A DNA stretch of 64,000 nt from an uncultured bacterium (GTDB lineage Bacteria > Omnitrophota > Omnitrophia > Omnitrophales > Abzuiibacteriaceae). The stretch spans positions 34,715 through 98,714 of the forward strand of contig CAYLXA010000011.1 in the NCBI GenBank assembly GCA_964387845.1, given 5' to 3'. Shown here one piece after another: positions 1 to 64,000 of the stretch (position 1 is its first letter; each line of letters begins with the position of its first letter). The translations under genes were made by a program, and so were the position numbers. The notes under the pieces are model-generated. The model made no database searches, was not told where the DNA came from, and saw only the letters and a program-made list of their open reading frames with translations.

Positions 1-621
1 ACGCAGGCGAAGCTGTTGCGCGTTCTTCAGGAACGAGAATTTGAACGCGTCGGCGGCGTCGAAACAATCCGCATCAATGTGCGTTTGATTACGGCTACGA
101 ACCGTGATCTTGAAAAAGAAGTCAGGGAAGGGCGTTTCCGGGAAGATCTTTATTACCGTTTGAATGTGGTTCCGATCTTTATGCCGCCGCTTCGGGAGCG
201 GAAGGAGGATTTAACCCTGCTTGTGAAATATTTTCTCGAGAAGTTTAATAAAGAAAATAATAAACAAGTGAAGCATTTAAGCGAAGACGCTTGGGATCAT
301 GTGATGGGTTATTCGTGGCCGGGCAATGTCCGGGAGCTTGAGAACGCAATCGAGCGCGCGATGATCATGTGCCAAACTGATACGATTTCACGTGAACATT
401 TTCCGATTGATTTACAAGCACGCATTTCACCTATTCAGGAAATCATCAATAGCACCAATGCGGATTCTGGGCCTGATTTACTGAAAGCGGTCGAAGCGCT
501 TGAAAAGCGCATGATTATGGATGCGCTCCAAAAAACTGCGGGCAATAAGCGCAAAGCGGCGCAGACGCTGGGGATCACAGAACGAATTCTGGGCTATAAG
601 GTTAAAAATTATAATTTGTAA
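1..621 (+). CDS. sigma-54-dependent response regulator of the NtrC family; 5' truncated by the window edge, only the AAA+ C-terminal part and the Fis-type HTH are present
   Basis: The reading frame is open from position 1. Motifs are characteristic of sigma-54 enhancer-binding proteins: KLLRVLQEREFERVGG, ITATNRDL, FREDLYYRLNV. A C-terminal HTH (KRKAAQTLGITERILGYK) is present. Stop codon at 619-621. Confidence 0.85.
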   Translation, partial: TQAKLLRVLQEREFERVGGVETIRINVRLITATNRDLEKEVREGRFREDLYYRLNVVPIFMPPLRERKEDLTLLVKYFLEKFNKENNKQVKHLSEDAWDHVMGYSWPGNVRELENAIERAMIMCQTDTISREHFPIDLQARISPIQEIINSTNADSGPDLLKAVEALEKRMIMDALQKTAGNKRKAAQTLGITERILGYKVKNYNL

Positions 622-741
622 GAATCGCCCTTTTTTATCTGAAATTCTTCCTTTTATTTCCCCCTTGCTTGCAAAAGGCGTTGCAGTACAATAAGTCCTT
701 CATGTTTAATAGCCCTTCTAAATTCTAATACGAGCTTATTG

Positions 742-2469
742 ATGCAAACACTCATTAAACGTGTTGACCGCCCCAGAGAATTAAGCTGGTTTCAGGCCGG
801 CGCCATGCTGTACGGTGACTGGGGGACGAGCAAAGCCTACGTGCTCGGTATCGCATTTGCGCTTTCAGGCCACGCATCCTGGTTCTTTCTCGGGTTGATG
901 TCCGGGCTTACGGCTTTGGTGGGCGTTTGTTATATCATCATCTGCCGTATTTATCCGGACGGCGGCGGCGTTTATTCTTCCGTCAAACATCGCTCTAAGA
1001 ATTTGGCCGTGGTCGGCGCTCTTCTATTGGTGGCTGATTATGTGATTACGGCTTCACTGAGCGCGCTTGAAGCGTTTCACTATTTCAATGTACCGCACCC
1101 GGAAATTTGGGCAATTTGCGTCATTATTTGTATCGGAATTGTGAATTGGGTCGGTCCGACAAAAAGCGGAAGCGTTGCGGTCTTTATTGGCCTTACCGCA
1201 TCAATAACCGCCGGCGTTTTGTTTTTCTGTACACTTCCTTCTTTGCCGCACGTTGAGTTAAGTTGGCCGCAGGGTGATTGGTTTCAAAATTGGGCGAATT
1301 TTACGGGAATCGTTTTAGCGTTATCCGGAGTTGAAGCCGTCGCTAATATGACGGGCATCATGAAAAATCCGGTTGATCAAACAGCCAAAAAGGCCATTTG
1401 GCCGGTCTTGTTAGAAGTATCGGTATTAACTTTTTTGCTCGGTGTTGCCATGAATGCAATACCGGGACTGACGGGCCACACCGAAGATATGTTGAGAGCG
1501 CTCGGCAGTCACTTTGTGGGTCCCTGGTATGGCCAATTGATTTCCATCGTTTTCGGATTTTTGCTGCTGTCAGCAACCAATACGGCAATCGGAAGTTTGG
1601 CAAGCCTTCAATTTTCGCTCGCTAAAGACGGGGAGCTGCCGCATGTTTTTGCAAAACTAAACCGTTTCGGCATGCCGTTTGTAGGGTTGATGGTTGCAAC
1701 CGCACTTCCTGTTTTGATCCTTATCTTAGAGCATGATGTTCTGCATTTGGCCGCGCTTTACGCGATCGGTGTTGTGGGCGCGATTACGCTCAATATCGGT
1801 GCTTGTGCGACCAATTTTCAAATTCAAATCGGCAAGAAAGAAAGATTATTATTAACGATTGCTGCCATTATTCTTTTGTTGATTGAGCTGACTATTGCTT
1901 ATCAAAAACACCACGCCCTCATCTATGTTTTGAGCGTGATTGGTATCGGTTTATCTCTCCGATATCTTGCAAAACTGGTCTTGCCGGCTCCTGTGGTTGA
2001 GCAGATTCCCGAAGTTAATGTGTTAACCGTTGCCGAGGCAAAGGAAATTGCGCCGCTTTATAAAAGTTCATCGCTCGTAGCGCTTAAATCCTTAAATCCA
2101 TTATTGCTCGAAGAGGCTGCCTTAAGACTGAAAGCGCGGAAAGAAAATTCTATCTATTTAACCTACGTTGAAGAAAGTCCCGCAGGCCGTGAACTGCCGA
2201 CGGAACTTGCACCTTCGATTGAATCGATGGCACTTTTGGAGCAAGCGCAGAAGGCTTTGGAAGAGCGCGGCATTACCGCAGTTCCGATTTGGCGGTTCGG
2301 TGAAGACCCGGGTAAATTAATTGCCGATGCCGCGCGCGAGTTGAATGTCAATACGGTTATGATCGGCGCAACCCGTAGGAGCGCTCTCATTAGTCTGTTA
2401 AGAGGCGATGTGCTTCGAACTCTTGCCAAACATCTTCCCACAGGTTGTCATCTCCTCATTAGCGGATAA
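742..2469 (+). CDS. polytopic membrane transporter of the APC/KUP superfamily fused to a C-terminal universal stress protein (UspA) domain
   Basis: About 12 hydrophobic segments. The N-terminal YGDWGTSKAY motif resembles KUP/APC first-helix motifs. The C-terminal 130 aa (VMIGATRRSALISLLRGDVLRTLAKHLPTGCHLLI) is a typical USP ending. The ATG at 742 is preferred to the TTG at 739. Confidence 0.6.
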   Translation: MQTLIKRVDRPRELSWFQAGAMLYGDWGTSKAYVLGIAFALSGHASWFFLGLMSGLTALVGVCYIIICRIYPDGGGVYSSVKHRSKNLAVVGALLLVADYVITASLSALEAFHYFNVPHPEIWAICVIICIGIVNWVGPTKSGSVAVFIGLTASITAGVLFFCTLPSLPHVELSWPQGDWFQNWANFTGIVLALSGVEAVANMTGIMKNPVDQTAKKAIWPVLLEVSVLTFLLGVAMNAIPGLTGHTEDMLRALGSHFVGPWYGQLISIVFGFLLLSATNTAIGSLASLQFSLAKDGELPHVFAKLNRFGMPFVGLMVATALPVLILILEHDVLHLAALYAIGVVGAITLNIGACATNFQIQIGKKERLLLTIAAIILLLIELTIAYQKHHALIYVLSVIGIGLSLRYLAKLVLPAPVVEQIPEVNVLTVAEAKEIAPLYKSSSLVALKSLNPLLLEEAALRLKARKENSIYLTYVEESPAGRELPTELAPSIESMALLEQAQKALEERGITAVPIWRFGEDPGKLIADAARELNVNTVMIGATRRSALISLLRGDVLRTLAKHLPTGCHLLISG

Positions 2470-2601
2470 AAATTCTTCCGGCACATTTTTGTGAAAAACC
2501 GACAAAAATGTAGTTTTGAGGCTGTTTCTAGCCTGACTTTTTAGGGCCTGTCAGTTTTATTACCTCTAATATCCCGTCTTTTATTTTGAGAGCAAGCGGA
2601 T

Positions 2602-2616
2602 TGGCATGACGCTTGC
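2602..2616 (+). promoter_or_regulatory. sigma-54 (-24/-12) promoter for amtB-glnK
   Basis: TGGCATGACGCTTGCT matches TGGCAC-N5-TTGC with correct spacing. It lies ~95 nt upstream of the amtB start and downstream of an NtrC-type activator gene. Confidence 0.6.
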
Positions 2617-2712
2617 TATTCAAGCCGCTAATTGAAAGTCCGCCCTCTATCCTATTTAGAGCAAGCGCTGGCAATCAAAATCAAAAAAACCCTGATAAGG
2701 GAGGATAAAATT

Positions 2713-4095
2713 ATGGAAATCTCAGAAGTCAAAATAATGGCAGATACAATATGGGTGCTGCTGGCAGCCATGTTGGTGTTCTGGATGAATGCCGGATTCG
2801 GATTGGTGGAATCGGGCTTTGCACGCGCAAAAAACTGCGTGAACATCCTGTCGAAAAATTTCATCGTATTCGCAGTCTCCAGTATCGCGTTTTATTTCTT
2901 AGGCTGGGGCTTAATGTTCGGCGATGGCAATCCGTTTATGGGTTTGCAGGGCATTTCGATGTTGGGCGGCGCTGATAATAGCCCGGCGTCTGGAGATGCT
3001 TATCAAGGTGTTTACAGCGCAATTAGTTGGGCCACCGTTCCTTTGTTGGCAAAATTTTTCTTTCAGCTCGTGTTTGCAGGAACGGCGGCAACGATTGTTT
3101 CCGGAGCGGTAGCGGAAAGAATCAAGTATGTTTCCTTTATTGTGTTTTCATTTATTCTTGTCGGGTTAATTTATCCGATCGTCGGCCATTGGATTTGGGG
3201 CGGCGGATGGCTGGCAAGCGCAGGCATGTGGGATTTTGCAGGTTCAACGGTTGTGCACTCAGTGGGTGGCTGGGCGGCACTGGCCGGTATTTTGGTGTTA
3301 GGTCCTCGCTTTGGAAAATATGGAAAAGATGGCAAAGTTCATCCGATTCCGGGCCACAACATGAGCACCGCAACGCTTGGTGCTTTTATTCTTTGGCTCG
3401 GCTGGTTTGGATTTAATCCGGGCTCCACAATGGCAGCTGCTGTGAATGATATTGCGCGTATCTGCGTGACCACAAACAGTGCTGCGGCTGCGGCAATTTT
3501 GAGCGCAACCATCGTTTCCTGGATTTTGCTCGGAAAACCGGATCTTGGCATGACCATCAATGGTTGCTTGGCAGGTTTGGTTGCCATCACGGCACCTTGC
3601 GCATTTGTGAGTGTTAACAGCTCGCTTATTATCGGAGCACTTGCAGGTGCATTGGTGGTTGTGGCAGTTATTTTCTTTGACAAGGTTAAAATAGACGATC
3701 CCGTTGGTGCTTTGTCAGTTCATTTGGTGAACGGCGTATTTGGTACCATTTGTGTCGGCCTTTTTGCGCAAGCGGATATATTGCCGAATACCACCGGAAA
3801 CGGGTTATTTTATGGCGGCGGCGCCACACTTTTAATGGCACAATTAAAAGGCATTGCTGCAACCGGCGCGTTTGTGTTCATCGGTTCGCTCGTTGCATGG
3901 TTTATCATTAAGGCGCTCATGGGTATCCGCGTGACCTTGCATGAAGAAATCGAAGGTCTTGATATCGGCGAACATGGCAATGCGGCCTATCCGGAATTTG
4001 CGGGCAGAAAGCAAAGCTACACTTTTCTCGGGCTTGGCAACCGCAGTGAATTGACGTCGGAAGCTGAGAAAAAAGAAGAGTACGCAAAAGTTTAA
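2713..4095 (+). CDS. amtB: ammonium transporter (Amt family)
   Basis: GGAGG Shine-Dalgarno 8 nt upstream of the ATG at 2713. About 11 TM helices. Strong similarity to Amt/MEP proteins (AGFGLVESG, HWIWGGGWL, GFNPGS). The longer TTG ORF starting at 2632 is rejected. Confidence 0.9.
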   Translation: MEISEVKIMADTIWVLLAAMLVFWMNAGFGLVESGFARAKNCVNILSKNFIVFAVSSIAFYFLGWGLMFGDGNPFMGLQGISMLGGADNSPASGDAYQGVYSAISWATVPLLAKFFFQLVFAGTAATIVSGAVAERIKYVSFIVFSFILVGLIYPIVGHWIWGGGWLASAGMWDFAGSTVVHSVGGWAALAGILVLGPRFGKYGKDGKVHPIPGHNMSTATLGAFILWLGWFGFNPGSTMAAAVNDIARICVTTNSAAAAAILSATIVSWILLGKPDLGMTINGCLAGLVAITAPCAFVSVNSSLIIGALAGALVVVAVIFFDKVKIDDPVGALSVHLVNGVFGTICVGLFAQADILPNTTGNGLFYGGGATLLMAQLKGIAATGAFVFIGSLVAWFIIKALMGIRVTLHEEIEGLDIGEHGNAAYPEFAGRKQSYTFLGLGNRSELTSEAEKKEEYAKV

Positions 4096-4137
4096 GCGCA
4101 TATTCGCACCATAAACTTCTTAAAGAAAGGAACGAAA

Positions 4138-4479
4138 ATGAAAAAGATTGAAGCAATAATTCGGCCCGAAAGGCTGGAAGAAGTGGTCGAGGCGCTTGAG
4201 CGCGCAGGATATCCCGGTATCATGATTACCGAGATCGAAGGCCATGGGCTCCAGAAGGGCGTACGCCAGCAATGGCGCGGTGAAGAGTTTCAGGTTAACT
4301 TTCTGCCGAAAGTGAAGGTCGAGATCGTCGCCAATGAAAAAGAAGTGGATAGTATTGTTGACGCGATCATTCGGTCGGCCTCTACAGGCGGAGTCGGTGA
4401 TGGGAAGATATTTGTTTCCAACGTTGATGAAGCGATCCGGATCCGCACGAAAGAACGCGGCGTCAAGGCGCTCAGTTAA
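4138..4479 (+). CDS. glnK: nitrogen regulatory protein P-II
   Basis: 112-aa P-II protein (MKKIEAIIRPERLEEV..., T-loop RGEEF). Located immediately downstream of amtB, the classic amtB-glnK pair. Confidence 0.9.
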   Translation: MKKIEAIIRPERLEEVVEALERAGYPGIMITEIEGHGLQKGVRQQWRGEEFQVNFLPKVKVEIVANEKEVDSIVDAIIRSASTGGVGDGKIFVSNVDEAIRIRTKERGVKALS

Positions 4480-4505
4480 TTCGGTTAACTGAAGTTACAA
4501 AATTT

Positions 4506-4540
4506 AGGGGCAGTCCTTCGGGGCTGCCCCTATTTTTTTC
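4506..4540. terminator. bidirectional rho-independent terminator shared by convergent glnK (+) and lpxB (-)
   Basis: AGGGGCAGTCC-TTCG-GGGCTGCCCCT: a GC-rich 10-bp stem, followed by TATTTTTTT on the + strand and an A/T run on the other strand. Confidence 0.7.
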
Positions 4541-4541
4541 T

Positions 4542-5684
4542 TTAGAGGTTGTTGAGGATGGCTAGGGCCGCTCGCTCGGCAGCGCCTGAAGGCCCGATGT
4601 TGTTTCGGATTTCTTCCAAGTCGCGGATTATGCGGCTTCTTGATTCTGGATTCTGGATTAAATCCAAAATTGCTTTTGAGATTGCCGCAGGTTTTGCGTC
4701 ATGCTGGATGAATTCCTGGATAATTTTCCGGCCCGCTGCGACATTGGCGAGGCCGATGTAGGGGATTTGAATCAGCATTCGCCCCAATAGGTAAGTCGTC
4801 CAATGCGTCTTATAAAGAATCACAAAAGGCGTGAGTGTCAGTGCCGTTTCAAGTGTAGCAGTTCCGGATGTGACAATTGCGGCATCGGAGGCGTGCAGCA
4901 TGGGTTCTACCGCCTTGCCGCGTATCCGCTTAATCGATAGCATAGGCTCGTAATTTTTGAGAATTGAATCGTAGATTTCGAGGCCTACATTTTCACTTTC
5001 AGGAAGTAGAAACGAAACCGATTTGGTTTCTTGTGAAATAAGCCGGGCAGATTCCAGAATGACGGGCAAAATCCTTTCGATTTCTGTTTTGCGTGAGCCG
5101 GGCAGAAGTGCAATCACTTTTTCGGCGTTTTCCACGCCGAATTCTTTCTTTAACGCCTCTTTTGATTTTGTAACCGGCGCGCGCTCTGCGAGCGGATGGC
5201 CCACCCAAGTGACGGGAACGCCGGCTTCCTGATACATTTTCTCTTCGAAATGAAATAAAACAAGCATCCGGTCGACCGTTTCCTTGATGAGATGAATCCG
5301 GTGCTTGGCCCAAGCCCAAAGCTGCGGTGAGACATAATAAAAAGTTTTGATCCGCCGGTTGATTTGTTTTGCAAAGCGCAGATTGAAGCCGGGGTAATCA
5401 ATCAGGATGAGGCAGTCGGGCTTTAACTTCAAAACATGCTGCAGTGTGGCATAGAAAATTTTCCGGATTTTGAAATATTTAGCCAGCACGTCGCCAAATC
5501 CGATGGCAGCCAGCGCGCAAAGGTCATCAAAGAGCTTGACGCCCTCGGCTTCCATTAATTTTCCGCCGAGGCCTTCAAATTTTAAACCGGGATTTTGCTT
5601 TTTAAGCGCACGGACAAGCTCGGCACCGCGTTGGTCGCCTGAAGGTTCCCCCGCGATGAGAAAAATGGTCTTAGATTCAGGCAT
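4542..5684 (-). CDS. lpxB: lipid-A-disaccharide synthase
   Basis: N-terminal IFLIAGEPSGDQRGAELVRAL and overall GT19 similarity. The start is set at the internal ATG (MPESKTIF...) to give a typical ~380 aa length and an 8-nt overlap with the upstream gene. Confidence 0.85.
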   Translation of the reverse strand: MPESKTIFLIAGEPSGDQRGAELVRALKKQNPGLKFEGLGGKLMEAEGVKLFDDLCALAAIGFGDVLAKYFKIRKIFYATLQHVLKLKPDCLILIDYPGFNLRFAKQINRRIKTFYYVSPQLWAWAKHRIHLIKETVDRMLVLFHFEEKMYQEAGVPVTWVGHPLAERAPVTKSKEALKKEFGVENAEKVIALLPGSRKTEIERILPVILESARLISQETKSVSFLLPESENVGLEIYDSILKNYEPMLSIKRIRGKAVEPMLHASDAAIVTSGTATLETALTLTPFVILYKTHWTTYLLGRMLIQIPYIGLANVAAGRKIIQEFIQHDAKPAAISKAILDLIQNPESRSRIIRDLEEIRNNIGPSGAAERAALAILNNL

Positions 5685-6621
5685 TGGAGTACTTTGGGGA
5701 ATTTTTTTTGATATCGTCAACGATCTGAAGCCCGATTTTGAGCGCATCGCGGGCTTCCACATCAACTTTTCCGTCGGTTTTTCCGGAGAGAACCGCCTGG
5801 ACAAAACTTTCGAGTTCGGCTTTGAGCGGTTCGCCTTTTTGGATTTCCAATTTTTCGCTCGTGATGCCCAAGATTCCTTTTTTAAAGATCTGGGCGGTTT
5901 GCGCTTGATAATCGAGAGAGATGTAAGCGTCTTCCTGAAAGATCCGGATTTTGCGCTGTTTGTCGGGCGTTAGGCGCGAGGCCGTTAAATCAGCAACAGT
6001 GCCGTTTTTGAACCGGATTCGCACATTGGCGATGTCTTCGTGCGGCGTGAGCACATTGATGCCGACACAGTCCATGAACGCAATTTCGGATTTGACGAGC
6101 TGAAGCACGATATCGATATCGTGAATCATCATGTCGAGCACAACGCCGCAGTCTTTGACACGGTCGGTGAAAGCGCTTAGGCGGTGAATTTCGAGGAAAC
6201 GGATGTTTCTTGCAATTTTTTGAATTTTTTGAAGCCCGGCGTTGTGCCGTTCTACGTGACCGACTTGGAGAACGAGTTTCTTTTGCTTTGCGATTTCAAT
6301 TAATTCATCCGCTTCACCCAGTTCAAGCGTGATTGGTTTCTCGATCAAGACATGCGTCCCGGCTTCCATAAAAGGTTTTGCTACTTCATAGTGGTAAGCG
6401 GTCGGTACGACAACGCTGACGGCGTCGACTTTTCCGATCAAATGGCGGAAATCGGTCGTAAATTGTGTTCCAAGCTCCCTGGCTTTTTCTTCTTTGGATT
6501 TATCGCGGTCGCAAAGAGCAATCAAGTCAACATTGGGAAGGGAGGCGTAAATCCGGGCGTGTTCTTTGCCCAGATGCCCGATTCCGATAACAGCAACTTT
6601 CAATTTTTTACCTGTATTCAT
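5677..6621 (-). CDS. Gfo/Idh/MocA family NAD(P)-dependent oxidoreductase, possibly a GnnA-like UDP-GlcNAc 3-dehydrogenase
   Basis: N-terminal Rossmann motif KVAVIGIGHLGKEHARIY and a C-terminal GFO_IDH_MocA alpha/beta domain. Co-transcribed with lpxB. Confidence 0.75.
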   Translation of the reverse strand: MNTGKKLKVAVIGIGHLGKEHARIYASLPNVDLIALCDRDKSKEEKARELGTQFTTDFRHLIGKVDAVSVVVPTAYHYEVAKPFMEAGTHVLIEKPITLELGEADELIEIAKQKKLVLQVGHVERHNAGLQKIQKIARNIRFLEIHRLSAFTDRVKDCGVVLDMMIHDIDIVLQLVKSEIAFMDCVGINVLTPHEDIANVRIRFKNGTVADLTASRLTPDKQRKIRIFQEDAYISLDYQAQTAQIFKKGILGITSEKLEIQKGEPLKAELESFVQAVLSGKTDGKVDVEARDALKIGLQIVDDIKKNSPKYSNA

Positions 6622-6681
6622 AACCGAGTCGGCATTTTATCAGACGGGGCTTGAAAAGCAAATTGATAAAGTTTGCCGCAA

Positions 6682-6710
6682 TTGACTTTCGTTTTTGAAT
6701 TGGTTAGTAT
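6682..6710 (+). promoter_or_regulatory. sigma-70 type promoter for the msbA-like gene
   Basis: TTGACT, a 17-nt spacer, then TAGTAT. It lies about 50 nt upstream of the ATG at 6763, in a divergent intergenic region. Confidence 0.5.
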
Positions 6711-6762
6711 GGCTCGTTTTCTCTAAAATGTGATGTGACCTTCATTTAGAAAGTTTTAGGAT

Positions 6763-8517
6763 ATGGGCGTCTATAAGCGGCTTTTAGGATATGTTTACCC
6801 GCACCGGCACAGGCTGGCGATGGCTGTGGTGTGCATGTTTTTCCTTTCTATATCGCAGGTACTGGTTTCGGCCGTGCTTTATATCGTCGTTAACGGCTTT
6901 TACAACGAAGGTTACGTTATTATAGAAAATATTCCCCACGCGCCGGATTTTGTGCAAGGAATCCGGTTTCCGGTCACCTGGATTCCCATTATAGTTGTCG
7001 GCGTCTTTTTATTTCGCGGTGTTTTTGATTACGCCTCCAATTACCAGATGGCAGCTGTTGGTATCCGCGCAATCCGGAAAGTGCGCGATGATTTGTATGA
7101 AAGGCTGGTTCATCTGTCGCTTGATTTTTATTCGCGCGGGCGTACCGGCGAATTGATGAGCCGCATCTTAAACGACGTCGGATTTATCCAGGGCGGTATT
7201 ACGGATGTGCTGGTCGACCTTGTCAAACAACCCTTCGTTATTTTGTTCAACATCCCCATGATTTTCATTTGGGGCGGGCCGGTTGCGATCGCGGCAGTTT
7301 TGGTATTTCCGATTGTGGTGATTCCGATTGCCGCACTCGGTAAGCAGCTGCGCGGACTGACGCGGAAAATGCAGGAACGCACCGCCGATATTTCATCGAT
7401 GCTCGAAGAAACTTTTACCGGCATCCGAATCGTCAAAGCGTTTAACATGGAACAGCGGGAAATCGAAAAATTCAAAGGCGTTAACCGCAGCGTTTTCGAG
7501 TTTTTCAAAAAAACAATTCGTGTGACCGTGATTCAGCGCCCGATCATCGAAGTGTTTGCCGCAATCGGTGCCGGCACGGCAATTTGGTTTGGCTATCAAC
7601 ATTTGACCCCTGACCGTTTCGTAGCGCTCATCGGATCGCTTTTTATTTTCTACGAGCCGTTTAAAAAACTGAGCAAGGTCAATAGCACGATTCAACAATC
7701 TATTGCGGCCGGAAACCGGATTTTTGAAGTGATGGATCAAGTGCCTTCCGTGCAGAGCAAGCCCAATGCGGCGAAACTCGCGGCGCCGATTCAATCGGTT
7801 TTGTTCGACAACGTTCATCTTTCCTATGAAACCGGCAGTGAAATATTGAGCGGCATCTCAATCGAAGTGAAAGCAGATCAAGTTTTGGCGATCGTGGGTC
7901 CGAGCGGTTCCGGGAAAACTTCCTTGGTGAATATGATTCCGCGTTTTTATGATCCGACCAAAGGAAGCATCAAGATCAACGGGATTGATATCCGTGATTG
8001 TGAATTGAAATCACTCCGTGAACAAATCGGCATTGTGTCGCAAGAAACTGTTTTGTTTAACACAACGGTCATGGAAAACATTGCTTACGGAAAACCTTCC
8101 GCAACTTTAGAGCAGGTGATTGAAGCCGCTAAAGCTGCGTTTGCTGACGAATTTATACGAGCACTGCCGAATGGATACGGAACGATCGTGGGCGAAAAGG
8201 GCGTCAAGCTTTCCGGCGGTCAGCGTCAACGGCTTTCGATTGCGCGCGCGCTTCTCAAAAATCCGCCTATTTTAATTTTGGACGAAGCTACGTCACAGCT
8301 GGATACTGAAAGCGAAAGACAGGTTCAGGCCGCGATTGACCGCCTGATGCAGGGAAGGACCGTTTTTGTGATTGCGCACCGGCTTTCGACCATTCAGAGC
8401 GCAGACCGGATTATTGTATTGGAACGGGGAAAGATTGTGCAGTCCGGAACAAACGACCGGTTGCTGCAAGAAGAAGGTCCCTACAAACGCCTTTACAACC
8501 TACAGTTTAATATTTAG
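6763..8517 (+). CDS. msbA: ABC transporter, fused permease/ATPase; MsbA-like lipid A/lipid flippase
   Basis: Six N-terminal TM helices plus an ABC ATPase domain (Walker A GPSGSGKTS, signature LSGGQRQRLSIARA, Walker B ILILDEAT). Genomic context with lpxB. Confidence 0.8.
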   Translation: MGVYKRLLGYVYPHRHRLAMAVVCMFFLSISQVLVSAVLYIVVNGFYNEGYVIIENIPHAPDFVQGIRFPVTWIPIIVVGVFLFRGVFDYASNYQMAAVGIRAIRKVRDDLYERLVHLSLDFYSRGRTGELMSRILNDVGFIQGGITDVLVDLVKQPFVILFNIPMIFIWGGPVAIAAVLVFPIVVIPIAALGKQLRGLTRKMQERTADISSMLEETFTGIRIVKAFNMEQREIEKFKGVNRSVFEFFKKTIRVTVIQRPIIEVFAAIGAGTAIWFGYQHLTPDRFVALIGSLFIFYEPFKKLSKVNSTIQQSIAAGNRIFEVMDQVPSVQSKPNAAKLAAPIQSVLFDNVHLSYETGSEILSGISIEVKADQVLAIVGPSGSGKTSLVNMIPRFYDPTKGSIKINGIDIRDCELKSLREQIGIVSQETVLFNTTVMENIAYGKPSATLEQVIEAAKAAFADEFIRALPNGYGTIVGEKGVKLSGGQRQRLSIARALLKNPPILILDEATSQLDTESERQVQAAIDRLMQGRTVFVIAHRLSTIQSADRIIVLERGKIVQSGTNDRLLQEEGPYKRLYNLQFNI

Positions 8518-8563
8518 CCTCAGTTTTCTTTGTTTTTATCTGTAAATAAGCTATAAATCCTGC

Positions 8564-8592
8564 TTGCTCCCATCAGGCGATATTGATATAAT
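8564..8592 (+). promoter_or_regulatory. sigma-70 type promoter of the rpsB-tsf operon
   Basis: TTGCTC, a 17-nt spacer, then TATAAT. About 175 nt upstream of rpsB, leaving a long structured leader. Confidence 0.45.
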
Positions 8593-8767
8593 TTCCTACT
8601 TTTTGGTTTCCCGCTCGTTCCGCAGGTCTTCATGTTTCACGACAACATGAAGGGCTTGAAAGTGAAGATGCGACAGGCGATTGTCCCGCCTATTTTTCCT
8701 GAAAAACAATCATTGGATTGAGCAGGTTGTAAAAAATAGTTTGTTCACTAGGAGGTTTATTTTGTCA

Positions 8768-9622
8768 ATGTCAGTAACTTTGAAGCAATTGTTGGAAGCA
8801 GGCGTTCATTTTGGCCATCAAACGCGCCGGTGGAATCCCAAAATGGCGAAGTATATTTTTGGCGAGAAGAACGGAATTTATATCATCAATCTCGAGAAAA
8901 CGCTCACAGCGCTTCAGTCTGCCTGCGAATATGTGAAGCAGGCGGTTTCGCGCGGCGAAGTGATTCTCTTTGTCGGTACCAAAAAGCAGGCGCAGGAATC
9001 CATCCGCACCGCAGCCGACGAGCTGCAAATGCCTTACGTCAATCAACGCTGGCTGGGCGGCATGCTGACCAACTATGAAACAATCCGCAAAAGTCTCCAC
9101 AAGCTTGATGAAATCGATACGATGGAAAGAGAAGGCACCTATCAATTTCTTGCCAAGAAAGAAGTGAACCGGATCAAGAAAAAAGGCGAGAAGCTCAACA
9201 AGGTGCTTTCCGGAATCCGCAACATGAAGCGTTTGCCTGGCGCCGTTTTCATTATTGATCCCACAAAAGAAGAAATCGCAGTCCAAGAAGCCCGCAAGCT
9301 GGGCATTCCGATCGTTGCATTGATCGATACCAATTGCGATCCGGATTTGATCAATCATCCGATTCCAGGCAATGACGATGCGATCCGCTCCATCAAGCTG
9401 ATTGTCGAAGCTGTGAAGCAAAGCGTGATTGAAGGCCGTAACGAACATCAACGCATTGCCGACGAAAAGGCACTTGCCGAAGCGGCCGAGACCGCTAAGC
9501 AGATGCAAGAATCCAGCGAAGAAGCTCAGGAAGAAATCTTGGAAATTGCAGATGAAGTTGTCGCAAAATTAGATGATGAAGACAAACCCCGCGCCAAGAA
9601 AGCGCGCGTTAAAAGCGATTAA
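8768..9622 (+). CDS. rpsB: 30S ribosomal protein S2
   Basis: Start at ATG 8768, preceded by [26 protein letters not shown] is the canonical S2 N-terminus. Acidic C-terminal tail. Confidence 0.9.
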
Positions 9623-9634
9623 GGAATTTAGATC

Positions 9635-10471
9635 ATGACTACTAATGTACATTCTTCTCAAGTGAAAGAACTCCGCGATATTACCGGAGCCGGCATGATG
9701 GACTGCAAGCAGGCGCTGCTTGAAACCGGCGGTGATATCGAAAAAGCAAAAGACTATCTCCGGAAAAAAGGCGTTGCCTCAGCCGATAAGCGTGCGTCGA
9801 AAGAAGCTAAAGACGGTATGATTTTTATCCAGAACGACGGAAAAACCGGCGCCATGGCCGAAGTCAATTCCGAAACTGATTTCGTTGCACGGACAGATGA
9901 TTTTCAAAAACTAGGCGCAGCAGCAGTCAAAGCAGTTGCCGAGAAAGGCGAAGCTGCGATTGAGTCGGATGCGATTCAAACACAGGCAAAAGAAGTCAGC
10001 GGAAAAATAGGCGAGAAGATTTCGGTCCGCCGCGCTGTCCGTTTTCAAACGAACGCAGGCCTCGTGGTTTCGTATCGCCACCACAATCAAAAAATCGGTG
10101 TGATGGTTGAGCTTGCATTTTCGAATGCGGCACTGGCCCAAAATGCGGAAGTAGAAAAGCTGGGCAAAGATATCGCCATGCAGTCCGCCGCTCTTCGGGC
10201 TCCGTTTTTGAGCAAAGATCAAGTATCTGCCGAATTTTTAGAGCGTGAAAAATCGATTTTCAGGGATCAAGTCAAGGACAAACCGGCCAATGTGCAGGAT
10301 AAAATTATTGACGGCAAATTACAGAAGCGCTTCGAAGAAGTTTGTCTGCTCGAGCAGAAATCCGTGATTGATCCGGCAAAATCCATCGCGCAATTGGTGG
10401 ATGCGCTCGGGAAAAAACTTGGAAGCCCGATCACCGTAAAACGTTTTCAGCGCTTTGAAATCGGTACTTGA
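9635..10471 (+). CDS. tsf: translation elongation factor Ts
   Basis: N-terminal UBA-like motif VKELRDITGAGMMDCKQAL. Typical rpsB-tsf arrangement. Confidence 0.9.
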   Translation: MTTNVHSSQVKELRDITGAGMMDCKQALLETGGDIEKAKDYLRKKGVASADKRASKEAKDGMIFIQNDGKTGAMAEVNSETDFVARTDDFQKLGAAAVKAVAEKGEAAIESDAIQTQAKEVSGKIGEKISVRRAVRFQTNAGLVVSYRHHNQKIGVMVELAFSNAALAQNAEVEKLGKDIAMQSAALRAPFLSKDQVSAEFLEREKSIFRDQVKDKPANVQDKIIDGKLQKRFEEVCLLEQKSVIDPAKSIAQLVDALGKKLGSPITVKRFQRFEIGT

Positions 10472-10500
10472 TATCATTGAAAATTTCAAAGCGTTTATTA
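10451..10500 (+). terminator. hairpin plus T-rich tract spanning the tsf stop codon; a partial terminator or attenuator between tsf and pyrH
   Basis: Arms CGCTTTGAAAT and ATTTCAAAGCG (11 bp) with a 21-nt loop, followed by TTTATTA. Confidence 0.35.
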
Positions 10501-10615
10501 ATATGAATCAAGTACCGCACTTACTACGCATCGGACCTTATTTGTTTATTAATGAGGTAAGTGCGGCGCTGAATAATCAATAGAACACAGCCTGAAACCA
10601 ACGGAGCCTGTCTCT

Positions 10616-11335
10616 ATGAAAAGTAAAAGAGCCGCGTTTAAGCGCGTTGTTCTGAAAATCAGCGGTGAAGCACTGCAGGGAAGCCAGCATTACGGCATTG
10701 ACCACAAAGTGGTTCTCACCATCGCCAAACAAATCAAAACCGTCAACGATTCCGGCGTTGAAATCGCTTGCGTTATCGGTGCGGGCAATATTTTCCGCGG
10801 CATGCAGGCTGTTCGTCAAGGGATGGACCGCGTTAATGGTGACTACATTGGCATGCTGGCGACGATGATCAATTCGCTTTCACTGCAAGATGCGCTCGAA
10901 AAGTTGGGCGTGCATACCCGCGTGATGACGGCCATCCCGATGGAAAAGCTAGCGGAGCCTTACATTCGCCGCCGCGCACTCCGGCACTTGGAGAAACGGC
11001 GTGTGGTTATTTTCGCCGCCGGAACCGGCAATCCTTATTTCACGACCGACACCGCCGCTGCACTGCGCGCCATTGAAATCAATGCCGATGCGGTATTAAA
11101 AGCAACGCGGGTCGACGGTGTTTATTCGGGCGATCCATTGAAGGACAAAAAGGCTAAAAGATTTGTCCGGCTTAAATATTTAGATGTTCTGAAAAAACAG
11201 CTGCAGGTCATGGATGCGACCGCAGTGTCATTGTGTATGGAAAACAAGCTTCCGATTGTCGTATTTAATTTAAATACGCCGGGCAATATTGAAAAAGTAA
11301 TGCGCGGCGATTCGATCGGAACCGTCGTTAGTTAA
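10616..11335 (+). CDS. pyrH: UMP kinase
   Basis: [20 protein letters not shown] and TGNPYFTTD motifs. GGAG Shine-Dalgarno upstream. Confidence 0.92.
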
Positions 11336-11355
11336 TTCAGCAAGCGAGGATTATT

Positions 11356-11928
11356 ATGCAAACCGCAACTTCTGCCAAATCTGTTCTCGATGAAACCCAG
11401 AACCGCATGCAAAAATCCGTTGATGCGACCCATAGCGAATTCCGCAGTATCCATACGGGCCGTGCTTCCATTGCATTGGTCGAAGCTATTCCGGTTGAGT
11501 GCTACGGATCATCCAAGCCGCTAAAAGGTATCGCGTCCATCACAACGCCGGATGCTAAGACGATCAATATTCAACCTTGGGATCCGTCGATCATTAGCGC
11601 AATCGATAAGGCCATCGTCAAAGCCGAGCTTGGCTTGGTTCCTTCAAATGACGGCCGCGTGGTTCGGATTAAAATTCCGTCACTGACGGCAGAGCGGCGC
11701 AAAGAATTGGATAAAATTATTCGCAAAATCGCAGAAGACGGGCGCGTTTCAATCCGCAACATCCGCCACGAAGCAAATGAAGCGGTGAAGCGGCTTGAAA
11801 AAGCGAAGACGGTCAGTGAAGATGAATCGCGGGGTACTCAGAAAAAAGTTCAGGAGGCCACCGATCGCTTTACGAAAATGGTTGATGAGCTTCTGGCGAA
11901 GAAGGAAGTTGAAATTCAGGAAGTTTAA
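11356..11928 (+). CDS. frr: ribosome recycling factor
   Basis: 190 aa. RTGRASIALVE and PSLTAERRKEL motifs. GAGGA Shine-Dalgarno upstream. Confidence 0.92.
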   Translation: MQTATSAKSVLDETQNRMQKSVDATHSEFRSIHTGRASIALVEAIPVECYGSSKPLKGIASITTPDAKTINIQPWDPSIISAIDKAIVKAELGLVPSNDGRVVRIKIPSLTAERRKELDKIIRKIAEDGRVSIRNIRHEANEAVKRLEKAKTVSEDESRGTQKKVQEATDRFTKMVDELLAKKEVEIQEV

Positions 11929-11933
11929 AGACA

Positions 11934-12066
11934 CAGTATCTAGTATCTCGTATCTAGTATCTAGTTGAACTTATTATTATATGAATAGATATTGTTTCTT
12001 TCACGTTTTCCTTCCGTTCAATTCTTTACTAGATACTAGATACCAGATACAAGATACGAGATACGG
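11934..12066. repeat. long imperfect hairpin built from tandem heptamer repeats: (AGTATCT)x4 on the left arm, (NAGATAC)x5 on the right arm, ~65-nt AT-rich loop
   Basis: Direct reading: cagtatctagtatctcgtatctagtatctag ... ctagatactagataccagatacaagatacgagatac. Located between the frr stop and tRNA-Lys. Confidence 0.8.
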
Positions 12067-12073
12067 AAATAAC

Positions 12074-12147
12074 GGGCCCATAGCTCAGTCTGGTAGAGCA
12101 CTGCCCTTTTAAGGCAGGTGTCGTTGGTTCAAATCCAACTGGGCTCA
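12074..12147 (+). tRNA. tRNA-Lys (anticodon TTT)
   Basis: Manual cloverleaf fold: acceptor GGGCCCA/TGGGCTC, anticodon loop CTTTTAA, T-loop TTCAAAT. No encoded CCA. Confidence 0.85.
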
Positions 12148-12234
12148 ATTTGATTTCGGATTGTGGAGTGCAGATTGAGAGAATAGATTGATGATTGTTG
12201 ATTCCGAAATCCGAAATTAACAATCCGAAATTGT
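12148..12234. repeat. second heptamer-repeat hairpin, with TCCGAAA x3 on the right arm and its inverse ATTTCGGATTG on the left arm
   Basis: tttgatttcggattg ... gattccgaaatccgaaattaacaatccgaaattg. Located between tRNA-Lys and tRNA-Glu. Confidence 0.7.
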
Positions 12235-12247
12235 ATAATTTGTTAAT

Positions 12248-12321
12248 GTCCCCATCGTCTAGCCTGGTCAGGACAAGAGCTTTTCAAGCTCTCGGCAGGG
12301 GTTCAAATCCCCTTGGGGACA
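12248..12321 (+). tRNA. tRNA-Glu (anticodon TTC)
   Basis: GTCCCCATCGTCTAGCCTGGTCAGGAC... cloverleaf with anticodon loop TTTTCAA. Closely resembles canonical bacterial tRNA-Glu. Confidence 0.85.
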
Positions 12322-12337
12322 CTTTTCTCCGGTATTC

Positions 12338-13552
12338 ATGCCAAAATTTATTCGCTCAAACCTGATTATTTTTGCTGCGGGGTTTTTGCTCATCTCTATT
12401 TTTTCCACTATTCGTTACGAACGGTTTGCATCGAAACGCCAGTACGGGGATTTTCACGTTTACTATGTAACCGGTGAACGGATGCTGGCAGGCCAATCGA
12501 TTTATGTCGATGAAACCGAAAAAGTAACGCCCTATAAATATTCACCGCTCACTGCATCTTTCTTTTCCTTACTCGCACTTTCAAACGAAAGAACCGCAGC
12601 CGGTGTTTGGCACTGCCTCAATCTGGTCTTTTTGCTGGTAAGCGTAATCGCCGGGGGAGGGCTTGCGCGAAAAATTTCAGACGGTCACGGAAAATATTTC
12701 GTTGCATGGTCTTCGATTTTAGCCGTTATCGGAATTTCGCCGGCCATTCTCCATTGCATGAATTCGGGGCAGGTGGGAATCGCGATTTTATTTTGCTATG
12801 TGCTGGGCGTTTATTTCACCTCCCGCGATCGGGACATCGCCGCCGGATTTTTCTTTGCGCTATCGTGCATGTTTAAATATCTTCCGATTTTGATTTTGCC
12901 TTATTTTATATGGCAGAAAAAATGGAAACTGGTTTGGTCTATGATCGGCTGGCTGTTTGTGCTTCATTTTTTGCCGGCGCTTTGGCTCGGCTGGGATATC
13001 AATCTTCGGTATCTCCGGCAATTTCTTCCGTTTTTGACCGGAACCACGCTGGATCATATTTCTCTCCTGGATTTCAAAAATCAGTCCATGTGGGCGTATT
13101 TATACCGGCTGTTTTTCTATGATTTGGGCTTGTTTGAAATCAGAAATCACCCGCACTGGATCTTAGCTTTCGGGGCAATCCTATTCACCGCGCTTTACGG
13201 ACTTGTGATTTCTAGGACGCGTAGAGGATTTCTAGTGCTAGGCTGTTCGTTGCTGGCAATTTTGATCGTGATCTTCAACCCTAATGCTTGGAAGCATAAT
13301 TTTGTCCTCTTTTTGCTTCCATATCAAATTTTACTTGCCGCGGCGCTGCAGCTTGGTTGGCAAAGCCGGCAAGCCACGCTTTTGATGCTGGTCAGCATCT
13401 TATTTTTCGCCTCAAACCAGTCTCTGGTCGGTTGGGGCGGCCGGTTGGAACTGATGTCTTTATCGATTTTGCTTCTGGCCGGGCTGGTTCTATTCGCCGG
13501 ATTGCTTCTCAGCCGGTTCCCTCAGGATCCTGCCCCAAAACACAACCTTTAG
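12338..13552 (+). CDS. polytopic membrane glycosyltransferase of the GT-C fold (DUF2029/GT87-like)
   Basis: 404 aa with ~11 TM helices. Loop motifs (YGDFHVYY, FKYLPILILPYFIW) resemble DUF2029 mannosyltransferase-like proteins. Confidence 0.6.
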   Translation: MPKFIRSNLIIFAAGFLLISIFSTIRYERFASKRQYGDFHVYYVTGERMLAGQSIYVDETEKVTPYKYSPLTASFFSLLALSNERTAAGVWHCLNLVFLLVSVIAGGGLARKISDGHGKYFVAWSSILAVIGISPAILHCMNSGQVGIAILFCYVLGVYFTSRDRDIAAGFFFALSCMFKYLPILILPYFIWQKKWKLVWSMIGWLFVLHFLPALWLGWDINLRYLRQFLPFLTGTTLDHISLLDFKNQSMWAYLYRLFFYDLGLFEIRNHPHWILAFGAILFTALYGLVISRTRRGFLVLGCSLLAILIVIFNPNAWKHNFVLFLLPYQILLAAALQLGWQSRQATLLMLVSILFFASNQSLVGWGGRLELMSLSILLLAGLVLFAGLLLSRFPQDPAPKHNL

Positions 13553-13691
13553 GGCTTTATCTGACCCTTTAACCCAATATCTAGTATTACCCAAAAAGTC
13601 TTTCTAAAGCCGTTAAGTTTCTCTAAGTTGTTGACGTACTTGTTGTTTAGGCGATATCGGTGATTCAAAAGTCGCATTTTGGAGGTGGCTC

Positions 13692-13835
13692 ATGATCACT
13701 AAAATGTTAAAAGTATTTGTTCTGACTGTTGCCATGACCTCAACTGTGGTAACCGCATCTTTCGCTTTTGACGGGAAAGATGCGCTTTCTGGTGTAGTTG
13801 TCAAATCAACACTTAAAGCAACGACTTGTCTTTGA
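13692..13835 (+). CDS. small secreted peptide, 47 aa: signal peptide plus ~20-aa mature part ending in Cys-Leu
   Basis: Too short to appear in the ORF track. GGAGG Shine-Dalgarno 6 nt upstream of the ATG. MITKMLKVFVLTVAMTSTVVTASFA then FDGKDALSGVVVKSTLKATTCL. The antisense ORF 13613-13804 has no comparable signals. Confidence 0.3.
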   Translation: MITKMLKVFVLTVAMTSTVVTASFAFDGKDALSGVVVKSTLKATTCL

Positions 13836-14463
13836 CTATCTCTTGAAACCTTCCCGATCTTTTTTCTTCATAACAGCAGCAGGCTTTTTACTCTTTATTT
13901 TGATTTCACACCATCCAGCGGTTCATAGTTTGGATGTTTATTGGATGGGCATATTATACCGTAGCGATATTTCGTTCTTTAATATTGTGTTTATTCCGTT
14001 TATTTTGTGGGGATCGCCTCAAATTATAATCCCCGCGTTTCTTTTGTTATCATTCTGGTTTTATCAGCAAAAGAACTTTAAAGCGGCTTATTTATGTCTT
14101 GCGTCTCTTATAATCGCAACAGGCCTTGAGTTTGTGCTTAAGAATATTTTATGGGTTCCCAAGCCTTCCACAGAGTCATTCGGATCGCGGTTTCCATTTA
14201 AATGGACAGTTGCTTCTTACAAAACCCAGTCGTCATTGCCTAGCGGGCATGTTCTTAGAACGGTTCTTTTTATCTTATTCCTCGTTCATTGGATTCCTGC
14301 GATTCGTAACCGCAAGGCCCTGAAAGTATTTTTAATGTTCTTGCCCTTCATTACAGCTTTTGCTGCAGTCTATTACGGTGCGCACTGGACAAGAGATGCC
14401 GTCGCAGGAGCGTGGCTTGCGGTCTTGGCTTTTCTAGTCTGTGATAGATACGTTGCCTCTTGA
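13798..14463 (+). CDS. PAP2 superfamily membrane phosphatase (LpxE/LpxF/PgpB-like)
   Basis: PAP2 motifs KNILWVPKPS, PSGH and GAHWTRD, plus 5-6 TM helices. The start is uncertain: 13798 is a TTG, and alternatives are TTG 13843 (8 nt after the small ORF stop) or ATG 13945. Confidence 0.7.
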   Translation: MSNQHLKQRLVFDYLLKPSRSFFFITAAGFLLFILISHHPAVHSLDVYWMGILYRSDISFFNIVFIPFILWGSPQIIIPAFLLLSFWFYQQKNFKAAYLCLASLIIATGLEFVLKNILWVPKPSTESFGSRFPFKWTVASYKTQSSLPSGHVLRTVLFILFLVHWIPAIRNRKALKVFLMFLPFITAFAAVYYGAHWTRDAVAGAWLAVLAFLVCDRYVAS

Positions 14464-14476
14464 ATGTTCGGCTGCC

Positions 14477-14505
14477 TTGACACTCTACTTTCCTTATGAT
14501 AATTT
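14477..14505 (+). promoter_or_regulatory. strong sigma-70 type promoter upstream of the bactofilin-HTH gene
   Basis: Consensus TTGACA, a 15-17-nt spacer, then an extended -10 tGATAATtt. Confidence 0.5.
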
Positions 14506-14516
14506 AAGCCCACTTT

Positions 14517-14549
14517 TTAAAAATCAAACTCATGTAGTTTGATTTTTAG
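14517..14549. promoter_or_regulatory. near-perfect 14-bp inverted repeat (ttAAAATCAAACT-catgt-AGTTTGATTTTtag); candidate operator or 5'-UTR hairpin
   Basis: Arms match 13 of 14, including a perfect 11-bp core. Positioned between the promoter and the ATG at 14593, directly upstream of two HTH-domain genes. Confidence 0.45.
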
Positions 14550-14592
14550 CGTTAGTTTCCGGACGCTAAATTCCAAAAGGAGGGACTTCAGC

Positions 14593-15111
14593 ATGGCAAA
14601 AAAGCTGGAAGAAAAGATTTTAGACGTTGATGCGAGTATGCAGGGAACGATCACATTTCGTGATCCTGTTAACCTGCGTATTAACGGAAGTTTTGAAGGC
14701 CGTTTGGATGTCCGAGGGAATTTGACCATTGGTGAAAATGCTAACGTGAAAGCCGATATCAGAGGCGATAAAATCTTAGTTGCAGGAAAAGTGACCGGTA
14801 ATATCACGGCGTCTGCCAGTCTGGCGGTTATATCGCCTGCGGTGATTCGCGGCAACATTAAGTCCCCGATTTTCAGTGTTGCTGAAGGTTCCGTTATTGA
14901 AGGTCAAGTATCGATGACAAATTTACAAAATTTAGATGCCAATAGCACGCTGTCGTTGCGCGATTTAGCCCAGTACCTTGAAGTTGAGATGCGCGTCATT
15001 GAAGAGTGGGCGCGTGAGAAAAAAATTCCCGGCCGTCAAGAAAACGGCGAGTGGCGGTTTAATAAAGCCACGATTGATAAATGGGTGCAGGACGAAAAAG
15101 TAAAATTGTAA
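14593..15111 (+). CDS. bactofilin (DUF583 beta-helical polymer-forming domain) fused to a C-terminal excisionase/MerR-type HTH DNA-binding domain
   Basis: GGAGGG Shine-Dalgarno 7 nt before the ATG. Bactofilin repeats (INGSFEGRLDVRGNLTIGENANVKADIRGDKILVAGKVTGNITA...). C-terminal LSLRDLAQYLEVEMRVIEEWAREKKIPGRQENGEWRFNKATIDKWV matches the HTH_17/excisionase-family pattern. Confidence 0.7.
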   Translation: MAKKLEEKILDVDASMQGTITFRDPVNLRINGSFEGRLDVRGNLTIGENANVKADIRGDKILVAGKVTGNITASASLAVISPAVIRGNIKSPIFSVAEGSVIEGQVSMTNLQNLDANSTLSLRDLAQYLEVEMRVIEEWAREKKIPGRQENGEWRFNKATIDKWVQDEKVKL

Positions 15112-15162
15112 AGTTGATCCGATTCTTTCCGATTTTGTTCCACCAAAGATTTTGCATTTGAA

Positions 15163-15456
15163 ATGCTGCTAACCGAAGAAGAAGTCCAGAATTATTTAGG
15201 AGTTGACCGTTCTCATATTGAAAGGTTGATGAAACGCGGGAAACTCACGGCTTTTCGTGTCGGCGGCTCCTATCTCCGATTCCGCAAAGAGGAAGTCATT
15301 GCACTTAAAGCAGGTAAGCGCTTTGTGCCGGCCGAACAAATGGGCCGCAGGAGTTGGCTGGATCGTGCGCGTGATTTTTGGAAGTTTTACAGTTTTTATG
15401 TCCTCTCGTCGATTTTGATTGCACTCGCGGTTCTCCTGATTATCCAATACATCTAA
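15163..15456 (+). CDS. small membrane-anchored protein with an N-terminal excisionase-type HTH domain and a C-terminal TM helix
   Basis: LLTEEEVQNYLGVDRSHIERLMKRGKLTAFRVGGSYLRFRKEEV matches the HTH_17 pattern. C-terminal FYSFYVLSSILIALAVLLIIQYI is a single TM segment. Confidence 0.6.
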   Translation: MLLTEEEVQNYLGVDRSHIERLMKRGKLTAFRVGGSYLRFRKEEVIALKAGKRFVPAEQMGRRSWLDRARDFWKFYSFYVLSSILIALAVLLIIQYI

Positions 15457-15461
15457 TATTC

Positions 15462-15842
15462 ATGACCGTTCCGTTCCAAATTGGCGTTGATATCGTGAGC
15501 GTGCGCCGGATGGAAGAATCCATCAAGCGTCACGGAAAATCCTTTCTCGATAAAGTATTCACGGCCGGCGAGCAATCTTATTGCGAAAAAAAGCGCAATA
15601 AGTATGAAAATTACGCTGCACGGTTTGCTGCCAAAGAAGCAGTGATTAAAGCCAAGGGCGGCGGTGCGGGCCGGATGCGTTTTAAAGATATCGAAGTCAA
15701 ACGAGGCAAGAACGGCAAGCCATTTATTTCGATTACTCCTCAAGTCCGGCGTGAAATGTTCATCAAACCAAAAGCCGAATTTGAGCTGACTATGGCGCAC
15801 GAACGGGAATTTGCGATCGCAACCGTCCTGATGTCAGCCTAG
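15462..15842 (+). CDS. acpS: holo-[acyl-carrier-protein] synthase (4'-phosphopantetheinyl transferase)
   Basis: N-terminal IGVDIVSVRRME and FAAKEAVIKA motifs. ~126 aa typical size. Start at the internal ATG, 6 nt after the upstream stop. Confidence 0.85.
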   Translation: MTVPFQIGVDIVSVRRMEESIKRHGKSFLDKVFTAGEQSYCEKKRNKYENYAARFAAKEAVIKAKGGGAGRMRFKDIEVKRGKNGKPFISITPQVRREMFIKPKAEFELTMAHEREFAIATVLMSA

Positions 15843-15846
15843 CGCT

Positions 15847-16554
15847 ATGCGTTATCTGATCGTTAACGCCGACGATTTTAATCTCACCCAAGGTATTTCC
15901 CGCGCGGTTTTTTGCGCGCATGACCGCGGCATTGTGAATTCCACAAGCGTGATGATTAATTTTCCGCTGTCCTCATATCAAATATCGGGCCTCAGTAAAC
16001 GCCCGGGCCTTAGCGTTGGGCTTCATTTGAATGTCACATCGGGTTCTCCGAAATTCAAAAAGGCAAGCGCATACCTATCCGGCAAATTTGACCCGCATGT
16101 TTTATTCGCTGAATATGAATCACAGATCAAAAAGTTTCAAACAGTGTTTAAAAGGAAGCCGGATCATTTAGATACGCATCATCACATTCATGCATCGCCA
16201 AAAGTTGCGTTGGTCTTATCCAAAATTTCGAGAAAATATAAAATCCCGGCCCGTCGGTCGGCTACGCTTCGAAGCGCAGCGACAACCGATTATTTTTTTG
16301 GGAATTTATCGCCGCAAAAATATTGGACTCACACAAGTTTGCTGACGATTCTTGAAAACTTACCGCAGGGGACGAGCGAAATTATGTGTCATCCCGGTTT
16401 TGTTGATTCCGACCTGCGTTCCAAAAGTTCGTTCTTAAAGGGGCGCGAATGCGAGCGCAAGCTTTTTTCGAAACGATCATGGCGCTTGTTTTTGCGCCGC
16501 CACGGCATTCAACAGGTAAAATTTTCAAGCCTGCTTCCGGGCTCTGTGTTATAA
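15847..16554 (+). CDS. ChbG/YdjC/HpnK-family carbohydrate deacetylase
   Basis: YLIVNADDFNLTQGISRAV, NSTSVM and the HLDTHHHIH metal-binding region, typical of the YdjC family. Confidence 0.75.
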   Translation: MRYLIVNADDFNLTQGISRAVFCAHDRGIVNSTSVMINFPLSSYQISGLSKRPGLSVGLHLNVTSGSPKFKKASAYLSGKFDPHVLFAEYESQIKKFQTVFKRKPDHLDTHHHIHASPKVALVLSKISRKYKIPARRSATLRSAATTDYFFGNLSPQKYWTHTSLLTILENLPQGTSEIMCHPGFVDSDLRSKSSFLKGRECERKLFSKRSWRLFLRRHGIQQVKFSSLLPGSVL

Positions 16555-16564
16555 TACGCGGCTT

Positions 16565-17335
16565 ATGAGAGTCCTGATTACCAATGACGATGGTATTCAC
16601 TCGCCGGGGTTAAGGGCGATTGTGGATGCGATCCACAAAGAAGCCGAATGCCTGGTAGTAGCACCGCACAAGGAAAGGTCGGCGACGGCGCATTCTATTT
16701 CTCTTTATGATGAAATTTGGGTCGAATCGGTTCACATCGGGGACGGGCTAAAAGGATATTCGGTCGAAGGAACGCCGGCTGATTGTGTGAAATTTGCGTT
16801 TGCGGAGCTTTTGAAGAAGAAAGTCGACCTCATTATATCGGGCATTAACCTGGGGTTAAATACGGGTATCAGCGTTTATTATTCAGGGACTGTGTCGGCG
16901 GCGCGTGAAGGATTGATCAACGGCGTTCCGTCGATCGCCATTTCGCAAGGCAAGCAGCAAACGCGCGATTTCGCATATGCCGGGAAGCTCGTATCAAAGT
17001 TGGTGCATGGCTATAAAAATTTACATTTTCCGAAAGATACATTTTTAAATATCAATGTACCTCCCGTCGAATCTCAGCAGGTGAAAGGGATTCGAGTGAC
17101 GAAACAGGCGCATTCACGGTTTGACGAATGGTTTGAGGAAATTAAAAAATCCGGATCTAACGGCCGGAAACCGTATCAAGTCCGCGGCGATATCGAAATT
17201 TTAAGTCCGGACGGCACGAGCGATGAAGAAGCGATTCGAGAAGGTTATGTGTCGATGACGCCACTTCTTTTGGATTCAACGCATTACAAGCAGATGTCCC
17301 ATTTTGAGAAATGGGTGAGGGATAACGGAATTTAG
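16565..17335 (+). CDS. surE: 5'/3'-nucleotidase SurE
   Basis: MRVLITNDDGIHSPGL and GINLGLNTG motifs. Confidence 0.9.
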   Translation: MRVLITNDDGIHSPGLRAIVDAIHKEAECLVVAPHKERSATAHSISLYDEIWVESVHIGDGLKGYSVEGTPADCVKFAFAELLKKKVDLIISGINLGLNTGISVYYSGTVSAAREGLINGVPSIAISQGKQQTRDFAYAGKLVSKLVHGYKNLHFPKDTFLNINVPPVESQQVKGIRVTKQAHSRFDEWFEEIKKSGSNGRKPYQVRGDIEILSPDGTSDEEAIREGYVSMTPLLLDSTHYKQMSHFEKWVRDNGI

Positions 17336-17352
17336 TTTTTTGGAAATTTGAA

Positions 17353-17544
17353 TTATTTCGGAACGGCGCCGTCAAGTGTCTCGAACACAATGGTGACGAG
17401 GCTGTGGCAGCGCGGGCACTTGATTTGCTTGAAAGCTTGGATGTTGTCGTGTTTGGGCCGGTACATAATGCTCAAGATCTTGGTTGAGAACTTGGCTTCT
17501 TCGCCGGACCACTGACAGGATGTACAAGCGTATGTCTGTTTCAT
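17353..17544 (-). CDS. small zinc-ribbon protein (two CxxC pairs), hypothetical
   Basis: 63 aa. CTSC...37 aa...CPRC. Convergent with surE. No clear Shine-Dalgarno sequence. Confidence 0.35.
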   Translation of the reverse strand: MKQTYACTSCQWSGEEAKFSTKILSIMYRPKHDNIQAFKQIKCPRCHSLVTIVFETLDGAVPK

Positions 17545-17755
17545 CGTGTAGAGTTGTATCGGCAGCGGGTTAGCGAACTTAAGAAATTTGCAGGAAATTT
17601 TTAAGATTTTTTATCAGTAATACTAGATTTAGTGGTATCTAAGGTAAAATACCACAGGATTATGGGTAGCCCCGCGTCGCTGACTTTGTCAGCTCCTGGG
17701 GCGAACATCTTCCTTTATGAATAAGCACCTGAGACTTTTAAGGCAGAAGATATTC

Positions 17756-17828
<73 letters not shown>

Positions 17829-17880
17829 AATTTAGTTTTTGATATGTTGTTGTTTGTTATCACGTTGTACTAATCCTTGT

Positions 17881-17966
17881 GCCGAAGTGGCGGAACTGGC
17901 AGACGCGCTGGACTCAAAATCCAGTGGTGCTCAAACACCGTGTGGGTTCGATTCCCTCCTTCGGCA
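17881..17966 (+). tRNA. tRNA-Leu (anticodon CAA)
   Basis: 86-nt class II tRNA with a long variable arm and anticodon loop CTCAAAA. Acceptor GCCGAAG/CTTCGGC plus discriminator A. Confidence 0.8.
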
Positions 17967-18087
17967 CTGATTTTCATTAAAAATTAAATAACACTATTTG
18001 GGAATCAGCGCTGCCCCTGAATCTCGATAAAACACGTTTTTTCGTTTCTTGATATTCAGGGGCGGCACTGACTTTCATTAAAGTGTT
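17962..18087. repeat. 20-bp direct repeat CGGCACTGAYTTTCATTAAA (17962-17981 and 18063-18082). The first copy overlaps the tRNA-Leu 3' end. The repeats flank a 17-bp imperfect inverted repeat (18006-18022 / 18054-18070)
   Basis: Direct comparison of the sequence: 19 of 20 identity between the two copies; the inverted-repeat arms match 15 of 17. Confidence 0.7.
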
Positions 18088-18114
18088 CCATTCGATTATT
18101 AATCAAAGTCAGCG

Positions 18115-18141
18115 CCTGCACTTGAGTGGCAAAACTCAAGT
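18115..18141 (+). promoter_or_regulatory. perfect 10-bp stem hairpin (GCACTTGAGT-ggcaaaa-ACTCAAGTGC) 18 nt upstream of the leuS start codon
   Basis: Seen directly. Ends in GCGGCAC, as do the preceding repeat arms and the tRNA-Leu acceptor end. Confidence 0.5.
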
Positions 18142-18158
18142 GCGGCACGTGTAAAGTT

Positions 18159-20615
18159 ATGACCGACAAACACAAACCCTATCCATTCGACCAAATTGAA
18201 CCCAAATGGCAAAAGCATTGGGTTCAAAATAAAACTTTTAAGACGCCGGATCCGGGAGAGCCGGGAAGCGAAAAGCCGAAATTTTACATTCTCGACATGT
18301 TTCCGTATCCTTCGGGTGCGGGGCTTCATGTCGGCCACCCGGAAGGCTACACTGCCACCGACATTCTCGCACGCTATAAACGTATGCGTGACTTCAATGT
18401 CCTGCATCCGATGGGCTGGGATGCGTTTGGACTTCCGGCCGAGCAGCACGCACTTGAAACCGGCACGCACCCCAAAGCCACCACCGAGAAAAACATTGGT
18501 GTTTTCCGCAGGCAAATCCAATCGATCGGTTTCAGCTACGACTGGGACCGCGAAGTCGATACAACCGATCCCGATTATTTCAAATGGACACAATGGATTT
18601 TTCTCCAACTGTACAAAAAAGGGCTCGCTTACGAAGCGGAAGTTCCGGTGAATTGGTGCGAAGCGCTTGGGACTGTGCTCGCCAACGAAGAAGTGATTGA
18701 CGGCAAATCGGAGCGCGGCGGCCATCCGGTTGTGAGAAAGCCGATGCGGCAGTGGATTTTAAAAATCACGGAATATGCGGACCGGCTGCTGGAAGATTTG
18801 GAAGAACTGGATTGGTCGCCTGCTATTAAAGAAATGCAGCGCAACTGGATCGGAAAGTCCGTCGGTGCTGAAGTGGATTTTCAAGTAGCGGGTTCGAATG
18901 AGAAAATCCGCGTATTTACAACTCGTCCCGATACTTTATTTGGCGCGACTTACATGGTTTTAGCGCCTGAGCATCCGCTTGTCAAAAAAATGGCAACCGC
19001 TGATCAGAAAAAATTTGTTGAAGCTTACATTGATCAGACCGCGCGTAAAACTGACTTGCAGCGCACAGACCTAGCCAAAGAAAAAACGGGTGTCTTTACC
19101 GGCGCTTACGCCATCAATCCCGTCAATCAAAAACAAATTCCGATTTGGATTGCGGATTACGTTTTGATCAGTTACGGCACAGGAGCCATCATGGCAGTTC
19201 CTGCGCACGATGAGCGCGACTTTGAATTTGCGACAAAATTCAAACTCCCGATTGTCGAAGTGATTTCAGGCGGCAATATTTCGAACGAAGCTTTCACCGG
19301 TATCGGAAAATGCATCAACTCAACCACGCCGGATAAATCATTTTCTATCGACGGACTTCCGAGTGACGCTGCAAAGGAAAAAATCACAAAATGGCTCGAA
19401 GATAAAAAAATCGGCGAGAAATCAATTCAGTACAAGCTGCGCGACTGGCTTTTCTCGCGCCAGCGGTATTGGGGCGAGCCGATTCCGGTGATTCATGTCG
19501 ACGGCAAACCAAAACCGCTTTCTGAGAAAGATTTGCCCATCATGCTTCCAGAAACTAAATCTTACAAACCAACCGGAACCGGCGAAAGTCCGCTCGCCGG
19601 GATTCCGGATTGGGTCAACACCAAAGATCCTGAAACAGGGAAGCCGGCGAAACGCGAAACCAATACGATGCCGCAATGGGCCGGTTCCTGCTGGTATTAT
19701 TTGCGCTACCTGGATCCGAAAAATGGCAAACAACTCGTTGATCCCAAAAAAGAAAAATATTGGATGCCGGTCGACCTTTATGTCGGCGGTGCCGAGCACG
19801 CGGTGCTTCATTTATTGTACGCACGCTTTTGGCATAAAGTGCTTTACGATGCCGGCGTGGTTTCAACAAAGGAACCTTTTCAAAAACTTGTTAATCAAGG
19901 AATGATTTTGGGCGAGGACAATCAGAAAATGTCCAAATCGCGCGGCAATGTGATCAATCCCGATGACGTGATCCGCGAATATGGCGCAGACAGTCTGCGG
20001 CTTTATGAAATGTTCATGGGCCCGCTTGAAATGGTGAAGCCGTGGTCCATGCGCGGGGTGGAAGGTGTTTCACGGTTTTTGGCGCGTGTTTGGCGCCTTT
20101 TTGTTGATCGTGACGACAAGCTTCAAAAAACGATTGAAAACCGGCAGCCGACGAATGATGAATTACGCGTTCTGCATCAAGCGATTCAAAAGGTGACGGA
20201 CGATCTGGACAACATGCGTTTCAACACAGCGATTTCAGCGCTGATGGTGTTTGTGAACGAAATGACAAAAGCTGCAACGCAGCCAAAATCAATGCTCGAA
20301 ACCTTTCTGCTGCTTTTGGCGCCGTTTGCGCCGCACATTGCCGAAGAACTTTGGAGCCGGCTGGGGCATTCGCAAACACTGGCTTATGAAAAGTGGCCTT
20401 CTTACGATAAGAAGTACTTAGTTCAGGACGAGGCCGAAATTGCCGTTCAAGTATTGGGTAAAATCAAGGCACGCATCGTCGTTTCGCGCAATATATCGGA
20501 AGATGAATTAAAGGCAAAAGTACTCGAACTTCCTGATATTAAACCCCTTATCGACGGCAAAAAGATAAATAAAATCTTTATAGTCCCCGGGAGATTGGTT
20601 AATATCTTAGTCTAA
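18159..20615 (+). CDS. leuS: leucyl-tRNA synthetase
   Basis: 818 aa. [12 protein letters not shown] (HIGH-type motif), KMSKS (QKMSKSRGN) and an editing domain. Start at ATG 18159 rather than the upstream GTG. Confidence 0.93.
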
Positions 20616-20622
20616 CAGCGAT

Positions 20623-20716
20623 GCTTCAAGCTACAAGACTCAAGCTTCAGGCTTCAAGATAGTGCGTTTCTGCTTGTAGCTTGTAGCCTGTAGCTTGCAG
20701 TTTGAAATTTGAAACT
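20623..20716. repeat. third heptamer-repeat hairpin: (GCTWCAA)x5, 14-nt loop, (CTTGTAG)x4, then (TTTGAAA)x2
   Basis: gcttcaagctacaagactcaagcttcaggcttcaag atagtgcgtttctg cttgtagcttgtagcctgtagcttgcag tttgaaatttgaaa. Immediately after the leuS stop. Confidence 0.75.
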
Positions 20717-22753
20717 ATGCGACACATCCAGGTTAAAGATCGTCAGCTTCAGTTCGGCAACAAAAAAATCCCCCTTATCAGCGGCGAAGTTCATTACTGG
20801 CGCCTCAATCCCAGCTACTGGAAAGCCATTCTTACCAAAGTCAAGGAAATGGGCCTTGATATTGTTTCTACCTATGTGCCGTGGGATTATCACGAATACA
20901 AGCAAGGCAAATTCGATTTTCATGGCAAAACGGATGAAACCCGCAATCTCGTAAGCTTTCTGGAGTTAACACGCAAGATGGGTTTTTGGGTCATCATCCG
21001 GCCCGGTCCTTATATTTACAGCGAATGGCCGAATGACGGCATTCCTTCTTACGCCTATAAATATCACCGCCTTCATCCCAAGTTCCTGGGATACGCCGAA
21101 AATTATTTAAGAAAAGTCACCGCCGTCATCAAACCATATTTGGCATCGCGTTCCAAAGGCCACATTGTTCTTGTCCAAGCCGACAACGAAATCGATCCGT
21201 GGCCGGATGCATTCGGGCATCAATACGGACTTGCCGGAAAACCCGGCATGTTCCAGGAATTTTTGAGCCGGCGTTACGGCGGCGATATTGATTTGCTCAA
21301 CCGAAACTGGAAAACCGAATACAAAAGCTTCAACGAGGCCGGCCCGTTTATTGCTTGCATGATGAAAGATGAGCGCGGGCTTCCTTTAAAGGGTGATAAA
21401 GAACTCCGCCGAAATCTTGATTATTTTGAATTCAAATATGATTACGCACATCAGTGTGCCAAATGGAATATCGAGATATTCCGCAAGCTCGGCGTCGATG
21501 TTCCGCTCTATTTGAACCTGTATCCGTTTTTTTATGCCCACGATTGGGCGCGCATGCAGTCTGAAAGCGATATGGTCGGAGTCGATCTTTATCCTTCCAA
21601 TGAATTAATGGAAGATGAGCATGAACACCGCAAGATGGTTGACAAGATCCGATATTTAAAGAGCATTTCGAAAGTTTCTTATATTGCCGAATTTGCCGCA
21701 GGTGTCTGGCATGCGCGGCATTATGAATCCGGTGTCCTGATGCCGAATCACTACCGCCTGATCACACTTTCCGCTTTGCAGGGCGGTGCGGCCGGATGGA
21801 ATTGGTATATGCTCGTCAATCGCGACAATTGGTACATGTCGCCCATTAACGAATGGGGAAGGCCGCGCGCCGAGCTTTATCACGTTTTCAAAGACTTGGT
21901 TCATCTTTATCGCGAACTTGATCCGCCGTCATTGGAAAAATTAACGAACATCGCTGTGACGTTCAATCCCATTCAATATGCGGCGCGCACGATGCCGGTC
22001 GAAAGCCAGATTTTGACGGCGCTTTATGAAGCTGACCTGGATTATGAATTTATCAACCCCGAAATTGGATTGAGCGACAAGCCGATTCTGTTTTATTCCG
22101 GTAATCAATGGCTCGGCAGGAAAGCGCAGAATAATTTAAGAAAGTACGTGGAGAAAGGCGGTATTTTGGTGGCATTCCGCAATTTTCCGAGAAAAGATGA
22201 TAATTTCGAAACCTGCGATATTTTGGGCTTTGAGGAACCCTCCCGGATTTTATTTGAATTCCGTAGGAAGTTTGTCATCAAGCTTGATAAAAAATCCAGC
22301 GCAGAAGCGAATAGCTCGGTTTTTAGTTATGATCACTGCAGCGGCAAACCGGTCAAGGTGGATTTTGGCAATTACGGTTCCCATATCATCGGTTATGAGA
22401 AAAAAGTAGGGAAAGGCACGATTTTCCACTTGGGCGTGGAACCGACGAAGGAAATTATTCTGGCTATCCTTAGCTATTTCGGAATTGCGATTTATACCCA
22501 TACGACTACGCGCGATGTTAAAACCAGCTTATTTCGGAAAGGGAAACGTTTTTATTTGATCGCGGTCAATAACGGAAAAGAAGACAAAAGCGCCGTGGTC
22601 GAATTGGGCCTCCCCAACGGGCGGGTCAGGCGCGTCAAAGCTACCGACCTTCAAACGCACGAAGAAAAAGAATATGTTTGCCATCAAGGTGTTTCGGTAA
22701 ATGTCGATATTCCTAGAAAGGACGGCAAGGTCTTAGAAATCACTATTAAATAA
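20717..22753 (+). CDS. glycoside hydrolase family 35 beta-galactosidase-like enzyme
   Basis: GH35 N-terminal signature: ISGEVHYWRL, VSTYVPWDYHE, IIRPGPYIYSEWPNDGIPSY. Catalytic NEI region (VQADNEID). No signal peptide. Confidence 0.8.
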   Translation: MRHIQVKDRQLQFGNKKIPLISGEVHYWRLNPSYWKAILTKVKEMGLDIVSTYVPWDYHEYKQGKFDFHGKTDETRNLVSFLELTRKMGFWVIIRPGPYIYSEWPNDGIPSYAYKYHRLHPKFLGYAENYLRKVTAVIKPYLASRSKGHIVLVQADNEIDPWPDAFGHQYGLAGKPGMFQEFLSRRYGGDIDLLNRNWKTEYKSFNEAGPFIACMMKDERGLPLKGDKELRRNLDYFEFKYDYAHQCAKWNIEIFRKLGVDVPLYLNLYPFFYAHDWARMQSESDMVGVDLYPSNELMEDEHEHRKMVDKIRYLKSISKVSYIAEFAAGVWHARHYESGVLMPNHYRLITLSALQGGAAGWNWYMLVNRDNWYMSPINEWGRPRAELYHVFKDLVHLYRELDPPSLEKLTNIAVTFNPIQYAARTMPVESQILTALYEADLDYEFINPEIGLSDKPILFYSGNQWLGRKAQNNLRKYVEKGGILVAFRNFPRKDDNFETCDILGFEEPSRILFEFRRKFVIKLDKKSSAEANSSVFSYDHCSGKPVKVDFGNYGSHIIGYEKKVGKGTIFHLGVEPTKEIILAILSYFGIAIYTHTTTRDVKTSLFRKGKRFYLIAVNNGKEDKSAVVELGLPNGRVRRVKATDLQTHEEKEYVCHQGVSVNVDIPRKDGKVLEITIK

Positions 22754-22770
22754 GAAAGCATCCGCCCGAT

Positions 22771-23661
22771 ATGTACGAATCGTTTTTCGGATTTAAAGAG
22801 TGCCCCTTCAACGTTACCCCAGATCCCAGGTTTATCTTCTTTAGCCGTCAGCACACCGAAGCTTTTTCGAGCTTGCTTTATGGAATTGAATCCCGGAAAG
22901 GTTTTATTGCCGTTACCGGCGAAATCGGAGCCGGAAAAACTACGCTTTGCCGCCTTTTGCTTGAGAAATTAAAAGGCCGCGCGAAAACATCGTTGATTTT
23001 AAATCCGAATTTATCGGAATCCGAGATTTTGCTTTCGGTGGTTGAAGATTTCGGCGTGGGTGTGCGCAGAAGCCTTTATCCGCAGAATGTAGAGAAAGAT
23101 TCAAATCTGGTGATCTTGCCGCCCGTTTCGGGAAATAAAAAAAGATACTTTGATTTATTAAACCGCTTTTTGCTTCACGAGTTTGAACAGGGGTCGAACG
23201 CCGTATTGATCGTGGATGAAGCGCAGGATTTAAAACCAAGAGCGCTTGAGCAAATCCGCCTGCTTTCGAATTTAGAAACAGACAAGCACAAACTGATTCA
23301 AATCATTCTGGTCGGCCAGCCCGAACTTCGAGATACCTTGAACAGCCCGAATTTGGAGCAGCTCCGTCAGAGAATCGTGGTTTCCTATCATCTGCGTAAT
23401 CTCGATTTGAACGATACCAAAGCCTACATCATCCATCGTCTTCGTGTGGTGGGCTGGATGGAAGAAATGCTTTCGATCGATGCGTCTGCGTTTGAAGCAA
23501 TTTACCGCTGCACGGAAGGCATTCCGCGGCTCATCAATGTTTTGTGCGACCGGACGCTTTTGTCGGCTTATGCAAAAGGCGCGCGGGCCGTGAACGCTTC
23601 CAATGTGGAAGAAGCCAGAAGTGATTTGGCATGGATACCGGAGATGGCCGCCGCTGCTTGA
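22771..23661 (+). CDS. ExeA/GspA/MshM-like AAA ATPase (type II secretion / type IV pilus biogenesis accessory)
   Basis: Walker A TGEIGAGKTTL, Walker B VLIVDEAQDL. The overall pattern (ILVGQPELRDTL, YIIHRL) resembles the ExeA N-domain. No C-terminal peptidoglycan-binding domain. Confidence 0.75.
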   Translation: MYESFFGFKECPFNVTPDPRFIFFSRQHTEAFSSLLYGIESRKGFIAVTGEIGAGKTTLCRLLLEKLKGRAKTSLILNPNLSESEILLSVVEDFGVGVRRSLYPQNVEKDSNLVILPPVSGNKKRYFDLLNRFLLHEFEQGSNAVLIVDEAQDLKPRALEQIRLLSNLETDKHKLIQIILVGQPELRDTLNSPNLEQLRQRIVVSYHLRNLDLNDTKAYIIHRLRVVGWMEEMLSIDASAFEAIYRCTEGIPRLINVLCDRTLLSAYAKGARAVNASNVEEARSDLAWIPEMAAAA

Positions 23662-23670
23662 GGTCATGAC

Positions 23671-24354
23671 ATGAGCATTATCAACGATGCCCTTAAAAGG
23701 GCCGAGCAGTTTCGAAAGTGGACCAGCAGCGAAGTTTCAGCCGCCACTCATTCAGCAAGCCGTTCCGAAGTTGCGGTTTTAGACGAGCCGCCGCCTCCAA
23801 AAGTTCAACCGGTTACGCCGCGCCCCAAAATCAAAGTCGAGGCGCCAACCGAAATTCCGAAACCGCTTCCTGAGAAGAAAGCCAAAACTCAGGCTGCTTC
23901 TCCGAATTCATTCTTAATTGTTTCATTGGTCGGATTATCAGTCTTGATTGTGGTGGCGCTCTTCCTGCTTTTATCTCGTTTTTCTGTCAGCCATGACTCG
24001 ATTTTGAACCAAACAATCGCAGAACCTGTTTCCGGCATTCAGGCCGATGCAGCTCTCTTGACGGAAATTCAAGCGCCGGCGGTTGTTAGTCAAGCGCAAG
24101 CTCCCGCGATCCAGGCGCCCAAACCGGAATCTAAACGCATCATCCGCAAAGAACGAAAAACACCGCGGCCTCTGAAGTCTCAATATCAATTGACCGGTGT
24201 TTACGGGATCGGCGGGTCAGAACGCTATGCGTTCATCAACGGCAAGATCGTGCAAACCGGCGGAATCGTGAATGATGCTTCCGTGGTGTCGATCGATCAA
24301 AATTCCGTGACGCTCAAGCGCGGAAGCCGTGTTTTTGTTTTGACGATGCCCTGA
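23671..24354 (+). CDS. GspB/ExeB-like membrane protein (partner of the ExeA-like ATPase)
   Basis: N-terminal MSIINDALKRAEQ is the hallmark GspB start. Pro-rich linker, one TM, and a C-terminal GspC/PilP-like beta domain (YQLTGVYGIGGSERYAFINGKIVQTGG). Confidence 0.6.
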   Translation: MSIINDALKRAEQFRKWTSSEVSAATHSASRSEVAVLDEPPPPKVQPVTPRPKIKVEAPTEIPKPLPEKKAKTQAASPNSFLIVSLVGLSVLIVVALFLLLSRFSVSHDSILNQTIAEPVSGIQADAALLTEIQAPAVVSQAQAPAIQAPKPESKRIIRKERKTPRPLKSQYQLTGVYGIGGSERYAFINGKIVQTGGIVNDASVVSIDQNSVTLKRGSRVFVLTMP

Positions 24355-24549
24355 GTTTTTGATATAAACCCGAATATTCCCTCCACGCAATTTCCTATGA
24401 AGCCATACTCTGTCTACGAAAAGATTATTTTCCTGATTTTCCTGATTTTGCTACTTGTGTGGACGGCTTGGGGGCGTTGGGATGACCTGAAGTTTGAAAG
24501 TTTCGGCCTCATTCAGTCTTTGCGGGATTTTCTGATAAAACCCGATTGA

Positions 24550-24578
24550 TTGACATTCCTTTCAGCGGATGGTAGAGT
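24550..24578 (+). promoter_or_regulatory. sigma-70 type promoter for the heptose kinase gene
   Basis: TTGACA, a 17-nt spacer, then TAGAGT. Confidence 0.5.
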
Positions 24579-24623
24579 ACGCACCCATGTTAATTGTCAT
24601 CCATCCAAACCGTATTCATTAAC

Positions 24624-25655
24624 ATGGCGATCAAGAGCAAGACACCTAAAACTCCTAAAACATCGATTCCCAAGAGCCGTTTTACCAGTCTCATTCGGCA
24701 CTTCAACAAAAATCACCTCATCATTATCGGCGATTTCATATTAGATGAATTTGTCTGGGGAACGGTAGACCGCATTTCTCCCGAAGCGCCGGTTCCGGTT
24801 GTGCGTGTAGACCGTGAATCATTCATGCCGGGCGGGGCGCTCAATGTGGCGCATAATATCCGTTCGCTGAAAGGCATCGTGTATCCGTGCGGCGTCGTGG
24901 GCCGTGATCTTTACGGTAGAATGCTGCTGAAAGTTATGCGCCGCGAAAAAATCGAAACCGGCGGCGTGATTTACGATAAGGCCCGCCCGACAACCTTAAA
25001 AACACGTGTGATTGCGCATTCGCAGCAAGTGGTCCGCTTCGACCGCGAAAAGTCTGGGAATATCAGCGAAGCCGACTCCAAACAAATCCTCAAATTTGTC
25101 CGCGAAACTCTCAATCATTCACATGTTTTAATTATCGAAGATTACGGAAAAGGCGTTGTCACGCCCGAGCTTTTGCGTGAAATCATTCAACTGGCCCGTT
25201 CGCGTAAAGTTCCGATCCTGGTGGACCCAAAAGAGAAAAACTTTTCATACTATAGAGGCGTCACTGCCATTACGCCGAACAAAAAAGAAGCACTGGCGGC
25301 TTATGGCGCCCGAACTTCGGATGAACAACCGTCGCTCGAAAAAGTCGGCGAGCGGTTGCTTGAAAAATTTGAATGCGATGCCGTGTTAATGACGCTCGGC
25401 GAAGAGGGAATGATGCTGTTTGAAAAAAATGGCGACATCACGCGGATTCCGACCGCCGCGCGCGAAGTGTATGATGTTTCCGGAGCGGGCGACACCGTGA
25501 TTTCCGTTTTCGGTTTGGCATTGGCATCCGGCGCCACGATGAAAGAAGCCGCGTTTTTAGCGAACGCAGCCGCGGGCGTTGTGGTCGGCAAACTCGGAAC
25601 CGCAACACTTTCGCAGGAAGAATTGCTGGATGCGCTGAGCGGGAAAAGCACATGA
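24624..25655 (+). CDS. hldE: D-glycero-beta-D-manno-heptose-7-phosphate kinase (RfaE/HldE domain I only)
   Basis: Ribokinase-family sugar kinase with IIIGDFILDEFVWG and DVSGAGDTV motifs typical of HldE domain I. Lys/Pro-rich N-terminal extension. No adenylyltransferase domain follows. The start could alternatively be the TTG at 24594. Confidence 0.8.
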   Translation: MAIKSKTPKTPKTSIPKSRFTSLIRHFNKNHLIIIGDFILDEFVWGTVDRISPEAPVPVVRVDRESFMPGGALNVAHNIRSLKGIVYPCGVVGRDLYGRMLLKVMRREKIETGGVIYDKARPTTLKTRVIAHSQQVVRFDREKSGNISEADSKQILKFVRETLNHSHVLIIEDYGKGVVTPELLREIIQLARSRKVPILVDPKEKNFSYYRGVTAITPNKKEALAAYGARTSDEQPSLEKVGERLLEKFECDAVLMTLGEEGMMLFEKNGDITRIPTAAREVYDVSGAGDTVISVFGLALASGATMKEAAFLANAAAGVVVGKLGTATLSQEELLDALSGKST

Positions 25656-26386
25656 AAGCAATTTGCGTGATTCCGGCCCGGCTTGAATCCACAAGACTTG
25701 CGCGCAAACTTTTAAGGCCTCTTGCTGGCAAACTTTTGATACAATACGCCTACGAAAATGCAAAGCGCGCCAAAAAATGTGCAAAAGTTTTAGTGGCCTG
25801 TGATCACGAAGATTTGATAAAGGCCGTCGAAGCGTTCGGCGGCGAAGCGGTGCTGACGAGTGAGTATCACCAAAGCGGTACCGAAAGAATTGCGGAAGTG
25901 GCGGAAAAATTTCCGGCCGATGTGTATGTGAATTTACAGGCGGACGAGCCGCTCCTTCATTCGAGCGCAATCGATGATCTGATTTCCGCTTTTGAAGTCG
26001 AGCCGGATTTGAAAATGGCGACGGCTTGCATCCGGATGCGCGAAGAATCCGATTTTCTGAACCCGAATGTCGTAAAAGTGGTCAAAAATCAGAAGGATGA
26101 AGCGCTTTATTTTTCGCGTTCGCCGATTCCGCATGACCGCGAAAAGGCATCGACAGATTTTTTTAAGCATCTCGGGATTTACGCGTATGAGCGTCAGTTT
26201 TTGATTAAAATTCCGAAGCTGACGGCGTCGAATTTAGAAAAACGCGAGAAATTAGAACAACTGCGCGTACTCGATAACGGTTTTACGATCAAAGTTTTGG
26301 AAACGGCTTACGATTCGATCGGCGTTGATACGGAAGAGGATTTGAAAAAAGTGGAGAAAATATTGAAAGAAGGCGCCCGTGCCTAA
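25652..26386 (+). CDS. kdsB: 3-deoxy-manno-octulosonate cytidylyltransferase (CMP-Kdo synthetase)
   Basis: [11 protein letters not shown] and GTERIAEV motifs. ATGA overlap with the upstream gene. Confidence 0.9.
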
Positions 26387-28061
26387 GTATATTTTTGTGA
26401 CCGGCGGCGTGGTTTCATCGCTCGGCAAAGGCATTGCTTCCGCGTCCATCGGCAAGCTGCTCGAAACCAAAGGGCTTAAAGTCATGATGCAAAAGCTGGA
26501 TCCTTACATCAACGTGGATCCCGGCACGATGAATCCTTACGAGCACGGCGAAGTTTACGTGACGGATGACGGCGCCGAAACGGATTTGGATTTGGGCCAT
26601 TACGAGCGCTACACACATTCACCGCTCGGAAAGTTCAGCAACGTCACGACCGGCCAGGTTTATTACAGCGTGATTTCAAAAGAGCGGCGCGGCGATTATT
26701 TGGGCAGCACCGTTCAAGTAATTCCGCACATCACGGATGAAATCAAGGAAAGAATCCGCGCAGTGTCGAAAGGCAAACGCTGCGATGTCGTGATTTCCGA
26801 AATCGGCGGAACGGTCGGCGATATCGAATCGCTTCCGTTTTTGGAAGCCGCGCGCCAATTCCGCCACGAAGTCGGGCGCGACAATGTGATTTTCATTCAC
26901 CTCACACTTCTTCCGTTTATCCGGGCAGCCGGAGAACTCAAAACAAAACCGACTCAGCACAGCGTCGGCCGTTTGCGCGAAATCGGTATTCAGCCCGACA
27001 TTTTGCTTTGCCGGACGGAACGCCGCCTGGGAAATGACTTGAAACGTAAGATCGCGCTTTTCTGCGACGTGGATACCGACGGCGTCATCGAAGCGCGCGA
27101 CGTTCGGACGATTTATGAAGTCCCGCTGATGTTTAAAGAGCAAGGACTCGACAAAGCGATTTGCCGCTTTTTGGGAATCGATTATAAAGCCGGCAATTTG
27201 CAGGATTGGAAATCGAACGTTGTGGATAAGGTCCTTAATCCGAAGCATCGCGTCAGAATCGCGGTGGTCGGAAAATACATCGAACTGAAAGACGCCTATA
27301 AATCAATTTATGAGGCGCTTACGCATGCCGGTATTGCAAGTAATACGGAAGTGATCATCCGCCGCTACAACGCTGAGCGGATGATGAAGGGGAATTTGGA
27401 CCGCTTTCTCTGGAATATTGACGGTATTTTGGTTCCGGGTGGATTCGGCAGCCGCGGCATCGAAGGAAAAATCCGCGTGATTCAGTACGCGCGTGAAAAT
27501 AAAGTGCCGTTTTTCGGCATTTGTTTGGGGATGCAATGCGCTGTGATTGAATTTGCGCGCAACGTTGCCAATCTCAAAAATGCAAACTCCACCGAATTCA
27601 ATAAAAAGACCCCGCATCCCGTGATCAGCATGCTGGAAGAGCAGGAGGGCGTTAAAGACCTGGGCGGCACCATGCGCTTGGGTGCATATCCGTGCGATTT
27701 GAAAAAAAATACGAAAGCGCATGACGCGTACCGCGCAGACCAAATTTCAGAGCGCCACCGCCACCGTTACGAATTCAATAACAAATACCGTGAAACGCTC
27801 GAGTCACACGGGCTGCGCGTTTCGGGAACCTATCAAAATAATAAGCTGGTTGAAATCGTTGAGTTGCCGGAACATCCGTGGTTTGTGGCCGGCCAGTTTC
27901 ATCCGGAGTTTCAATCAAAGCCTGACGTGCCGCACCCATTGTTCAAATCATTTGTAGCCAAGGCGCTTCAATTTAAGCGCTCGGTTGATTTAGCGGATCA
28001 TGAACAAGACGACGATAACCAAAACACCGAAACCATCCATGAAACCAGTACGCTTGCTTGA
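26379..28061 (+). CDS. pyrG: CTP synthase
   Basis: GTG start giving [18 protein letters not shown]. Glutamine amidotransferase domain with GICLGMQ. Confidence 0.93.
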
Positions 28062-28860
28062 CATTACTTTCGGAAGCCCGAACGAGTTTGTGTTGATCGC
28101 GGGCCCCTGTGTCATTGAAAACGAGAAAAGCGCGCTGCGCCACGCCGAGAAAATTTCGCAGGTCGCACGCGAACTTCAGATTCCGTACGTGTATAAATCC
28201 AGTTTCGACAAAGCCAACCGCTCTTCCGGAGATTCCTTTCGCGGTCCTGGTATCAAAAAAGGCTTGGCAATTCTGAAGAAAATCAAAAAGGAATTTGATG
28301 TTCCGATTTTAAGCGACATTCACGAAATTGCGCAGGTGAAGCCGGCTGCTGAAGTGATCGACATTCTGCAAATCCCGGCGTTTTTGTGCCGTCAGACGGA
28401 TTTGGTGGTTGCGTGTGCCAAGACGAAAAGAATTGTGAACGTGAAGAAAGGCCAGTTTTTGGCGCCGTGGGATATGAAAAATATCGTCCGAAAAATTGAG
28501 GCCGCCGGAAACCGCAATATTTTACTCACGGAGCGCGGCGTTTCGTTCGGCTACAATTATTTGGTGAGCGATTTCCGCGCGATCCCGGTCATGCGCGAAC
28601 TGGGTTATCCGGTTGTGTTCGACGCAACGCATTCCGTACAGCTTCCGGGCGGCTTGGGGCATGCTTCAGGCGGTAACGCCGAATTTATTCCGACGCTTGC
28701 ACGCTGCGCGATTGCGAGCGGTGCCGATGCGATTTTCATGGAAGTCCACGAAAATCCGAAGGAAGCCAAATCCGACGGGCCAAACAATTTGCCGCTTTCA
28801 GAACTCAAGTCGCTTCTTACGGTTTTAAAACACATCCGCCGGGTAGCGCCTGTCCACTAA
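28039..28860 (+). CDS. kdsA: 3-deoxy-8-phosphooctulonate synthase (Kdo8P synthase)
   Basis: [11 protein letters not shown] and [11 protein letters not shown] motifs. Start at the internal ATG, overlapping the pyrG end by 23 nt. Confidence 0.9.
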
Positions 28861-28861
28861 A

Positions 28862-29827
28862 ATGAAATCCGACCGCACGCTGGCCAAAAAAATCATCAAA
28901 GTTGAAGCTGACGCGATCAAAGCGCTTTTGTCGCGCATTGACCAAAAGTTTGAGAAAGCGCTCAGCTTGCTCGAAAATGCCTCAGGCCGTGTCATCATCA
29001 CGGGAATGGGCAAGCCCGGTTTGATCGGCCGAAAAATCGCGGCAACACTTGCTTCGACGGGAACGCCGAGTCTTTTTTTACATCCGGCCGAAGCCATTCA
29101 CGGTGATTTGGGGATGGTGACGAGGCATGACGTTGTGCTAGCGATTTCAAACAGCGGGGAAACGGAAGAAATCACAAAACTGCTTTCCACGATTAAAAAA
29201 ATCGGCTCCAAATTAATCGCGTTAACGGGGAATTTGAAATCCACTTTGGCGCGCCATGCGGACGTGGTTCTGGATGTCGGCGTTCATTCCGAAGCTTGCC
29301 CATGGGGCTTGGCACCGACCGCTTCAACAGCGGTTGCGCTTGCGCTTGGCGATGCGCTTGCGTTATGTCTTGCGAAACGAAAAGGCTTTAAATCCGAAGA
29401 TTTCGCATTTTTGCATCCGGGCGGCAGTCTCGGTAAAAAACTGCTGCGCGTGAAAGACATCATGCGGACCGGAAAAGCGCACGCGGTTGTGAAAGAATCG
29501 ACCACCGTCGAGAAAGCGCTCTTTGCGATTACGGCTGCACGTGCAGGATCTTGCAGTGTTGTGAATTCAAGCGGAAGGCTGGTCGGGTTTTTTACCGACG
29601 GCGATTTGCGGCGTCATTTGAGGGAAGAGGGTGTCCGCATTCTTCAGATGCGGATTTCGAAAATCGCTACCCGGAAACCGACCACGATTTTGCAGGATCA
29701 TCTGGCAGCGGAAGCTTTTCAAAAGCTTCGGGACCGTAAAATTGACGAACTTCCTGTCGTAGATCAAAAGGGCCGCGCAGTCGGGCTCTTGGATGTTCAA
29801 GATCTTCTCAAAGCCGGTATTTTTTAG
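28862..29827 (+). CDS. kdsD: arabinose-5-phosphate isomerase (KpsF/GutQ family; SIS domain plus CBS pair)
   Basis: SIS motif ITGMGKPG... plus a tandem CBS domain at the C-terminus. Confidence 0.88.
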   Translation: MKSDRTLAKKIIKVEADAIKALLSRIDQKFEKALSLLENASGRVIITGMGKPGLIGRKIAATLASTGTPSLFLHPAEAIHGDLGMVTRHDVVLAISNSGETEEITKLLSTIKKIGSKLIALTGNLKSTLARHADVVLDVGVHSEACPWGLAPTASTAVALALGDALALCLAKRKGFKSEDFAFLHPGGSLGKKLLRVKDIMRTGKAHAVVKESTTVEKALFAITAARAGSCSVVNSSGRLVGFFTDGDLRRHLREEGVRILQMRISKIATRKPTTILQDHLAAEAFQKLRDRKIDELPVVDQKGRAVGLLDVQDLLKAGIF

Positions 29828-29909
29828 TTTTCCTGCCTTTTACTCCTTATTTCTTTTGCCGATTTCCATATCTCAAGTGTTTTCAATAGGTTACGTATCC
29901 AAACAAGGT

Positions 29910-29938
29910 TTGACAAAAAATCAGGCTCTCACTATAAT
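29910..29938 (+). promoter_or_regulatory. perfect-consensus sigma-70 promoter (TTGACA, 17-nt spacer, TATAAT) for the esterase-ilvBNC-leuA operon
   Basis: Seen directly. Both hexamers match consensus 6 of 6 with optimal spacing. Confidence 0.6.
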
Positions 29939-29985
29939 TAACTTCTCCATTTATCGATAGTTACGGCAAATCGGAGTTGTTGTCT

Positions 29986-30069
29986 ATGCTTTCCACGCGA
30001 AGAAGCATGAAACGCGCCTTTATGCGGCATGCGAATTCGCGTTTTTTATTCTTATATCTGAAATCATAA
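29986..30069 (+). CDS. candidate 27-aa leader peptide (MLSTRRSMKRAFMRHANSRFLFLYLKS) containing a stem plus T-tract (30012-30048)
   Basis: GGAG 7 nt upstream of the ATG. Internal AAACGCG...CGCGTTTTTT hairpin including the palindrome CGCGAATTCGCG. C-terminal FLFLYL. Confidence 0.25.
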   Translation: MLSTRRSMKRAFMRHANSRFLFLYLKS

Positions 30070-30085
30070 ATTATCTGGCAAGCAA

Positions 30086-30808
30086 ATGAAGCGACTACTT
30101 GGTTTGGTGTTTATAATCTGCGGGCTATGTATTTTTGCCAACCGTTCTTTTGCCGAGTTTTACGGTGATCCGGTGCTCGGTCTGGTTGATTTCAAGGAAG
30201 ACCGCTACGGCGCGTCATTCTACGTTCCGGAAAATTATGATGCCAAGCAAGATTGGCCGCTTGCCGTGGTGCTTTATTCGGATGAGGCAGAAAAAGGAAA
30301 ATTGTTTGTCGATAAATGGCTTGCGGAAGCCAAAAAGCGGAAGGTAATCGCTCTTTTTATATCGTATCTGAATCCGCAGGAAATGCCGTTCGGCTCCGAC
30401 GAACGGACGCTCGGGATTGTGGAAGAGATCAAGCGGCGTTATTCGATCGCGAGCGACAAAATTTTACTTTCAGCGTTCGGCGAAGCCGCTCATTACGCTT
30501 ATTATTTGGCGTTCCGGTATCCCGACGAATTTCGGATGGTTGGCTTAATCGGCGGCGGCGCAGAAGGCCGCTATGAACCATTTTTAAATTACGGTCACAG
30601 TAAAGTTAAAAATGTTTCGTTTTTGATTTTGTACGGTATGAAGGATCCGTTGATTGATGGGACAAATTTTACCGAGAAGCATAAACAGCTTGCGCTGCGC
30701 GGGCAGAATATCGAAATTGAAGCATTTGAAAATTTAGACCGCAAGGCTTATCCGGAACAAATCGGAAAAGTCATGGACTGGTTTACAACACTGAAAAAAA
30801 TAAAATGA
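30086..30808 (+). CDS. secreted alpha/beta-hydrolase (esterase / PHB-depolymerase-like)
   Basis: N-terminal signal peptide (MKRLLGLVFIICGLCIFANRSFA). Esterase-like core. Stop overlaps the ilvB ATG (ATGA). Confidence 0.6.
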   Translation: MKRLLGLVFIICGLCIFANRSFAEFYGDPVLGLVDFKEDRYGASFYVPENYDAKQDWPLAVVLYSDEAEKGKLFVDKWLAEAKKRKVIALFISYLNPQEMPFGSDERTLGIVEEIKRRYSIASDKILLSAFGEAAHYAYYLAFRYPDEFRMVGLIGGGAEGRYEPFLNYGHSKVKNVSFLILYGMKDPLIDGTNFTEKHKQLALRGQNIEIEAFENLDRKAYPEQIGKVMDWFTTLKKIK

Positions 30809-32478
30809 AACTAACTGGCGCACAAATTACGATTGAAATGTTAAAGCGCGAAGGCGCTCCGTATATTTTTGGGTTGCCGGGCGGCGCGATTTTGCCGACC
30901 TTTGATGCACTATATGATTCGGGCCTGAATTTTATTCTGGTTCGCCACGAGCAGGGCGCAGGCCACATGGCAGATGGTTACGCGCGTTCAACCGGTAAGC
31001 CGGCGGTTTGTATGGTGACTTCAGGCCCCGGCGCACTCAATTTGGTGACGGCCATCGCAACGGCGAATATGGATTCGGTGCCGATGGTGTGCATCACGGG
31101 GCAGGTGGCGACTCATTTAATCGGGAACGACGCATTTCAGGAAGCGGATGTGATCGGCTGTACGCGCCCGATTACGAAACACAGTTATTTAGTGAAAAAA
31201 GTTGAAGATTTGCCGCGCATTATTAAGGAAGCGTTTTATATCGCATCGACCGGCCGGCCCGGCCCGGTGCTGGTCGATCTTCCTGTGGATGTCACGCGCG
31301 CGACGATGGAGTTTGAATATCCATCTAAAATTTCCATTCGCGGCTACAATCCGCCGATCGCAGGCGAGCCGGAAAATATTGAACTTGCGGCCGATTTGAT
31401 TGCCAAAAGCAAACGCCCGATTCTCTATGTGGGCGGGGGAACGATTGCAAGCGGTGCGAGCAAAGAACTTTTGGAACTCGCGGAAAAAACCGGTATCCCG
31501 GTGACCACAACGCTGGCGGGCCTTGGAGCGTTTCCGGAAACGCATGAACAATCGCTGCGGATGCTCGGCATGCACGGAACGGTTTATGCAAATTACGCGG
31601 TTCAGGGCTGTGATCTTTTAATTTCGGTCGGTGCGCGTTTCGATGACCGCGTGACGGGGAAGCTCGATAAGTTTGCGCCGCACGCGAAAATTATTCACAT
31701 TGATATCGATCCTGCTTCGATTTCGAAAAACGTGAAAGTCAATTGCGCGATCGTGGGCGATGTGCGCGCGATTTTGAAAGAACTGAACAAGCTCGTGAAA
31801 CATTTGAATTTGAAAGCGTGGAACGAACAGATTGCCGCGTGGAAGCAGAAGCACCCGATGCGTTTTGAAAATGGCGGAGACGGAATTAAATCGCAGCTTG
31901 TTATTCAAGAGCTTGGGAAAGCAACGAACTCGAACGCGATTGTGACCACCGGCGTCGGGCAGCATCAAATGTGGGCCGCGCAGTGGTTTAATTTTATTAA
32001 GCCACGTACGATGATTACCAGCGGCGGGCTTGGAACGATGGGCTACGGATTTCCAGCCGCAATCGGCGCGCAGCTGGCACATCCCGGTGAAACGGTGTTT
32101 TGCATTGATGGTGACGGTTCGTTTCAAATGACCAGTTTCGAACTTGCAACGGCTGTACATTATAAAATTCCGGTGAAAATTGCACTCTTGGACAACGCTT
32201 ACTTAGGCATGGTGCGCCAGTGGCAGGAAATGTTCTATAAAGAACGGTATTCGGGGTCTGAGCTTGGTTCTTCAAATCCTAATTTTGTGAAATTGGCCGA
32301 AAGCTTCGGCATGATGGGAATTTCGGCATCCAAGAAAAATGAGGTCCGGCCGGCGATTGAGAAAGCGCTTGAGCATGACGGGCCTGTTTTGATGCATTTT
32401 AAAGTTGAAAAGCAGGATAACGTGTTTCCGATGGTTCCGGCGGGCCAGGCGCTCGATCAGGTCATCGACATGGCGTAA
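30805..32478 (+). CDS. ilvB: acetolactate synthase large subunit
   Basis: ThDP enzyme: GLPGGAILP, GPGALNLVT, GIDGDGSFQM. Confidence 0.92.
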   Translation: MKLTGAQITIEMLKREGAPYIFGLPGGAILPTFDALYDSGLNFILVRHEQGAGHMADGYARSTGKPAVCMVTSGPGALNLVTAIATANMDSVPMVCITGQVATHLIGNDAFQEADVIGCTRPITKHSYLVKKVEDLPRIIKEAFYIASTGRPGPVLVDLPVDVTRATMEFEYPSKISIRGYNPPIAGEPENIELAADLIAKSKRPILYVGGGTIASGASKELLELAEKTGIPVTTTLAGLGAFPETHEQSLRMLGMHGTVYANYAVQGCDLLISVGARFDDRVTGKLDKFAPHAKIIHIDIDPASISKNVKVNCAIVGDVRAILKELNKLVKHLNLKAWNEQIAAWKQKHPMRFENGGDGIKSQLVIQELGKATNSNAIVTTGVGQHQMWAAQWFNFIKPRTMITSGGLGTMGYGFPAAIGAQLAHPGETVFCIDGDGSFQMTSFELATAVHYKIPVKIALLDNAYLGMVRQWQEMFYKERYSGSELGSSNPNFVKLAESFGMMGISASKKNEVRPAIEKALEHDGPVLMHFKVEKQDNVFPMVPAGQALDQVIDMA

Positions 32479-32501
32479 TTCATTATCGAAAGGGTACTGA
32501 C

Positions 32502-33071
32502 ATGGCTAAAACAGCAGCGAAAGCAGCAAAAAAAGAAGAACCAAAGGGCTCAAACGGGTCGGGCTCTATTGATAATGGAACGGTGCATACACTTTCTGTT
32601 CTGGTTGAAAACCACTTTGGTGTCTTGGCGCGTGTCGCAGGCCTTTTCTCGGCGCGCGGGTTTAACATCGACAGCCTTGCCGTCGGCGAAACGGAAGATC
32701 CGACTGTCTCGCGCATGACGATTGTCGCACAGGGCGATCAGCGTATTTTGGATCAAATCATCAAACAGCTCGGCAAGTTGATTGACGTGATCAAGGTTGT
32801 CAAAATTTTCTCTGAAGAAAAAATTGAGCGTGAGCTGGTTTTAATCAAAGTAACGGCTTCCAGCGCCAAGCGTGCCGAAGTTTTACAAATTGTGAACACA
32901 TTCCGTGCAAAAGTTGTTGATATTAACGCGAAATCGCTGACGGTCGAAGTAACCGGCACGAAAAGCAAGGTCGATGCCATGCTCGAACTATTGCGCCCGG
33001 TCGGAATTCGGGAAGTCGTGCGGACCGGAACTATTGCGCTCAGCCGAAAAGGCGAGCTGAAAGCTTCATAA
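32502..33071 (+). CDS. ilvN: acetolactate synthase small (regulatory) subunit
   Basis: ACT domain [28 protein letters not shown]. Lys-rich N-terminal extension. Confidence 0.88.
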
Positions 33072-33084
33072 AAAGGAAATTAAA

Positions 33085-34116
33085 ATGAAAAAAATTTATT
33101 ACGATCAAGATGCGGATTTGAATCATTTGAAAGGCAAAAAAGTAGCCATCGTTGGTTATGGCATCCAAGGCCGCGGACAAGGTCTCAATCTGCGCGATTC
33201 CGGTGTTGACGTGATTATTTCCCAGCGTCCCGGCGGCAAAAATTACGAAATGGCGGTTGAAGACGGTTTTAAGCCCGTGAGCGCTAAAGAGGCGGCCCAG
33301 CAGGCGGATATTATCCAGATTTTAACCCAGGACCATTTACAAGCCGAGATTTATGAGAAGGATATCGCGCCGGAATTAAAACCGGGCAAGTCGCTTCTGT
33401 TCTCGCATGGCTTCAATATTCATTTCGGCTACATCAAACCGCCCAAAACGGTGGATGTGTTCATGATTGCACCGAAAGGGCCCGGCGCTTTGGTACGCTC
33501 GCAGTTTGTGGAAGGGGGCGGTGTGCCGTGTTTGGTCGCGATTCATCAGGATGTCACGAAAACGGCGTTGAAAGTGGGCCTTGCTTACGCAAAAGCGATC
33601 GGCGGAACCCGTGCGGGCGTTATTGAAACGTCATTCCGCGAAGAAACCGAAACCGATTTGTTCGGCGAGCAGTCTGTTTTGTGCGGAGGACTTTCAGAAT
33701 TAATCCGTGCCGGCTTCGAAACTTTGGTGAACGCAGGCTATGCGCCCGAAATGGCGTATTTCGAATGTTTGCATGAAGTGAAATTGATCACTGACGCTGT
33801 TTTTGCCGGCGGAATTTCCGGCATGCACCGCCGCGTGTCGGATACGGCGGAGTATGGTGATTATACGCGCGGCAGCCGCTTGATTACGGCCGAGACGCGC
33901 AAAGAAATGCAGAAAATTTTGAAAGAAATTCAGACCGGCTCTTTTGCGAAAGAGTGGATGGAAGAAAACAAAAAAGGCCGTCCACTTTATAACAAACTCC
34001 GGAAAGAATGTGATGAACACCCGATTGAGAAAATCGGAGCCAAGCTACGTGAAATGATGCCTTGGATTTCGGCTTCGCTAGAAAAAAAGCCAAAAGCCAA
34101 AGCCCTAGCAAAATAA
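33085..34116 (+). CDS. ilvC: ketol-acid reductoisomerase
   Basis: [23 protein letters not shown] Rossmann motif and the IlvC C-domain. Confidence 0.93.
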
Positions 34117-34181
34117 ATTTCAATCCGCCTTTGGCGGGGAAATTTTGACATCATTCACATGAGCTTGGAGGTACGAATTCG

Positions 34182-35738
34182 GTGGAAACCAAACCAAAAC
34201 GAAAAATCTATATTTTTGACACCACATTGCGCGACGGCGAGCAATGCCCGGGCGCGTCTTTGTCGCCCGATGAGAAAGTTGAAATCGCCAAACAGTTAGA
34301 ACGTCTGAACGTCGACATCATCGAGGCAGGATTTCCGATTGCGTCGCCCGGTGAAATCGAAGCCATCCAGAAAATATCAAAAAGCGTTAAAAAACCCGTC
34401 ATTTGCGGCCTTGCCCGCATGATTGAAAAAGATATTCAAGCCGCTAAAGAAGCTTTGAAGTTCGCCAAGCGCAAACGCCTCCACGTTTTTTTGGCGACTT
34501 CCAAAATTCACCGCGAGCATAAGCTCAAGAAAGACCCGACCGAGATTTTAAAGCTCTCATCGCAGATGATCCGCGCTGCCAAAAAGTCTTTCGACGATAT
34601 CGAATTTTCACCGGAAGACGCTTCACGCACGGAACGCGATTTCTTGGTGGAAGCCGTTGCTTCCGCCATTGAGGCCGGTGCAACGACGGTCAATATTCCG
34701 GACACGGTCGGTTATGCGCTTCCATATGAATTCGGCGAATTAATTCAGCATTTGGTCCGCAAAATTCCGGAATTGGGCCGTTCCGTCAATTTATCGGTGC
34801 ATTGCCACAACGATTTGGGTTTGGCCGTGGCGAATTCCTTGGCAGCGGTTGAAAACGGCGCCAATCAAGTGGAATGTACGGTGAATGGCATCGGCGAGCG
34901 CGCGGGTAACGCGTCGATGGAAGAAATCGTGATGGCCATCGATACGCGCAAGGATCACGAAGCGTTTTCCAATCTTTATACCGATGTGAAACCGGAAGAA
35001 ATTACAAAAGCCTCCCGTTTGGTATCGCGCTTGACGGGCATGGTGGTTCAGCCGAACAAGGCGATTGTCGGGCGTAACGCGTTCTCACACGAATCCGGCA
35101 TTCATCAGGATGGAATTTTAAAACTCCGGCAAACTTACGAAATTATGGACCCGAAACGGATCGGGCTTTCGGGCAGCGAGCTGGTCATGGGCAAGCATTC
35201 CGGCCGTCACGCGTTTCGTGAACGTTTGGAAAAACTCAATTTTCATTTAAGCGCCAAGGAAGTCGACAAGGCGTTCGATCGGTTCAAAGTTCTCGCGGAT
35301 CAGAAAAAATATGTTTTTGACCGCGATATCGAAACCATTGTTGAAGATCAGCTGTCGACTGTTTCAAAAACTTGGGAATTCGATTATTTAAAAATCTCAA
35401 GCGAAACCGGCTCAACACCCAAAGCCACTGTCCGTTTAAAGCGGAAACAGAAAACGTTTGAAGCTACATCAGAAGGCGATGGCCCGGTTGATGCCTGCTA
35501 CAAAGCGGTCGAGAAAATCGTCAAAATGAACGCGAAGCTCGTTCATTATGCGATCCAATCCGTGACAAGCGGCAAAGACGCGGTCGGGGAAGTGACCGTA
35601 AAACTTTTAATCGGCGGCCAGGAAGTCGCCGGGCGCGGTACGAGCACGGACGTGATCGAAGCCAGCGTCAAGGCGTACATCTTTGCGGTTAATAAAGTCT
35701 GTGCCCGTTATTTGAAAACAAAACGCGCGCCCGTATGA
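34182..35738 (+). CDS. leuA: 2-isopropylmalate synthase
   Basis: GTG start with GGAGG 9 nt upstream. IFDTTLRDGEQ and HCHNDLGLA motifs. C-terminal LeuA regulatory domain. Confidence 0.9.
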   Translation: METKPKRKIYIFDTTLRDGEQCPGASLSPDEKVEIAKQLERLNVDIIEAGFPIASPGEIEAIQKISKSVKKPVICGLARMIEKDIQAAKEALKFAKRKRLHVFLATSKIHREHKLKKDPTEILKLSSQMIRAAKKSFDDIEFSPEDASRTERDFLVEAVASAIEAGATTVNIPDTVGYALPYEFGELIQHLVRKIPELGRSVNLSVHCHNDLGLAVANSLAAVENGANQVECTVNGIGERAGNASMEEIVMAIDTRKDHEAFSNLYTDVKPEEITKASRLVSRLTGMVVQPNKAIVGRNAFSHESGIHQDGILKLRQTYEIMDPKRIGLSGSELVMGKHSGRHAFRERLEKLNFHLSAKEVDKAFDRFKVLADQKKYVFDRDIETIVEDQLSTVSKTWEFDYLKISSETGSTPKATVRLKRKQKTFEATSEGDGPVDACYKAVEKIVKMNAKLVHYAIQSVTSGKDAVGEVTVKLLIGGQEVAGRGTSTDVIEASVKAYIFAVNKVCARYLKTKRAPV

Positions 35739-36607
35739 AATTTCCGAATTTCAAAGGGCCGAGCGATGAAATCCGGGTTTACGGCCTTTTCGGGTTTCCG
35801 CTTGGGCATTCACTGTCGGCCGAAATGCACAACGCGGCATTCCGTGCGCTCGGCATGGCGGCGATTTATCTTCCGTTTGAGCGCAGCTCGAAACAATTTC
35901 TAAAGCTCGCGTGTTCAAAAAAACGGATGATTCTGGATGGTTTCAATTTAACCATTCCGCACAAAGAATCGATTTTGCCTTATTTAAACCAAATTGATCC
36001 GGCGGCGAAATTGGCAGGTGCGGTCAATACCGTGAAACGCGATGGAAATCGTTGGACCGGTTGGAATACCGATGTTTTCGGGTTTCTGGCAGGGCTCCGC
36101 GAAAGTAAATTTCACGCGCGGGGCAAAAAAGCCGTTATTCTAGGTGCGGGCGGTGCGGCGCGGGCGGTGATGGTTGCACTTCTGAAGTCAGGTGTCCGCG
36201 AAATCGCGGTCATCAACCGGACGCAGTCGAGAGGAAAATCTCTCGCTCGAGAATTCCAGAAGAAATTCCGGAAAGCGGCCATCCGAAATGCTGCAAAAAC
36301 TCGGTTGAAACAGGAGTTGGCAAACACTGATCTTTTAGTGAATTCGACTTCGGTAGGTTTAAAGGCGGGCGAGCGCGGTCTTTTATCAAAATCGGATTTT
36401 CCGAAACGAAAAATTTTAGTTTACGACCTGATTTATCACAAAAAGACGCCGCTTTTGAAGCTTGCCGGCCGGCTCGGGCACCGGGTTCAAAGCGGCGAAA
36501 CGATGCTCTTGATGCAAGGCGTTAAAGCATTTGAAATTTGGACCGGGAAAAGGGCGCCTGTCAACGTGATGCGAAAGGCTTTAAAAGATGCCATCCGAAC
36601 TGCTTGA
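35735..36607 (+). CDS. aroE: shikimate dehydrogenase
   Basis: GLFGFPLGHSLS and NLTIPHKE motifs, plus a GAGGAARA Rossmann motif. Confidence 0.85.
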   Translation: MKFPNFKGPSDEIRVYGLFGFPLGHSLSAEMHNAAFRALGMAAIYLPFERSSKQFLKLACSKKRMILDGFNLTIPHKESILPYLNQIDPAAKLAGAVNTVKRDGNRWTGWNTDVFGFLAGLRESKFHARGKKAVILGAGGAARAVMVALLKSGVREIAVINRTQSRGKSLAREFQKKFRKAAIRNAAKTRLKQELANTDLLVNSTSVGLKAGERGLLSKSDFPKRKILVYDLIYHKKTPLLKLAGRLGHRVQSGETMLLMQGVKAFEIWTGKRAPVNVMRKALKDAIRTA

Positions 36608-37367
36608 TGTTTTTCTTTTTGTGTTTGGATTGATTGTCGGAAGCTTTCTGAATGTGTGTATTCACCGCTTTCCGCGCGAGGAGTCAATCGTTTCGCCCGG
36701 CTCGCATTGCCCGGCATGCGGCAAGCCGGTTGCGTGGTATGACAATATTCCGCTGGTCAGTTATTTGATTTTGGGCCGGAAATGCCGGCATTGCGGAATC
36801 AAGATTTCATCACGTTATTTTTTTATCGAGCTCATAACCGGCATCGCATTTTTAGCGTCCGTGCGGTTTTTCGGCTGGACGGGGCAGGCGGCTGCCTCGG
36901 CGTGCTTTTTGGCGATTTTGCTCGGAATCAGCGCGACGGATATGGAGCATCAGATTATTCCGGATGAATTCAGTCTCGGCGGTTTGGCGCTCGGGTTTTG
37001 TTTTAGTGCGGCGTTTCCGGTTTTGCACCGCGAAACGGAAATTTTGCGCTCTATTTTGATGAGCGCAATCGGCGCGCTGGCCGGCGGCGGCGCGATTTAT
37101 TTGACCGGCGTTTTCGGCGAATTTGTTTTCAAAAAAGAAAGCATGGGCGGCGGCGATGTGAAGCTCATGGCTATGATGGGCGCTTTTTTGGGCTGGCAGG
37201 GTGTCCTGCTGGTTTATTTTTTATCGCCGCTCCTTGCGCTTCCGCTCGGGGTTTACGTGAAATTCAGGAAGAAAGAAGATTATATTCCGTACGGCCCTTT
37301 TTTGGCGCTTTCGGGCGTTGTGGTTTTATTTTTTGGTGATTATTTACTTCGCAATCTCATTTTTTAA
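36588..37367 (+). CDS. pilD: type IV prepilin peptidase (A24 family)
   Basis: N-terminal zinc-binding CPACG...CRHCG. DUF/peptidase A24 membrane core with a conserved GGGDVKL. Confidence 0.85.
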   Translation: MPSELLDVFLFVFGLIVGSFLNVCIHRFPREESIVSPGSHCPACGKPVAWYDNIPLVSYLILGRKCRHCGIKISSRYFFIELITGIAFLASVRFFGWTGQAAASACFLAILLGISATDMEHQIIPDEFSLGGLALGFCFSAAFPVLHRETEILRSILMSAIGALAGGGAIYLTGVFGEFVFKKESMGGGDVKLMAMMGAFLGWQGVLLVYFLSPLLALPLGVYVKFRKKEDYIPYGPFLALSGVVVLFFGDYLLRNLIF

Positions 37368-37382
37368 GAAAAGAGGAAATTC

Positions 37383-38507
37383 ATGCTGCAATACATGACA
37401 TCAGGCGAATCGCACGGCGCATATTTGTCCGCCATTTTGGAAGGCATGCCGAGCGGCATTCCCGTAGACTTGGCGGCGATCAATCAGGATCTTGCGAGGC
37501 GCCAGCAGGGCTACGGCCGCGGCGGGCGTCAGCAGATTGAAAAAGACGAAGTTGTGATCACAGGCGGCATTTACCAAGGCAAAACAACGGGTGCACCGAT
37601 CGGCTTTTTGCTTGCCAATAAAGATGTCAAAATCGACAAACTTCCGCAGCTTTCGCGGCCCCGGCCCGGCCATGCAGACCTGTCAGGATCTCTGAAGTAC
37701 AACGAAGGTATCCGTGAAATTTTAGAGCGCGCCAGCGCCCGCGAAACCGCAATGCGAGTCGCGGTCGGCGGAATGGCAAAATTATTTTTGAAGCAATTTG
37801 ACGTCCAAATCGCGGCGCATGTTGTCCAGATTGGATCCGTTAAAATTAGCGAAAAGCAACCCGTCACTTTTTCGGATATTTTGAAAAAGAGAGAAGGTTC
37901 GCAAGCAGCTTGCATCGATCGCGATGCCGAAGCGAAAATGATTACATTGATCGATGAAGCTTTGAAAGCGCGCACGACCGTCGGCGGCATTTACGAAGTC
38001 CGCGCAAACCATATTCCGATCGGCTTGGGTTCGCACGTGCATTACAAACGCAAACTCGACGGCCGCATTGCGCAGGCATTCATGAGCATGCAATCCGTGA
38101 AAGCCGTGGAAATCGGCCTCGGGACGCGCGTTGCCGAAACGCCCGGTCACGAAGCACATGATGAAATCTTATATGAAAAGGGAAAAGGATATCGGCATGC
38201 CACGAATCGCGCAGGCGGCATTGAAGGCGGGATGTCAAACGGCGAAGAAATCGTGGTCCGCGCGACAATGAAGCCGATTTCGACTTTAAGGCAGCCTTTA
38301 CGCTCGGTCAATATGAAGACCAAGCAGGAAGAGCGCGCCGACTTCGAGCGTTCCGACATTTGTGCGGTGCCCGCCGGAAGCGTGATCGGCGAATCCATTT
38401 TGGCGTTTGAACTTGCGGATGCATTTGTTGAGAAGTTCGGCGGTGATTCTGTCACCGAAATGAAACGCAATTACGACGGCTATCAGGAACAATTGAAAAA
38501 AAGTTAA
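37383..38507 (+). CDS. aroC: chorismate synthase
   Basis: MTSGESHG, GRSSARETA-like and RSDICAVPA motifs. Confidence 0.92.
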   Translation: MLQYMTSGESHGAYLSAILEGMPSGIPVDLAAINQDLARRQQGYGRGGRQQIEKDEVVITGGIYQGKTTGAPIGFLLANKDVKIDKLPQLSRPRPGHADLSGSLKYNEGIREILERASARETAMRVAVGGMAKLFLKQFDVQIAAHVVQIGSVKISEKQPVTFSDILKKREGSQAACIDRDAEAKMITLIDEALKARTTVGGIYEVRANHIPIGLGSHVHYKRKLDGRIAQAFMSMQSVKAVEIGLGTRVAETPGHEAHDEILYEKGKGYRHATNRAGGIEGGMSNGEEIVVRATMKPISTLRQPLRSVNMKTKQEERADFERSDICAVPAGSVIGESILAFELADAFVEKFGGDSVTEMKRNYDGYQEQLKKS

Positions 38508-38544
38508 TCCACAGCATTCCCTCCGCTGGCTGATTGGCTTATCT

Positions 38545-39051
38545 ATGGAAAATATTTACCTCATTGGGATGATGGGTTCCGGGAAATCCACGACGGCGGT
38601 TGAGTTGGCAAAATTTTTGAAGTCAAAAACCGCCGACATTGATGACTTGATCGTCAAGGCCGCGAAAAAAAGCATCAATCAAATCTTCCAGGAAGACGGC
38701 GAGCCGGCATTTCGCGATTTGGAATCGAAGCTGCTTGGAGAAACGTCGCAAAAGAAGGCACAAGTGGTGGCAACGGGTGGCGGGGTTGTGCTGAAGCCGA
38801 AAAATGTGGAGCAAATGCAGGACTCGGGAACCGTTATTTATTTAAAAACCAGTTTTTCGATTTTATGGGAACGCGTGCAACACAATCAAAACCGGCCGCT
38901 TTTGCGGGGCGATTCTCCGGAAGCAGCCCTGAAACAGATTTTTGAGGAAAGAACGCCGCTTTATGAAAAGGCAGCGCAGCATGTGTTTTTGACGGACCAA
39001 AAAACACCGAAACAGGTTGCGCAGGAAATTTTTGAACGGTTATTCAAGTGA
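38545..39051 (+). CDS. aroK: shikimate kinase
   Basis: Walker A GMMGSGKST. 168 aa. Confidence 0.88.
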   Translation: MENIYLIGMMGSGKSTTAVELAKFLKSKTADIDDLIVKAAKKSINQIFQEDGEPAFRDLESKLLGETSQKKAQVVATGGGVVLKPKNVEQMQDSGTVIYLKTSFSILWERVQHNQNRPLLRGDSPEAALKQIFEERTPLYEKAAQHVFLTDQKTPKQVAQEIFERLFK

Positions 39052-39055
39052 ACTG

Positions 39056-40204
39056 ATGAAAAAAATCAGAGTGAATTTAAAAAACAGGCCTTACGACATT
39101 CTCGTCGGGCGTGGTTTGCTTAAGCAAGCCGGAAAACTCTTGAAATCGGTTGCTTCGGGGCGAAAAGTGTTTGTGGTTTCGAACCGGAAAATCGCAAAAG
39201 CAGCCGGAATTTTCAAAATCCTGAACGCTTCGCTCAAAAAGTCCGGCTTTGAAGTGATTTACCACGAACTGCCGAACGGCAATGAAAAAGATAAGTCAGA
39301 AACAGAGCTTCTCAAATTGTGGAAATCGATGGCACGCGCCCGGCTCGACCGCTCGAGCACCGTGATCGGATTGGGCGGCGGTGTTGCGGGTGATATTGCC
39401 GGATTTGCGGCGTCGACTTACATGCGCGGAATCAATGTGGTGCAAATTCCCACGACGCTTTTGGCACAGGTGGACAGCGCCATCGGCGGAAAAACCGGAA
39501 TTGATCTGACGAACGCTAAAAACATGGTCGGTACTTTTCATCAGCCGAAATTGGTGATTTCGGACTTGGATTTGGTGGCGCATTTACCGCTCGGTGTTCT
39601 GCAAGGTTCTTTTGCGGAAATCATTAAGTACGGCGTCATTCGGGACCCGAAATTATTTGAGCTTTTAGAGGCGTATGGTGAGGCATTTTTGACGCATGCC
39701 GCACAGAAGCGCCTCTCAGGCCGTGATTTTGCATTCTTGCAGAATGTCGTGGCCCGGTCGGCCAAAATCAAGGCTGAGGTGGTTGCGAAGGATGAATATG
39801 AGACAAAAGGGCTCCGGATGATCCTTAATTACGGCCATACTTTTGGCCATGCTCTGGAAGGTGCCTCCAATTATAAGCTAACTCATGGTCAAGCAGTAGG
39901 TTATGGCATGCATTTGGCGGCTTGCCTGGCTCATCGGTTAGGCCTGGCAGGGCCTCGTTTTGTGATCCGACAGGGCTGTTTGATCGAAAGTTTGGGCCTT
40001 TCGACCGACATTTTGGAGGTTGGCCGGAAAAATCGGTTGCATTCGAAGGCTTTAATTGATTTAATGCTTCGGGATAAAAAGACACGCAGTGGACGTGTTC
40101 GTTTTATCCTGCCGAGGCGAATCGGAAAAGTCGAGGTTGTGACGTTTCAAAAACCCGATTTGGCTTTGGTGCGGGATATTTTTAGGAAGTTAGGGATTCG
40201 TTAA
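39056..40204 (+). CDS. aroB: 3-dehydroquinate synthase
   Basis: GGGVAGDIAGFAA and the metal-binding HxxxH region. Start at the ATG 5 nt after the aroK stop. Confidence 0.9.
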   Translation: MKKIRVNLKNRPYDILVGRGLLKQAGKLLKSVASGRKVFVVSNRKIAKAAGIFKILNASLKKSGFEVIYHELPNGNEKDKSETELLKLWKSMARARLDRSSTVIGLGGGVAGDIAGFAASTYMRGINVVQIPTTLLAQVDSAIGGKTGIDLTNAKNMVGTFHQPKLVISDLDLVAHLPLGVLQGSFAEIIKYGVIRDPKLFELLEAYGEAFLTHAAQKRLSGRDFAFLQNVVARSAKIKAEVVAKDEYETKGLRMILNYGHTFGHALEGASNYKLTHGQAVGYGMHLAACLAHRLGLAGPRFVIRQGCLIESLGLSTDILEVGRKNRLHSKALIDLMLRDKKTRSGRVRFILPRRIGKVEVVTFQKPDLALVRDIFRKLGIR

Positions 40205-40338
40205 CGTTGAACGTGAAGGTTTGTCATGAAGGTAGTCAGGTTTGTGCTCGGCGTTGTGGTAGGGCTGGTATTTGTGCAGGTGATTAGCTGGCTGAATGCG
40301 ACGTACTTGTGGGCATATTTTTATAGATAAGGAGGGCT

Positions 40339-41469
40339 ATGCGGGACGAAGAAGCCATTCTTCTACTGTCTCAAACTAGCCTCCACGCAAAAAAGCTCAA
40401 AACGGTTTTTGAAAGCAAGATTCCGCTTGCGCGTTTTCTCGAATATCCTCTCCAATTTCAAAATCAGTTAGCCGGCGTTATTTCTCCGGAATTTTTGAGT
40501 TCGCTCGAACTTGCGAAATCGCAGTATAGGCCGGAGTCTGTCCTGGAGCGCTGCGCAGAACTCGGCGTTCAAATCATCGGTTACACGGATGAACGTTATC
40601 CGTCACTTCTCCGGGAGATTCATGATCCGCCGGCGCTCCTATATGTCAAAGGCCGTTTAATTCCGGAAGACCGGATTGCCATGGCGCTCGTCGGTTCGCG
40701 TTATCCGAGCGCCTACGGGATGAAAATGGCGCACCGGTTTTCTTATGAACTGGCGGAAGCCGGCGTCACGGTTGTCTCGGGGATGGCGCGCGGCGTGGAT
40801 GCCGAAACGCATCGCGGAGCGCTGAAAGCCCGCGGCCGGACGGTCGCGGTTTTGGGATCCGGAGTCAACGTGGTTTACCCGAAGGAAAATCAGAAATTAT
40901 ACGACGAGATTTCGGAGAAGGGCGCCGTGGTCAGCGAATTTCCTTTGGATATGAAACCGCTCGCTTTCAATTTTCCGATGCGTAACCGCATCATTGCCGG
41001 CATGTCGCTCGGCGTTTTGGTCGTTGAAGCGCATTCGAAAAGCGGTTCATTAATCACTTCATCCTTTGCAGCCGAAGAAAACAGGGAAGTTTACGCCATT
41101 CCGGGGCCTGTTGATGCGATTCAGTCGCGCGGAACCAATACTTTGATTCAGCAGGGCGCCAAACTGGTTCAATCTTCGGAAGATATTCTCACGGATTTGG
41201 AACTTGTGTTTAAATCGGACCCCTTATTGAAAGAAGAGGCGGTTGTGGACGGCGATCATTCTGATTTGGCACTCGATGATGAAGAGTCAAAAATTCTTTC
41301 GATTTATGAAGCTCGCGGAGTCCAAGAATTGATGCTGGAGGAAATTGAAAAAGAAGCCAATTTTCAGCCGAGGACACTTTGCAAACAGCTGCTTCAGTTG
41401 GAATTGAAAGGATTGGTCCGTAAGCGCCCCGGAGGACTATACGAAAGGGCTCAAGAAAACAGCGTTTGA
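40339..41469 (+). CDS. dprA: DNA processing/protecting protein DprA (Smf)
   Basis: AAGGAGGG Shine-Dalgarno upstream. Rossmann-like DprA core (VVSGMARGVDAETH) and a C-terminal winged-helix domain. Confidence 0.88.
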   Translation: MRDEEAILLLSQTSLHAKKLKTVFESKIPLARFLEYPLQFQNQLAGVISPEFLSSLELAKSQYRPESVLERCAELGVQIIGYTDERYPSLLREIHDPPALLYVKGRLIPEDRIAMALVGSRYPSAYGMKMAHRFSYELAEAGVTVVSGMARGVDAETHRGALKARGRTVAVLGSGVNVVYPKENQKLYDEISEKGAVVSEFPLDMKPLAFNFPMRNRIIAGMSLGVLVVEAHSKSGSLITSSFAAEENREVYAIPGPVDAIQSRGTNTLIQQGAKLVQSSEDILTDLELVFKSDPLLKEEAVVDGDHSDLALDDEESKILSIYEARGVQELMLEEIEKEANFQPRTLCKQLLQLELKGLVRKRPGGLYERAQENSV

Positions 41470-41533
41470 AAACGTTATTATCTTCAGGTATTATCTCTAC
41501 AGTTCAATCCATCAGTTATGAAAGGAGTTTGTG

Positions 41534-41944
41534 ATGAGTGAAACAATTCAAATGGGAAGCGGTTCGGCATCGGCTCCAAAGGGCAAGCGCTTTGCGGTAG
41601 CCATTATCGATCTATTCTTTATTCCGATTATTTTGGGCGTGGTTGCCGGCTTGATCCTGATTGCGGTACCTGAAGTTGTCCGTAACATTTTGCTGATCGT
41701 TCTCAACATCGGATGGTTGATTTTTCGCGATGTGGTGTATTCTCCGGGACGCAGCATGGTGGGTCTGAAGTTGGTCAGTCTCACGGGCGGAAAAGTGACA
41801 GTTGCTCAAGCTTTCATCCGAAATGTCCTCTTGATTGTGCCGTTTGTGCTGATTATTGGCTACATCGTGGAAATCGTCATGGTTTTCAGTAAGGGCAATC
41901 GGTTAGCAGACGGATGGGCGAAGACCCAGGTGGTTGCGGCTTAA
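41534..41944 (+). CDS. RDD family membrane protein
   Basis: AAAGGAG Shine-Dalgarno 6 nt upstream. Three TM segments with the R..D..D pattern (RFAVAIIDLFF..., FRDVVY). Confidence 0.7.
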   Translation: MSETIQMGSGSASAPKGKRFAVAIIDLFFIPIILGVVAGLILIAVPEVVRNILLIVLNIGWLIFRDVVYSPGRSMVGLKLVSLTGGKVTVAQAFIRNVLLIVPFVLIIGYIVEIVMVFSKGNRLADGWAKTQVVAA

Positions 41945-41961
41945 TTCAAAACTGTTGGACG

Positions 41962-41998
41962 AAAATGCCTTCTGATTAAGGTCAGAAGGCATTTTTTG
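41962..41998 (+). terminator. rho-independent terminator after the RDD gene
   Basis: Perfect 14-bp stem AAAATGCCTTCTGA / TCAGAAGGCATTTT with a 6-nt loop, followed by a TTTTTT run. Confidence 0.75.
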
Positions 41999-42012
41999 TT
42001 AAAGGGGAAGGT

Positions 42013-42387
42013 ATGGCCAAGCGGAAGGTGAATGTTAAAAAGATCACAGCAGATCAAGAGCTTCGGGAGCTCCGGCGCGAGCTCCGGCTGATGCAGCAGG
42101 ACATGGGGTATATGAAAAAGCATGTCGATAAGCTTTGGGAGCTGGGTACCGAGTCGAGCAAAAGACTCCAGGATGCCGAAGTCCAGATCAACCTCTTAAG
42201 CCGCTTGGTCGTGACTTTGGCCATTGAAAAGATGAATATGCGTCTTTCGGTTTTAAGGCGCATGATTCGCCGCATTGAGAAGGACGCTATTACAGATTCG
42301 CAAATCCAACAGCTTGAAAGTCTTTACAAGCTTGAACATCCGGCAGATGCTGATAAGAAATCCAAGGACGCTGAATCGGACGCATAG
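42013..42387 (+). CDS. hypothetical coiled-coil protein
   Basis: AAAGGGGAAGG Shine-Dalgarno upstream. Heptad-rich, charged, 124 aa. No recognisable enzymatic motifs. Confidence 0.5.
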   Translation: MAKRKVNVKKITADQELRELRRELRLMQQDMGYMKKHVDKLWELGTESSKRLQDAEVQINLLSRLVVTLAIEKMNMRLSVLRRMIRRIEKDAITDSQIQQLESLYKLEHPADADKKSKDAESDA

Positions 42388-42552
42388 CTGTCACAAGTTG
42401 TTTTATTTAAATAAGTTACAAGCACTCATTAACGTCCGATAATCCTCCCCTTTACAAATCTAACGAACTTCTATAGAATTAACCGTTTTTGTTTGGTCTC
42501 AAAATAACCGATATAAGTAGGGTTGCAGGATTTATCTGTCAGGATCGATTTG

Positions 42553-42756
42553 ATGAAACTCAGAATTAACGGCGATTGGATGGAGATCAAGGAAGGCCTT
42601 AACTTATCGGGCTTACTAAAAGATATGCAAATAGCGCCTCGGGGCGTGGCGGTAGAACTGAATAAACAAGTGCTTTCGCCGAAAGAACCATGGGAGAACA
42701 TCATGCTGAAAGAAGGCGATATGCTTGAAATTGTCCACGCTGTGGCGGGGGGCTGA
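42553..42756 (+). CDS. thiS: ThiS/MoaD-family sulfur-carrier protein (ubiquitin-like, C-terminal GG)
   Basis: 67 aa: MKLRINGDWMEIKEGLNLSGLL...IVHAVAGG, ending in Gly-Gly immediately before the stop. Confidence 0.65.
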   Translation: MKLRINGDWMEIKEGLNLSGLLKDMQIAPRGVAVELNKQVLSPKEPWENIMLKEGDMLEIVHAVAGG

Positions 42757-42761
42757 GCGGC

Positions 42762-44834
42762 ATGTCAAAACGTTTAGTGATCGTCGAATCGCCCTCGAAG
42801 GCTAAAACCATCAACAAGTTTCTCGGCAAGGAATACCAGGTTGAAGCCTCTTTCGGCCACGTCCGCGATTTACCAAAAAGCAAAATGGGTATCGAAGTTG
42901 CGGATAGTTTCAAACCGACCTACATCATTCCTTCCAAAGCGCGGAAAGTGGTAAGCCAGCTCAAAAAAGCCGCAAAAGGCAAGAAAGAAGTATTTCTCGC
43001 ACCTGATCCTGACCGTGAAGGAGAGGCAATCAGCTGGCATCTGGCGACTATTCTTGAAGATGACGGCCGCGTTATCAAACGCGTCGAATTCAACGAAATT
43101 ACGAAAGACGCCGTCCGGCGTGCTTTTGATCATCCGCGTGACATTAATGAAAAACTCGTGAATGCCCAGCAGGCCCGGCGCATTCTTGACCGCCTTGTCG
43201 GCTACGAGCTCAGCCCGCTTCTGTGGAAGAAAGTCCGCCGAGGTTTGAGCGCAGGCCGCGTACAGTCGGTTGCGCTGCGTTTAATTGTAGACCGCGAACG
43301 CGAAATCAAAAAGTTTGTTCCCGAAGAATATTGGTCGCTTCAGGCGAAGTTATTCACAGACCGCGAAAAAGACAAAGTTTTTACGGCCAAGCTCGACCGC
43401 ATTGAAGACAAAAAAGTCGAACTCAAAAATGAAGCCGAAACTTTAAAGATCAAAAATCTTCTCGAAACTTCCGATTTTAAAATTCATTCGATCGACAAAA
43501 AAGAACGTGTCCGCAGACCACAGGCGCCTTATACCACGAGCAAACTCCAGCAGGAAGCTTTCAACCGCCTTGGTTTTCCGGCGGCCAAGACCATGAAAGT
43601 GGCCCAAGGGTTATACGAAGGCCTTGAAATCGGCGACGAAGGAACCGTTGGTTTGATCACTTACATGAGAACAGACTCAGTGCAGGTTTCGAAAACCGCG
43701 GAAGAGGAAGTGGTTAAATTTATTCAAGACAGCTATGGAAAAGATTTCCTCCCGGAATCTCCGCGCGTCTATAAATCAAAGAAAGGCGCGCAAGAAGCGC
43801 ACGAAGCAATCCGCCCCACATCCGCCGCGCGTACGCCGGAATTAATGCGCCAATATATGGATGATGACCAATTTAAGCTCTACGACCTCATTTGGCGCAA
43901 ATTCGTGGCCAGTCAGATGGCGAATGCGGTGGATTTGGTGACGTCCGTTGAAATTGTCTCGGCCGAAAAATATTTCTTCAAAGCCAGCGGCACGACCAAT
44001 ATATTTCAGGGATTCGGAAAAGTGTTTGAGGAAAGACAGGTAAGAAAGAAACGCAAAAGCGCGGAAGCCGAGGAACAAAAAGAAGACGAAGAGGAAGAGC
44101 AGAGGGTGCTTCCCGAAATGCAGGAAGGCGAAAAGCTGAACCTTGAAGAACTTGTCGGTAACCAGCATTTTACGAAACCGCCTCCGCGTTTCAATGATGC
44201 GAGCCTTGTGAAAGCGCTTGAGGAAGACGGAATCGGCCGGCCGAGTACGTATGCGCCGACCATTTATACTTTGTTGTCGAGGTTTTATGTTCAGAGAAAA
44301 GGCGGCGCATTGATGCCGACCGATTTGGGTGAAACGGTGGTGGACCTTTTGGTACAGCACTTTCCCACCGTTTTAAATTTGGAATTTACAGCACAAATGG
44401 AAGCAGAACTGGATAAGATCGAGGAAGGAGAAATCGAGTGGGAGCAGGTGTTGAAGGATTTTTACGCGCCGTTTTTGGTGGATTTGGAGAAGGCCAAGGT
44501 TGAGATGCAGAACATGAAGATCGAACCGGTCGAAACGGATCAGATCTGTGAAAAGTGCGGGCGGAAGATGGTGATCCGCTGGGGCCGTTTCGGAAAGTTT
44601 ATCGCATGCCCGGGATTTCCCGAATGCCGCAACACGAAGGCAATCTCAACCGGTGTCAAATGCCCGCAGGAAAATTGCGGCGGCGAATTGGTCAAACGCA
44701 AATCACGGCGCGGCGGTCCGTTCTACGGCTGTTCCAACTATCCGACCTGCACTTATCTGGTCAACGAGCTTCCCAAAACCGGCGAGGAGTCGGCCGAAGG
44801 AAAGGCAGCTAGCGAAGGCAATCCGACTGCTTAA
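42762..44834 (+). CDS. topA: DNA topoisomerase I
   Basis: Toprim LVIVESPSKAKT, an active-site Tyr region, and three C-terminal C4 zinc ribbons (CEKCG..., CPGFPEC, CPQENCGG). Confidence 0.93.
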   Translation: MSKRLVIVESPSKAKTINKFLGKEYQVEASFGHVRDLPKSKMGIEVADSFKPTYIIPSKARKVVSQLKKAAKGKKEVFLAPDPDREGEAISWHLATILEDDGRVIKRVEFNEITKDAVRRAFDHPRDINEKLVNAQQARRILDRLVGYELSPLLWKKVRRGLSAGRVQSVALRLIVDREREIKKFVPEEYWSLQAKLFTDREKDKVFTAKLDRIEDKKVELKNEAETLKIKNLLETSDFKIHSIDKKERVRRPQAPYTTSKLQQEAFNRLGFPAAKTMKVAQGLYEGLEIGDEGTVGLITYMRTDSVQVSKTAEEEVVKFIQDSYGKDFLPESPRVYKSKKGAQEAHEAIRPTSAARTPELMRQYMDDDQFKLYDLIWRKFVASQMANAVDLVTSVEIVSAEKYFFKASGTTNIFQGFGKVFEERQVRKKRKSAEAEEQKEDEEEEQRVLPEMQEGEKLNLEELVGNQHFTKPPPRFNDASLVKALEEDGIGRPSTYAPTIYTLLSRFYVQRKGGALMPTDLGETVVDLLVQHFPTVLNLEFTAQMEAELDKIEEGEIEWEQVLKDFYAPFLVDLEKAKVEMQNMKIEPVETDQICEKCGRKMVIRWGRFGKFIACPGFPECRNTKAISTGVKCPQENCGGELVKRKSRRGGPFYGCSNYPTCTYLVNELPKTGEESAEGKAASEGNPTA

Positions 44835-44872
44835 ATCTGCAGGCGCTTTGCTCGGTCGGGCTGATCAAGTTC

Positions 44873-45769
44873 ATGTCTTCTAAGGAAACAAAAGAATCGT
44901 CTTTGGTAAACCGCTTTCTTCAATATTTAGAAGCCGAGCGGAACGCTTCCAGCCACACAATCAAAGACTACGGCATTGATCTCCGTGATTTTCTCATTTT
45001 CTCAAAAGAAAAAGATTTGGCTGCCCTCGATTATCTGGATGTCCGCCGCTATTTAGCGCTTCTCAAGGAAAAACAATACCAACGCAGCACTGTTGCGCGC
45101 AAGCTGGCCTGCCTCCGGTCGTTTTTTAAATTCCTCGTCCGCGAAAACATGCTCAAAGTCAATCCGGCAGTCGGTGTCGCAACGCCCAAACGCGAAAAGA
45201 AACTGCCGTCATGCCTTGAGCTTGAAGAAATCGAGCATCTTTTAGACGCGCCAAACGGCAGCAAATGGGAAGAAAAGCGCGACAAAGCTATTTTGGAAGT
45301 GCTCTATAGTTCCGGGATTCGCGTGAGTGAATTGACGGGCCTTAATCATGAAGACGTCGATCTGTTCAGCGGTATTATGAAAATCCGCGGAAAAGGGAAG
45401 AAAGAGCGGATTGTGCCGGTCGGCTCTATCGCGCTTAAATCGATTCAAGCCTACGCGGATGCGAGGCCGGCGTCAAAGAACGGAAAAAATTCGGATGCCA
45501 TGTTTATTAATAAAAGCGGTACGCGGCTCACGGACCGGAGTGTCCGCCGGATTTTGATTAAGTACGCGCGCCGGATTTCGCTCACAAAAGAAATCTCGCC
45601 GCACATGCTCCGGCATTCGTTTGCGACTCACATGTTGGATCGCGGCGCCGATTTAAGAAGCGTTCAGGAACTTTTGGGCCATCAGAATTTATCGACCACG
45701 CAAATTTATACGCATATTTCAACCAAACGGCTGCGCGAAGCGTACGACAAAGCGCATCCGCGAGCCTGA
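44873..45769 (+). CDS. tyrosine site-specific recombinase of the XerC/XerD family
   Basis: SAM-like N-domain. Catalytic R...HxxR...Y motif region (HMLRHSFATHMLDRGADLRSVQELLGHQNLSTTQIYTHI). Confidence 0.88.
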   Translation: MSSKETKESSLVNRFLQYLEAERNASSHTIKDYGIDLRDFLIFSKEKDLAALDYLDVRRYLALLKEKQYQRSTVARKLACLRSFFKFLVRENMLKVNPAVGVATPKREKKLPSCLELEEIEHLLDAPNGSKWEEKRDKAILEVLYSSGIRVSELTGLNHEDVDLFSGIMKIRGKGKKERIVPVGSIALKSIQAYADARPASKNGKNSDAMFINKSGTRLTDRSVRRILIKYARRISLTKEISPHMLRHSFATHMLDRGADLRSVQELLGHQNLSTTQIYTHISTKRLREAYDKAHPRA

Positions 45770-45773
45770 CGCG

Positions 45774-47063
45774 ATGTTGTTTCGCTTGTTGTACAAAGCA
45801 GCTCTTTGTTTATACGGTTTGGCTTACTTGCCTCATTTAATCATGCGGGCAAAGCAGGAGCCCGATCAAGGCCGCTTTTTGAAAGAACGGCTCGGAAATT
45901 TCGCGCAGGATTTCGGCGGTGCGCCGTGGATTTGGATTCATGCCGTCAGTGTCGGTGAAGCCATGGCGCTCCGAAAATTTCTCGAAAACCTGCAGGCGCG
46001 TTTTCCGGAGTTCCGGATTTTAATTTCGACCACGACGCCGACAGGCCAGAAAATCGCGCAAGGTTTTAAAAACGAAAAAATCCGCGTGGTTTATTTTCCG
46101 CTGGATTTCCGGTCAATGATGAAACGCGCAATTGATGCGGTAAAACCGCGCATGATTGTTTTGATGGAAACCGAAATTTGGCCGCATCTGATTGATTTGG
46201 CGCATGAACGGCGGATTCCGATCGGCATTATGAACGGACGGATTTCGGAGCGTGCTTTTAAGAAATACCGAAAGATTAAGTTCTGGATGTCGCCCATTTG
46301 CGCCAAGCTTTCATTTTGCCTGGTACGTGAAAACGGTGACCGGGAGCGTTTTCTCGAGCTGGGAGTTTCGGTGGATAAGATTCAAGTGACGGGCAATATG
46401 AAATATGACGTTGATGCGGAATTAGATGCAGCCGCGTTGCGTGAATTTCAGACAGCGCTCGGACTTCAAAATGAATTGCTTTGGACCTGCGGCAGTACGC
46501 ATGACGGGGAAGAGGCGGTTTTGCTCGAGGTATTTTCGAAATTAAAGGAGAAATTTCCGAAGTTGAAGCTGATTTTAGCGCCGCGCCATCCGGAACGTGC
46601 ACTTCAAGTATTAAATCTGGCAAAAAATGCCGGATTTCAAGCCGTGCTTTACAGCCGGAGGGAATCAGCTTTTGATGTGTTGGTGGTGGATCTTGTGGGG
46701 CTTTTGCAGAAATTTTATGCGGTATCGAATTTGGTGTTTGTCGGCGGAAGCTTGATTCCGCACGGCGGGCAAAACCCGATTGAGCCGGCTCGCGAAAGTA
46801 AGCCAGTGCTTTCCGGGCGCCATGTTCACAATTTTGAGCAAGTGTTCGAACAGTTGGAAAAATCCGGAGGTGCTGTTCTGGTTTCCGGATCGGAAGAATT
46901 ATACAAGCACGCTTTATCGCTTTTAACGGATCTGCCCAGAACGAAAGAAATGGGTGAGCGTGCTTACAAAACAGTTAACGGATTAAAAGGCGCTTCGCAA
47001 AGAAATTTGCAGGCCCTCGAACCTATTTTGCGTTCAGCAGAAAAACTTGAGGTGGTTACATGA
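45774..47063 (+). CDS. waaA: 3-deoxy-D-manno-octulosonic acid transferase (Kdo transferase)
   Basis: GT30: WIHAVSVGEAMA and GGSLIPHGGQNPIEPA motifs. Confidence 0.88.
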   Translation: MLFRLLYKAALCLYGLAYLPHLIMRAKQEPDQGRFLKERLGNFAQDFGGAPWIWIHAVSVGEAMALRKFLENLQARFPEFRILISTTTPTGQKIAQGFKNEKIRVVYFPLDFRSMMKRAIDAVKPRMIVLMETEIWPHLIDLAHERRIPIGIMNGRISERAFKKYRKIKFWMSPICAKLSFCLVRENGDRERFLELGVSVDKIQVTGNMKYDVDAELDAAALREFQTALGLQNELLWTCGSTHDGEEAVLLEVFSKLKEKFPKLKLILAPRHPERALQVLNLAKNAGFQAVLYSRRESAFDVLVVDLVGLLQKFYAVSNLVFVGGSLIPHGGQNPIEPARESKPVLSGRHVHNFEQVFEQLEKSGGAVLVSGSEELYKHALSLLTDLPRTKEMGERAYKTVNGLKGASQRNLQALEPILRSAEKLEVVT

Positions 47064-48094
47064 CGACAAAGAATTATTTTAAGTCAATTATTGAAGGCAG
47101 GCGCAACGACGCCGACGCTTCGTTCTGGAAACCCTTGCTGTCACTGGCAAGCCGTTTGTACCGGACGGCGGTCGAGGCGCGCAAGTCGTTTTACGACAAA
47201 AAAGTTTTCAAATCCAAAGCGCTTCAGATTCCGGTGATCAGTATCGGAAACATCACCTGGGGCGGCGTCGGGAAAACACCGCTTACGCAATACATCAGCC
47301 GGTTTTATTTGGACCAAAAGAAAACCCCGCTCATTTTAACGCGCGGTTACGGTAATGACGAAACGCGTGAGTTCCAGACCAAGGTTCCGGAAGCGCTTTT
47401 GGGCGTCGGTAAAAACCGTTTTGAAGTGGCCAGTCAGCTGCTCAAAAGCCAAAAAGCCGATGCTGCGATTTTAGACGACGGTTTTCAACATTACCAGCTT
47501 GCGCGCGACCTTGATATTGTGGTGATAAATGTGCTCAATCCTTTCGGAAATGAAAAACTCATTCCGCGCGGTATTTTGCGCGAACCGCTTGAAGCGCTTG
47601 ACCGGGCGAATATCGTTGTATTCAACGATGTGAATTTAATTTCGCGCAAATCATTCGAATCCATCCGCGACCGCGTGAAACAACTAGCGCCGCGCGCGGA
47701 ACTGATCGAAGCGCAGCATGAGCCGCTCTACTTTTATTGGGCAAAATCAAAAGCGCGCATGGACCTGAACAAGGTCAGCGGAAAGCCGGTTACGACATTC
47801 TCGGGCGTCGGAACCCCTCGGTCATTTCAGCTTTTGCTTAATTCCTTGGGCGTGAAAACCGTCCGGAATTTTGAATTTTGTGACCATCATCCGTTTTCGG
47901 AAAAAGAGCTCCAGGAAATTCAGGAGGTCAAACGGTCAAGCCAGTCCGAGTTTGTCATCACGACCGAAAAAGACCTTCTCAGAAAAGAAGAGCTGATCAC
48001 AAACATCCTAGATCCGCTGGTTTTAAAAATTTCGATGCGCATCACGGTCGGGGAATCGATTTTGCAGGACCGTTTGCGGCACATTTTGCGTTAA
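47060..48094 (+). CDS. lpxK: tetraacyldisaccharide 4'-kinase
   Basis: P-loop GNITWGGVGKTP. ATGA overlap with waaA. Confidence 0.88.
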   Translation: MTTKNYFKSIIEGRRNDADASFWKPLLSLASRLYRTAVEARKSFYDKKVFKSKALQIPVISIGNITWGGVGKTPLTQYISRFYLDQKKTPLILTRGYGNDETREFQTKVPEALLGVGKNRFEVASQLLKSQKADAAILDDGFQHYQLARDLDIVVINVLNPFGNEKLIPRGILREPLEALDRANIVVFNDVNLISRKSFESIRDRVKQLAPRAELIEAQHEPLYFYWAKSKARMDLNKVSGKPVTTFSGVGTPRSFQLLLNSLGVKTVRNFEFCDHHPFSEKELQEIQEVKRSSQSEFVITTEKDLLRKEELITNILDPLVLKISMRITVGESILQDRLRHILR

Positions 48095-48107
48095 AAAGGA
48101 GAAAAGC

Positions 48108-50051
48108 TTGTTCGATTCACTGGCTTATCATACGGTTAAAATTTTCGCGGGGTTTATCCAGCGCATGCCGGTCGGTTTTAATTTTTTTCTGGCCGGTATT
48201 TTGGGGAATCTCGCGTATTTATTGGATAAACGGCGCTACGTGGCTTATGCCAATCTGAAGGCCGCCTTCGGTACCGAATGGACGCCGCGTGAAATCAGGG
48301 CGATTATCCGGAAAAGCTACGTCCATTTTGCGAAAACTATGATGGAAATTCTTTATTTTCCAAAAATGGATAAAGCTTATATCGAAAAATATATTCAAAT
48401 GAATAATCCCGAGTTTTATCAAGAGGGTGTCAGCGGTAAAAAAAGCACTATTTTTATGATGGCACACTTTGGCAATTGGGAGCTTGCGCAAATTTATTCC
48501 GGCATTCTAGACAAACCGCTTCATATTTTTGCGCGTGATCAAAAGCACACCCGCTTGAATGATTTTTTAAATCAACTCCGCGCCGCGCACGGCGCCCAAA
48601 CCATTTCAACCTCACGGGTCCGCGAACTTATGCGGGCCATTCGGGAGAAAAGGGCCATCGGCGCTTTGGGCGATCAGGGCGGCGGGCCGGATGGAGTTAT
48701 CGCGCCGCTTTTTGGGCGCAAAGCCACATTTCCGAGAGGGCTGGTTTCGCTTGCCGCGAGAATGGGAGCATCGATTGTGCCTGCTTTTATGATTCGCCAA
48801 AATGGCCCGTATCAGCTGATCCAGGTTTTTCCGCCGCTTAATTTAATTCAGACAGGCAATCAGGAAAACGATGAAATTAAGAACAATCAGCTCTTTTTAA
48901 ATCACCTGGAAAAAATGGTCCGGCAATATCCGGAACAGTGGTTATGGCAGTATAAATGGTGGAAATTTTCCAGGACCAAGAAAGTTTTGATTTTGGAAGA
49001 TACGAAAGCCGGCCATGCCGCACAGGCGCGCGCGATCGGCCGGGAATTTGAGAGACTGGCCAAAGAATTGCCCGAGGGTTATGAAATCAAAACCGAATAT
49101 GTGAAGGTTGAATTTAAAAACAAACTGGCTTCGATTCTATTTTTTCTCGACTCGTTTTTCTTTTACCCTTTTGCGCAAAGCCGGCTTTGGATTATGAAAT
49201 GGTATTTGAAGCCGTCTTCGTTCGAAAAAATCAAAAATGTGCATGCGGACGCCGTTGTGGCCTGCGGCTCCAAATTAACACCGGTTGCGTTATGGCTTTC
49301 GCGAGAAAATTTGGCCAAAACGGTTATCGTGATGAAACCTTCGTTCCCATACCAATTTGCGCATTTTGACCTTGTGATTTTGCCGAAGCATGACCATGCC
49401 GGGAATTTGAAGTCTCATCATATCCGGACCACGGTTGCGCCGAATCTGTCGGATATCGATCATTTGAATCACCACCGGCAGAAATTGGCGGATGTTTTGC
49501 ATCTCAACGGAAAATCAAGGCTTTCGATTTTTATCGGCGGTGACTCCAAATCATACAAATTGGAGAAGTCAAAGATGGAAAATTGGCTGAATACTTTGGC
49601 CGAGCTCAGCCGGAAAAAACATATGGAGTTTATGATCACAACATCGCGCAGGACAGGCGCCGGCATTGATGCGCTTGTCCGAGAAAAAACGGCGAAAAAT
49701 CCGAATTGTAAGTTGATGGTGATTGCAAACGAGAAAAATATCGAAGGCATTACTTACGGGATGCTCGCTTCTTCCGATGTGGCGGTTGTGACCGAAGACA
49801 GCGTATCGATGATTTCGGAAGCTTTGAGCGCGGGGAAGCGCGTGATTGTGCTCAAGGCCGGAAACGGCCAATTACCGCGTAAACACCGTGAATTTCAGGA
49901 ACTTTTGGCGAGCGAGGGTTTAATCGAAGTGGCAACTGCCGATGATTTTTCTGTTAAATTCGAAACTGCTCAAAAACACGGAGCAAATACAAATTTGATC
50001 GAAGCAGAACGAAAATTAATTCGGGATGAGCTCAGAAAAATTTTAATCTAG
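48108..50051 (+). CDS. fusion protein: N-terminal LpxL/HtrB-family lipid A late acyltransferase (~290 aa) plus a C-terminal ELM1/DUF1022-like domain (~350 aa)
   Basis: TTG start with AAGGAG 9 nt upstream. The N-domain has HFGNWE and a WLWQYKWWK ending typical of Lip_A_acyltrans. The C-domain has IFIGGDSKSYK and ITTSRRT motifs like ELM1-family proteins. Confidence 0.7.
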   Translation: MFDSLAYHTVKIFAGFIQRMPVGFNFFLAGILGNLAYLLDKRRYVAYANLKAAFGTEWTPREIRAIIRKSYVHFAKTMMEILYFPKMDKAYIEKYIQMNNPEFYQEGVSGKKSTIFMMAHFGNWELAQIYSGILDKPLHIFARDQKHTRLNDFLNQLRAAHGAQTISTSRVRELMRAIREKRAIGALGDQGGGPDGVIAPLFGRKATFPRGLVSLAARMGASIVPAFMIRQNGPYQLIQVFPPLNLIQTGNQENDEIKNNQLFLNHLEKMVRQYPEQWLWQYKWWKFSRTKKVLILEDTKAGHAAQARAIGREFERLAKELPEGYEIKTEYVKVEFKNKLASILFFLDSFFFYPFAQSRLWIMKWYLKPSSFEKIKNVHADAVVACGSKLTPVALWLSRENLAKTVIVMKPSFPYQFAHFDLVILPKHDHAGNLKSHHIRTTVAPNLSDIDHLNHHRQKLADVLHLNGKSRLSIFIGGDSKSYKLEKSKMENWLNTLAELSRKKHMEFMITTSRRTGAGIDALVREKTAKNPNCKLMVIANEKNIEGITYGMLASSDVAVVTEDSVSMISEALSAGKRVIVLKAGNGQLPRKHREFQELLASEGLIEVATADDFSVKFETAQKHGANTNLIEAERKLIRDELRKILI

Positions 50052-50061
50052 AGGAAACCTC

Positions 50062-52233
50062 ATGAGAGTACTTCAAGTATTGCCGGAACTGAATGTGGGC
50101 GGGGTTGAACGCGGCGTGATTGACCTTGCGCGCGCCATGAAAAAACACGGCGAAGAAATTCATGTGATGTCGCGGGGTGGTGCGCTTGTCCAGGAACTCG
50201 TGAAGATGGGCGTGCCGCATTATGCGCTGCCGGTTCACGATAAATCAATTTGGTCATTGCGCCTCGTGAAGGAAATCGCAAAAATCATCGAACGTGAGCG
50301 CATCGACATCGTGCATGCCCGAAGCCGCGTGCCGGCTTGGCTTGCATATCTGGCAGCACGCCGCACGAATTGCGATTTTATTACGACCTGCCACGGTTAT
50401 TATTCGAAGCATTTTCTAAGCCGCATCATGGGCTGGGGAAAGCGCGTGATTGTAATCTCGCACAGCATCGGCCGCCGCATGATCGATGATTTTCACGTGC
50501 CGCCCGAGCGGATCCGTCTCATCCACCGCGGCGTAGATTTAACGCAGTACACATTTTCACCCGAAAAATATCTGAAGCCGGCCGGCGAGAAATTCAAAAT
50601 CGTCAACATCGGCCGCATCACGCCCATCAAAGGCCAGAAGGAGTTCATCCAGGCGATTCATCTCCTGAGCAAACAAATTCCGAATGTGGAAGCTTGGATT
50701 GTTGGTTCGGCGGATGACCGGAAAATGGAATATTTCGAAGAGCTGAAACTTTTTGTCGAACGGACCGGCATGACCAAGCACGTAAAATTCTTGGGAACGA
50801 GGCGCGATATTCCGGAGCTTTTGCGCGAGGCCGACCTACTGGTGCTTTCCACGAAAATTCCGGAAGCATTCGGGCGCGTGATCATTGAGGCAGGGGCAGT
50901 CGGGACAGCGGTGTGCGCATCGCGAATCGGCGGCATTCTCGATATCGTTGAAGACGGCAAAAACGGGCTTCTTTTTTATCCGCTTCACATCGAAGAAATG
51001 GTCAAAGCGATGACACAGCTGCTCAAAAACCGGAAGCAATGCTACGACTTCGCGCACAAGCTCCGCGAGAAAGTCGAGCGTGAATTCAGTCTCGAGCAAA
51101 TGGTCGACAAAACACTCGAAGTTTACCGCGAAACCCGTCAGGAGCGCAGGATTTTGATTATTAAACTTGGCGCGGCAGGCGACCTGGTTTTGGCGATACC
51201 AAGTTTCCGCATGCTGAGGAAAAAATTTCCGAATGCGCACATTTCACTTTTGGTTGATTCAAAATTGACCTCGCTCGTAGAAAATTGCCCCTATATTAAT
51301 GAAGTGATCGCTTATGACCGCGGCGAAAAAACAAACCGGCTGCGAAGGCTTCTGAAACTTTCGAAAAGCCTGGCTGAGCGGCGCTTTGATTTGTCGATCG
51401 ACTTACAGAATAACGCCAAAACGCATTTAATCAGCTTCCTGGGCCGTATCCGCAACCGAATCGGGTACTTGAGGGGATGGAGCGGCCATTTGCTCAGCAA
51501 GCCCGTGTTAGAGCCCAAGCAGCTTTTGGCGCCGATTGAACATCAGTTCGAGCTCCTGAAACGTGTCGGAATCACACAGCTCGATACCGAAATGGAATTG
51601 TGGCCGACGGAACAGTCGGAAAAGTTTGCGGAAGAGCAATTGAATACAAACCAGCATTCACATCAGCCGCTTGTCGGCTTTGTGATGGGTTCAAGTCCGG
51701 GTTGGCCCACAAAACGCTGGCCGGTAGAACATTTCCGAGAGCTTGCGGAACGCATTGTGCAGGATTTAGACGGTAGAGTCGTCCTTTTGGGCGCGCCGGG
51801 CGAGGAAGGCCTTGCGGATGTATTTAAAAATCATTCTCTGGGCACAGACCGCCTCATTAATTTGATCGGAAAAACCACTTTTTCGGATATGGCAAGCGTG
51901 ATCAAGAGGTCGAATGTATTGGTATCCGGCGATAGCGCACCCATTCACATTGCGGCTGCTACGAAAACAAAACTCGTCGCCTTTTTTGGGCCCACGGAGC
52001 CTAAGCGCCATTTGCCGCCCGGTGCCGATCACGCGGTTTTGGTGCGGCGGATTCCGTGCCAGCCGTGTTACTCGGGCCATTGTAAAAACCCGGATACGTT
52101 GGAATGCCTCAAAAAAATAAAAGTAAACGAAGTATTTGAGCAAGTGAAATATCAGCTTGCATCCGCACAAAAGAGCCGCGCGAAGCATGACGCTTCGGAA
52201 GATAAGGTCGGCACGCCGGCGGAATCCGTTTAG
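50062..52233 (+). CDS. fusion protein: N-terminal GT4-family glycosyltransferase (RfaG-like) plus C-terminal GT9 heptosyltransferase domain
   Basis: The N-domain has the EX7E motif (EAFGRVIIEAGAVGT). The C-domain starts RILIIKLGAAGDLVLAIPSF and ends with the Cys-rich CQPCYSGHC segment. Confidence 0.75.
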   Translation: MRVLQVLPELNVGGVERGVIDLARAMKKHGEEIHVMSRGGALVQELVKMGVPHYALPVHDKSIWSLRLVKEIAKIIERERIDIVHARSRVPAWLAYLAARRTNCDFITTCHGYYSKHFLSRIMGWGKRVIVISHSIGRRMIDDFHVPPERIRLIHRGVDLTQYTFSPEKYLKPAGEKFKIVNIGRITPIKGQKEFIQAIHLLSKQIPNVEAWIVGSADDRKMEYFEELKLFVERTGMTKHVKFLGTRRDIPELLREADLLVLSTKIPEAFGRVIIEAGAVGTAVCASRIGGILDIVEDGKNGLLFYPLHIEEMVKAMTQLLKNRKQCYDFAHKLREKVEREFSLEQMVDKTLEVYRETRQERRILIIKLGAAGDLVLAIPSFRMLRKKFPNAHISLLVDSKLTSLVENCPYINEVIAYDRGEKTNRLRRLLKLSKSLAERRFDLSIDLQNNAKTHLISFLGRIRNRIGYLRGWSGHLLSKPVLEPKQLLAPIEHQFELLKRVGITQLDTEMELWPTEQSEKFAEEQLNTNQHSHQPLVGFVMGSSPGWPTKRWPVEHFRELAERIVQDLDGRVVLLGAPGEEGLADVFKNHSLGTDRLINLIGKTTFSDMASVIKRSNVLVSGDSAPIHIAAATKTKLVAFFGPTEPKRHLPPGADHAVLVRRIPCQPCYSGHCKNPDTLECLKKIKVNEVFEQVKYQLASAQKSRAKHDASEDKVGTPAESV

Positions 52234-52235
52234 CA

Positions 52236-53249
52236 ATGGTCATTATTTGCGTCCTCAAGAATTGGCTCGGCGATGTGATTTTCACATCGCCTGCGCTCCG
52301 GACGATCCGGATGAATTATCCGGCCGCACAGATTATTTGTCTGGCGCCCAAACGCTGCTCGGATATTTTGCGGGCAAACCCCAATGTGGACGAAGTCATT
52401 TCATTTGACGAACGTAGCGAACAAAAAAGTTTATCGGAAAAATGGAAGCTGATTTTAAAGCTGAGGCGGTTTAAGCCGGATCAAGTTTATTTGTTTCACA
52501 GGTCGCTCACGCGCGCATTTTTGATGTTCCTGACCGGCGCTAAGGAGCGGATCGGGTATGCCGGCAAGCGCGGTTTTCTATTAACAAAAGCAGTTGCCGA
52601 GCCCAAAGAAAGAATGCACGCGGTTGATTATAATTTAGAGCTTTTGCGAAGAGCCGGATTTCAAGTCACGGGAGATGCTCTCTATGAATTCCGCTTTGAC
52701 AAGAAAGATTTGGAAAACGCGAAAAGAATCATTACGGAAGCGGAATTGGGCCATGAACGGATTATCGCGATTCACCCGGGCGCCAATTGGCCGCCCAAAC
52801 GCTGGCCAATCGAGCATTTCCGCGCGTTGTCACTTGAGCTGACGCGCCGTTACCGGGTGTCGGTTGTGATTACGGGCGGCGCCGATGACCGCGAAGCGGC
52901 CGAGAAAATTGCGGCTGATGCCAGTCATCCGAACATTCGGTCACTTGCCGGAAAAACAAGCTTAAAAGAGCTCGGCGCATTATTTTCACTTTGCACGCTT
53001 ATGATTTCTTCCGATTCGGGGCCGCTTCATATCGCAGGCGGCGTCGGTACAAACGTGCTCGGCATTTTCGGGCCTACGAATCCTGCGCTCACCGGCCCTC
53101 GGGGCAGGGGTAAAAATGTGGTCATTCATTATGTGCCGAAAGGAATGAAATCGCCTTGGTTTGGTGACGAATTTCCTCAGTCCGGCTGGATGGAATTAAT
53201 TACGGTCAATGAAGTTTTACAGACTATCGAACGGGAAAGGCTTTTGTAG
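52236..53249 (+). CDS. GT9 family ADP-heptose:LPS heptosyltransferase
   Basis: VLKNWLGDVIFTSPALRTI start and the C-terminal GPLHIAGGVGT motif. Confidence 0.8.
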   Translation: MVIICVLKNWLGDVIFTSPALRTIRMNYPAAQIICLAPKRCSDILRANPNVDEVISFDERSEQKSLSEKWKLILKLRRFKPDQVYLFHRSLTRAFLMFLTGAKERIGYAGKRGFLLTKAVAEPKERMHAVDYNLELLRRAGFQVTGDALYEFRFDKKDLENAKRIITEAELGHERIIAIHPGANWPPKRWPIEHFRALSLELTRRYRVSVVITGGADDREAAEKIAADASHPNIRSLAGKTSLKELGALFSLCTLMISSDSGPLHIAGGVGTNVLGIFGPTNPALTGPRGRGKNVVIHYVPKGMKSPWFGDEFPQSGWMELITVNEVLQTIERERLL

Positions 53250-53250
53250 G

Positions 53251-54183
53251 ATGGATCTTTCAAAGGTTGAAAAAATCTTGGTCGTGACGCTGAGTAATTT
53301 GGGCGATATTGTGCTCACGACACCGGTGATGGCAGCGCTGCGCGACCGATTTCCAAAAGCATTTATGACAGTTATTGTCGGGCCAAAAGGCAAAGACCTT
53401 TTAGCCAACAGCGCGACGATCAACGAAATTTTGATTTATGATAAAACGAAGCCGCTTTTCGAAAGGGCGAAATGGGTCTTGGAACTTCGGAAACGGAAGT
53501 TCGATCTTGCCGTCGACCTTCGCAATACAGCAATCCCACTGCTTGTCGGCGCACGATATTTTAACAGCATCTTTTTTGATCATCGCGAAAAGCGAGCCCG
53601 GAAAAAGCATTTAAGCCGGATTCAATTTTTGGGGATCGGAGAGCCGAAGAGCCGGTTTCAATTTTTTACGCCGGATGAAGAAAAATCGGCGCTTGCGAAA
53701 TTGAGAAAAGCCGGTGTGTTCAATGAATCTTGGATTGCGATTGTGCCGGGCGCGGCCAACCATTTGAAGCGCTGGCCGTATGAGCGTTATGCTGAAATAG
53801 CAGCTCACTTTAAACAGAAAGGATTTCAAACGGTTATTGTGGGAAGCGGCGCCGAACGTGCGATGGGCGACCTGGTTGCTAAGTGCAATCCGGGCATTGG
53901 CATTATCAATGCCTGCGGTTCATTTGAGATCCGCGAGGTGGCAGCTGTTCTGAGTCATTCGAAATTGATTGTATGCAACGACAGCGGCCTGATGCATTTG
54001 GCAAATGAGCTTGATATTCCTGTGGTTGCTATTTTTGGGCCCACGAATCATTTGCAATACGGTAAGTTTGGCCCTAAAAACCGGGTGGTTCACGGCGACG
54101 GCAGCCAGTTTTCTATTCATCAAATCAAAACTCCGGATGTTGTCCGCGCGTGTGAGGAATTATTAAATGGCGCCCAACATTAA
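53251..54183 (+). CDS. GT9 family heptosyltransferase
   Basis: ILVVTLSNLGDIVLTTPV start and GLMHLANELDIPVVAIFGPT motif. Confidence 0.8.
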   Translation: MDLSKVEKILVVTLSNLGDIVLTTPVMAALRDRFPKAFMTVIVGPKGKDLLANSATINEILIYDKTKPLFERAKWVLELRKRKFDLAVDLRNTAIPLLVGARYFNSIFFDHREKRARKKHLSRIQFLGIGEPKSRFQFFTPDEEKSALAKLRKAGVFNESWIAIVPGAANHLKRWPYERYAEIAAHFKQKGFQTVIVGSGAERAMGDLVAKCNPGIGIINACGSFEIREVAAVLSHSKLIVCNDSGLMHLANELDIPVVAIFGPTNHLQYGKFGPKNRVVHGDGSQFSIHQIKTPDVVRACEELLNGAQH

Positions 54184-55231
54184 CCCGGGAAAAATCAAAC
54201 GCATTTTGCTGGTTCGTACAGACCGCATTGGTGATGTGGTGGTCACAACGCCGGTTTTTCGTGCCGTTAAGGAACAATTTCCAGCCGCACATCTTGCCAT
54301 TCTCGTCGACAAAGCGCTTCGCGATTTGGTGGAAGGACATCCGGATTTAGATGAAGTTATTTTGTATGATAAAAAAGGAAGCGAAAAAAGTTTGCTGGGA
54401 GCTTTCCGCTTTGCTCGTACTTTAAAACAAAAAAAGTTTGACGCTGCCATTCATTTTCATCCGCGCGCCCGCGCATACTGGACAAGTTTTCTGGCCGGCA
54501 TTCCGGTTCGAATCGGATACAAAAGAAAGAACCATTGGCTGCTTACGCATTCGATCAAAGACAATAAGGGCGAAGGGAGAAAGCATGAAGCGGAGTATGT
54601 TTTTGATTTGCTGGCACTTTTAGGAATCAAGCGCCCCCAAAAACTGATTGCTAGCATACCGCTTCAGGAAAAGAGCCAGGAAAGTGCAGAGCGGCGCTTG
54701 AGCGGCATCGGCCGGTTTTTTGCAGTCCACCCGAGCGCCAGTTCGCCGTCTAAAATTTGGCCGGCTTCGTATTTTGCGGAAGTCGCGGATTTTTTAGCGC
54801 AAAAATTTCAGCTGACACCGGTTTTAATCGGCGGAGCTTCGGATTCGAAGCAGGGCAAAACCGTTTTCAGTTTGATTAAATCAAAATCGATTAACTTGTG
54901 CGGCCAATTAAGCTTGGGTGAATTGGCCTGGGTGCTCAAAAAATCCGAATTGGTGATTTCGAATGACTCCGGGCCAGCACATATCGCTTCTGCGGTCGGA
55001 GCGCCCGTCATTTCCATTTTCGGCCGAAGTTTGGCCGGCCTCGGGCCTGTGCGCTGGCATCCGCTCAATGAAAAGAGCTGGTATCTGCAGAAAGACGTGG
55101 GCTGTGCGGTTTGCCTTGCGGATTTATGCCAGATTGAGTTTAAATGCCTGACCGAATTAAAGCCTGCGGATGTGATTCAATTGATCGAAGAAAAACAAAG
55201 CGAGATTTTTCAGCATGCAAAAGCCCGTTAA
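54167..55231 (+). CDS. GT9 family heptosyltransferase
   Basis: ILLVRTDRIGDVVVTTPV start and GPAHIASAVGAPVISIFG motif. Confidence 0.8.
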   Translation: MAPNINPGKIKRILLVRTDRIGDVVVTTPVFRAVKEQFPAAHLAILVDKALRDLVEGHPDLDEVILYDKKGSEKSLLGAFRFARTLKQKKFDAAIHFHPRARAYWTSFLAGIPVRIGYKRKNHWLLTHSIKDNKGEGRKHEAEYVFDLLALLGIKRPQKLIASIPLQEKSQESAERRLSGIGRFFAVHPSASSPSKIWPASYFAEVADFLAQKFQLTPVLIGGASDSKQGKTVFSLIKSKSINLCGQLSLGELAWVLKKSELVISNDSGPAHIASAVGAPVISIFGRSLAGLGPVRWHPLNEKSWYLQKDVGCAVCLADLCQIEFKCLTELKPADVIQLIEEKQSEIFQHAKAR

Positions 55232-56366
55232 ACGAGTGCTTCTCATTCATCCTTTCGGAATCGGCGATGCGCTTTTCATGACGCCCGTGATTGATGCGTT
55301 GAAGCAAGCCGGTGCCGAAAAAATCGATTTGCTTTTGGGCAGCCGGACAAAAGCCGTTTTTGAGCATAACCCGTCCGTTGATGAAATTTTCGTTGTTGAC
55401 CGAGACAAGATCCGGAGCCAGTCAACATTCCGTAATATTTTGGAAACAGCGAAACTGGTTCTTAAACTCCGGAAAAACCGGTATGACCATCTGTTTGATT
55501 TCTCTTTGGCGCGGCAATACGCATTTTTTGCTTTTTTATTTCTCAACATTCCGAAACGCATCGGATTTCATTATAAAAGGCGCGGCATTTTCCTGACACA
55601 CAGGATGGTTCTCGAGAAAAGTTTTTCCGGCAAGCACGTGATTGAATATTATTTAGAACTTTTGAAATTCGTCTCTATCCGGCCGTCTACGCGCTCGATC
55701 CAACTGTCCATCACAAAAGAAAATGAAGACGAAGCAGAGGGTGTTCTACGCAAAGAAAACGTTCCGCCATTTTTTGCCGTTGCGGTCCCGGGCGGCGGCG
55801 AATCCTGGGGGAAAGATGCCCGGCTTAAGCGGTGGCCGACGGCGCATTTTGCGAAATTGTTTGAACTTATCGACAAAGACAAAAGTTTAGGATCGGCGCC
55901 TTTCAAAGTTGTTATTTTGGGCGGCAAAAGTGAATCGGAGCTTGCCGAATCTCTAAAAGCTTTGAACCCCGGCCGCTTTATTAATTTAGCGGGGAAGCTG
56001 CCGCTTCTTGCTTCGGCGGCGGTTTTAAAACGCGCACGGCTTCTTGTGGCCAACGACGGCGGTTTGGTGCATGTCGCAGCGGCCGTTGGGACGCCCACGA
56101 TTGCTTTATTCGGGCCGGTTGACCCGAAAGTTTACGGCCCGTATCCGCTTCACCCGGCGCGTATCGCAGTCACAAACGACGGACCGGAATGCCGTCCGTG
56201 TTATCAAAATATGCGTTATAATAGCGCCTGTGAACATGTGGAATGTTTAACCGGACTTTCGCCGGACGGTATTTTTTACCGGCTCAGTGAGTCCGGATTT
56301 TTTGAACGAATTCAAAAAGCGCCGGTTTCTGCGGCAGCCGATACTCATTTATATGAAAATCAATAA
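55215..56366 (+). CDS. GT9 family heptosyltransferase
   Basis: VLLIHPFGIGDALFMTPV start and GLVHVAAAVGTPTIALFGP motif. Cys-rich ECRPCYQ segment. Confidence 0.8.
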   Translation: MQKPVKRVLLIHPFGIGDALFMTPVIDALKQAGAEKIDLLLGSRTKAVFEHNPSVDEIFVVDRDKIRSQSTFRNILETAKLVLKLRKNRYDHLFDFSLARQYAFFAFLFLNIPKRIGFHYKRRGIFLTHRMVLEKSFSGKHVIEYYLELLKFVSIRPSTRSIQLSITKENEDEAEGVLRKENVPPFFAVAVPGGGESWGKDARLKRWPTAHFAKLFELIDKDKSLGSAPFKVVILGGKSESELAESLKALNPGRFINLAGKLPLLASAAVLKRARLLVANDGGLVHVAAAVGTPTIALFGPVDPKVYGPYPLHPARIAVTNDGPECRPCYQNMRYNSACEHVECLTGLSPDGIFYRLSESGFFERIQKAPVSAAADTHLYENQ

Positions 56367-57159
56367 GATTTGGTGGCTTATTATTTTGTCATTGGCGCTC
56401 AGCGCATGCGCCCATAGACCGCGCGCCGTTCAATTTCCGAGTAAAATTGAAAAGCCGAAATTTACGATCCCGCTCGGTGAAAAAATCAACTACAGTATCC
56501 GCTGGCTCGGCTTTGAAGTGGGCACCGCGCAAACGGAAGTGAAGGAAATTGTGCAGATTAACGGCCGCGATGCTTACCACGTCGAAGTGAAAGTACGCTC
56601 GAATCGGCTGATCAGCTTGATTTATCCGGTCCGCGACGAACACCATAGTTACATTGATGTCGAACATCTTTACTCGCTTCGCTATGAGAAAAAGTTGAAA
56701 GAGGGAACCTACGAAGCAGATGATTTAATCGAATATGACCAAATTAATCACAAGGCGCGTTACGAGTCGCGCAGAAACGGGACGATCAAAGAAATGCTGA
56801 TTCCAAAAGACGTTCAGGACCAGCTTTCGTGCACATATTGGTTCCGCATGCAGGAAATGAAGCCCGGCGACCGGCTCCAAATTCCGGTCAATGTCGACGA
56901 GAAAAACTGGAATTTGGAAGTTCAAGTGCAGGCATGGGAAGAGCTGGAAGTCGACGGTTTTGGCCGGGTAATTGCAATCCGCGCAGAACCTTTGGCTCGG
57001 TTTCACGGCTTGTTTGTCCGGAAAGGGCGCGCCTGGGGCTGGATGGGAACGGACCATAGGCGCATTCCGCTTTTAATGAAAACCGAAATTCCGATTTTAG
57101 GTTCGATTGAAATGGTAATTACGGAATACAAGTACGGCGATGACCACATCAAAGCATAA
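56353..57159 (+). CDS. DUF3108-family lipoprotein
   Basis: Start at the ATG that yields the lipoprotein signal MKINKIWWLIILSLALSAC, with lipobox LSAC. Beta-rich body. Confidence 0.65.
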   Translation: MKINKIWWLIILSLALSACAHRPRAVQFPSKIEKPKFTIPLGEKINYSIRWLGFEVGTAQTEVKEIVQINGRDAYHVEVKVRSNRLISLIYPVRDEHHSYIDVEHLYSLRYEKKLKEGTYEADDLIEYDQINHKARYESRRNGTIKEMLIPKDVQDQLSCTYWFRMQEMKPGDRLQIPVNVDEKNWNLEVQVQAWEELEVDGFGRVIAIRAEPLARFHGLFVRKGRAWGWMGTDHRRIPLLMKTEIPILGSIEMVITEYKYGDDHIKA

Positions 57160-57979
57160 AAAGAAACATCAGAAACTCATCAAGAAGCGCGGCCGCCGCC
57201 GTTTTCGCGCGCAGGTTTTGCTGTGGATCGCGGCGTTTTTGGCCGCATTTTATCTTTTCACATTCCGCGAAATTCCGGTCTTGATGTATCACTTTATCGG
57301 GACCGAAGCCGAAGCGCGCGAGAACTCTTTGATTGTTTCCGCCAAAACGTTTGACCAGCAGCTTTCTTGGCTTCGTCAATGGGGTTATCGGATTTACTCG
57401 TTGGAGGAATATGAGGCGCTCAGGGCTCACCGTTCGTTTTCTTTCGAAAAGGGTGTTGTGATTACGTTTGATGACGGCAATATCGGATTCTTGACGAATG
57501 CGCTGCCGATTCTCGAGAAATACCAAGCGCCTGCAGCCAATTTCATGGTGACTGATAGCATGCGCAAAAAAACAAACGGCAGCGTGTCGGTGGAAGATGC
57601 GCGCAAACTTGCCGAAAATCCGCTGATTACGCTAGGGTCCCACACCGTTCATCACGTCGGTTTGATGGACCAATCAGAGCTTGCGCTTCGGAAAGAAATA
57701 GCGGGTTCACGGCGCGAACTTTCGAAAATGCTCGGCAAAGACATTGCCTATTTTGCGTACCCGGGCGGATTTTTTGACGAAGAAGCGCTTGAGATGGTCA
57801 AATCGGCCGGTTATCGGCTGGCATTTACGACTTCGTGGAAGCGTTTGAAAGGCGACCAGGAAAATGCGTATTCAATCGTGCGCGTGAAGGTAACCGAAAA
57901 AGACAGAAATCCGGCCAACTTTTGGTACAAAATATCCGGCTTTTACACGCTCTTGAAACGGCTGCAGAACGCATTTTAG
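57140..57979 (+). CDS. polysaccharide deacetylase (CE4 / NodB homology domain) with an N-terminal membrane anchor
   Basis: VITFDDGN (Asp-Asp metal motif) and the LGSHTVHH His motif. N-terminal TM segment. Confidence 0.75.
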   Translation: MTTSKHKKKHQKLIKKRGRRRFRAQVLLWIAAFLAAFYLFTFREIPVLMYHFIGTEAEARENSLIVSAKTFDQQLSWLRQWGYRIYSLEEYEALRAHRSFSFEKGVVITFDDGNIGFLTNALPILEKYQAPAANFMVTDSMRKKTNGSVSVEDARKLAENPLITLGSHTVHHVGLMDQSELALRKEIAGSRRELSKMLGKDIAYFAYPGGFFDEEALEMVKSAGYRLAFTTSWKRLKGDQENAYSIVRVKVTEKDRNPANFWYKISGFYTLLKRLQNAF

Positions 57980-57983
57980 TTTT

Positions 57984-58337
57984 ATGTTTATCGAGGTCGA
58001 GCCCAATCCCAACTGCAAGAAAAGCGATTTATTTGTTTTTAATGAAATGGAAAGCCCGAAGCCGGTTGCGGGTTTGAAACTCACGAGAAAAGGTGCTGAT
58101 ATCACAGCCGATGTGACGGGCGTTGATGCGGGCGGAAAATTCGTGCAGGCATTTGCGCAAAAAGTGCAGGATTCAGGCGCCGGTTTCGGTTTTCTAATTT
58201 TCGGCGGCGCGTGGGGAATCCGCCTGAGGCCTTCGGATTTAAGGCATGAAAAATGGGACCTGGCGAATCCGAATCAATGGGGCGAGGCCTATTTGGTTTA
58301 TGCAGATGAGGAAGGGATCATCGCTCCTCCTCATTAA
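57984..58337 (+). CDS. hypothetical protein (117 aa), no recognisable motifs
   Basis: ORF in an operonic position after the deacetylase. Gly-rich central region (GVDAGGKF...SGAGFGFLIFGGAWG). Confidence 0.4.
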   Translation: MFIEVEPNPNCKKSDLFVFNEMESPKPVAGLKLTRKGADITADVTGVDAGGKFVQAFAQKVQDSGAGFGFLIFGGAWGIRLRPSDLRHEKWDLANPNQWGEAYLVYADEEGIIAPPH

Positions 58338-58417
58338 ACAGTTCGGGAAAATATTAATCAGAGAGGAGCGTTGCCCCTAGGAGCGAAGCGACGTGGGGTT
58401 ATCTTAAGGAGTTAATC

Positions 58418-58768
58418 ATGAGCGAAATTACAGTTTATCAAAAACCGACCTGCACAACTTGCAAGCAAGTGTATGCCGCGCTGAAAGAAAGCGGTGTTGA
58501 TTTTAATTCGGTGAATTATTATGTCGATCCGATCTCAAAACCCAAACTCAAAGAACTGCTGAGAAAAATGAACATTTCTGCCGCCGAACTTCTCCGCAAG
58601 AAAGAAGATATCTACAAAACGCTGGAATTGGCCGACAAGAAACTTTCCGAAGACCAGATTGTGGAATTGATGGTGAAGCACCCGGATCTCATTCAGCGTC
58701 CGATTGTTGAGAAGGGAAACCGTGCGATTCTTGCCCGCCCTGCCGAACGTTTGAAAGAAATCCTCTAA
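58418..58768 (+). CDS. Spx/ArsC/YffB-family thioredoxin-fold protein with CxxC
   Basis: AAGGAG Shine-Dalgarno upstream. ITVYQKPTCTTCKQ...QRPIVEKG pattern parallels Spx/ArsC-family proteins. Confidence 0.75.
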   Translation: MSEITVYQKPTCTTCKQVYAALKESGVDFNSVNYYVDPISKPKLKELLRKMNISAAELLRKKEDIYKTLELADKKLSEDQIVELMVKHPDLIQRPIVEKGNRAILARPAERLKEIL

Positions 58769-58936
58769 TTCAGTTAGTTCTTGAAAAGGACTAATTTCCT
58801 AACTTCTTAAAGACTTTTCTAACAAAAAATCTCGTCACGACAGATGTAAATCTGGTGATACTAGATTTTTCATGTTTTTTAAATGCCGGACATTGACACA
58901 GTCAATTTGGTTGTGTAACTTTTACGCAAACCAGTC

Positions 58937-61900
58937 ATGAATTCGACCCTTGCTAATCGTTCAGAAACCGGAAGTTTTTCGCGAAGTAAAAACCACCGGC
59001 CCCTCTTTGTTCTTATTTTTCTTTACGCTATGTTTTTCCTGGTTTCGAAACCATCCTTTGCCGACACCATTGTTCCGGGCGGGAATATTTCATCTAACAT
59101 AACCTGGACTTCCGCCGGAAGTCCGTACATTGTTCAGGGTAGTATCACGGTTAGTTCGGGCACTTTAACCATTGAACCGGGTGTTGTCGTAAAAGCAGAG
59201 CCAAATGCAAACGTAGAAATCCGGACTTCCGGTGGAAAACTTTTTGCGGAAGGAACGTTAGAAGAGCCAATTTTGTTTACTTCAAACAGCGCAAATCCTT
59301 CCCCGGGCGAGTGGAAAGGCATTTTCTTTGATGGAGGCACCGCGACCGATTCGTCTCTTAAGCACTGCACAATTGCCTATGCTCAGAATGGAATCCGAAT
59401 TAGTCAAAATGTTTTTATGTTTGTGCAAAACACCACGTTTCAAAACAATTCAAGCGTTGCTGTTTCAGCGCCTACTCTCAAAGAAACCCGTAATTTCGGC
59501 TCTGGAAACACTTATATTGGAAATGGCAGAGATGCAATTGAGTGGACTGCTACCTTAACCGCTACGGTCGATCAAGATATGACACTTGCCAGTCAAGGTG
59601 TCCCGTATATTGCGAATGGGAGTATCAACGTAGCTCGTTTTGTTGGTCTTTCGACTATGACTGTCCAGCCTGGTGTTGAAATCCGATTTAAACCGAATCA
59701 AAATCTAAAATTTGAAGTTGGCGGAGGTGGTTGGCAGGGCAGAGTACTTTTTCAAGGCTCGCAAGCTCAGCCGATCCGTTTAACAGTTGATAGCCAGAAC
59801 CCTACGCCCGGAAGCTGGCAGGGAATTCGGTTTGACACTGGAGCACAGCCAGGTTTTATCCTAGATTATGTCATTTTTGAATATGCCGGCGCCCCCGCTG
59901 TTAGTGTTCCGCAGGATCTTGGTTTTTATACCATCTCCCATTCTACTATTCGTCATTCATCCGGAATCGGCGTATCTTTAAGAGGGAATGGCGCGTTACA
60001 AAATAACATTATAGAAAATAATGGCGGTCAAGGAATTGAAATTTTATCCGGTTCACCATCCATCCTATCCAACACGGTTCAACAAAATGCATCAACGGGT
60101 CTTTTGATGCAATCAAATGCGGGAACTCCATTAATTGATGACAACCATTTTCTGAATAATGGAAGCCGAGCTGCGAACATCTATTCATTAAGGCAAATTC
60201 GCAATATGACTCAGAATAATACTTTTTCCGGAATAACCAATCCAATTTGCCAATGTATTGAATTTATGAATACGGCACCTACTTTGATTAATTATGATAC
60301 GACACTTTATGATTTTACTTACCCTTATGTGTTTAATGGAAGTATCCAGGTTTATCGGGAAGTTCCTCCACATTCAACATTAACCATTCAACCTGGAACC
60401 GAACTTAAATTTAAGCCAGGCCAGAATTTAATCCTCGGAATTGGATATAGACCCAACCAGTATGTGGGCGCTTTAGTTGCTTTAGGCGATGATCAAAATC
60501 CTATTCGTTTTAGTTCTGCTGCTGCAGTGCCGGCACCCGGCGATTGGCAAGGGTTGAAATTGGAAGGATTTATGATTCCCGATCAAATGTCCAATGTGAT
60601 AGTTGAGCATGCCGGAAATGCCGGTATTACCGTATGGGATACGCATCTTGAAATTAACAATTCGACCATCCAAAATAATTCCGGCGATGGTATGCAAATC
60701 GTTGGTTCCGGCCAGCTGGATGTGAAAAACACTTCATTTCTCTCTAACGGATTAAAAGCCATTAATCATACAGGATCTTCCGGCGCGGTACTCGCTCCGC
60801 TTAATTGGTTCGGAAGTTCGAACGAGCCATCCGCACAAGTTTCAGGTAGTGTTCAATATGAACCTTGGCTTATTTCAGCACCAACGACGCCGTTTCAATG
60901 GACAGCGGCCAATCTTTCATCCAAACAGTTTAATCCCGACGAAAGTTCGGCAACATTTCAATTTAGTCATCCGGAAGCTGCCAATTGGATGCTTGAAATT
61001 TTAAATTCAGACCTCAGCCAGGTACTAAAAACGATCAAGGGGCAAGGCCCGAATCCGTCCATTATTGAATGGAATGGAAATGATGATAGTAAAGAATTTT
61101 TGCCGGATGGTATGTATAAGTATCGTTTTAGCGGCTCAAGCCAAATAACCAGCCAACAGGCTGCGCCTGCGTTGGGCAACATTCAATTAAATAATGCGTT
61201 GCCTGCGGCGGAAATTATTTTGCCGACCGCTTCTCAAATTATTCCCGGCCATACAATTGTGCAAATCCAAGGAACTGCTCAAGGAAAGGGTTTCACCAAT
61301 TACACAGTCGAACGTTTTGATACGTTTCAGCAAAACAATTTTGTCCAAATTGCGGCAAGTACTTCTCCTGTTTCGGACGGTGTGCTGGCCAATTGGGATA
61401 CCGGAAATTTAGCCAACCCCATTTTCAAAACTTTGCGTTTAAGCGTTAATAATAATGCTTCTCATACCGCATTTGTTGAAATTCCGGTGACCATTTTTAA
61501 TATCTTTAATATTGCAAGTTCTCAAGGTTTTATTTCACCCAACGGCGATGGCTTGTTTGAATCCACGACAATTTCTGCAAACAGCACTTTAACTGCGGAT
61601 TGGTTGCTCCAAATTAAGAATTCTGTTAATCAAGTTGTTCGAACCGTTAATGCTGCCAATGAATCATTTTTCTCATTCGAATGGAATGGCAAGGACGACA
61701 GCAATGTTTTATTGCCTGACGGTGTTTATACCTATCATTTTACAATCACAGAGCCTGACTCGGGAGTGAATGTGCCTGCACAGCAAGGTCCGAGCGTTAT
61801 TGTCATCGATACAACAGTGCCGCAGCTTGCGATAAGCGATCCACAGATAGATCAGGTAGTTTTTGGGCTTTCATTTCCTGTAATCGGCACCGTGAGTGAT

Positions 61901-63046
61901 TTGAATATTCTTAGTTACAAAATGTTTTATGCAAATGCCGAAAATCCGAACAATTTTATTCAGTTTGCAAATGGTTCTTCAAACGTAAACAACAGTTTGC
62001 TTGGCGTCTGGACAAATTTAATCAATTTGACCAATGGCGGATACATAATCCAACTGCAGGCGACCGATCGAGGCGGCAATACAGCCGAAATTTTTGTGCC
62101 GGTTCAGCTTGACAATATCACCATTACGAATGTTGATCGTGCGCCGCTATTTTTTGATCCGCTCAATAGTGAAACAACCCAGATTTCTTATGCAATTAAC
62201 CATGATGCTTTTATAACGATCAGGATTTTTACCGAGACAAACGGTCAATTGGTTCGAACTTTGGTTAACCAAGCTCCCAAAAAAGCCGGTACCAATTTTG
62301 ACGTTTGGGACGGCCGCAATAACTCCAACCAACCGATTCCTTATGAAGCGTATTATTTCCGAATTGATGCTGAATCTCAAGCCGGAGAAGGCCGTCATGG
62401 TCAATTTGTTGATGTATTTGGCGGGTCGCCCGGGCCTAATGATTTTGAAGTTAATTTGCAAAATCTAGATTTTAATCCTTATCAAAATGAAGAATTGCTC
62501 ATTCAATACCCGGTGCATGCTCCCGGCCGTCAATTGGTGGAAATTCGTCAGGGGAATACCGCGACACGGCTTCGATTAATTGTGGAGAACGAGCCAAAAA
62601 TTCAAGGTTTAAGAACGGACAGATGGGACGGCCGCGATGATAATGGAAATATTTATTCCGGCTCTTATCATCTCTTTTTTGGAATCGCAGTTCCATTTCG
62701 CAGCAAAACCATTATTCTCAAAAACACACTTCCGGCACCTGACAATCTTTTATCAGAACCTTACTTGATCATTCCCGCATACGCTGGAGTGAGCAGCTTG
62801 CAATATGATTTATCCGAAGAATCCGGTGTTACAGTTATCGTGAAGGATTCCTTAGGTAATTATGTCAGAACTTTACTGGATCAAGTGGTTCAAGCAGCGG
62901 GAAATTACTCTGTGCTATGGGACGGAAAAAATGATTTAGGCGAATTTATTTCGGGGACCGGCAATTATTATTTCTACGTTCAAGCGGCACGGTCAGGCTC
63001 AAGCGAATCAGTTCAGGCGATAGGGAATATTCGGGTGCAAAATTGA
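58937..63046 (+). CDS. 1369-aa secreted surface protein: signal peptide, ~650 aa of right-handed parallel beta-helix repeats (pectate-lyase/NosD-like), then five FlgD-Ig-like domains
   Basis: Signal peptide LFVLIFLYAMFFLVSKPSFA. Recurring beta-helix turns (NNSGDG, GNGA, TIQNN). Five modules with the W-x-G-x-D...G-x-Y signature (EWNGNDDSKEFLPDGMYKY, FEWNGKDDSNVLLPDGVYTY, VWDGRNNSNQPIPYEAYYF, RWDGRDDNGNIYSGSYHLF, LWDGKNDLGEFISGTGNYYF). Confidence 0.8.
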   Translation: MNSTLANRSETGSFSRSKNHRPLFVLIFLYAMFFLVSKPSFADTIVPGGNISSNITWTSAGSPYIVQGSITVSSGTLTIEPGVVVKAEPNANVEIRTSGGKLFAEGTLEEPILFTSNSANPSPGEWKGIFFDGGTATDSSLKHCTIAYAQNGIRISQNVFMFVQNTTFQNNSSVAVSAPTLKETRNFGSGNTYIGNGRDAIEWTATLTATVDQDMTLASQGVPYIANGSINVARFVGLSTMTVQPGVEIRFKPNQNLKFEVGGGGWQGRVLFQGSQAQPIRLTVDSQNPTPGSWQGIRFDTGAQPGFILDYVIFEYAGAPAVSVPQDLGFYTISHSTIRHSSGIGVSLRGNGALQNNIIENNGGQGIEILSGSPSILSNTVQQNASTGLLMQSNAGTPLIDDNHFLNNGSRAANIYSLRQIRNMTQNNTFSGITNPICQCIEFMNTAPTLINYDTTLYDFTYPYVFNGSIQVYREVPPHSTLTIQPGTELKFKPGQNLILGIGYRPNQYVGALVALGDDQNPIRFSSAAAVPAPGDWQGLKLEGFMIPDQMSNVIVEHAGNAGITVWDTHLEINNSTIQNNSGDGMQIVGSGQLDVKNTSFLSNGLKAINHTGSSGAVLAPLNWFGSSNEPSAQVSGSVQYEPWLISAPTTPFQWTAANLSSKQFNPDESSATFQFSHPEAANWMLEILNSDLSQVLKTIKGQGPNPSIIEWNGNDDSKEFLPDGMYKYRFSGSSQITSQQAAPALGNIQLNNALPAAEIILPTASQIIPGHTIVQIQGTAQGKGFTNYTVERFDTFQQNNFVQIAASTSPVSDGVLANWDTGNLANPIFKTLRLSVNNNASHTAFVEIPVTIFNIFNIASSQGFISPNGDGLFESTTISANSTLTADWLLQIKNSVNQVVRTVNAANESFFSFEWNGKDDSNVLLPDGVYTYHFTITEPDSGVNVPAQQGPSVIVIDTTVPQLAISDPQIDQVVFGLSFPVIGTVSDLNILSYKMFYANAENPNNFIQFANGSSNVNNSLLGVWTNLINLTNGGYIIQLQATDRGGNTAEIFVPVQLDNITITNVDRAPLFFDPLNSETTQISYAINHDAFITIRIFTETNGQLVRTLVNQAPKKAGTNFDVWDGRNNSNQPIPYEAYYFRIDAESQAGEGRHGQFVDVFGGSPGPNDFEVNLQNLDFNPYQNEELLIQYPVHAPGRQLVEIRQGNTATRLRLIVENEPKIQGLRTDRWDGRDDNGNIYSGSYHLFFGIAVPFRSKTIILKNTLPAPDNLLSEPYLIIPAYAGVSSLQYDLSEESGVTVIVKDSLGNYVRTLLDQVVQAAGNYSVLWDGKNDLGEFISGTGNYYFYVQAARSGSSESVQAIGNIRVQN

Positions 63047-64000
63047 TTTCAAAATTACTATATAAACTTGTCGGCCTTTTTTTAATTGTAAGTATGGCGA
63101 CTCAGCCGGTGTATGCCGCCGAAAACTTCAAATTAAATGGCGGCACATTGCCGCCTGCTCCGCATGATCCAAATGAACAGGCAGGCCAAACGCCGTGCCG
63201 GGGCGATAGCGAAAGCTGTGGGGATAATCCGGTGGATCCGGTTTACCTCGACCGCGGGGAATTTATTTACCGCGCAACCGACCTCATGCTTCCGGGCCGC
63301 GGGATTAATTTAGAGCTCAAGCGAACTTATCGTTCCAACTCGGCTTACCATTCCCAATTCGGTTACGGCTGGGATATTAACTACAACATGAAAATCCGCA
63401 AAATGGCGGACGGCTCTTTTACATTTCTTTCAGGCACAAACAGAAAAGAAGGCCTTCAAGCCGGCGGCGGAGGGCCTGCGGGATTTTATGACACTCTGGA
63501 AGTTCTGCCAAACAACACTTACATTTTGACGCGTAAACACGGTGACAAAGTTTTCTTTGATAGCAATGGCAACGCCACACGCATGGAAGACAGGTTCGGT
63601 AATTTTCTCACGCTTACCTATGATCCGGCCGGCGCGCTTCCGTTAACAGGTCCTTCTGCTTATTTTGTTAATCAAACCGAAGGCGTTGTGGCGCTTGAAT
63701 ATCGCCTGATGCGCGTTGAAGATTCGCAAGGCCGTTATTTTCAATTTTTCTATGACTCAAGAGGCCGGCTTGACTATGTGACCGATTCAACAGGAAGAAC
63801 CGTTGATTATGAATATGATTCTAACAATGACCTTCGCTCCATCACATCGCCGGCGGTCGAAGAGTATCCGGAAGGCCTCACAACCTCATTTACTTACAAC
63901 ACCAAACACAAGCTGGAAACGGTTACGAATCCCCGCAACCAAACGTTCGTTACCAACGTTTATAATGCGCAAGGGAAAATTCAAACTCAAACGATGCTTG
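63043..64000 (+). CDS. RHS/YD-repeat protein (polymorphic toxin family), 3' truncated by the window end
   Basis: TTG start inside ATTGA, overlapping the upstream stop. Signal peptide ISKLLYKLVGLFLIVSMATQPVYA. Hallmark RHS N-terminal region DPVYLDRGEFIYRATDLMLPGRGINLELKRTYRSNSAYHSQFGYGWD, followed by YD repeats (YEYDSNNDL, GRLDYVTDSTGR). Open frame to position 64000. Confidence 0.7.
   Translation, partial: MISKLLYKLVGLFLIVSMATQPVYAAENFKLNGGTLPPAPHDPNEQAGQTPCRGDSESCGDNPVDPVYLDRGEFIYRATDLMLPGRGINLELKRTYRSNSAYHSQFGYGWDINYNMKIRKMADGSFTFLSGTNRKEGLQAGGGGPAGFYDTLEVLPNNTYILTRKHGDKVFFDSNGNATRMEDRFGNFLTLTYDPAGALPLTGPSAYFVNQTEGVVALEYRLMRVEDSQGRYFQFFYDSRGRLDYVTDSTGRTVDYEYDSNNDLRSITSPAVEEYPEGLTTSFTYNTKHKLETVTNPRNQTFVTNVYNAQGKIQTQTML

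Follow-up and report, generated by a model that had tools for sequence, protein, structure and literature searches.

What is the function of five consecutive GT9 glycosyltransferase modules encoded by an uncultured member of the Omnitrophota? The bacteria of this widespread phylum are ultra-small, and many are thought to be host-dependent. Its main genomic survey makes no mention of LPS, lipid A, or glycosyltransferases, and we found no biochemical or structural LPS data in the literature for any Omnitrophota. In the window, the whole 64 kb stretch of DNA that was analysed, five consecutive + strand ORFs (50062–56366) each hold one GT9 (PF01075) module. A reading of the sequence alone had proposed five GT9 domains in a row, and the Pfam profile search bears this out, since the PF01075 (Glyco_transf_9) scores of 125.3, 135.6, 106.9, 124.7, and 110.2 bits, in gene order (E = 1e-30 to 1e-39), all greatly exceed the 22-bit gathering score. 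No further GT9 ORFs were found within the window. The minus-strand ORFs inside the array have no Pfam matches and are shadow ORFs. The features of the region are as follows.

24594..25655, + strand: hldA, heptose-7-phosphate kinase (TIGR02198, 391 bits; cutoff 345)
45774..47063, + strand: waaA, Kdo transferase, opening the lipid A-core operon (PF04413, E = 1.3e-58)
47060..48094, + strand: lpxK, tetraacyldisaccharide 4'-kinase (PF02606, E = 3.7e-70)
48108..50051, + strand: fusion of an LpxL-like lipid A late acyltransferase with Elm1, 647 aa (PF03279, PF06258)
50062..51135, + strand: GT4 module of the 723-aa protein, residues 1–358 (PF13439, PF00534)
51136..52233, + strand: G1, GT9 module of the 723-aa protein, residues 359–723 (PF01075, E = 3.2e-36)
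52236..53249, + strand: G2, stand-alone GT9, 337 aa (PF01075, E = 2.4e-39)
53251..54183, + strand: G3, stand-alone GT9, 310 aa, longest ORF from 53209 (PF01075, E = 1.4e-30)
54167..55231, + strand: G4, stand-alone GT9, 354 aa (PF01075, E = 5.1e-36)
55215..56366, + strand: G5, stand-alone GT9, 383 aa (PF01075, E = 1.3e-31)
56353..57159, + strand: DUF3108 predicted lipoprotein, closing the array (PF11306, E = 1.4e-33)
57140..57979, + strand: polysaccharide deacetylase, carbohydrate esterase 4 type (PF01522, E = 1.4e-24)

The start and stop codons were at first described as overlapping throughout the array. This is so for G3/G4 and G4/G5, which overlap by 17 nt each, but not for the other GT9 junctions. 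The gap between the fusion gene and G2 is 2 nt, and G3 most likely starts at 53251, rather than at 53209. The codon at 53251 reads MDLSKVEKILVV, with GGGAAAGG upstream of it; this position is one base past the G2 stop and matches the start in G3 orthologues of 312–313 aa. The DUF3108 gene probably starts at 56353, overlapping the G5 stop by 14 nt, and the N-terminus of its product, MKINKIWWLIILSLALSAC, is a signal peptide with a lipobox.

The first ORF (50062–52233, + strand, 723 aa) holds a complete GT4 module (PF13439, residues 12–161, E = 1.4e-30; PF00534, residues 174–333, E = 1.3e-33) and a C-terminal GT9 module (PF01075, residues 363–696). The fusion is real and conserved, as had been proposed. 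There are more than 120 full-length GT4-GT9 homologues with 50–100% identity, and relatives occur in at least 563 species-representative genomes, which shows that the gene is not a frameshift or assembly artefact of two genes. The best 80 relatives are titled Omnitrophota or are untitled, save a few labelled Planctomycetia. In the AlphaFold2 model of the fusion (pLDDT 90.2, pTM 0.81), the last GT4 helix (344–360) leads straight into the first GT9 strand (363–367). The GT9 half of the model has a target-normalised TM of 0.86 to 3TOV and 0.81 to 1PSW, and G1 is predicted to be a GT-B fold with two Rossmann-like lobes. By sequence, G2–G5 align end to end with the same two structures. No solved structure was found that spans both modules of the fusion, the query-normalised TM being at most 0.45.

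The GT4 half of the model gives target-normalised TM values of 0.79–0.86 with GT4 structures, those for 7MI0, HepE, and BshA being 0.82–0.86, and both EX7E glutamates (E268 and E276) are kept without exception in 65 homologues. Its domains, EX7E motif, and predicted fold place this module in CAZy GT4 (retaining GT-B). The label 'RfaG-like' that the sequence-only reading gave it is too specific, since only the donor-binding lobe aligns to WaaG (residues 144–319, 27% identity). We also considered the module as an orthologue of WaaG (RfaG), glucosyltransferase I, and rejected this, as full-length similarity to WaaG is absent. In the PDB, 2IV7 is matched with E = 7e-6 and 7MI0 with E = 1.4e-44; the closest solved relatives are not WaaG but the uncharacterised Rickettsia africae GT4 (7MI0), HepE, and BshA.

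In WaaC, the residues D13, K192, E222 (where D is tolerated), D261, and H266 are catalytic or contact ADP-heptose, and the family signature is D(T/S)(G/A)xxH (PMC3559599). All five GT9s have equivalents of D13, K192, E/D222, D261, and H266, and the catalytic motifs are kept across 41–83 orthologues per subfamily. G1 has D, K, E, and DSAPIH; G2 has DSGPLH with PKRWP, G3 has DSGLMH with LKRWP, and G4 has DSGPAH with SKIWP. G5 has LKRWP and the signature DGGLVH, which deviates at position 262; 38 of 41 G5 orthologues share the DGG. A Cys4 motif occurs in the C-lobe of G1, G4, and G5; it is invariant in G1 (C666/C669/C674/C682), present in 38 of 41 G5 orthologues, and found in none of the 75 G2 orthologues. 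G3 has a shortened, divergent N-lobe, with its PF01075 match limited to the C-lobe (residues 154–296) and alignment gaps near the K98 and R120 regions of WaaC. It is also the fastest evolving of the five, with 54% identity to its orthologue in locus L001, against 64–82% for the others. The G5 DGG signature and the truncated acceptor lobe of G3 could mean altered specificity. The net charge of the GT9 N-lobes is +8 to +10, as expected for enzymes with anionic lipid-linked acceptors.

Which of the characterised heptosyltransferases do these modules resemble? G1 (170.6 bits), G2 (148.6), and G4 (143.0) exceed the 134.6-bit cutoff of the HepII/WaaF model TIGR02195, and G3 (109.1) and G5 (127.8) fall below it; scores with the enterobacterial HepII model NF008162 are far under its cutoff. 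Since HepII cannot be the role of all three paralogues in a single operon, TIGR02195 fails to discriminate function in this phylum, and this NCBI equivalog model for 'heptosyltransferase II' over-calls in Omnitrophota. None of the five reaches the cutoffs for HepI/WaaC (TIGR02193, 68–93 bits against 185.3; NF008204) or HepIII/WaaQ (TIGR02201, 99–131 bits against 170.2; NF007742). When subfamily profiles were scored on the E. coli enzymes, G1 and G2 were best on WaaF, and G3 and G4 on WaaQ. Scores on WaaC were lower than those on WaaF or WaaQ, and no profile was best on WaaC; thus, the Kdo-glycosylating enzyme need not be a GT9. GT9 in CAZy also includes a non-heptose activity.

The five paralogues have only 22–30% identity to each other, against 38–82% among positional orthologues, and the subfamily profiles give 366–508 bits with their own members and 135–240 bits with the other subfamilies. 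Judged by these comparisons, the array is a set of five ancient, distinct subfamilies, in the same order across Omnitrophota. This mutual divergence and conserved order contradict the idea of recently recruited paralogues peculiar to one genome. The recurring order is waaA-lpxK-(LpxL+Elm1)-(GT4+GT9)-GT9x4-DUF3108, and G1–G5 are all present in that order in 41 of 63 fully covered loci. At least 17 fully covered loci contain in-frame fusions of neighbouring genes of the GT9 array. Those of GT9 with GT9 in other lineages join G2-G3, G3-G4, and G4-G5, the G3+G4 fusion being found in two separate clades.

Among the genes around the array, waaA is syntenic across nearly all related loci (362.8 bits with NCBIfam NF004388, under the 438-bit cutoff), and lpxK scores 150.1 bits with TIGR00682 (cutoff 91.95). 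In the next protein, the LpxL-like part is residues 12–286 (PF03279, E = 1.5e-40) and the Elm1 part residues 301–610 (PF06258, E = 3.2e-53); a PDB search found no sequence relative of the Elm1 half. Nearly all related loci that extend this far also have the gene for this fusion immediately 5' of the GT4-GT9 gene. In most related loci, the GT9 genes are followed by the DUF3108 gene. The polysaccharide deacetylase gene, which follows it in L001–L003 and is absent in L005, is conserved at the array in closer relatives only. The lpxB, msbA, kdsA, kdsB, and kdsD genes are elsewhere in the window. In 49 other Omnitrophota loci, hldA homologues lie downstream of the GT9 array at a distance of no more than 10 kb. 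The hldD gene was not found near the array in this window; it is inside the array in L054 and near the array in only one of about 80 loci. A search for gmhA, gmhB, and hldC near the array across related loci found none. Given that the array sits in a lipid A-core operon and is linked to hldA, LPS-core heptosylation is the natural reading.

We suggest that the region is probably the glycosyltransferase half of a chromosomal lipid A-core LPS operon, whose GT9s and GT4 extend the core. WaaA, LpxK, and LpxL(+Elm1), encoded just upstream, would make Kdo-lipid A. At the cytoplasmic face of the inner membrane, the five non-redundant GT9s and the one retaining GT4 module would then extend the core, each GT9 most likely moving heptose from ADP-heptose onto a different acceptor (Kdo, heptose, or hexose). 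The five GT9s are thus most likely a sequential, ADP-heptose-dependent core assembly line, and the resulting core would contain up to five heptoses and at least one hexose-type residue. The sequences themselves show the domain identities, the intact catalytic residues, the conservation and synteny, the fusions, and the linkage to hldA, and from these we infer that all five use heptose as donor, that LPS is the acceptor, and in what order the enzymes act. The GT4-G1 fusion, together with those of G2-G3, G3-G4, and G4-G5, suggests that adjacent genes encode adjacent steps, and the products of adjacent genes may form a physically coupled assembly line.

How unusual is such a set? The number of GT9s had been taken to be far beyond the norm, but E. 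coli K-12 is annotated with four, namely WaaC (HepI), WaaF (HepII), WaaQ (HepIII), and WaaU (HepIV), and in Actinobacillus pleuropneumoniae, whose core contains five heptoses, five enzymes of CAZy family GT9 are accompanied by a sixth heptosyltransferase (PMC3559599). The E. coli enzymes have the same GT-B fold and key residues as the Omnitrophota GT9s; the genes in both are linked to waaA, and the presumed acceptor in both is Kdo-lipid A. However, identity to G1–G5 is only 13–27%, without one-to-one orthology, and the Omnitrophota GT9s are contiguous, with one fused to GT4, and three of the five bear a Cys4 motif, which the E. coli enzymes lack. A. pleuropneumoniae and Aeromonas (WaaC, WaaF, WaaQ/WahF, WahE, WahD/WasD, WahC) have five or six heptosyltransferases per genome, cores with about five heptoses including D,D-heptose, and, like Omnitrophota, the D(T/S)(G/A)xxH signature with subfamily-specific variants (PMC3559599). 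Their genes, judged by locus tags, are unfused and at several loci, whereas those of Omnitrophota form one conserved operon with recurrent fusions and K192 in all five. In enterobacteria, the GT9 step of WaaF and the GT4 step of WaaG, a glucosyltransferase with HepII as its acceptor, are consecutive in core assembly, and the GT4-G1 fusion would join such a pair covalently.

Could the set act on the LPS core with fewer heptoses than its domain count implies? At least one paralogue, most likely G5 and/or G3, might have changed its donor to ADP-D,D-heptose or a non-heptose sugar. The DGGxxH of most G5 orthologues resembles the signature D(T/G)(G/S)xxH of WahC, which is a D,D-heptosyltransferase (PMC3559599); furthermore, the divergent N-lobe of G3 is outside the Pfam GT9 match, and the epimerase gene hldD is so rarely near the array. 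However, K192, D261, and H266, which contact heptose in WaaC, are retained in all five, the K192 position is R or N in known D,D-heptosyltransferases (PMC3559599), and hldA is tightly linked to the array. We consider a changed donor possible, though unlikely.

A non-LPS acceptor, either protein O-heptosylation as by TibC/AAH or a heptose-containing capsule or glycan, is quite improbable for any of the GT9s. TibC/AAH are GT9-like enzymes that use ADP-heptose and whose C-lobe contains an inserted metal finger of four cysteines. The Cys4 of G1, G4, and G5 is placed analogously to the TibC iron finger (Cys339/342/358/370), but the Omnitrophota spacing is different and shorter. The GT9s are 310–383 aa, an ordinary GT9 length, and align with WaaC from their N-termini, which leaves no room for the N-terminal β-barrel of about 97 residues in TibC; there is also no β-hairpin thumb. 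TIGR04414 (TibC/AAH) is matched by G3 alone, whose 31.3 bits fall short of the 200-bit cutoff. A 1369-aa β-helix surface protein is encoded 2.5 kb downstream but is not conserved beside the array in relatives, and, in contrast to the autotransporter context of TibC/AAH, the context here is LPS, with the GT9 genes between lipid A genes, co-oriented, and translationally coupled. The probability is negligible that the fused gene or the array is an artefact of assembly or frameshift, consists of decaying pseudogenes, or was duplicated in tandem only recently; the fusion homologues, their spread over genomes, and the divergence of the paralogues refute this. The relative L039 does have GT4-G1 split in two, which shows that such MAGs do contain frameshifts, but nothing of this kind was found for the target, the ORFs are uninterrupted, and the catalytic residues are invariant.

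Returning to LPS-core assembly by the five GT9s, a heptose-rich or branched core is plausible from the gene content. We offer, as a speculative and rather doubtful extension, that GT4 and the five GT9s form a coupled, possibly metal-finger-mediated complex, of which the recurrent fusions would be snapshots. It would build a phylum-specific oligo-heptose ('heptan-like') core, and one paralogue or more, either G5 because of its DGG or G3 because of its reduced acceptor lobe, would differ from characterised GT9 enzymes in donor stereochemistry or acceptor. GT-B heptosyltransferases are antibiotic targets, and the natural GT4-GT9 and GT9-GT9 fusions could aid the study of action order, substrate channelling, and acceptor recognition. 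Nothing is overturned; the expected chemistry is that of known LPS core biosynthesis. By its gene content, the array is a lineage-specific variant of the known LPS core pathway, with a layout shared across Omnitrophota, and a phylum-wide operon of five distinct GT9s predicts a heptose-rich core.

A tightly packed string of genes on the + strand spans 45.8–58.0 kb of the window:

45774-47063, +, waaA
47060-48094, +, lpxK
48108-50051, +, LpxL-type late acyltransferase fused to an Elm1 (PF06258) domain, 647 aa
50062-52233, +, GT4-GT9 fusion protein, 723 aa, whose GT9 module is G1
52236-53249, +, G2, stand-alone GT9
53251-54183, +, G3, stand-alone GT9
54167-55231, +, G4, stand-alone GT9
55215-56366, +, G5, stand-alone GT9
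56353-57159, +, DUF3108 lipoprotein
57140-57979, +, polysaccharide deacetylase

All five GT9 modules match the family profile PF01075 (E 1e-30 to 1e-39), which confirms the five consecutive GT9 domains of the sequence-only reading, and no further GT9 gene was found in the 64 kb window. The overlapping start and stop codons also described there occur at the G3/G4 and G4/G5 junctions (17 nt each), but not at the other GT9 junctions. The start of G3 is most likely 53251, not 53209. Minus-strand ORFs of the region were rejected as real genes, as they gave no family hits. A scan of 44.5–59 kb found 13 promoters (14.1 expected from shuffled sequence) and 29 terminators (25 in the shuffled expectation), nothing above expectation in either case.

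The GT4-GT9 fusion is real, as had been claimed. The ORF is unbroken, and hundreds of independent assemblies share this architecture of about 700 aa. More than 120 full-length homologues, with 50–100% identity, were found; those that are named come nearly always from Candidatus Omnitrophica or Omnitrophota, and most are labelled 'lipopolysaccharide heptosyltransferase II' by NCBI. With each GTDB species represented by one genome, a scan detected a relative in at least 563 genomes, the best 80 of which are Omnitrophota-titled or untitled MAGs except for a few labelled Planctomycetia. An assembly artefact is rejected on these homologues and relatives. The AlphaFold2 prediction from 65 homologues has high confidence (pLDDT 90.2, pTM 0.81), and in it the last GT4 helix (344–360) continues straight into the first GT9 strand (363–367). 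The GT4 half superposes on the GT4 structures 7MI0, HepE, and BshA, and the GT9 half on the GT9 structures 3TOV and 1PSW; no solved chain among the structure matches spans both halves. The EX7E glutamates of the GT4 half are invariant. Both an alignment with WaaG and a PDB sequence search led us to reject this half as a WaaG orthologue, and the label 'RfaG-like' given to it earlier is too narrow.

In WaaC, D13, K192, E222, D261, and H266 take part in catalysis or contact ADP-heptose, and the heptosyltransferase signature is D(T/S)(G/A)xxH (PMC3559599). All five GT9s of the window, together with their orthologues, carry the key WaaC residues, and their signatures are DSAPIH (G1), DSGPLH (G2), DSGLMH (G3), DSGPAH (G4), and DGGLVH (G5). 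The DGG variant, present in 38 of 41 G5 orthologues, is reminiscent of WahC, a D,D-heptosyltransferase whose signature is D(T/G)(G/S)xxH, but G5 has kept K192. A gene for heptose-7-phosphate kinase lies 25 kb upstream of the array, ahead of kdsB-pyrG-kdsA-kdsD:

24594-25655, +, hldA (391 bits against a cutoff of 345)

In 49 other loci from related Omnitrophota contigs (L numbers below), a homologue of hldA lies no more than 10 kb downstream of the array; in L005, hldA (17126-18142) directly follows the array. In L054, hldD, for the ADP-heptose epimerase, lies inside the array (16490-17467), and this was the only HldD detected within 10 kb of the arrays by phmmer with the E. coli query. The same searches within 10 kb found no GmhA, GmhB, adenylyltransferase half of HldE, or WaaL. 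Given the WaaC residues, the linked hldA and hldD genes, and the lipid A genes upstream, the best-supported mechanism for the five GT9s would be ADP-heptose-dependent extension of the LPS core.

What is the specificity of the individual GT9s? None of the five reaches the NCBIfam equivalog cutoff for HepI (WaaC) or HepIII (WaaQ). The HepII (WaaF) equivalog model is passed by G1, G2, and G4 and is thus not discriminating here. Against E. coli WaaC, WaaF, WaaQ, and WaaU, the subfamily profiles show weak preferences, with WaaF best for G1 and G2, WaaQ for G3 and G4, and a tie for G5; WaaC is the best-scoring target of none. Nor can a HepI candidate be picked by charge, since all five N-lobes have a net charge of +8 to +10. 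Because none of these results discriminates, we commit only to putative sequential action of G1–G5 in one pathway. The acceptor lobe of G3 is shortened and fast-evolving, and of the five, G3 and G5 would be the likeliest to show an unusual specificity.

The five paralogues are only 22–30% identical to each other, whereas each is 38–82% identical to the same-position gene in other Omnitrophota contigs, and recent tandem duplication is rejected on this comparison. The window proteins score 366–508 bits with their own subfamily profile vs 135–240 bits with the others, and a neighbor-joining tree, a simple distance tree without support values and used only for grouping, clusters the GT9 sequences by array position. 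Judging from these relationships, the array is old and not recently duplicated. When the related loci were annotated with profiles made from the window and three relatives, the commonest order was waaA-lpxK-(LpxL+Elm1)-(GT4+G1)-G2-G3-G4-G5-DUF3108. Of the 63 loci spanning the complete array, all five GT9 subfamilies are present in 41, four in 17, and three in two; in the remaining three loci, the array is missing or truncated after the fusion gene. In more divergent Omnitrophota lineages, an additional stand-alone GT4 gene separates the GT4-GT9 fusion from G2 (L053, L054, L059, L063-L072, L074-L076, L078, L079, L081, L082, L084, L086, and L087), and some of these lack G3 or G5. The core structure therefore probably varies within the phylum.

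Fusion of neighbors is recurrent. The GT4+G1 fusion is near-universal in the related loci, and in-frame fusions of G2+G3 (about 700 aa) and of G3+G4 (about 670–740 aa) each occur in eight fully covered loci, with G4+G5 fused in one. The G3+G4 fusions belong to two clades that stand apart in the fusion-protein tree, again a neighbor-joining grouping without support values. Examples of GT9-GT9 fusions in other Omnitrophota species are:

L018, 12069-14165
L022, 6788-8842
L074, 11527-13572
L077, 13649-15877
L037, 14226-16622

By Rosetta-stone reasoning, these fusions suggest that the products of neighboring genes work on successive intermediates or assemble into a complex.

Three of the window's five GT9 modules have a four-cysteine motif (CxxC...C...C) in their C-lobe:

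52057-52107, +, G1
about 55130-55190, +, G4
about 56200-56270, +, G5

It is conserved in 83 of 83 G1, 38 of 41 G5, 43 of 64 G4, and 40 of 66 G3 orthologues, unlike the G3 of the window, which does not have it, and in none of 75 G2 orthologues. E. coli WaaC, WaaF, WaaQ, and WaaU lack the motif. It occupies a place analogous to that of the TibC iron finger and, by this analogy, may bind Zn or Fe.

The LpxL+Elm1 gene, whose Elm1 part is a 'mitochondrial fission ELM1' domain, immediately precedes the GT4-GT9 gene in nearly all Omnitrophota loci reaching that far. A lipoprotein signal peptide and lipobox (MKINKIWWLIILSLALSAC) mark the DUF3108 protein, whose gene ends the GT9 array in most related loci, a conserved link of a lipoprotein to LPS core genes. 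No PDB sequence relatives were found for the Elm1 half or the DUF3108 protein. Downstream of the operon, a 1369-aa protein (58937-63046, +) combines right-handed beta-helix and NosD-like repeats with three FlgD Ig-like domains and also has, internally, a CHU_C domain (type IX secretion sorting); its position beside the LPS operon is not conserved in relatives. At 4542-6621 (−), lpxB (TIGR00215, 311.7 bits) shares about 130 nt with the gene of a Gfo/Idh/MocA oxidoreductase resembling UDP-GlcNAc 3-dehydrogenase (226.8 bits, below the 450-bit cutoff), a possible sign of a GlcN3N-type lipid A backbone. Four tRNA genes lie in the stretches 12074-13552 and 17756-17966, two of them directly followed by a GT87-family membrane glycosyltransferase (12338-13552). 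At 20702-23661 (+), a GH35/GH42 beta-galactosidase-like protein precedes an XrtA/PEP-CTERM system-associated ATPase homologue (300.8 bits, slightly below the 324.5-bit cutoff). Elsewhere the window has the content of an ordinary chromosome, with topA, xerC/D-like, dprA, aro, ilv, kdsA, kdsB, kdsD, pyrG, lpxB, msbA, rpsB-tsf-pyrH, and leuS genes.

The sequence-only reading set five GT9s against the two or three of most LPS producers. However, E. coli K-12 has four annotated GT9 enzymes, and A. pleuropneumoniae, with a five-heptose core, has five CAZy GT9 proteins and a sixth heptosyltransferase (PMC3559599), so the number is high but precedented. The earlier interpretation is partly supported, in that LPS-core heptosylation agrees with the residues, hldA, and the lipid A genes. 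Particular to the Omnitrophota array are five contiguous GT9s, phylum-wide conservation, and a tendency to fuse among themselves and to GT4. Our search of the literature on Omnitrophota heptose, heptosyltransferases, and LPS found no description of the operon; LPS, lipid A, and glycosyltransferases all go unmentioned in the main Omnitrophota survey. Architecturally, the region is a lineage-specific variant of a well-known system, and what novelty remains lies mainly in a possible multi-GT9 assembly line, coupled and of unusual specificities.

Follow-up and report, generated by a model that had tools for sequence, protein, structure and literature searches.

An overlapping gene pair in an Omnitrophota genome as the probable start of a Sec-dependent RHS toxin cassette

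How do RHS toxins that are exported by the Sec pathway find and reach their targets? The delivery of RHS and teneurin-like toxins is understood for the T6SS-mounted and Tc-complex forms only. Sec-exported YD-shell toxins have no evident delivery machinery, according to a 2026 structural study (PMC13018210). This question is raised by a 64,000-nucleotide stretch of DNA (hereafter, the window) from an uncultivated Omnitrophota bacterium, the last 5 kb of which contains two same-strand genes: a gene for a large beta-helix/Ig protein (gene 1), followed by an RHS gene that is cut by the window end (gene 2; Table 1). The original prediction, made from the DNA alone, was that the two genes form a two-component delivery or adhesion system for the toxin rather than a lone RHS gene. 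Our reading, which we consider probable (roughly 60%), is that these genes open a conserved, Sec-dependent cassette of the RHS polymorphic-toxin kind, and that their two products function together as a unit outside the cytoplasm.

Table 1. Features of the gene pair and its upstream region (positions counted from the first nucleotide of the window)
Feature	Position	Strand	Details and basis
Intergenic region between an ArsC-family gene and gene 1	58769..58936	+	168 bp, no ORF; presumed regulatory region
Gene 1, secreted beta-helix/FlgD-Ig protein, RHS partner	58937..63046	+	1369 aa, ATG start; Pfam domains
Predicted Sec signal peptide, gene 1	58937..59062	+	aa 1-42, cleavage SFA/DT; read from the sequence
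Right-handed parallel beta-helix body, three repeated modules	59063..60886	+	aa 43-650; motifs, AlphaFold2
Stalk of tandem Ig-like beta-sandwiches	60887..63043	+	aa 651-1369; motifs, Pfam, AlphaFold2
TTGA overlap, gene 2 TTG start and gene 1 TGA stop	63043..63046	+	Sequence; putative translational coupling
Gene 2, RHS/YD-repeat protein, 5' part	63043..64000	+	319 codons, stop-free to the window end; Pfam
Predicted Sec signal peptide, RHS protein	63043..63120	+	aa 1 to about 26, ...PVYA/AE; read from the sequence
DUF6531 domain	63235..63444	+	aa 65-134; Pfam PF20148, E 7.9e-16
First RHS/YD repeats of the shell	63556..63999	+	aa 172-319; Pfam RHS_repeat 3.6e-15

The N-terminus of the gene 1 protein, ...PLFVLIFLYAMFFLVSKPSFA followed by DTIVPGG, reads by eye as a predicted Sec/SPase I signal peptide, and the mature start DT[IV]VPGGNI is kept in the homologue at locus L083. 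A motif scan found three starts of a beta-helix module (TLTIxPG, residues 76, 240, and 481), each belonging to the pattern TLTIxPG...PxPGxWxGI, and five FlgD-Ig signatures, W[DN]GxD, at residues 712, 916, 1124, 1230, and 1328. The corresponding FlgD-Ig domains span about aa 652-750, 860-955, 1062-1160, 1165-1265, and 1270-1369, and two more Ig-like domains sit among them. In Pfam, the protein matches Beta_helix (8.8e-16), NosD (7.8e-08), and, in three above-threshold stretches, FlgD_ig (2.7e-29); a further match to CHU_C (1.8e-11, residues 865-938), another FlgD-Ig-like module, is internal and overlaps a FlgD-Ig module, and a partial match to the PorU C-terminus lies far below the cut-off. AlphaFold2 models residues 43-650 as a single rigid right-handed beta-helix body (pLDDT 92.7, pTM 0.89), which together with the Beta_helix and NosD matches places this part in the PbH1/CASH class of right-handed beta-helices, and models residues 645-1369 as all-beta tandem sandwiches (pLDDT 87.7). 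The ORF, Pfam, the five motifs, and the models therefore agree with the predicted 1369-aa secreted beta-helix protein with five FlgD-Ig modules.

In Foldseek, the beta-helix body matched PL6 alginate lyases, a K1 capsule lyase tailspike, Pel9A, and Ag43 weakly (E 3e-5 to 1e-2, TM < 0.25). These resemblances to lyases, tailspikes, and autotransporters are only generic, and we therefore claim no enzymatic activity for gene 1; no catalytic residues were identified in the beta-helix. The fold search with the Ig stalk returned generic Ig/MG arrays of the macroglobulin/complement type only (TM about 0.15), and by sequence nothing in the PDB is related to the gene 1 protein. Sequence, Pfam, and AlphaFold2 models reveal no recognisable membrane anchor, lipobox, or beta-barrel in it.

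The two genes overlap at their junction. The stop codon of gene 1 (TGA, 63044-63046) shares bases with the start codon of gene 2 (TTG, 63043-63045), and this TTG is the sole in-frame start codon upstream of ATG 63094. From the TTG, the product begins (M)ISKLLYKLVGLFLIVSMATQPVYA, followed after the predicted cleavage site by AENF; this predicted signal peptide aligns with its counterparts in the homologues. A public gene call on a Logan contig picked ATG 63094 rather than TTG 63043; we reject that start, which would cost the protein a signal peptide conserved among the homologues. The overlap of the gene 1 stop with the TTG start of a signal-peptide-bearing RHS protein, as originally predicted, is thus seen directly in the sequence and agrees with the homologue alignment. 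Stop/start overlaps of 4 nt or 1 nt join the big gene to the RHS gene in seven other loci, with ATGA in L111, L087, L098, and L102, and TAATG or TGATG in L017, L016, and L083. Because the start of gene 2 lies inside the stop codon of gene 1, we propose that both proteins are made together. A sigma-70 consensus scan, which covers this promoter type only and is uninformative for this phylum, found no promoter-like site in the region upstream of gene 1, and the same scan found no terminator between gene 1 and gene 2.

DUF6531 is an N-terminal domain typical of RHS proteins. Two features of RHS polymorphic toxins, the RHS/YD repeats of the shell and a DUF6531 domain preceding them, are present in the 319-aa fragment encoded by gene 2, which also matches YD_repeat_2x (1.1e-07) and, partially, RHS_core in NCBIfam. 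Its DUF6531 region weakly matches the same region of the solved T6SS Rhs proteins 8h8a and 8h8b, and its predicted signal peptide aligns with those of all partner RHS proteins. The fragment is 79%, 68%, and 67% identical to the N-termini of the RHS proteins of L083, P0121, and L081, respectively. No full-length or 100% copy was present in the protein collection, which contains partial relatives at 68% and 42% only, and the one hit to an exact look-up of the gene 1 protein was a Logan contig of 4,969 bp that breaks off within the RHS gene; neither the GTDB representatives nor the JGI contigs include this genome. An assembly break within the RHS repeats would by itself account for the lack of a full-length RHS protein. 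Judging from its relatives, this genome would encode a toxin tip and an immunity gene beyond the window end.

Is the gene 1 protein a dedicated partner of the RHS protein? Its homologues share up to 47% identity and the same architecture, and they occur in the Omnitrophota and other phyla. We looked for full-architecture homologues standing without an RHS gene: wherever the downstream sequence suffices, at every locus, a same-strand RHS gene of about 1225-1476 aa lies downstream. This pairing is seen in Omnitrophota, Planctomycetota, Verrucomicrobiota, Nitrospirota, and Geobacter (27-47% identity), and the genes flanking the cassette vary from locus to locus at all loci. The forward synteny set consisted of 17 GTDB loci matching both halves of the gene 1 protein, 12 of which carry a same-strand downstream DUF6531-RHS gene (L003-L009, L014, L016, L017, L019, and L020); among the remainder, the L002 contig breaks off in the first part of an RHS gene and the other four contigs stop within 3.3 kb of the big gene. 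Four loci found by exact protein look-up (P0002, P0006, P0007, and P0009) all have the order big gene, accessory gene(s), RHS gene of 1349-1476 aa, and small ORF. In the reverse test, metagenome loci with at least 3 kb of upstream sequence were split at an RHS N-terminus identity of at least 39%: partner genes lie upstream in 15 of the 16 loci above this limit versus five of the 20 below it. In other words, the pairing goes with a particular clade of RHS proteins.

Fusions and co-divergence tell a similar story. In other lineages a homologous beta-helix is part of the RHS protein itself: single polypeptides joining beta-helix, DUF6531, and RHS repeats occur at P0118 and L032, and nine single ORFs among the distant loci contain a beta-helix and DUF6531-RHS together. 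The more alike two loci are in the last 330 aa of the big protein, the more alike they are at the start of the RHS protein (N-terminus; Mantel rho 0.72, p 2e-4, 14 loci), whereas the beta-helix half tracks it more weakly (rho 0.36); such co-divergence can stem from shared inheritance instead of contact. Taken together, the same-strand adjacency across phyla, the reverse test, the stop/start overlaps, the fusions, and the co-divergence support the originally proposed view that proteins of the gene 1 type are dedicated partners of this RHS clade, and speak against chance neighbourhood.

The idea of two components holds for the form in the window, which is a minimal two-gene form, but most relatives have three or four components. 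These relatives carry two extra genes between or beside the pair, one for a separately encoded, TolB-like PD40 beta-propeller and one for a FlgD-Ig protein (protein X), the short forms of which carry a lipoprotein signal (a lipobox cysteine). No homologue of either was found in the 64-kb window, and the pair may therefore be missing parts or rely on genes elsewhere. We rejected the idea that gene 1 absorbed protein X by fusion: X is only about 25% similar to it, the level among FlgD-Ig domains in general, and the gene 1 C-terminus aligns at 51% with the C-terminus of the big protein of P0002. On the other side, two-gene forms in which the big gene directly overlaps the RHS gene recur independently (L111, L087, L098, L102, L016, L017, and L020), which makes the minimal form a stable variant.

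The 3' ends of the partner RHS genes, seen in the relatives, have the layout of a polymorphic toxin. The core ends with ...N.IDPxG[LWY], followed by a variable tip of 110-170 aa and then a small ORF. DPxG stands at the core end in ten loci (L017, L006, L014, L009, L020, L003, L083, L081, L085, and L102), with variants in L007 (IDIFGL) and L098 (VDPNGD within the C-terminal sequence). The tips are of types unrelated in sequence, namely DUF4329, Tox-REase-7 (on a second RHS of L165), and a Gly-rich hydrophobic type in the closest relatives, and orphan tips are present in the loci. The small ORFs after the tips encode 86-235 aa, and one product starts with a transmembrane helix at its N-terminus. 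A signal peptide is present on every partner RHS protein, and PAAR on none.

These features can be compared with the known RHS systems. The T6SS Rhs effectors (RhsP, 8h8a, of V. parahaemolyticus; Rhs core, 8qjc; Tse15, 8uxt; and P. aeruginosa Tse5) share the DUF6531-type N-terminal domain and the YD-repeat shell, and the relatives of gene 2 also share with them the DPxGL core end, the polymorphic C-terminal tip, the small immunity-type ORFs, and the orphan tips. Unlike these effectors, however, the proteins described here have a predicted cleavable Sec signal peptide in place of PAAR or a VgrG/Eag-binding N-terminus and a conserved beta-helix/Ig partner, and even their best match among the solved Rhs proteins is weak (E 5.5e-10). 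Pfam finds no PAAR in the gene 2 fragment. The annotated related loci carry no T6SS genes, and of the 52 window ORFs scanned against Pfam, none belongs to a T6SS, T2SS, or Tc system. The bacterium is a diderm whose complete LPS pathway is encoded beside the cassette; T9SS genes are absent from the window, and T9SS is not known in the Omnitrophota.

In Tc (ABC) toxins (TcA/TcB/TcC), an RHS capsule is combined with a separately encoded large targeting subunit and a beta-propeller, from adjacent genes. The pairing of an RHS capsule protein with a separate large product of an adjacent gene is common to both, but the partner here is a beta-helix/Ig protein, and one RHS polypeptide of about 1300-1470 aa stands in place of the TcB plus TcC pair; neither gene 1, gene 2, nor their homologues match the SpvB or TcA families. 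In the CdiA/CdiB system, the polymorphic C-terminal toxin is carried to neighbouring cells on a long beta-helical exoprotein, and the immunity gene is adjacent. In contrast, the beta-helix described here is of the PbH1/CASH type rather than built of FHA repeats, and the toxin would reside in a separate RHS capsule protein; Pfam finds no TPS domain in gene 1, and the neighbours in related loci include no CdiB/FhaC-type (Omp85) transporter. We therefore reject the T6SS, Tc, and CDI classes for this cassette, and the T9SS class more tentatively.

Sec-dependent RHS toxins as such are already recognised, in the "T2SS/Sec-dependent" class of Zhang et al. 2012, the accessible part of whose survey text has no mention of beta-helix, pectin, or FlgD (PMC3482391), and DUF6531 is reported for the WapA of S. 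suis (PMC12704120). The cassette resembles the Gram-positive WapA-type YD-repeat toxins in its signal peptide, RHS repeats, polymorphic tip, and immunity, and differs from them in its diderm host and its conserved upstream partner, with or without the PD40 propeller and FlgD-Ig protein. The same kinds of parts also occur in the bacterial teneurin-like proteins (TLPs). These are single polypeptides with a fixed FN-plug/NHL/YD-shell superfold and usually a TIP domain, in which adhesion domains, a beta-propeller, and an Ig-like plug accompany a Sec-exported YD shell that bears the small polymorphic toxin, and an immunity gene goes with them; the survey list of that study lacks Omnitrophota, Planctomycetota, Verrucomicrobiota, and Nitrospirota (PMC13018210). 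The cassettes of the relatives likewise have an adhesin, a beta-propeller, an Ig protein, and a YD shell, but as separate genes, with a PD40 instead of an NHL propeller and DUF6531 as the RHS N-terminal domain, and the window form lacks any propeller. In Pfam, gene 2 runs from DUF6531 directly into the YD repeats with no NHL, and the homologous RHS proteins match TEN_YD-shell over the shell only. Giant Sec-secreted proteins of PVC-superphylum MAGs, joining tandem carbohydrate-binding CASH beta-helix domains with RHS regions (PMC12057145), come from the same broad group of bacteria and correspond to the fused forms found here; the subject of that report is a single large protein of several domains, catabolic or adhesive in role, not a cassette of two to four genes with FlgD-Ig stalks, tips, and immunity-type ORFs. 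Our literature searches, in which subscription journals were mostly outside the coverage so that an earlier account is possible, found no description of the cassette. The recurrence of the pairing across at least five phyla suggests that a so far undescribed set of accessory genes accompanies RHS toxins that depend on neither T6SS nor Tc complexes.

How might such a cassette work? Gene 1 would give an exported 1369-aa protein in which a stalk of seven Ig-like domains carries a rigid beta-helix head of three modules. The head, of a carbohydrate-binding/depolymerase type, may bind and possibly cut glycans on the surface of neighbouring cells or prey; domain type and the weak fold resemblance suggest this adhesion or targeting role. 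Gene 2, co-made with it, would supply the signal peptide, DUF6531 domain, and YD-repeat shell of the RHS toxin, and the C-terminal Ig modules of gene 1 may hold the RHS capsule in a physical complex. At the target envelope the capsule would free its self-cleaved C-terminal toxin, and the small downstream protein would protect the producer. A route across the outer membrane is presumed; none is evident. A bolder reading, which we put forward only tentatively and would rather doubt than believe, is that the beta-helix/Ig protein, usually with the TolB-like PD40 propeller and FlgD-Ig protein, and the Sec-exported RHS capsule constitute an unrecognised, "split teneurin-like" delivery apparatus independent of T6SS and Tc, in which the head recognises or cuts prey glycans and the Ig stalk docks the capsule. 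Contact killing, predation, or epibiotic attachment would then be its use in ultra-small Omnitrophota and in further diderms not yet cultivated. If this is true, the apparatus would supply the missing machinery for Sec-dependent YD-shell toxins.

Several observations could be read in other ways. The TolB-like propeller and the lipobox-bearing short forms of protein X in the relatives suggest anchoring in the envelope, and it is the C-terminal Ig region, not the beta-helix, that co-diverges with the RHS N-terminus. The gene 1 protein might accordingly serve on the producer side, where it tethers, shields, or helps export the capsule, with recognition left to the RHS protein or its tip. We regard this as unlikely, since gene 1 has no recognisable anchor, lipobox, or barrel of its own, and beta-helix heads of this kind are usually those of lyases, tailspikes, or adhesins that bind glycans. 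The resemblance to polysaccharide lyases, weak as the matches are, would also suit a secreted polysaccharide binder or degrader, or a general adhesin of variable islands, that is co-transcribed with the RHS gene yet functionally independent of it. No RHS gene is near 53 of the 62 loci that match the beta-helix half only, and the atypical composition of gene 1 (GC 0.429 and GC3 0.373, lower than in the housekeeping genes of the window) is consistent with island-type DNA. However, across five phyla and at 27-47% identity, an RHS gene follows the full-architecture homologue wherever the sequence extends far enough, and the clade-specific reverse test, the overlaps, the fusions, and the co-divergence all speak against independence, which we think very improbable.

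We give just as little credence to the view that the cassette is a decayed or incomplete remnant that lost its accessory genes and retains a weak TTG start and an RHS gene that is perhaps truncated or inactive. The missing PD40 and X homologues, the TTGA junction in place of the ATGA of several homologues, and the want of any full-length or partial copy of this RHS protein in the protein collection, with the other contig also ending in the gene, fit such decay, but both frames are intact across all available sequence and two-gene overlap forms recur independently in seven loci. On the reading that we prefer, that of a conserved Sec-dependent cassette, a gene set tied to one RHS clade in at least five phyla offers concrete candidates for the binding, anchoring, and release of the toxin, and a candidate weapon or attachment device in the Omnitrophota, whose predatory or host-dependent lifestyle has been inferred mostly from genomes. 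Homologues of the Ig stalk amount to 532 cluster representatives at E<=1e-30, which suggests that the system may be common among environmental bacteria.

The beta-helix/FlgD-Ig protein of 1369 aa encoded near the window's end (here the large protein; its gene, the large gene) was originally predicted to be the dedicated partner of the RHS protein encoded next to it, and comparative evidence from synteny, a reverse test, overlaps, fusions, and co-divergence supports this partnership. When an alignment of the large protein was scanned against one genome per GTDB species, 79 loci were obtained (L numbers denote related loci in GTDB genomes or on JGI metagenome contigs, and P numbers homologous proteins). 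In 17 of these the match extends to the beta-helix half as well as the Ig half, and a DUF6531-RHS gene lies downstream on the same strand in 12 of the 17 (L003, L004, L005, L006, L007, L008, L009, L014, L016, L017, L019, and L020), the hosts being Omnitrophota, Verrucomicrobiia, Nitrospirota, Geobacter, and Planctomycetia. L002 holds the initial residues of an RHS protein within the final 160 nt of its contig; the contigs of L010, L027, L034, and L041 end at most 3.3 kb beyond the large gene, and in L027 accessory genes occupy that space. No RHS-less locus was found among the full-architecture homologue loci with enough downstream sequence. Exact protein look-up added P0002/L081, P0007/L163, P0009/L164, and P0006/L165, each with the large gene, accessory gene(s), an RHS gene for 1349–1476 aa, and a small ORF. 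At every locus, the genes flanking the cassette are different.

In the reverse direction, the RHS N-terminus was scanned against JGI metagenome contigs, yielding 80 loci, and those with at least 3 kb upstream were counted. The large protein and/or accessory genes lie upstream in 15 of the 16 loci whose RHS N-terminus is at least 39% identical to that of the window, whereas this is true of just five of the 20 less similar loci, several of which have 10 kb upstream without anything related; the association is therefore limited to one RHS clade. Only the beta-helix half was matched in 62 GTDB loci. The fetched flanks of 53 contain no RHS gene, and in the remaining nine (L012, L013, L021, L029, L032, L053, L057, L069, and L077) beta-helix and RHS regions lie inside a single giant ORF; the Pfam order is beta-helix, DUF6531, RHS in P0118 and beta-helix, then RHS in L032. 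Such fusions tie the two functions together. In a comparison of 14 loci, the more alike the final 330 aa of two large proteins are, the more alike are their RHS N-termini (Mantel Spearman rho 0.72, p 2e-4); for the beta-helix half the correlation is weaker (rho 0.36, p 0.04). This shows that the two genes are inherited together, with a head that varies more freely; such co-divergence is not proof of contact.

The coupled gene pair as originally observed was confirmed by ORF analysis, Pfam, a motif scan, and the junction sequence. The TGA stop of the large gene (63044–63046) overlaps a TTG (63043–63045), the sole start codon before ATG 63094 in the RHS frame, which stays open over 319 codons up to the window end. 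The product from TTG carries a signal peptide (…PVYA/AENF, cleavage at the slash), followed by DUF6531 and RHS repeats. A public gene call on a Logan contig places the start at ATG 63094; this start is disfavoured and TTG is the better one, because all homologous RHS proteins open with an aligned signal peptide. The junction reads TTGA in the window, ATGA in L111, L087, L098, and L102, and TAATG or TGATG in L017, L016, and L083, and in L163 and L165 there is a 4-nt overlap at both the large-to-accessory and the accessory-to-RHS junctions.

In AlphaFold2 models, residues 43–650 of the large protein form a single rigid right-handed beta-helix (pLDDT 92.7, pTM 0.89), and residues 645–1369 a row of beta-sandwich domains (pLDDT 87.7). 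Its N-terminus, …SKPSFA/DTIVPGG (cleavage at the slash), reads as a Sec signal peptide, and the homologue at L083 shares the beginning of the mature protein. A full HMMER scan of the Ig stalk against 1.84 billion cluster representatives found 532 proteins at E ≤ 1e-30, of which dozens are collinear over the entire stalk and match at their own C-terminus.

In most relatives, extra genes lie between the large gene and the RHS gene. One encodes a PD40 (TolB-like) beta-propeller, and the other a protein of 240–400 aa (X) that has a signal peptide and contains a FlgD-Ig motif as well as a conserved domain at its C-terminus. In the short forms of X, which are probably lipoproteins, the signal peptide is followed by a lipobox-like cysteine (…TTGC, …FIGC, …ATGC). 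A single fusion protein of 655–664 aa combines PD40 and X in L163 and L165, where the first three genes of the cassette overlap one another by 4 nt. L083, which has the closest relative of the RHS protein (79% identity), shows the order PD40, X, an 816-aa beta-helix/FlgD-Ig protein, and RHS. No homologue of PD40 or X was found within the 64-kb window, nor has X been absorbed into the large protein, whose C-terminus is 51% identical to that of P0002 and only about 25% to X; on these comparisons the window is the minimal two-gene form of the cassette. This form recurs independently in L111, L087, L098, L102, L016, L017, and L020. The two components originally proposed correspond to the two-gene form of the window; relatives usually add PD40 and X, and by gene content the system usually has more than two components.

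Because the RHS gene of the window is cut off, our account of the complete partner is drawn from relatives. These proteins have 1225–1476 aa, and most end their core with N.IDPxG[LWY] (IDIFGL in L007), followed by tips of 110–170 aa unrelated to one another. The tip is DUF4329 in L006 and Tox-REase-7 in the second RHS of L165, and those of L020, L003, and L014 are basic and of low complexity. L020 and L003, from different phyla, have a basic motif in common (…KHEKGEARRKKD… and …KGKHEKGQARKQRQ…), situated in low-complexity Lys/Arg/Gly-rich tails with no family assignment. In the closest relatives (L083, L085, L081, and L098) the tips are glycine-rich and hydrophobic; they resemble glycine zippers and, judged by sequence, look membrane-active. 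Small ORFs of 86–235 aa, without a match to any Pfam family, follow the RHS genes; that of L081 carries a transmembrane helix at its N-terminus, which together with the hydrophobic tips hints at toxins that target membranes and immunity proteins anchored in the membrane. L081, L007, and L017 have additional partial RHS ends, each with its own small ORFs, matching the classic orphan toxin/immunity arrangement. We infer a toxin end in the window's genome as well. In L164, an F5/8 type C (discoidin) carbohydrate-binding domain is inserted in the 1476-aa RHS partner.

The RHS gene has the repeats and DUF6531 of its family. It differs from T6SS Rhs in having a signal peptide and lacking PAAR and nearby T6SS genes, and that identity was rejected, as were a Tc toxin (no TcA or SpvB), CDI (no TPS domain or CdiB), and a strict teneurin-like protein (no NHL/FN-plug superfold). 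Nearest in working are the Sec-dependent RHS/WapA class (PMC3482391) and bacterial teneurin-like proteins, which combine adhesion domains, propeller, Ig plug, and YD shell in one chain and whose delivery machinery is explicitly unknown (PMC13018210). Fusions of CASH beta-helix and RHS regions are on record from PVC MAGs (PMC12057145), and no paper on the multi-gene cassette was found in the literature searched, the coverage of which was incomplete.

We infer an adhesion or delivery role for the large protein. Sec would export both proteins, made in matched amounts because of the stop/start overlap; the head would bind the glycan layer on the surface of another cell or open it, and the RHS capsule, held by the C-terminal Ig modules, would free its self-cleaved tip at the envelope of the target. 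A beta-helix fold of this type is used by polysaccharide lyases, phage tailspikes, and adhesins; the head's matches to them are weak, and no catalytic residues were identified in it. Anchoring of RHS at the producer side, or help in its export, by the large protein is rated lower than such delivery, and so is independent function of the two proteins. Rated lower, too, is a decayed remnant in the window, where the frames remain open and the two-gene form is one found repeatedly elsewhere.

Coordinates of features in the window and in related loci
Feature	Location	Evidence or remark
Large gene	58937–63046 (+)	
RHS gene, 5' part	63043–64000 (+)	cut by window end
FlgD_ig	large protein	Pfam, 2.7e-29
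Beta_helix	large protein	Pfam, 8.8e-16
NosD	large protein	Pfam, 7.8e-08
CHU_C	large protein, residues 865–938	Pfam; overlaps another FlgD-Ig-like module
Beta-helix modules (n = 3)	TLTIxPG at residues 76, 240, 481	motif scan
FlgD-Ig signatures (n = 5)	W[DN]GxD at residues 712, 916, 1124, 1230, 1328	motif scan
DUF6531	RHS protein, residues 65–134	7.9e-16
RHS repeats	RHS fragment	3.6e-15
LPS block	45774–57979	Kdo transferase; LpxK; DUF3108; polysaccharide deacetylase
Lipid A acyltransferase fused to ELM1-like domain	48108–50051	
GT4-GT9 fusion	50062–52233	
GT9 heptosyltransferase-family genes, four further, in a row	LPS block, 45774–57979	
Bactofilin/HTH_17 ORF	14539–15111	
X, short forms	L003 16196–16930; L019 13499–14236; L027 14467–15297	
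PD40-X fusion	L163 16657–18651; L165 16501–18468	
RHS tip	L083 ~13760–14203	glycine-rich, hydrophobic
Small ORF after RHS	L081 22510–22872	
Second RHS genes or orphan RHS 3' fragments with small ORFs	L165 23045–26504; L081 22912–26365; L007 14903–17636; L017 20153–23800	downstream of cassette
Partner RHS with discoidin domain	L164 14916–19346	
Giant gene	L081 1–9472	

The host affiliation agrees with TopA, whose best named relatives (61–70% identical) nearly all belong to Candidatus Omnitrophica. Besides the two cassette genes, 50 ORFs of the window were scanned; they are housekeeping genes, including rpsB, tsf, pyrH, leuS, pyrG, ilv/leu and aro genes, topA, a XerC/D-type recombinase, lpxB, lpxK, an MsbA-like ABC transporter, and Kdo transferase; no T6SS, T2SS, T9SS, or Tc genes were seen among them. 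GC and GC3 are 0.429 and 0.373 in the large gene and 0.46–0.52 and 0.49–0.60 in the housekeeping genes, with the RHS fragment between (GC 0.476). This composition suggests acquired DNA or relaxed codon use, and the cassette may have been acquired, since the large gene falls below the housekeeping genes in both measures. A long LPS block precedes the cassette, and directly upstream lie a run of heptosyltransferase-family genes, a polysaccharide deacetylase, and an ArsC-family gene. Elsewhere in the window, one ORF has a bactofilin domain and, at its C-terminus, an HTH_17 DNA-binding domain, an unusual combination. A TopA 89% identical to that of the window (P0125) lies on a 439,576-bp JGI/Logan contig of a close relative, which could show whether the cassette occupies the same chromosomal site there. 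Omnitrophota are reported to have giant genes. In L081, the closest complete relative (GCA_900206355.1, OBEQ010342348.1), the cassette lies just downstream of a giant gene encoding at least 8,895 aa, which has no Pfam match on record and is followed by a response regulator.
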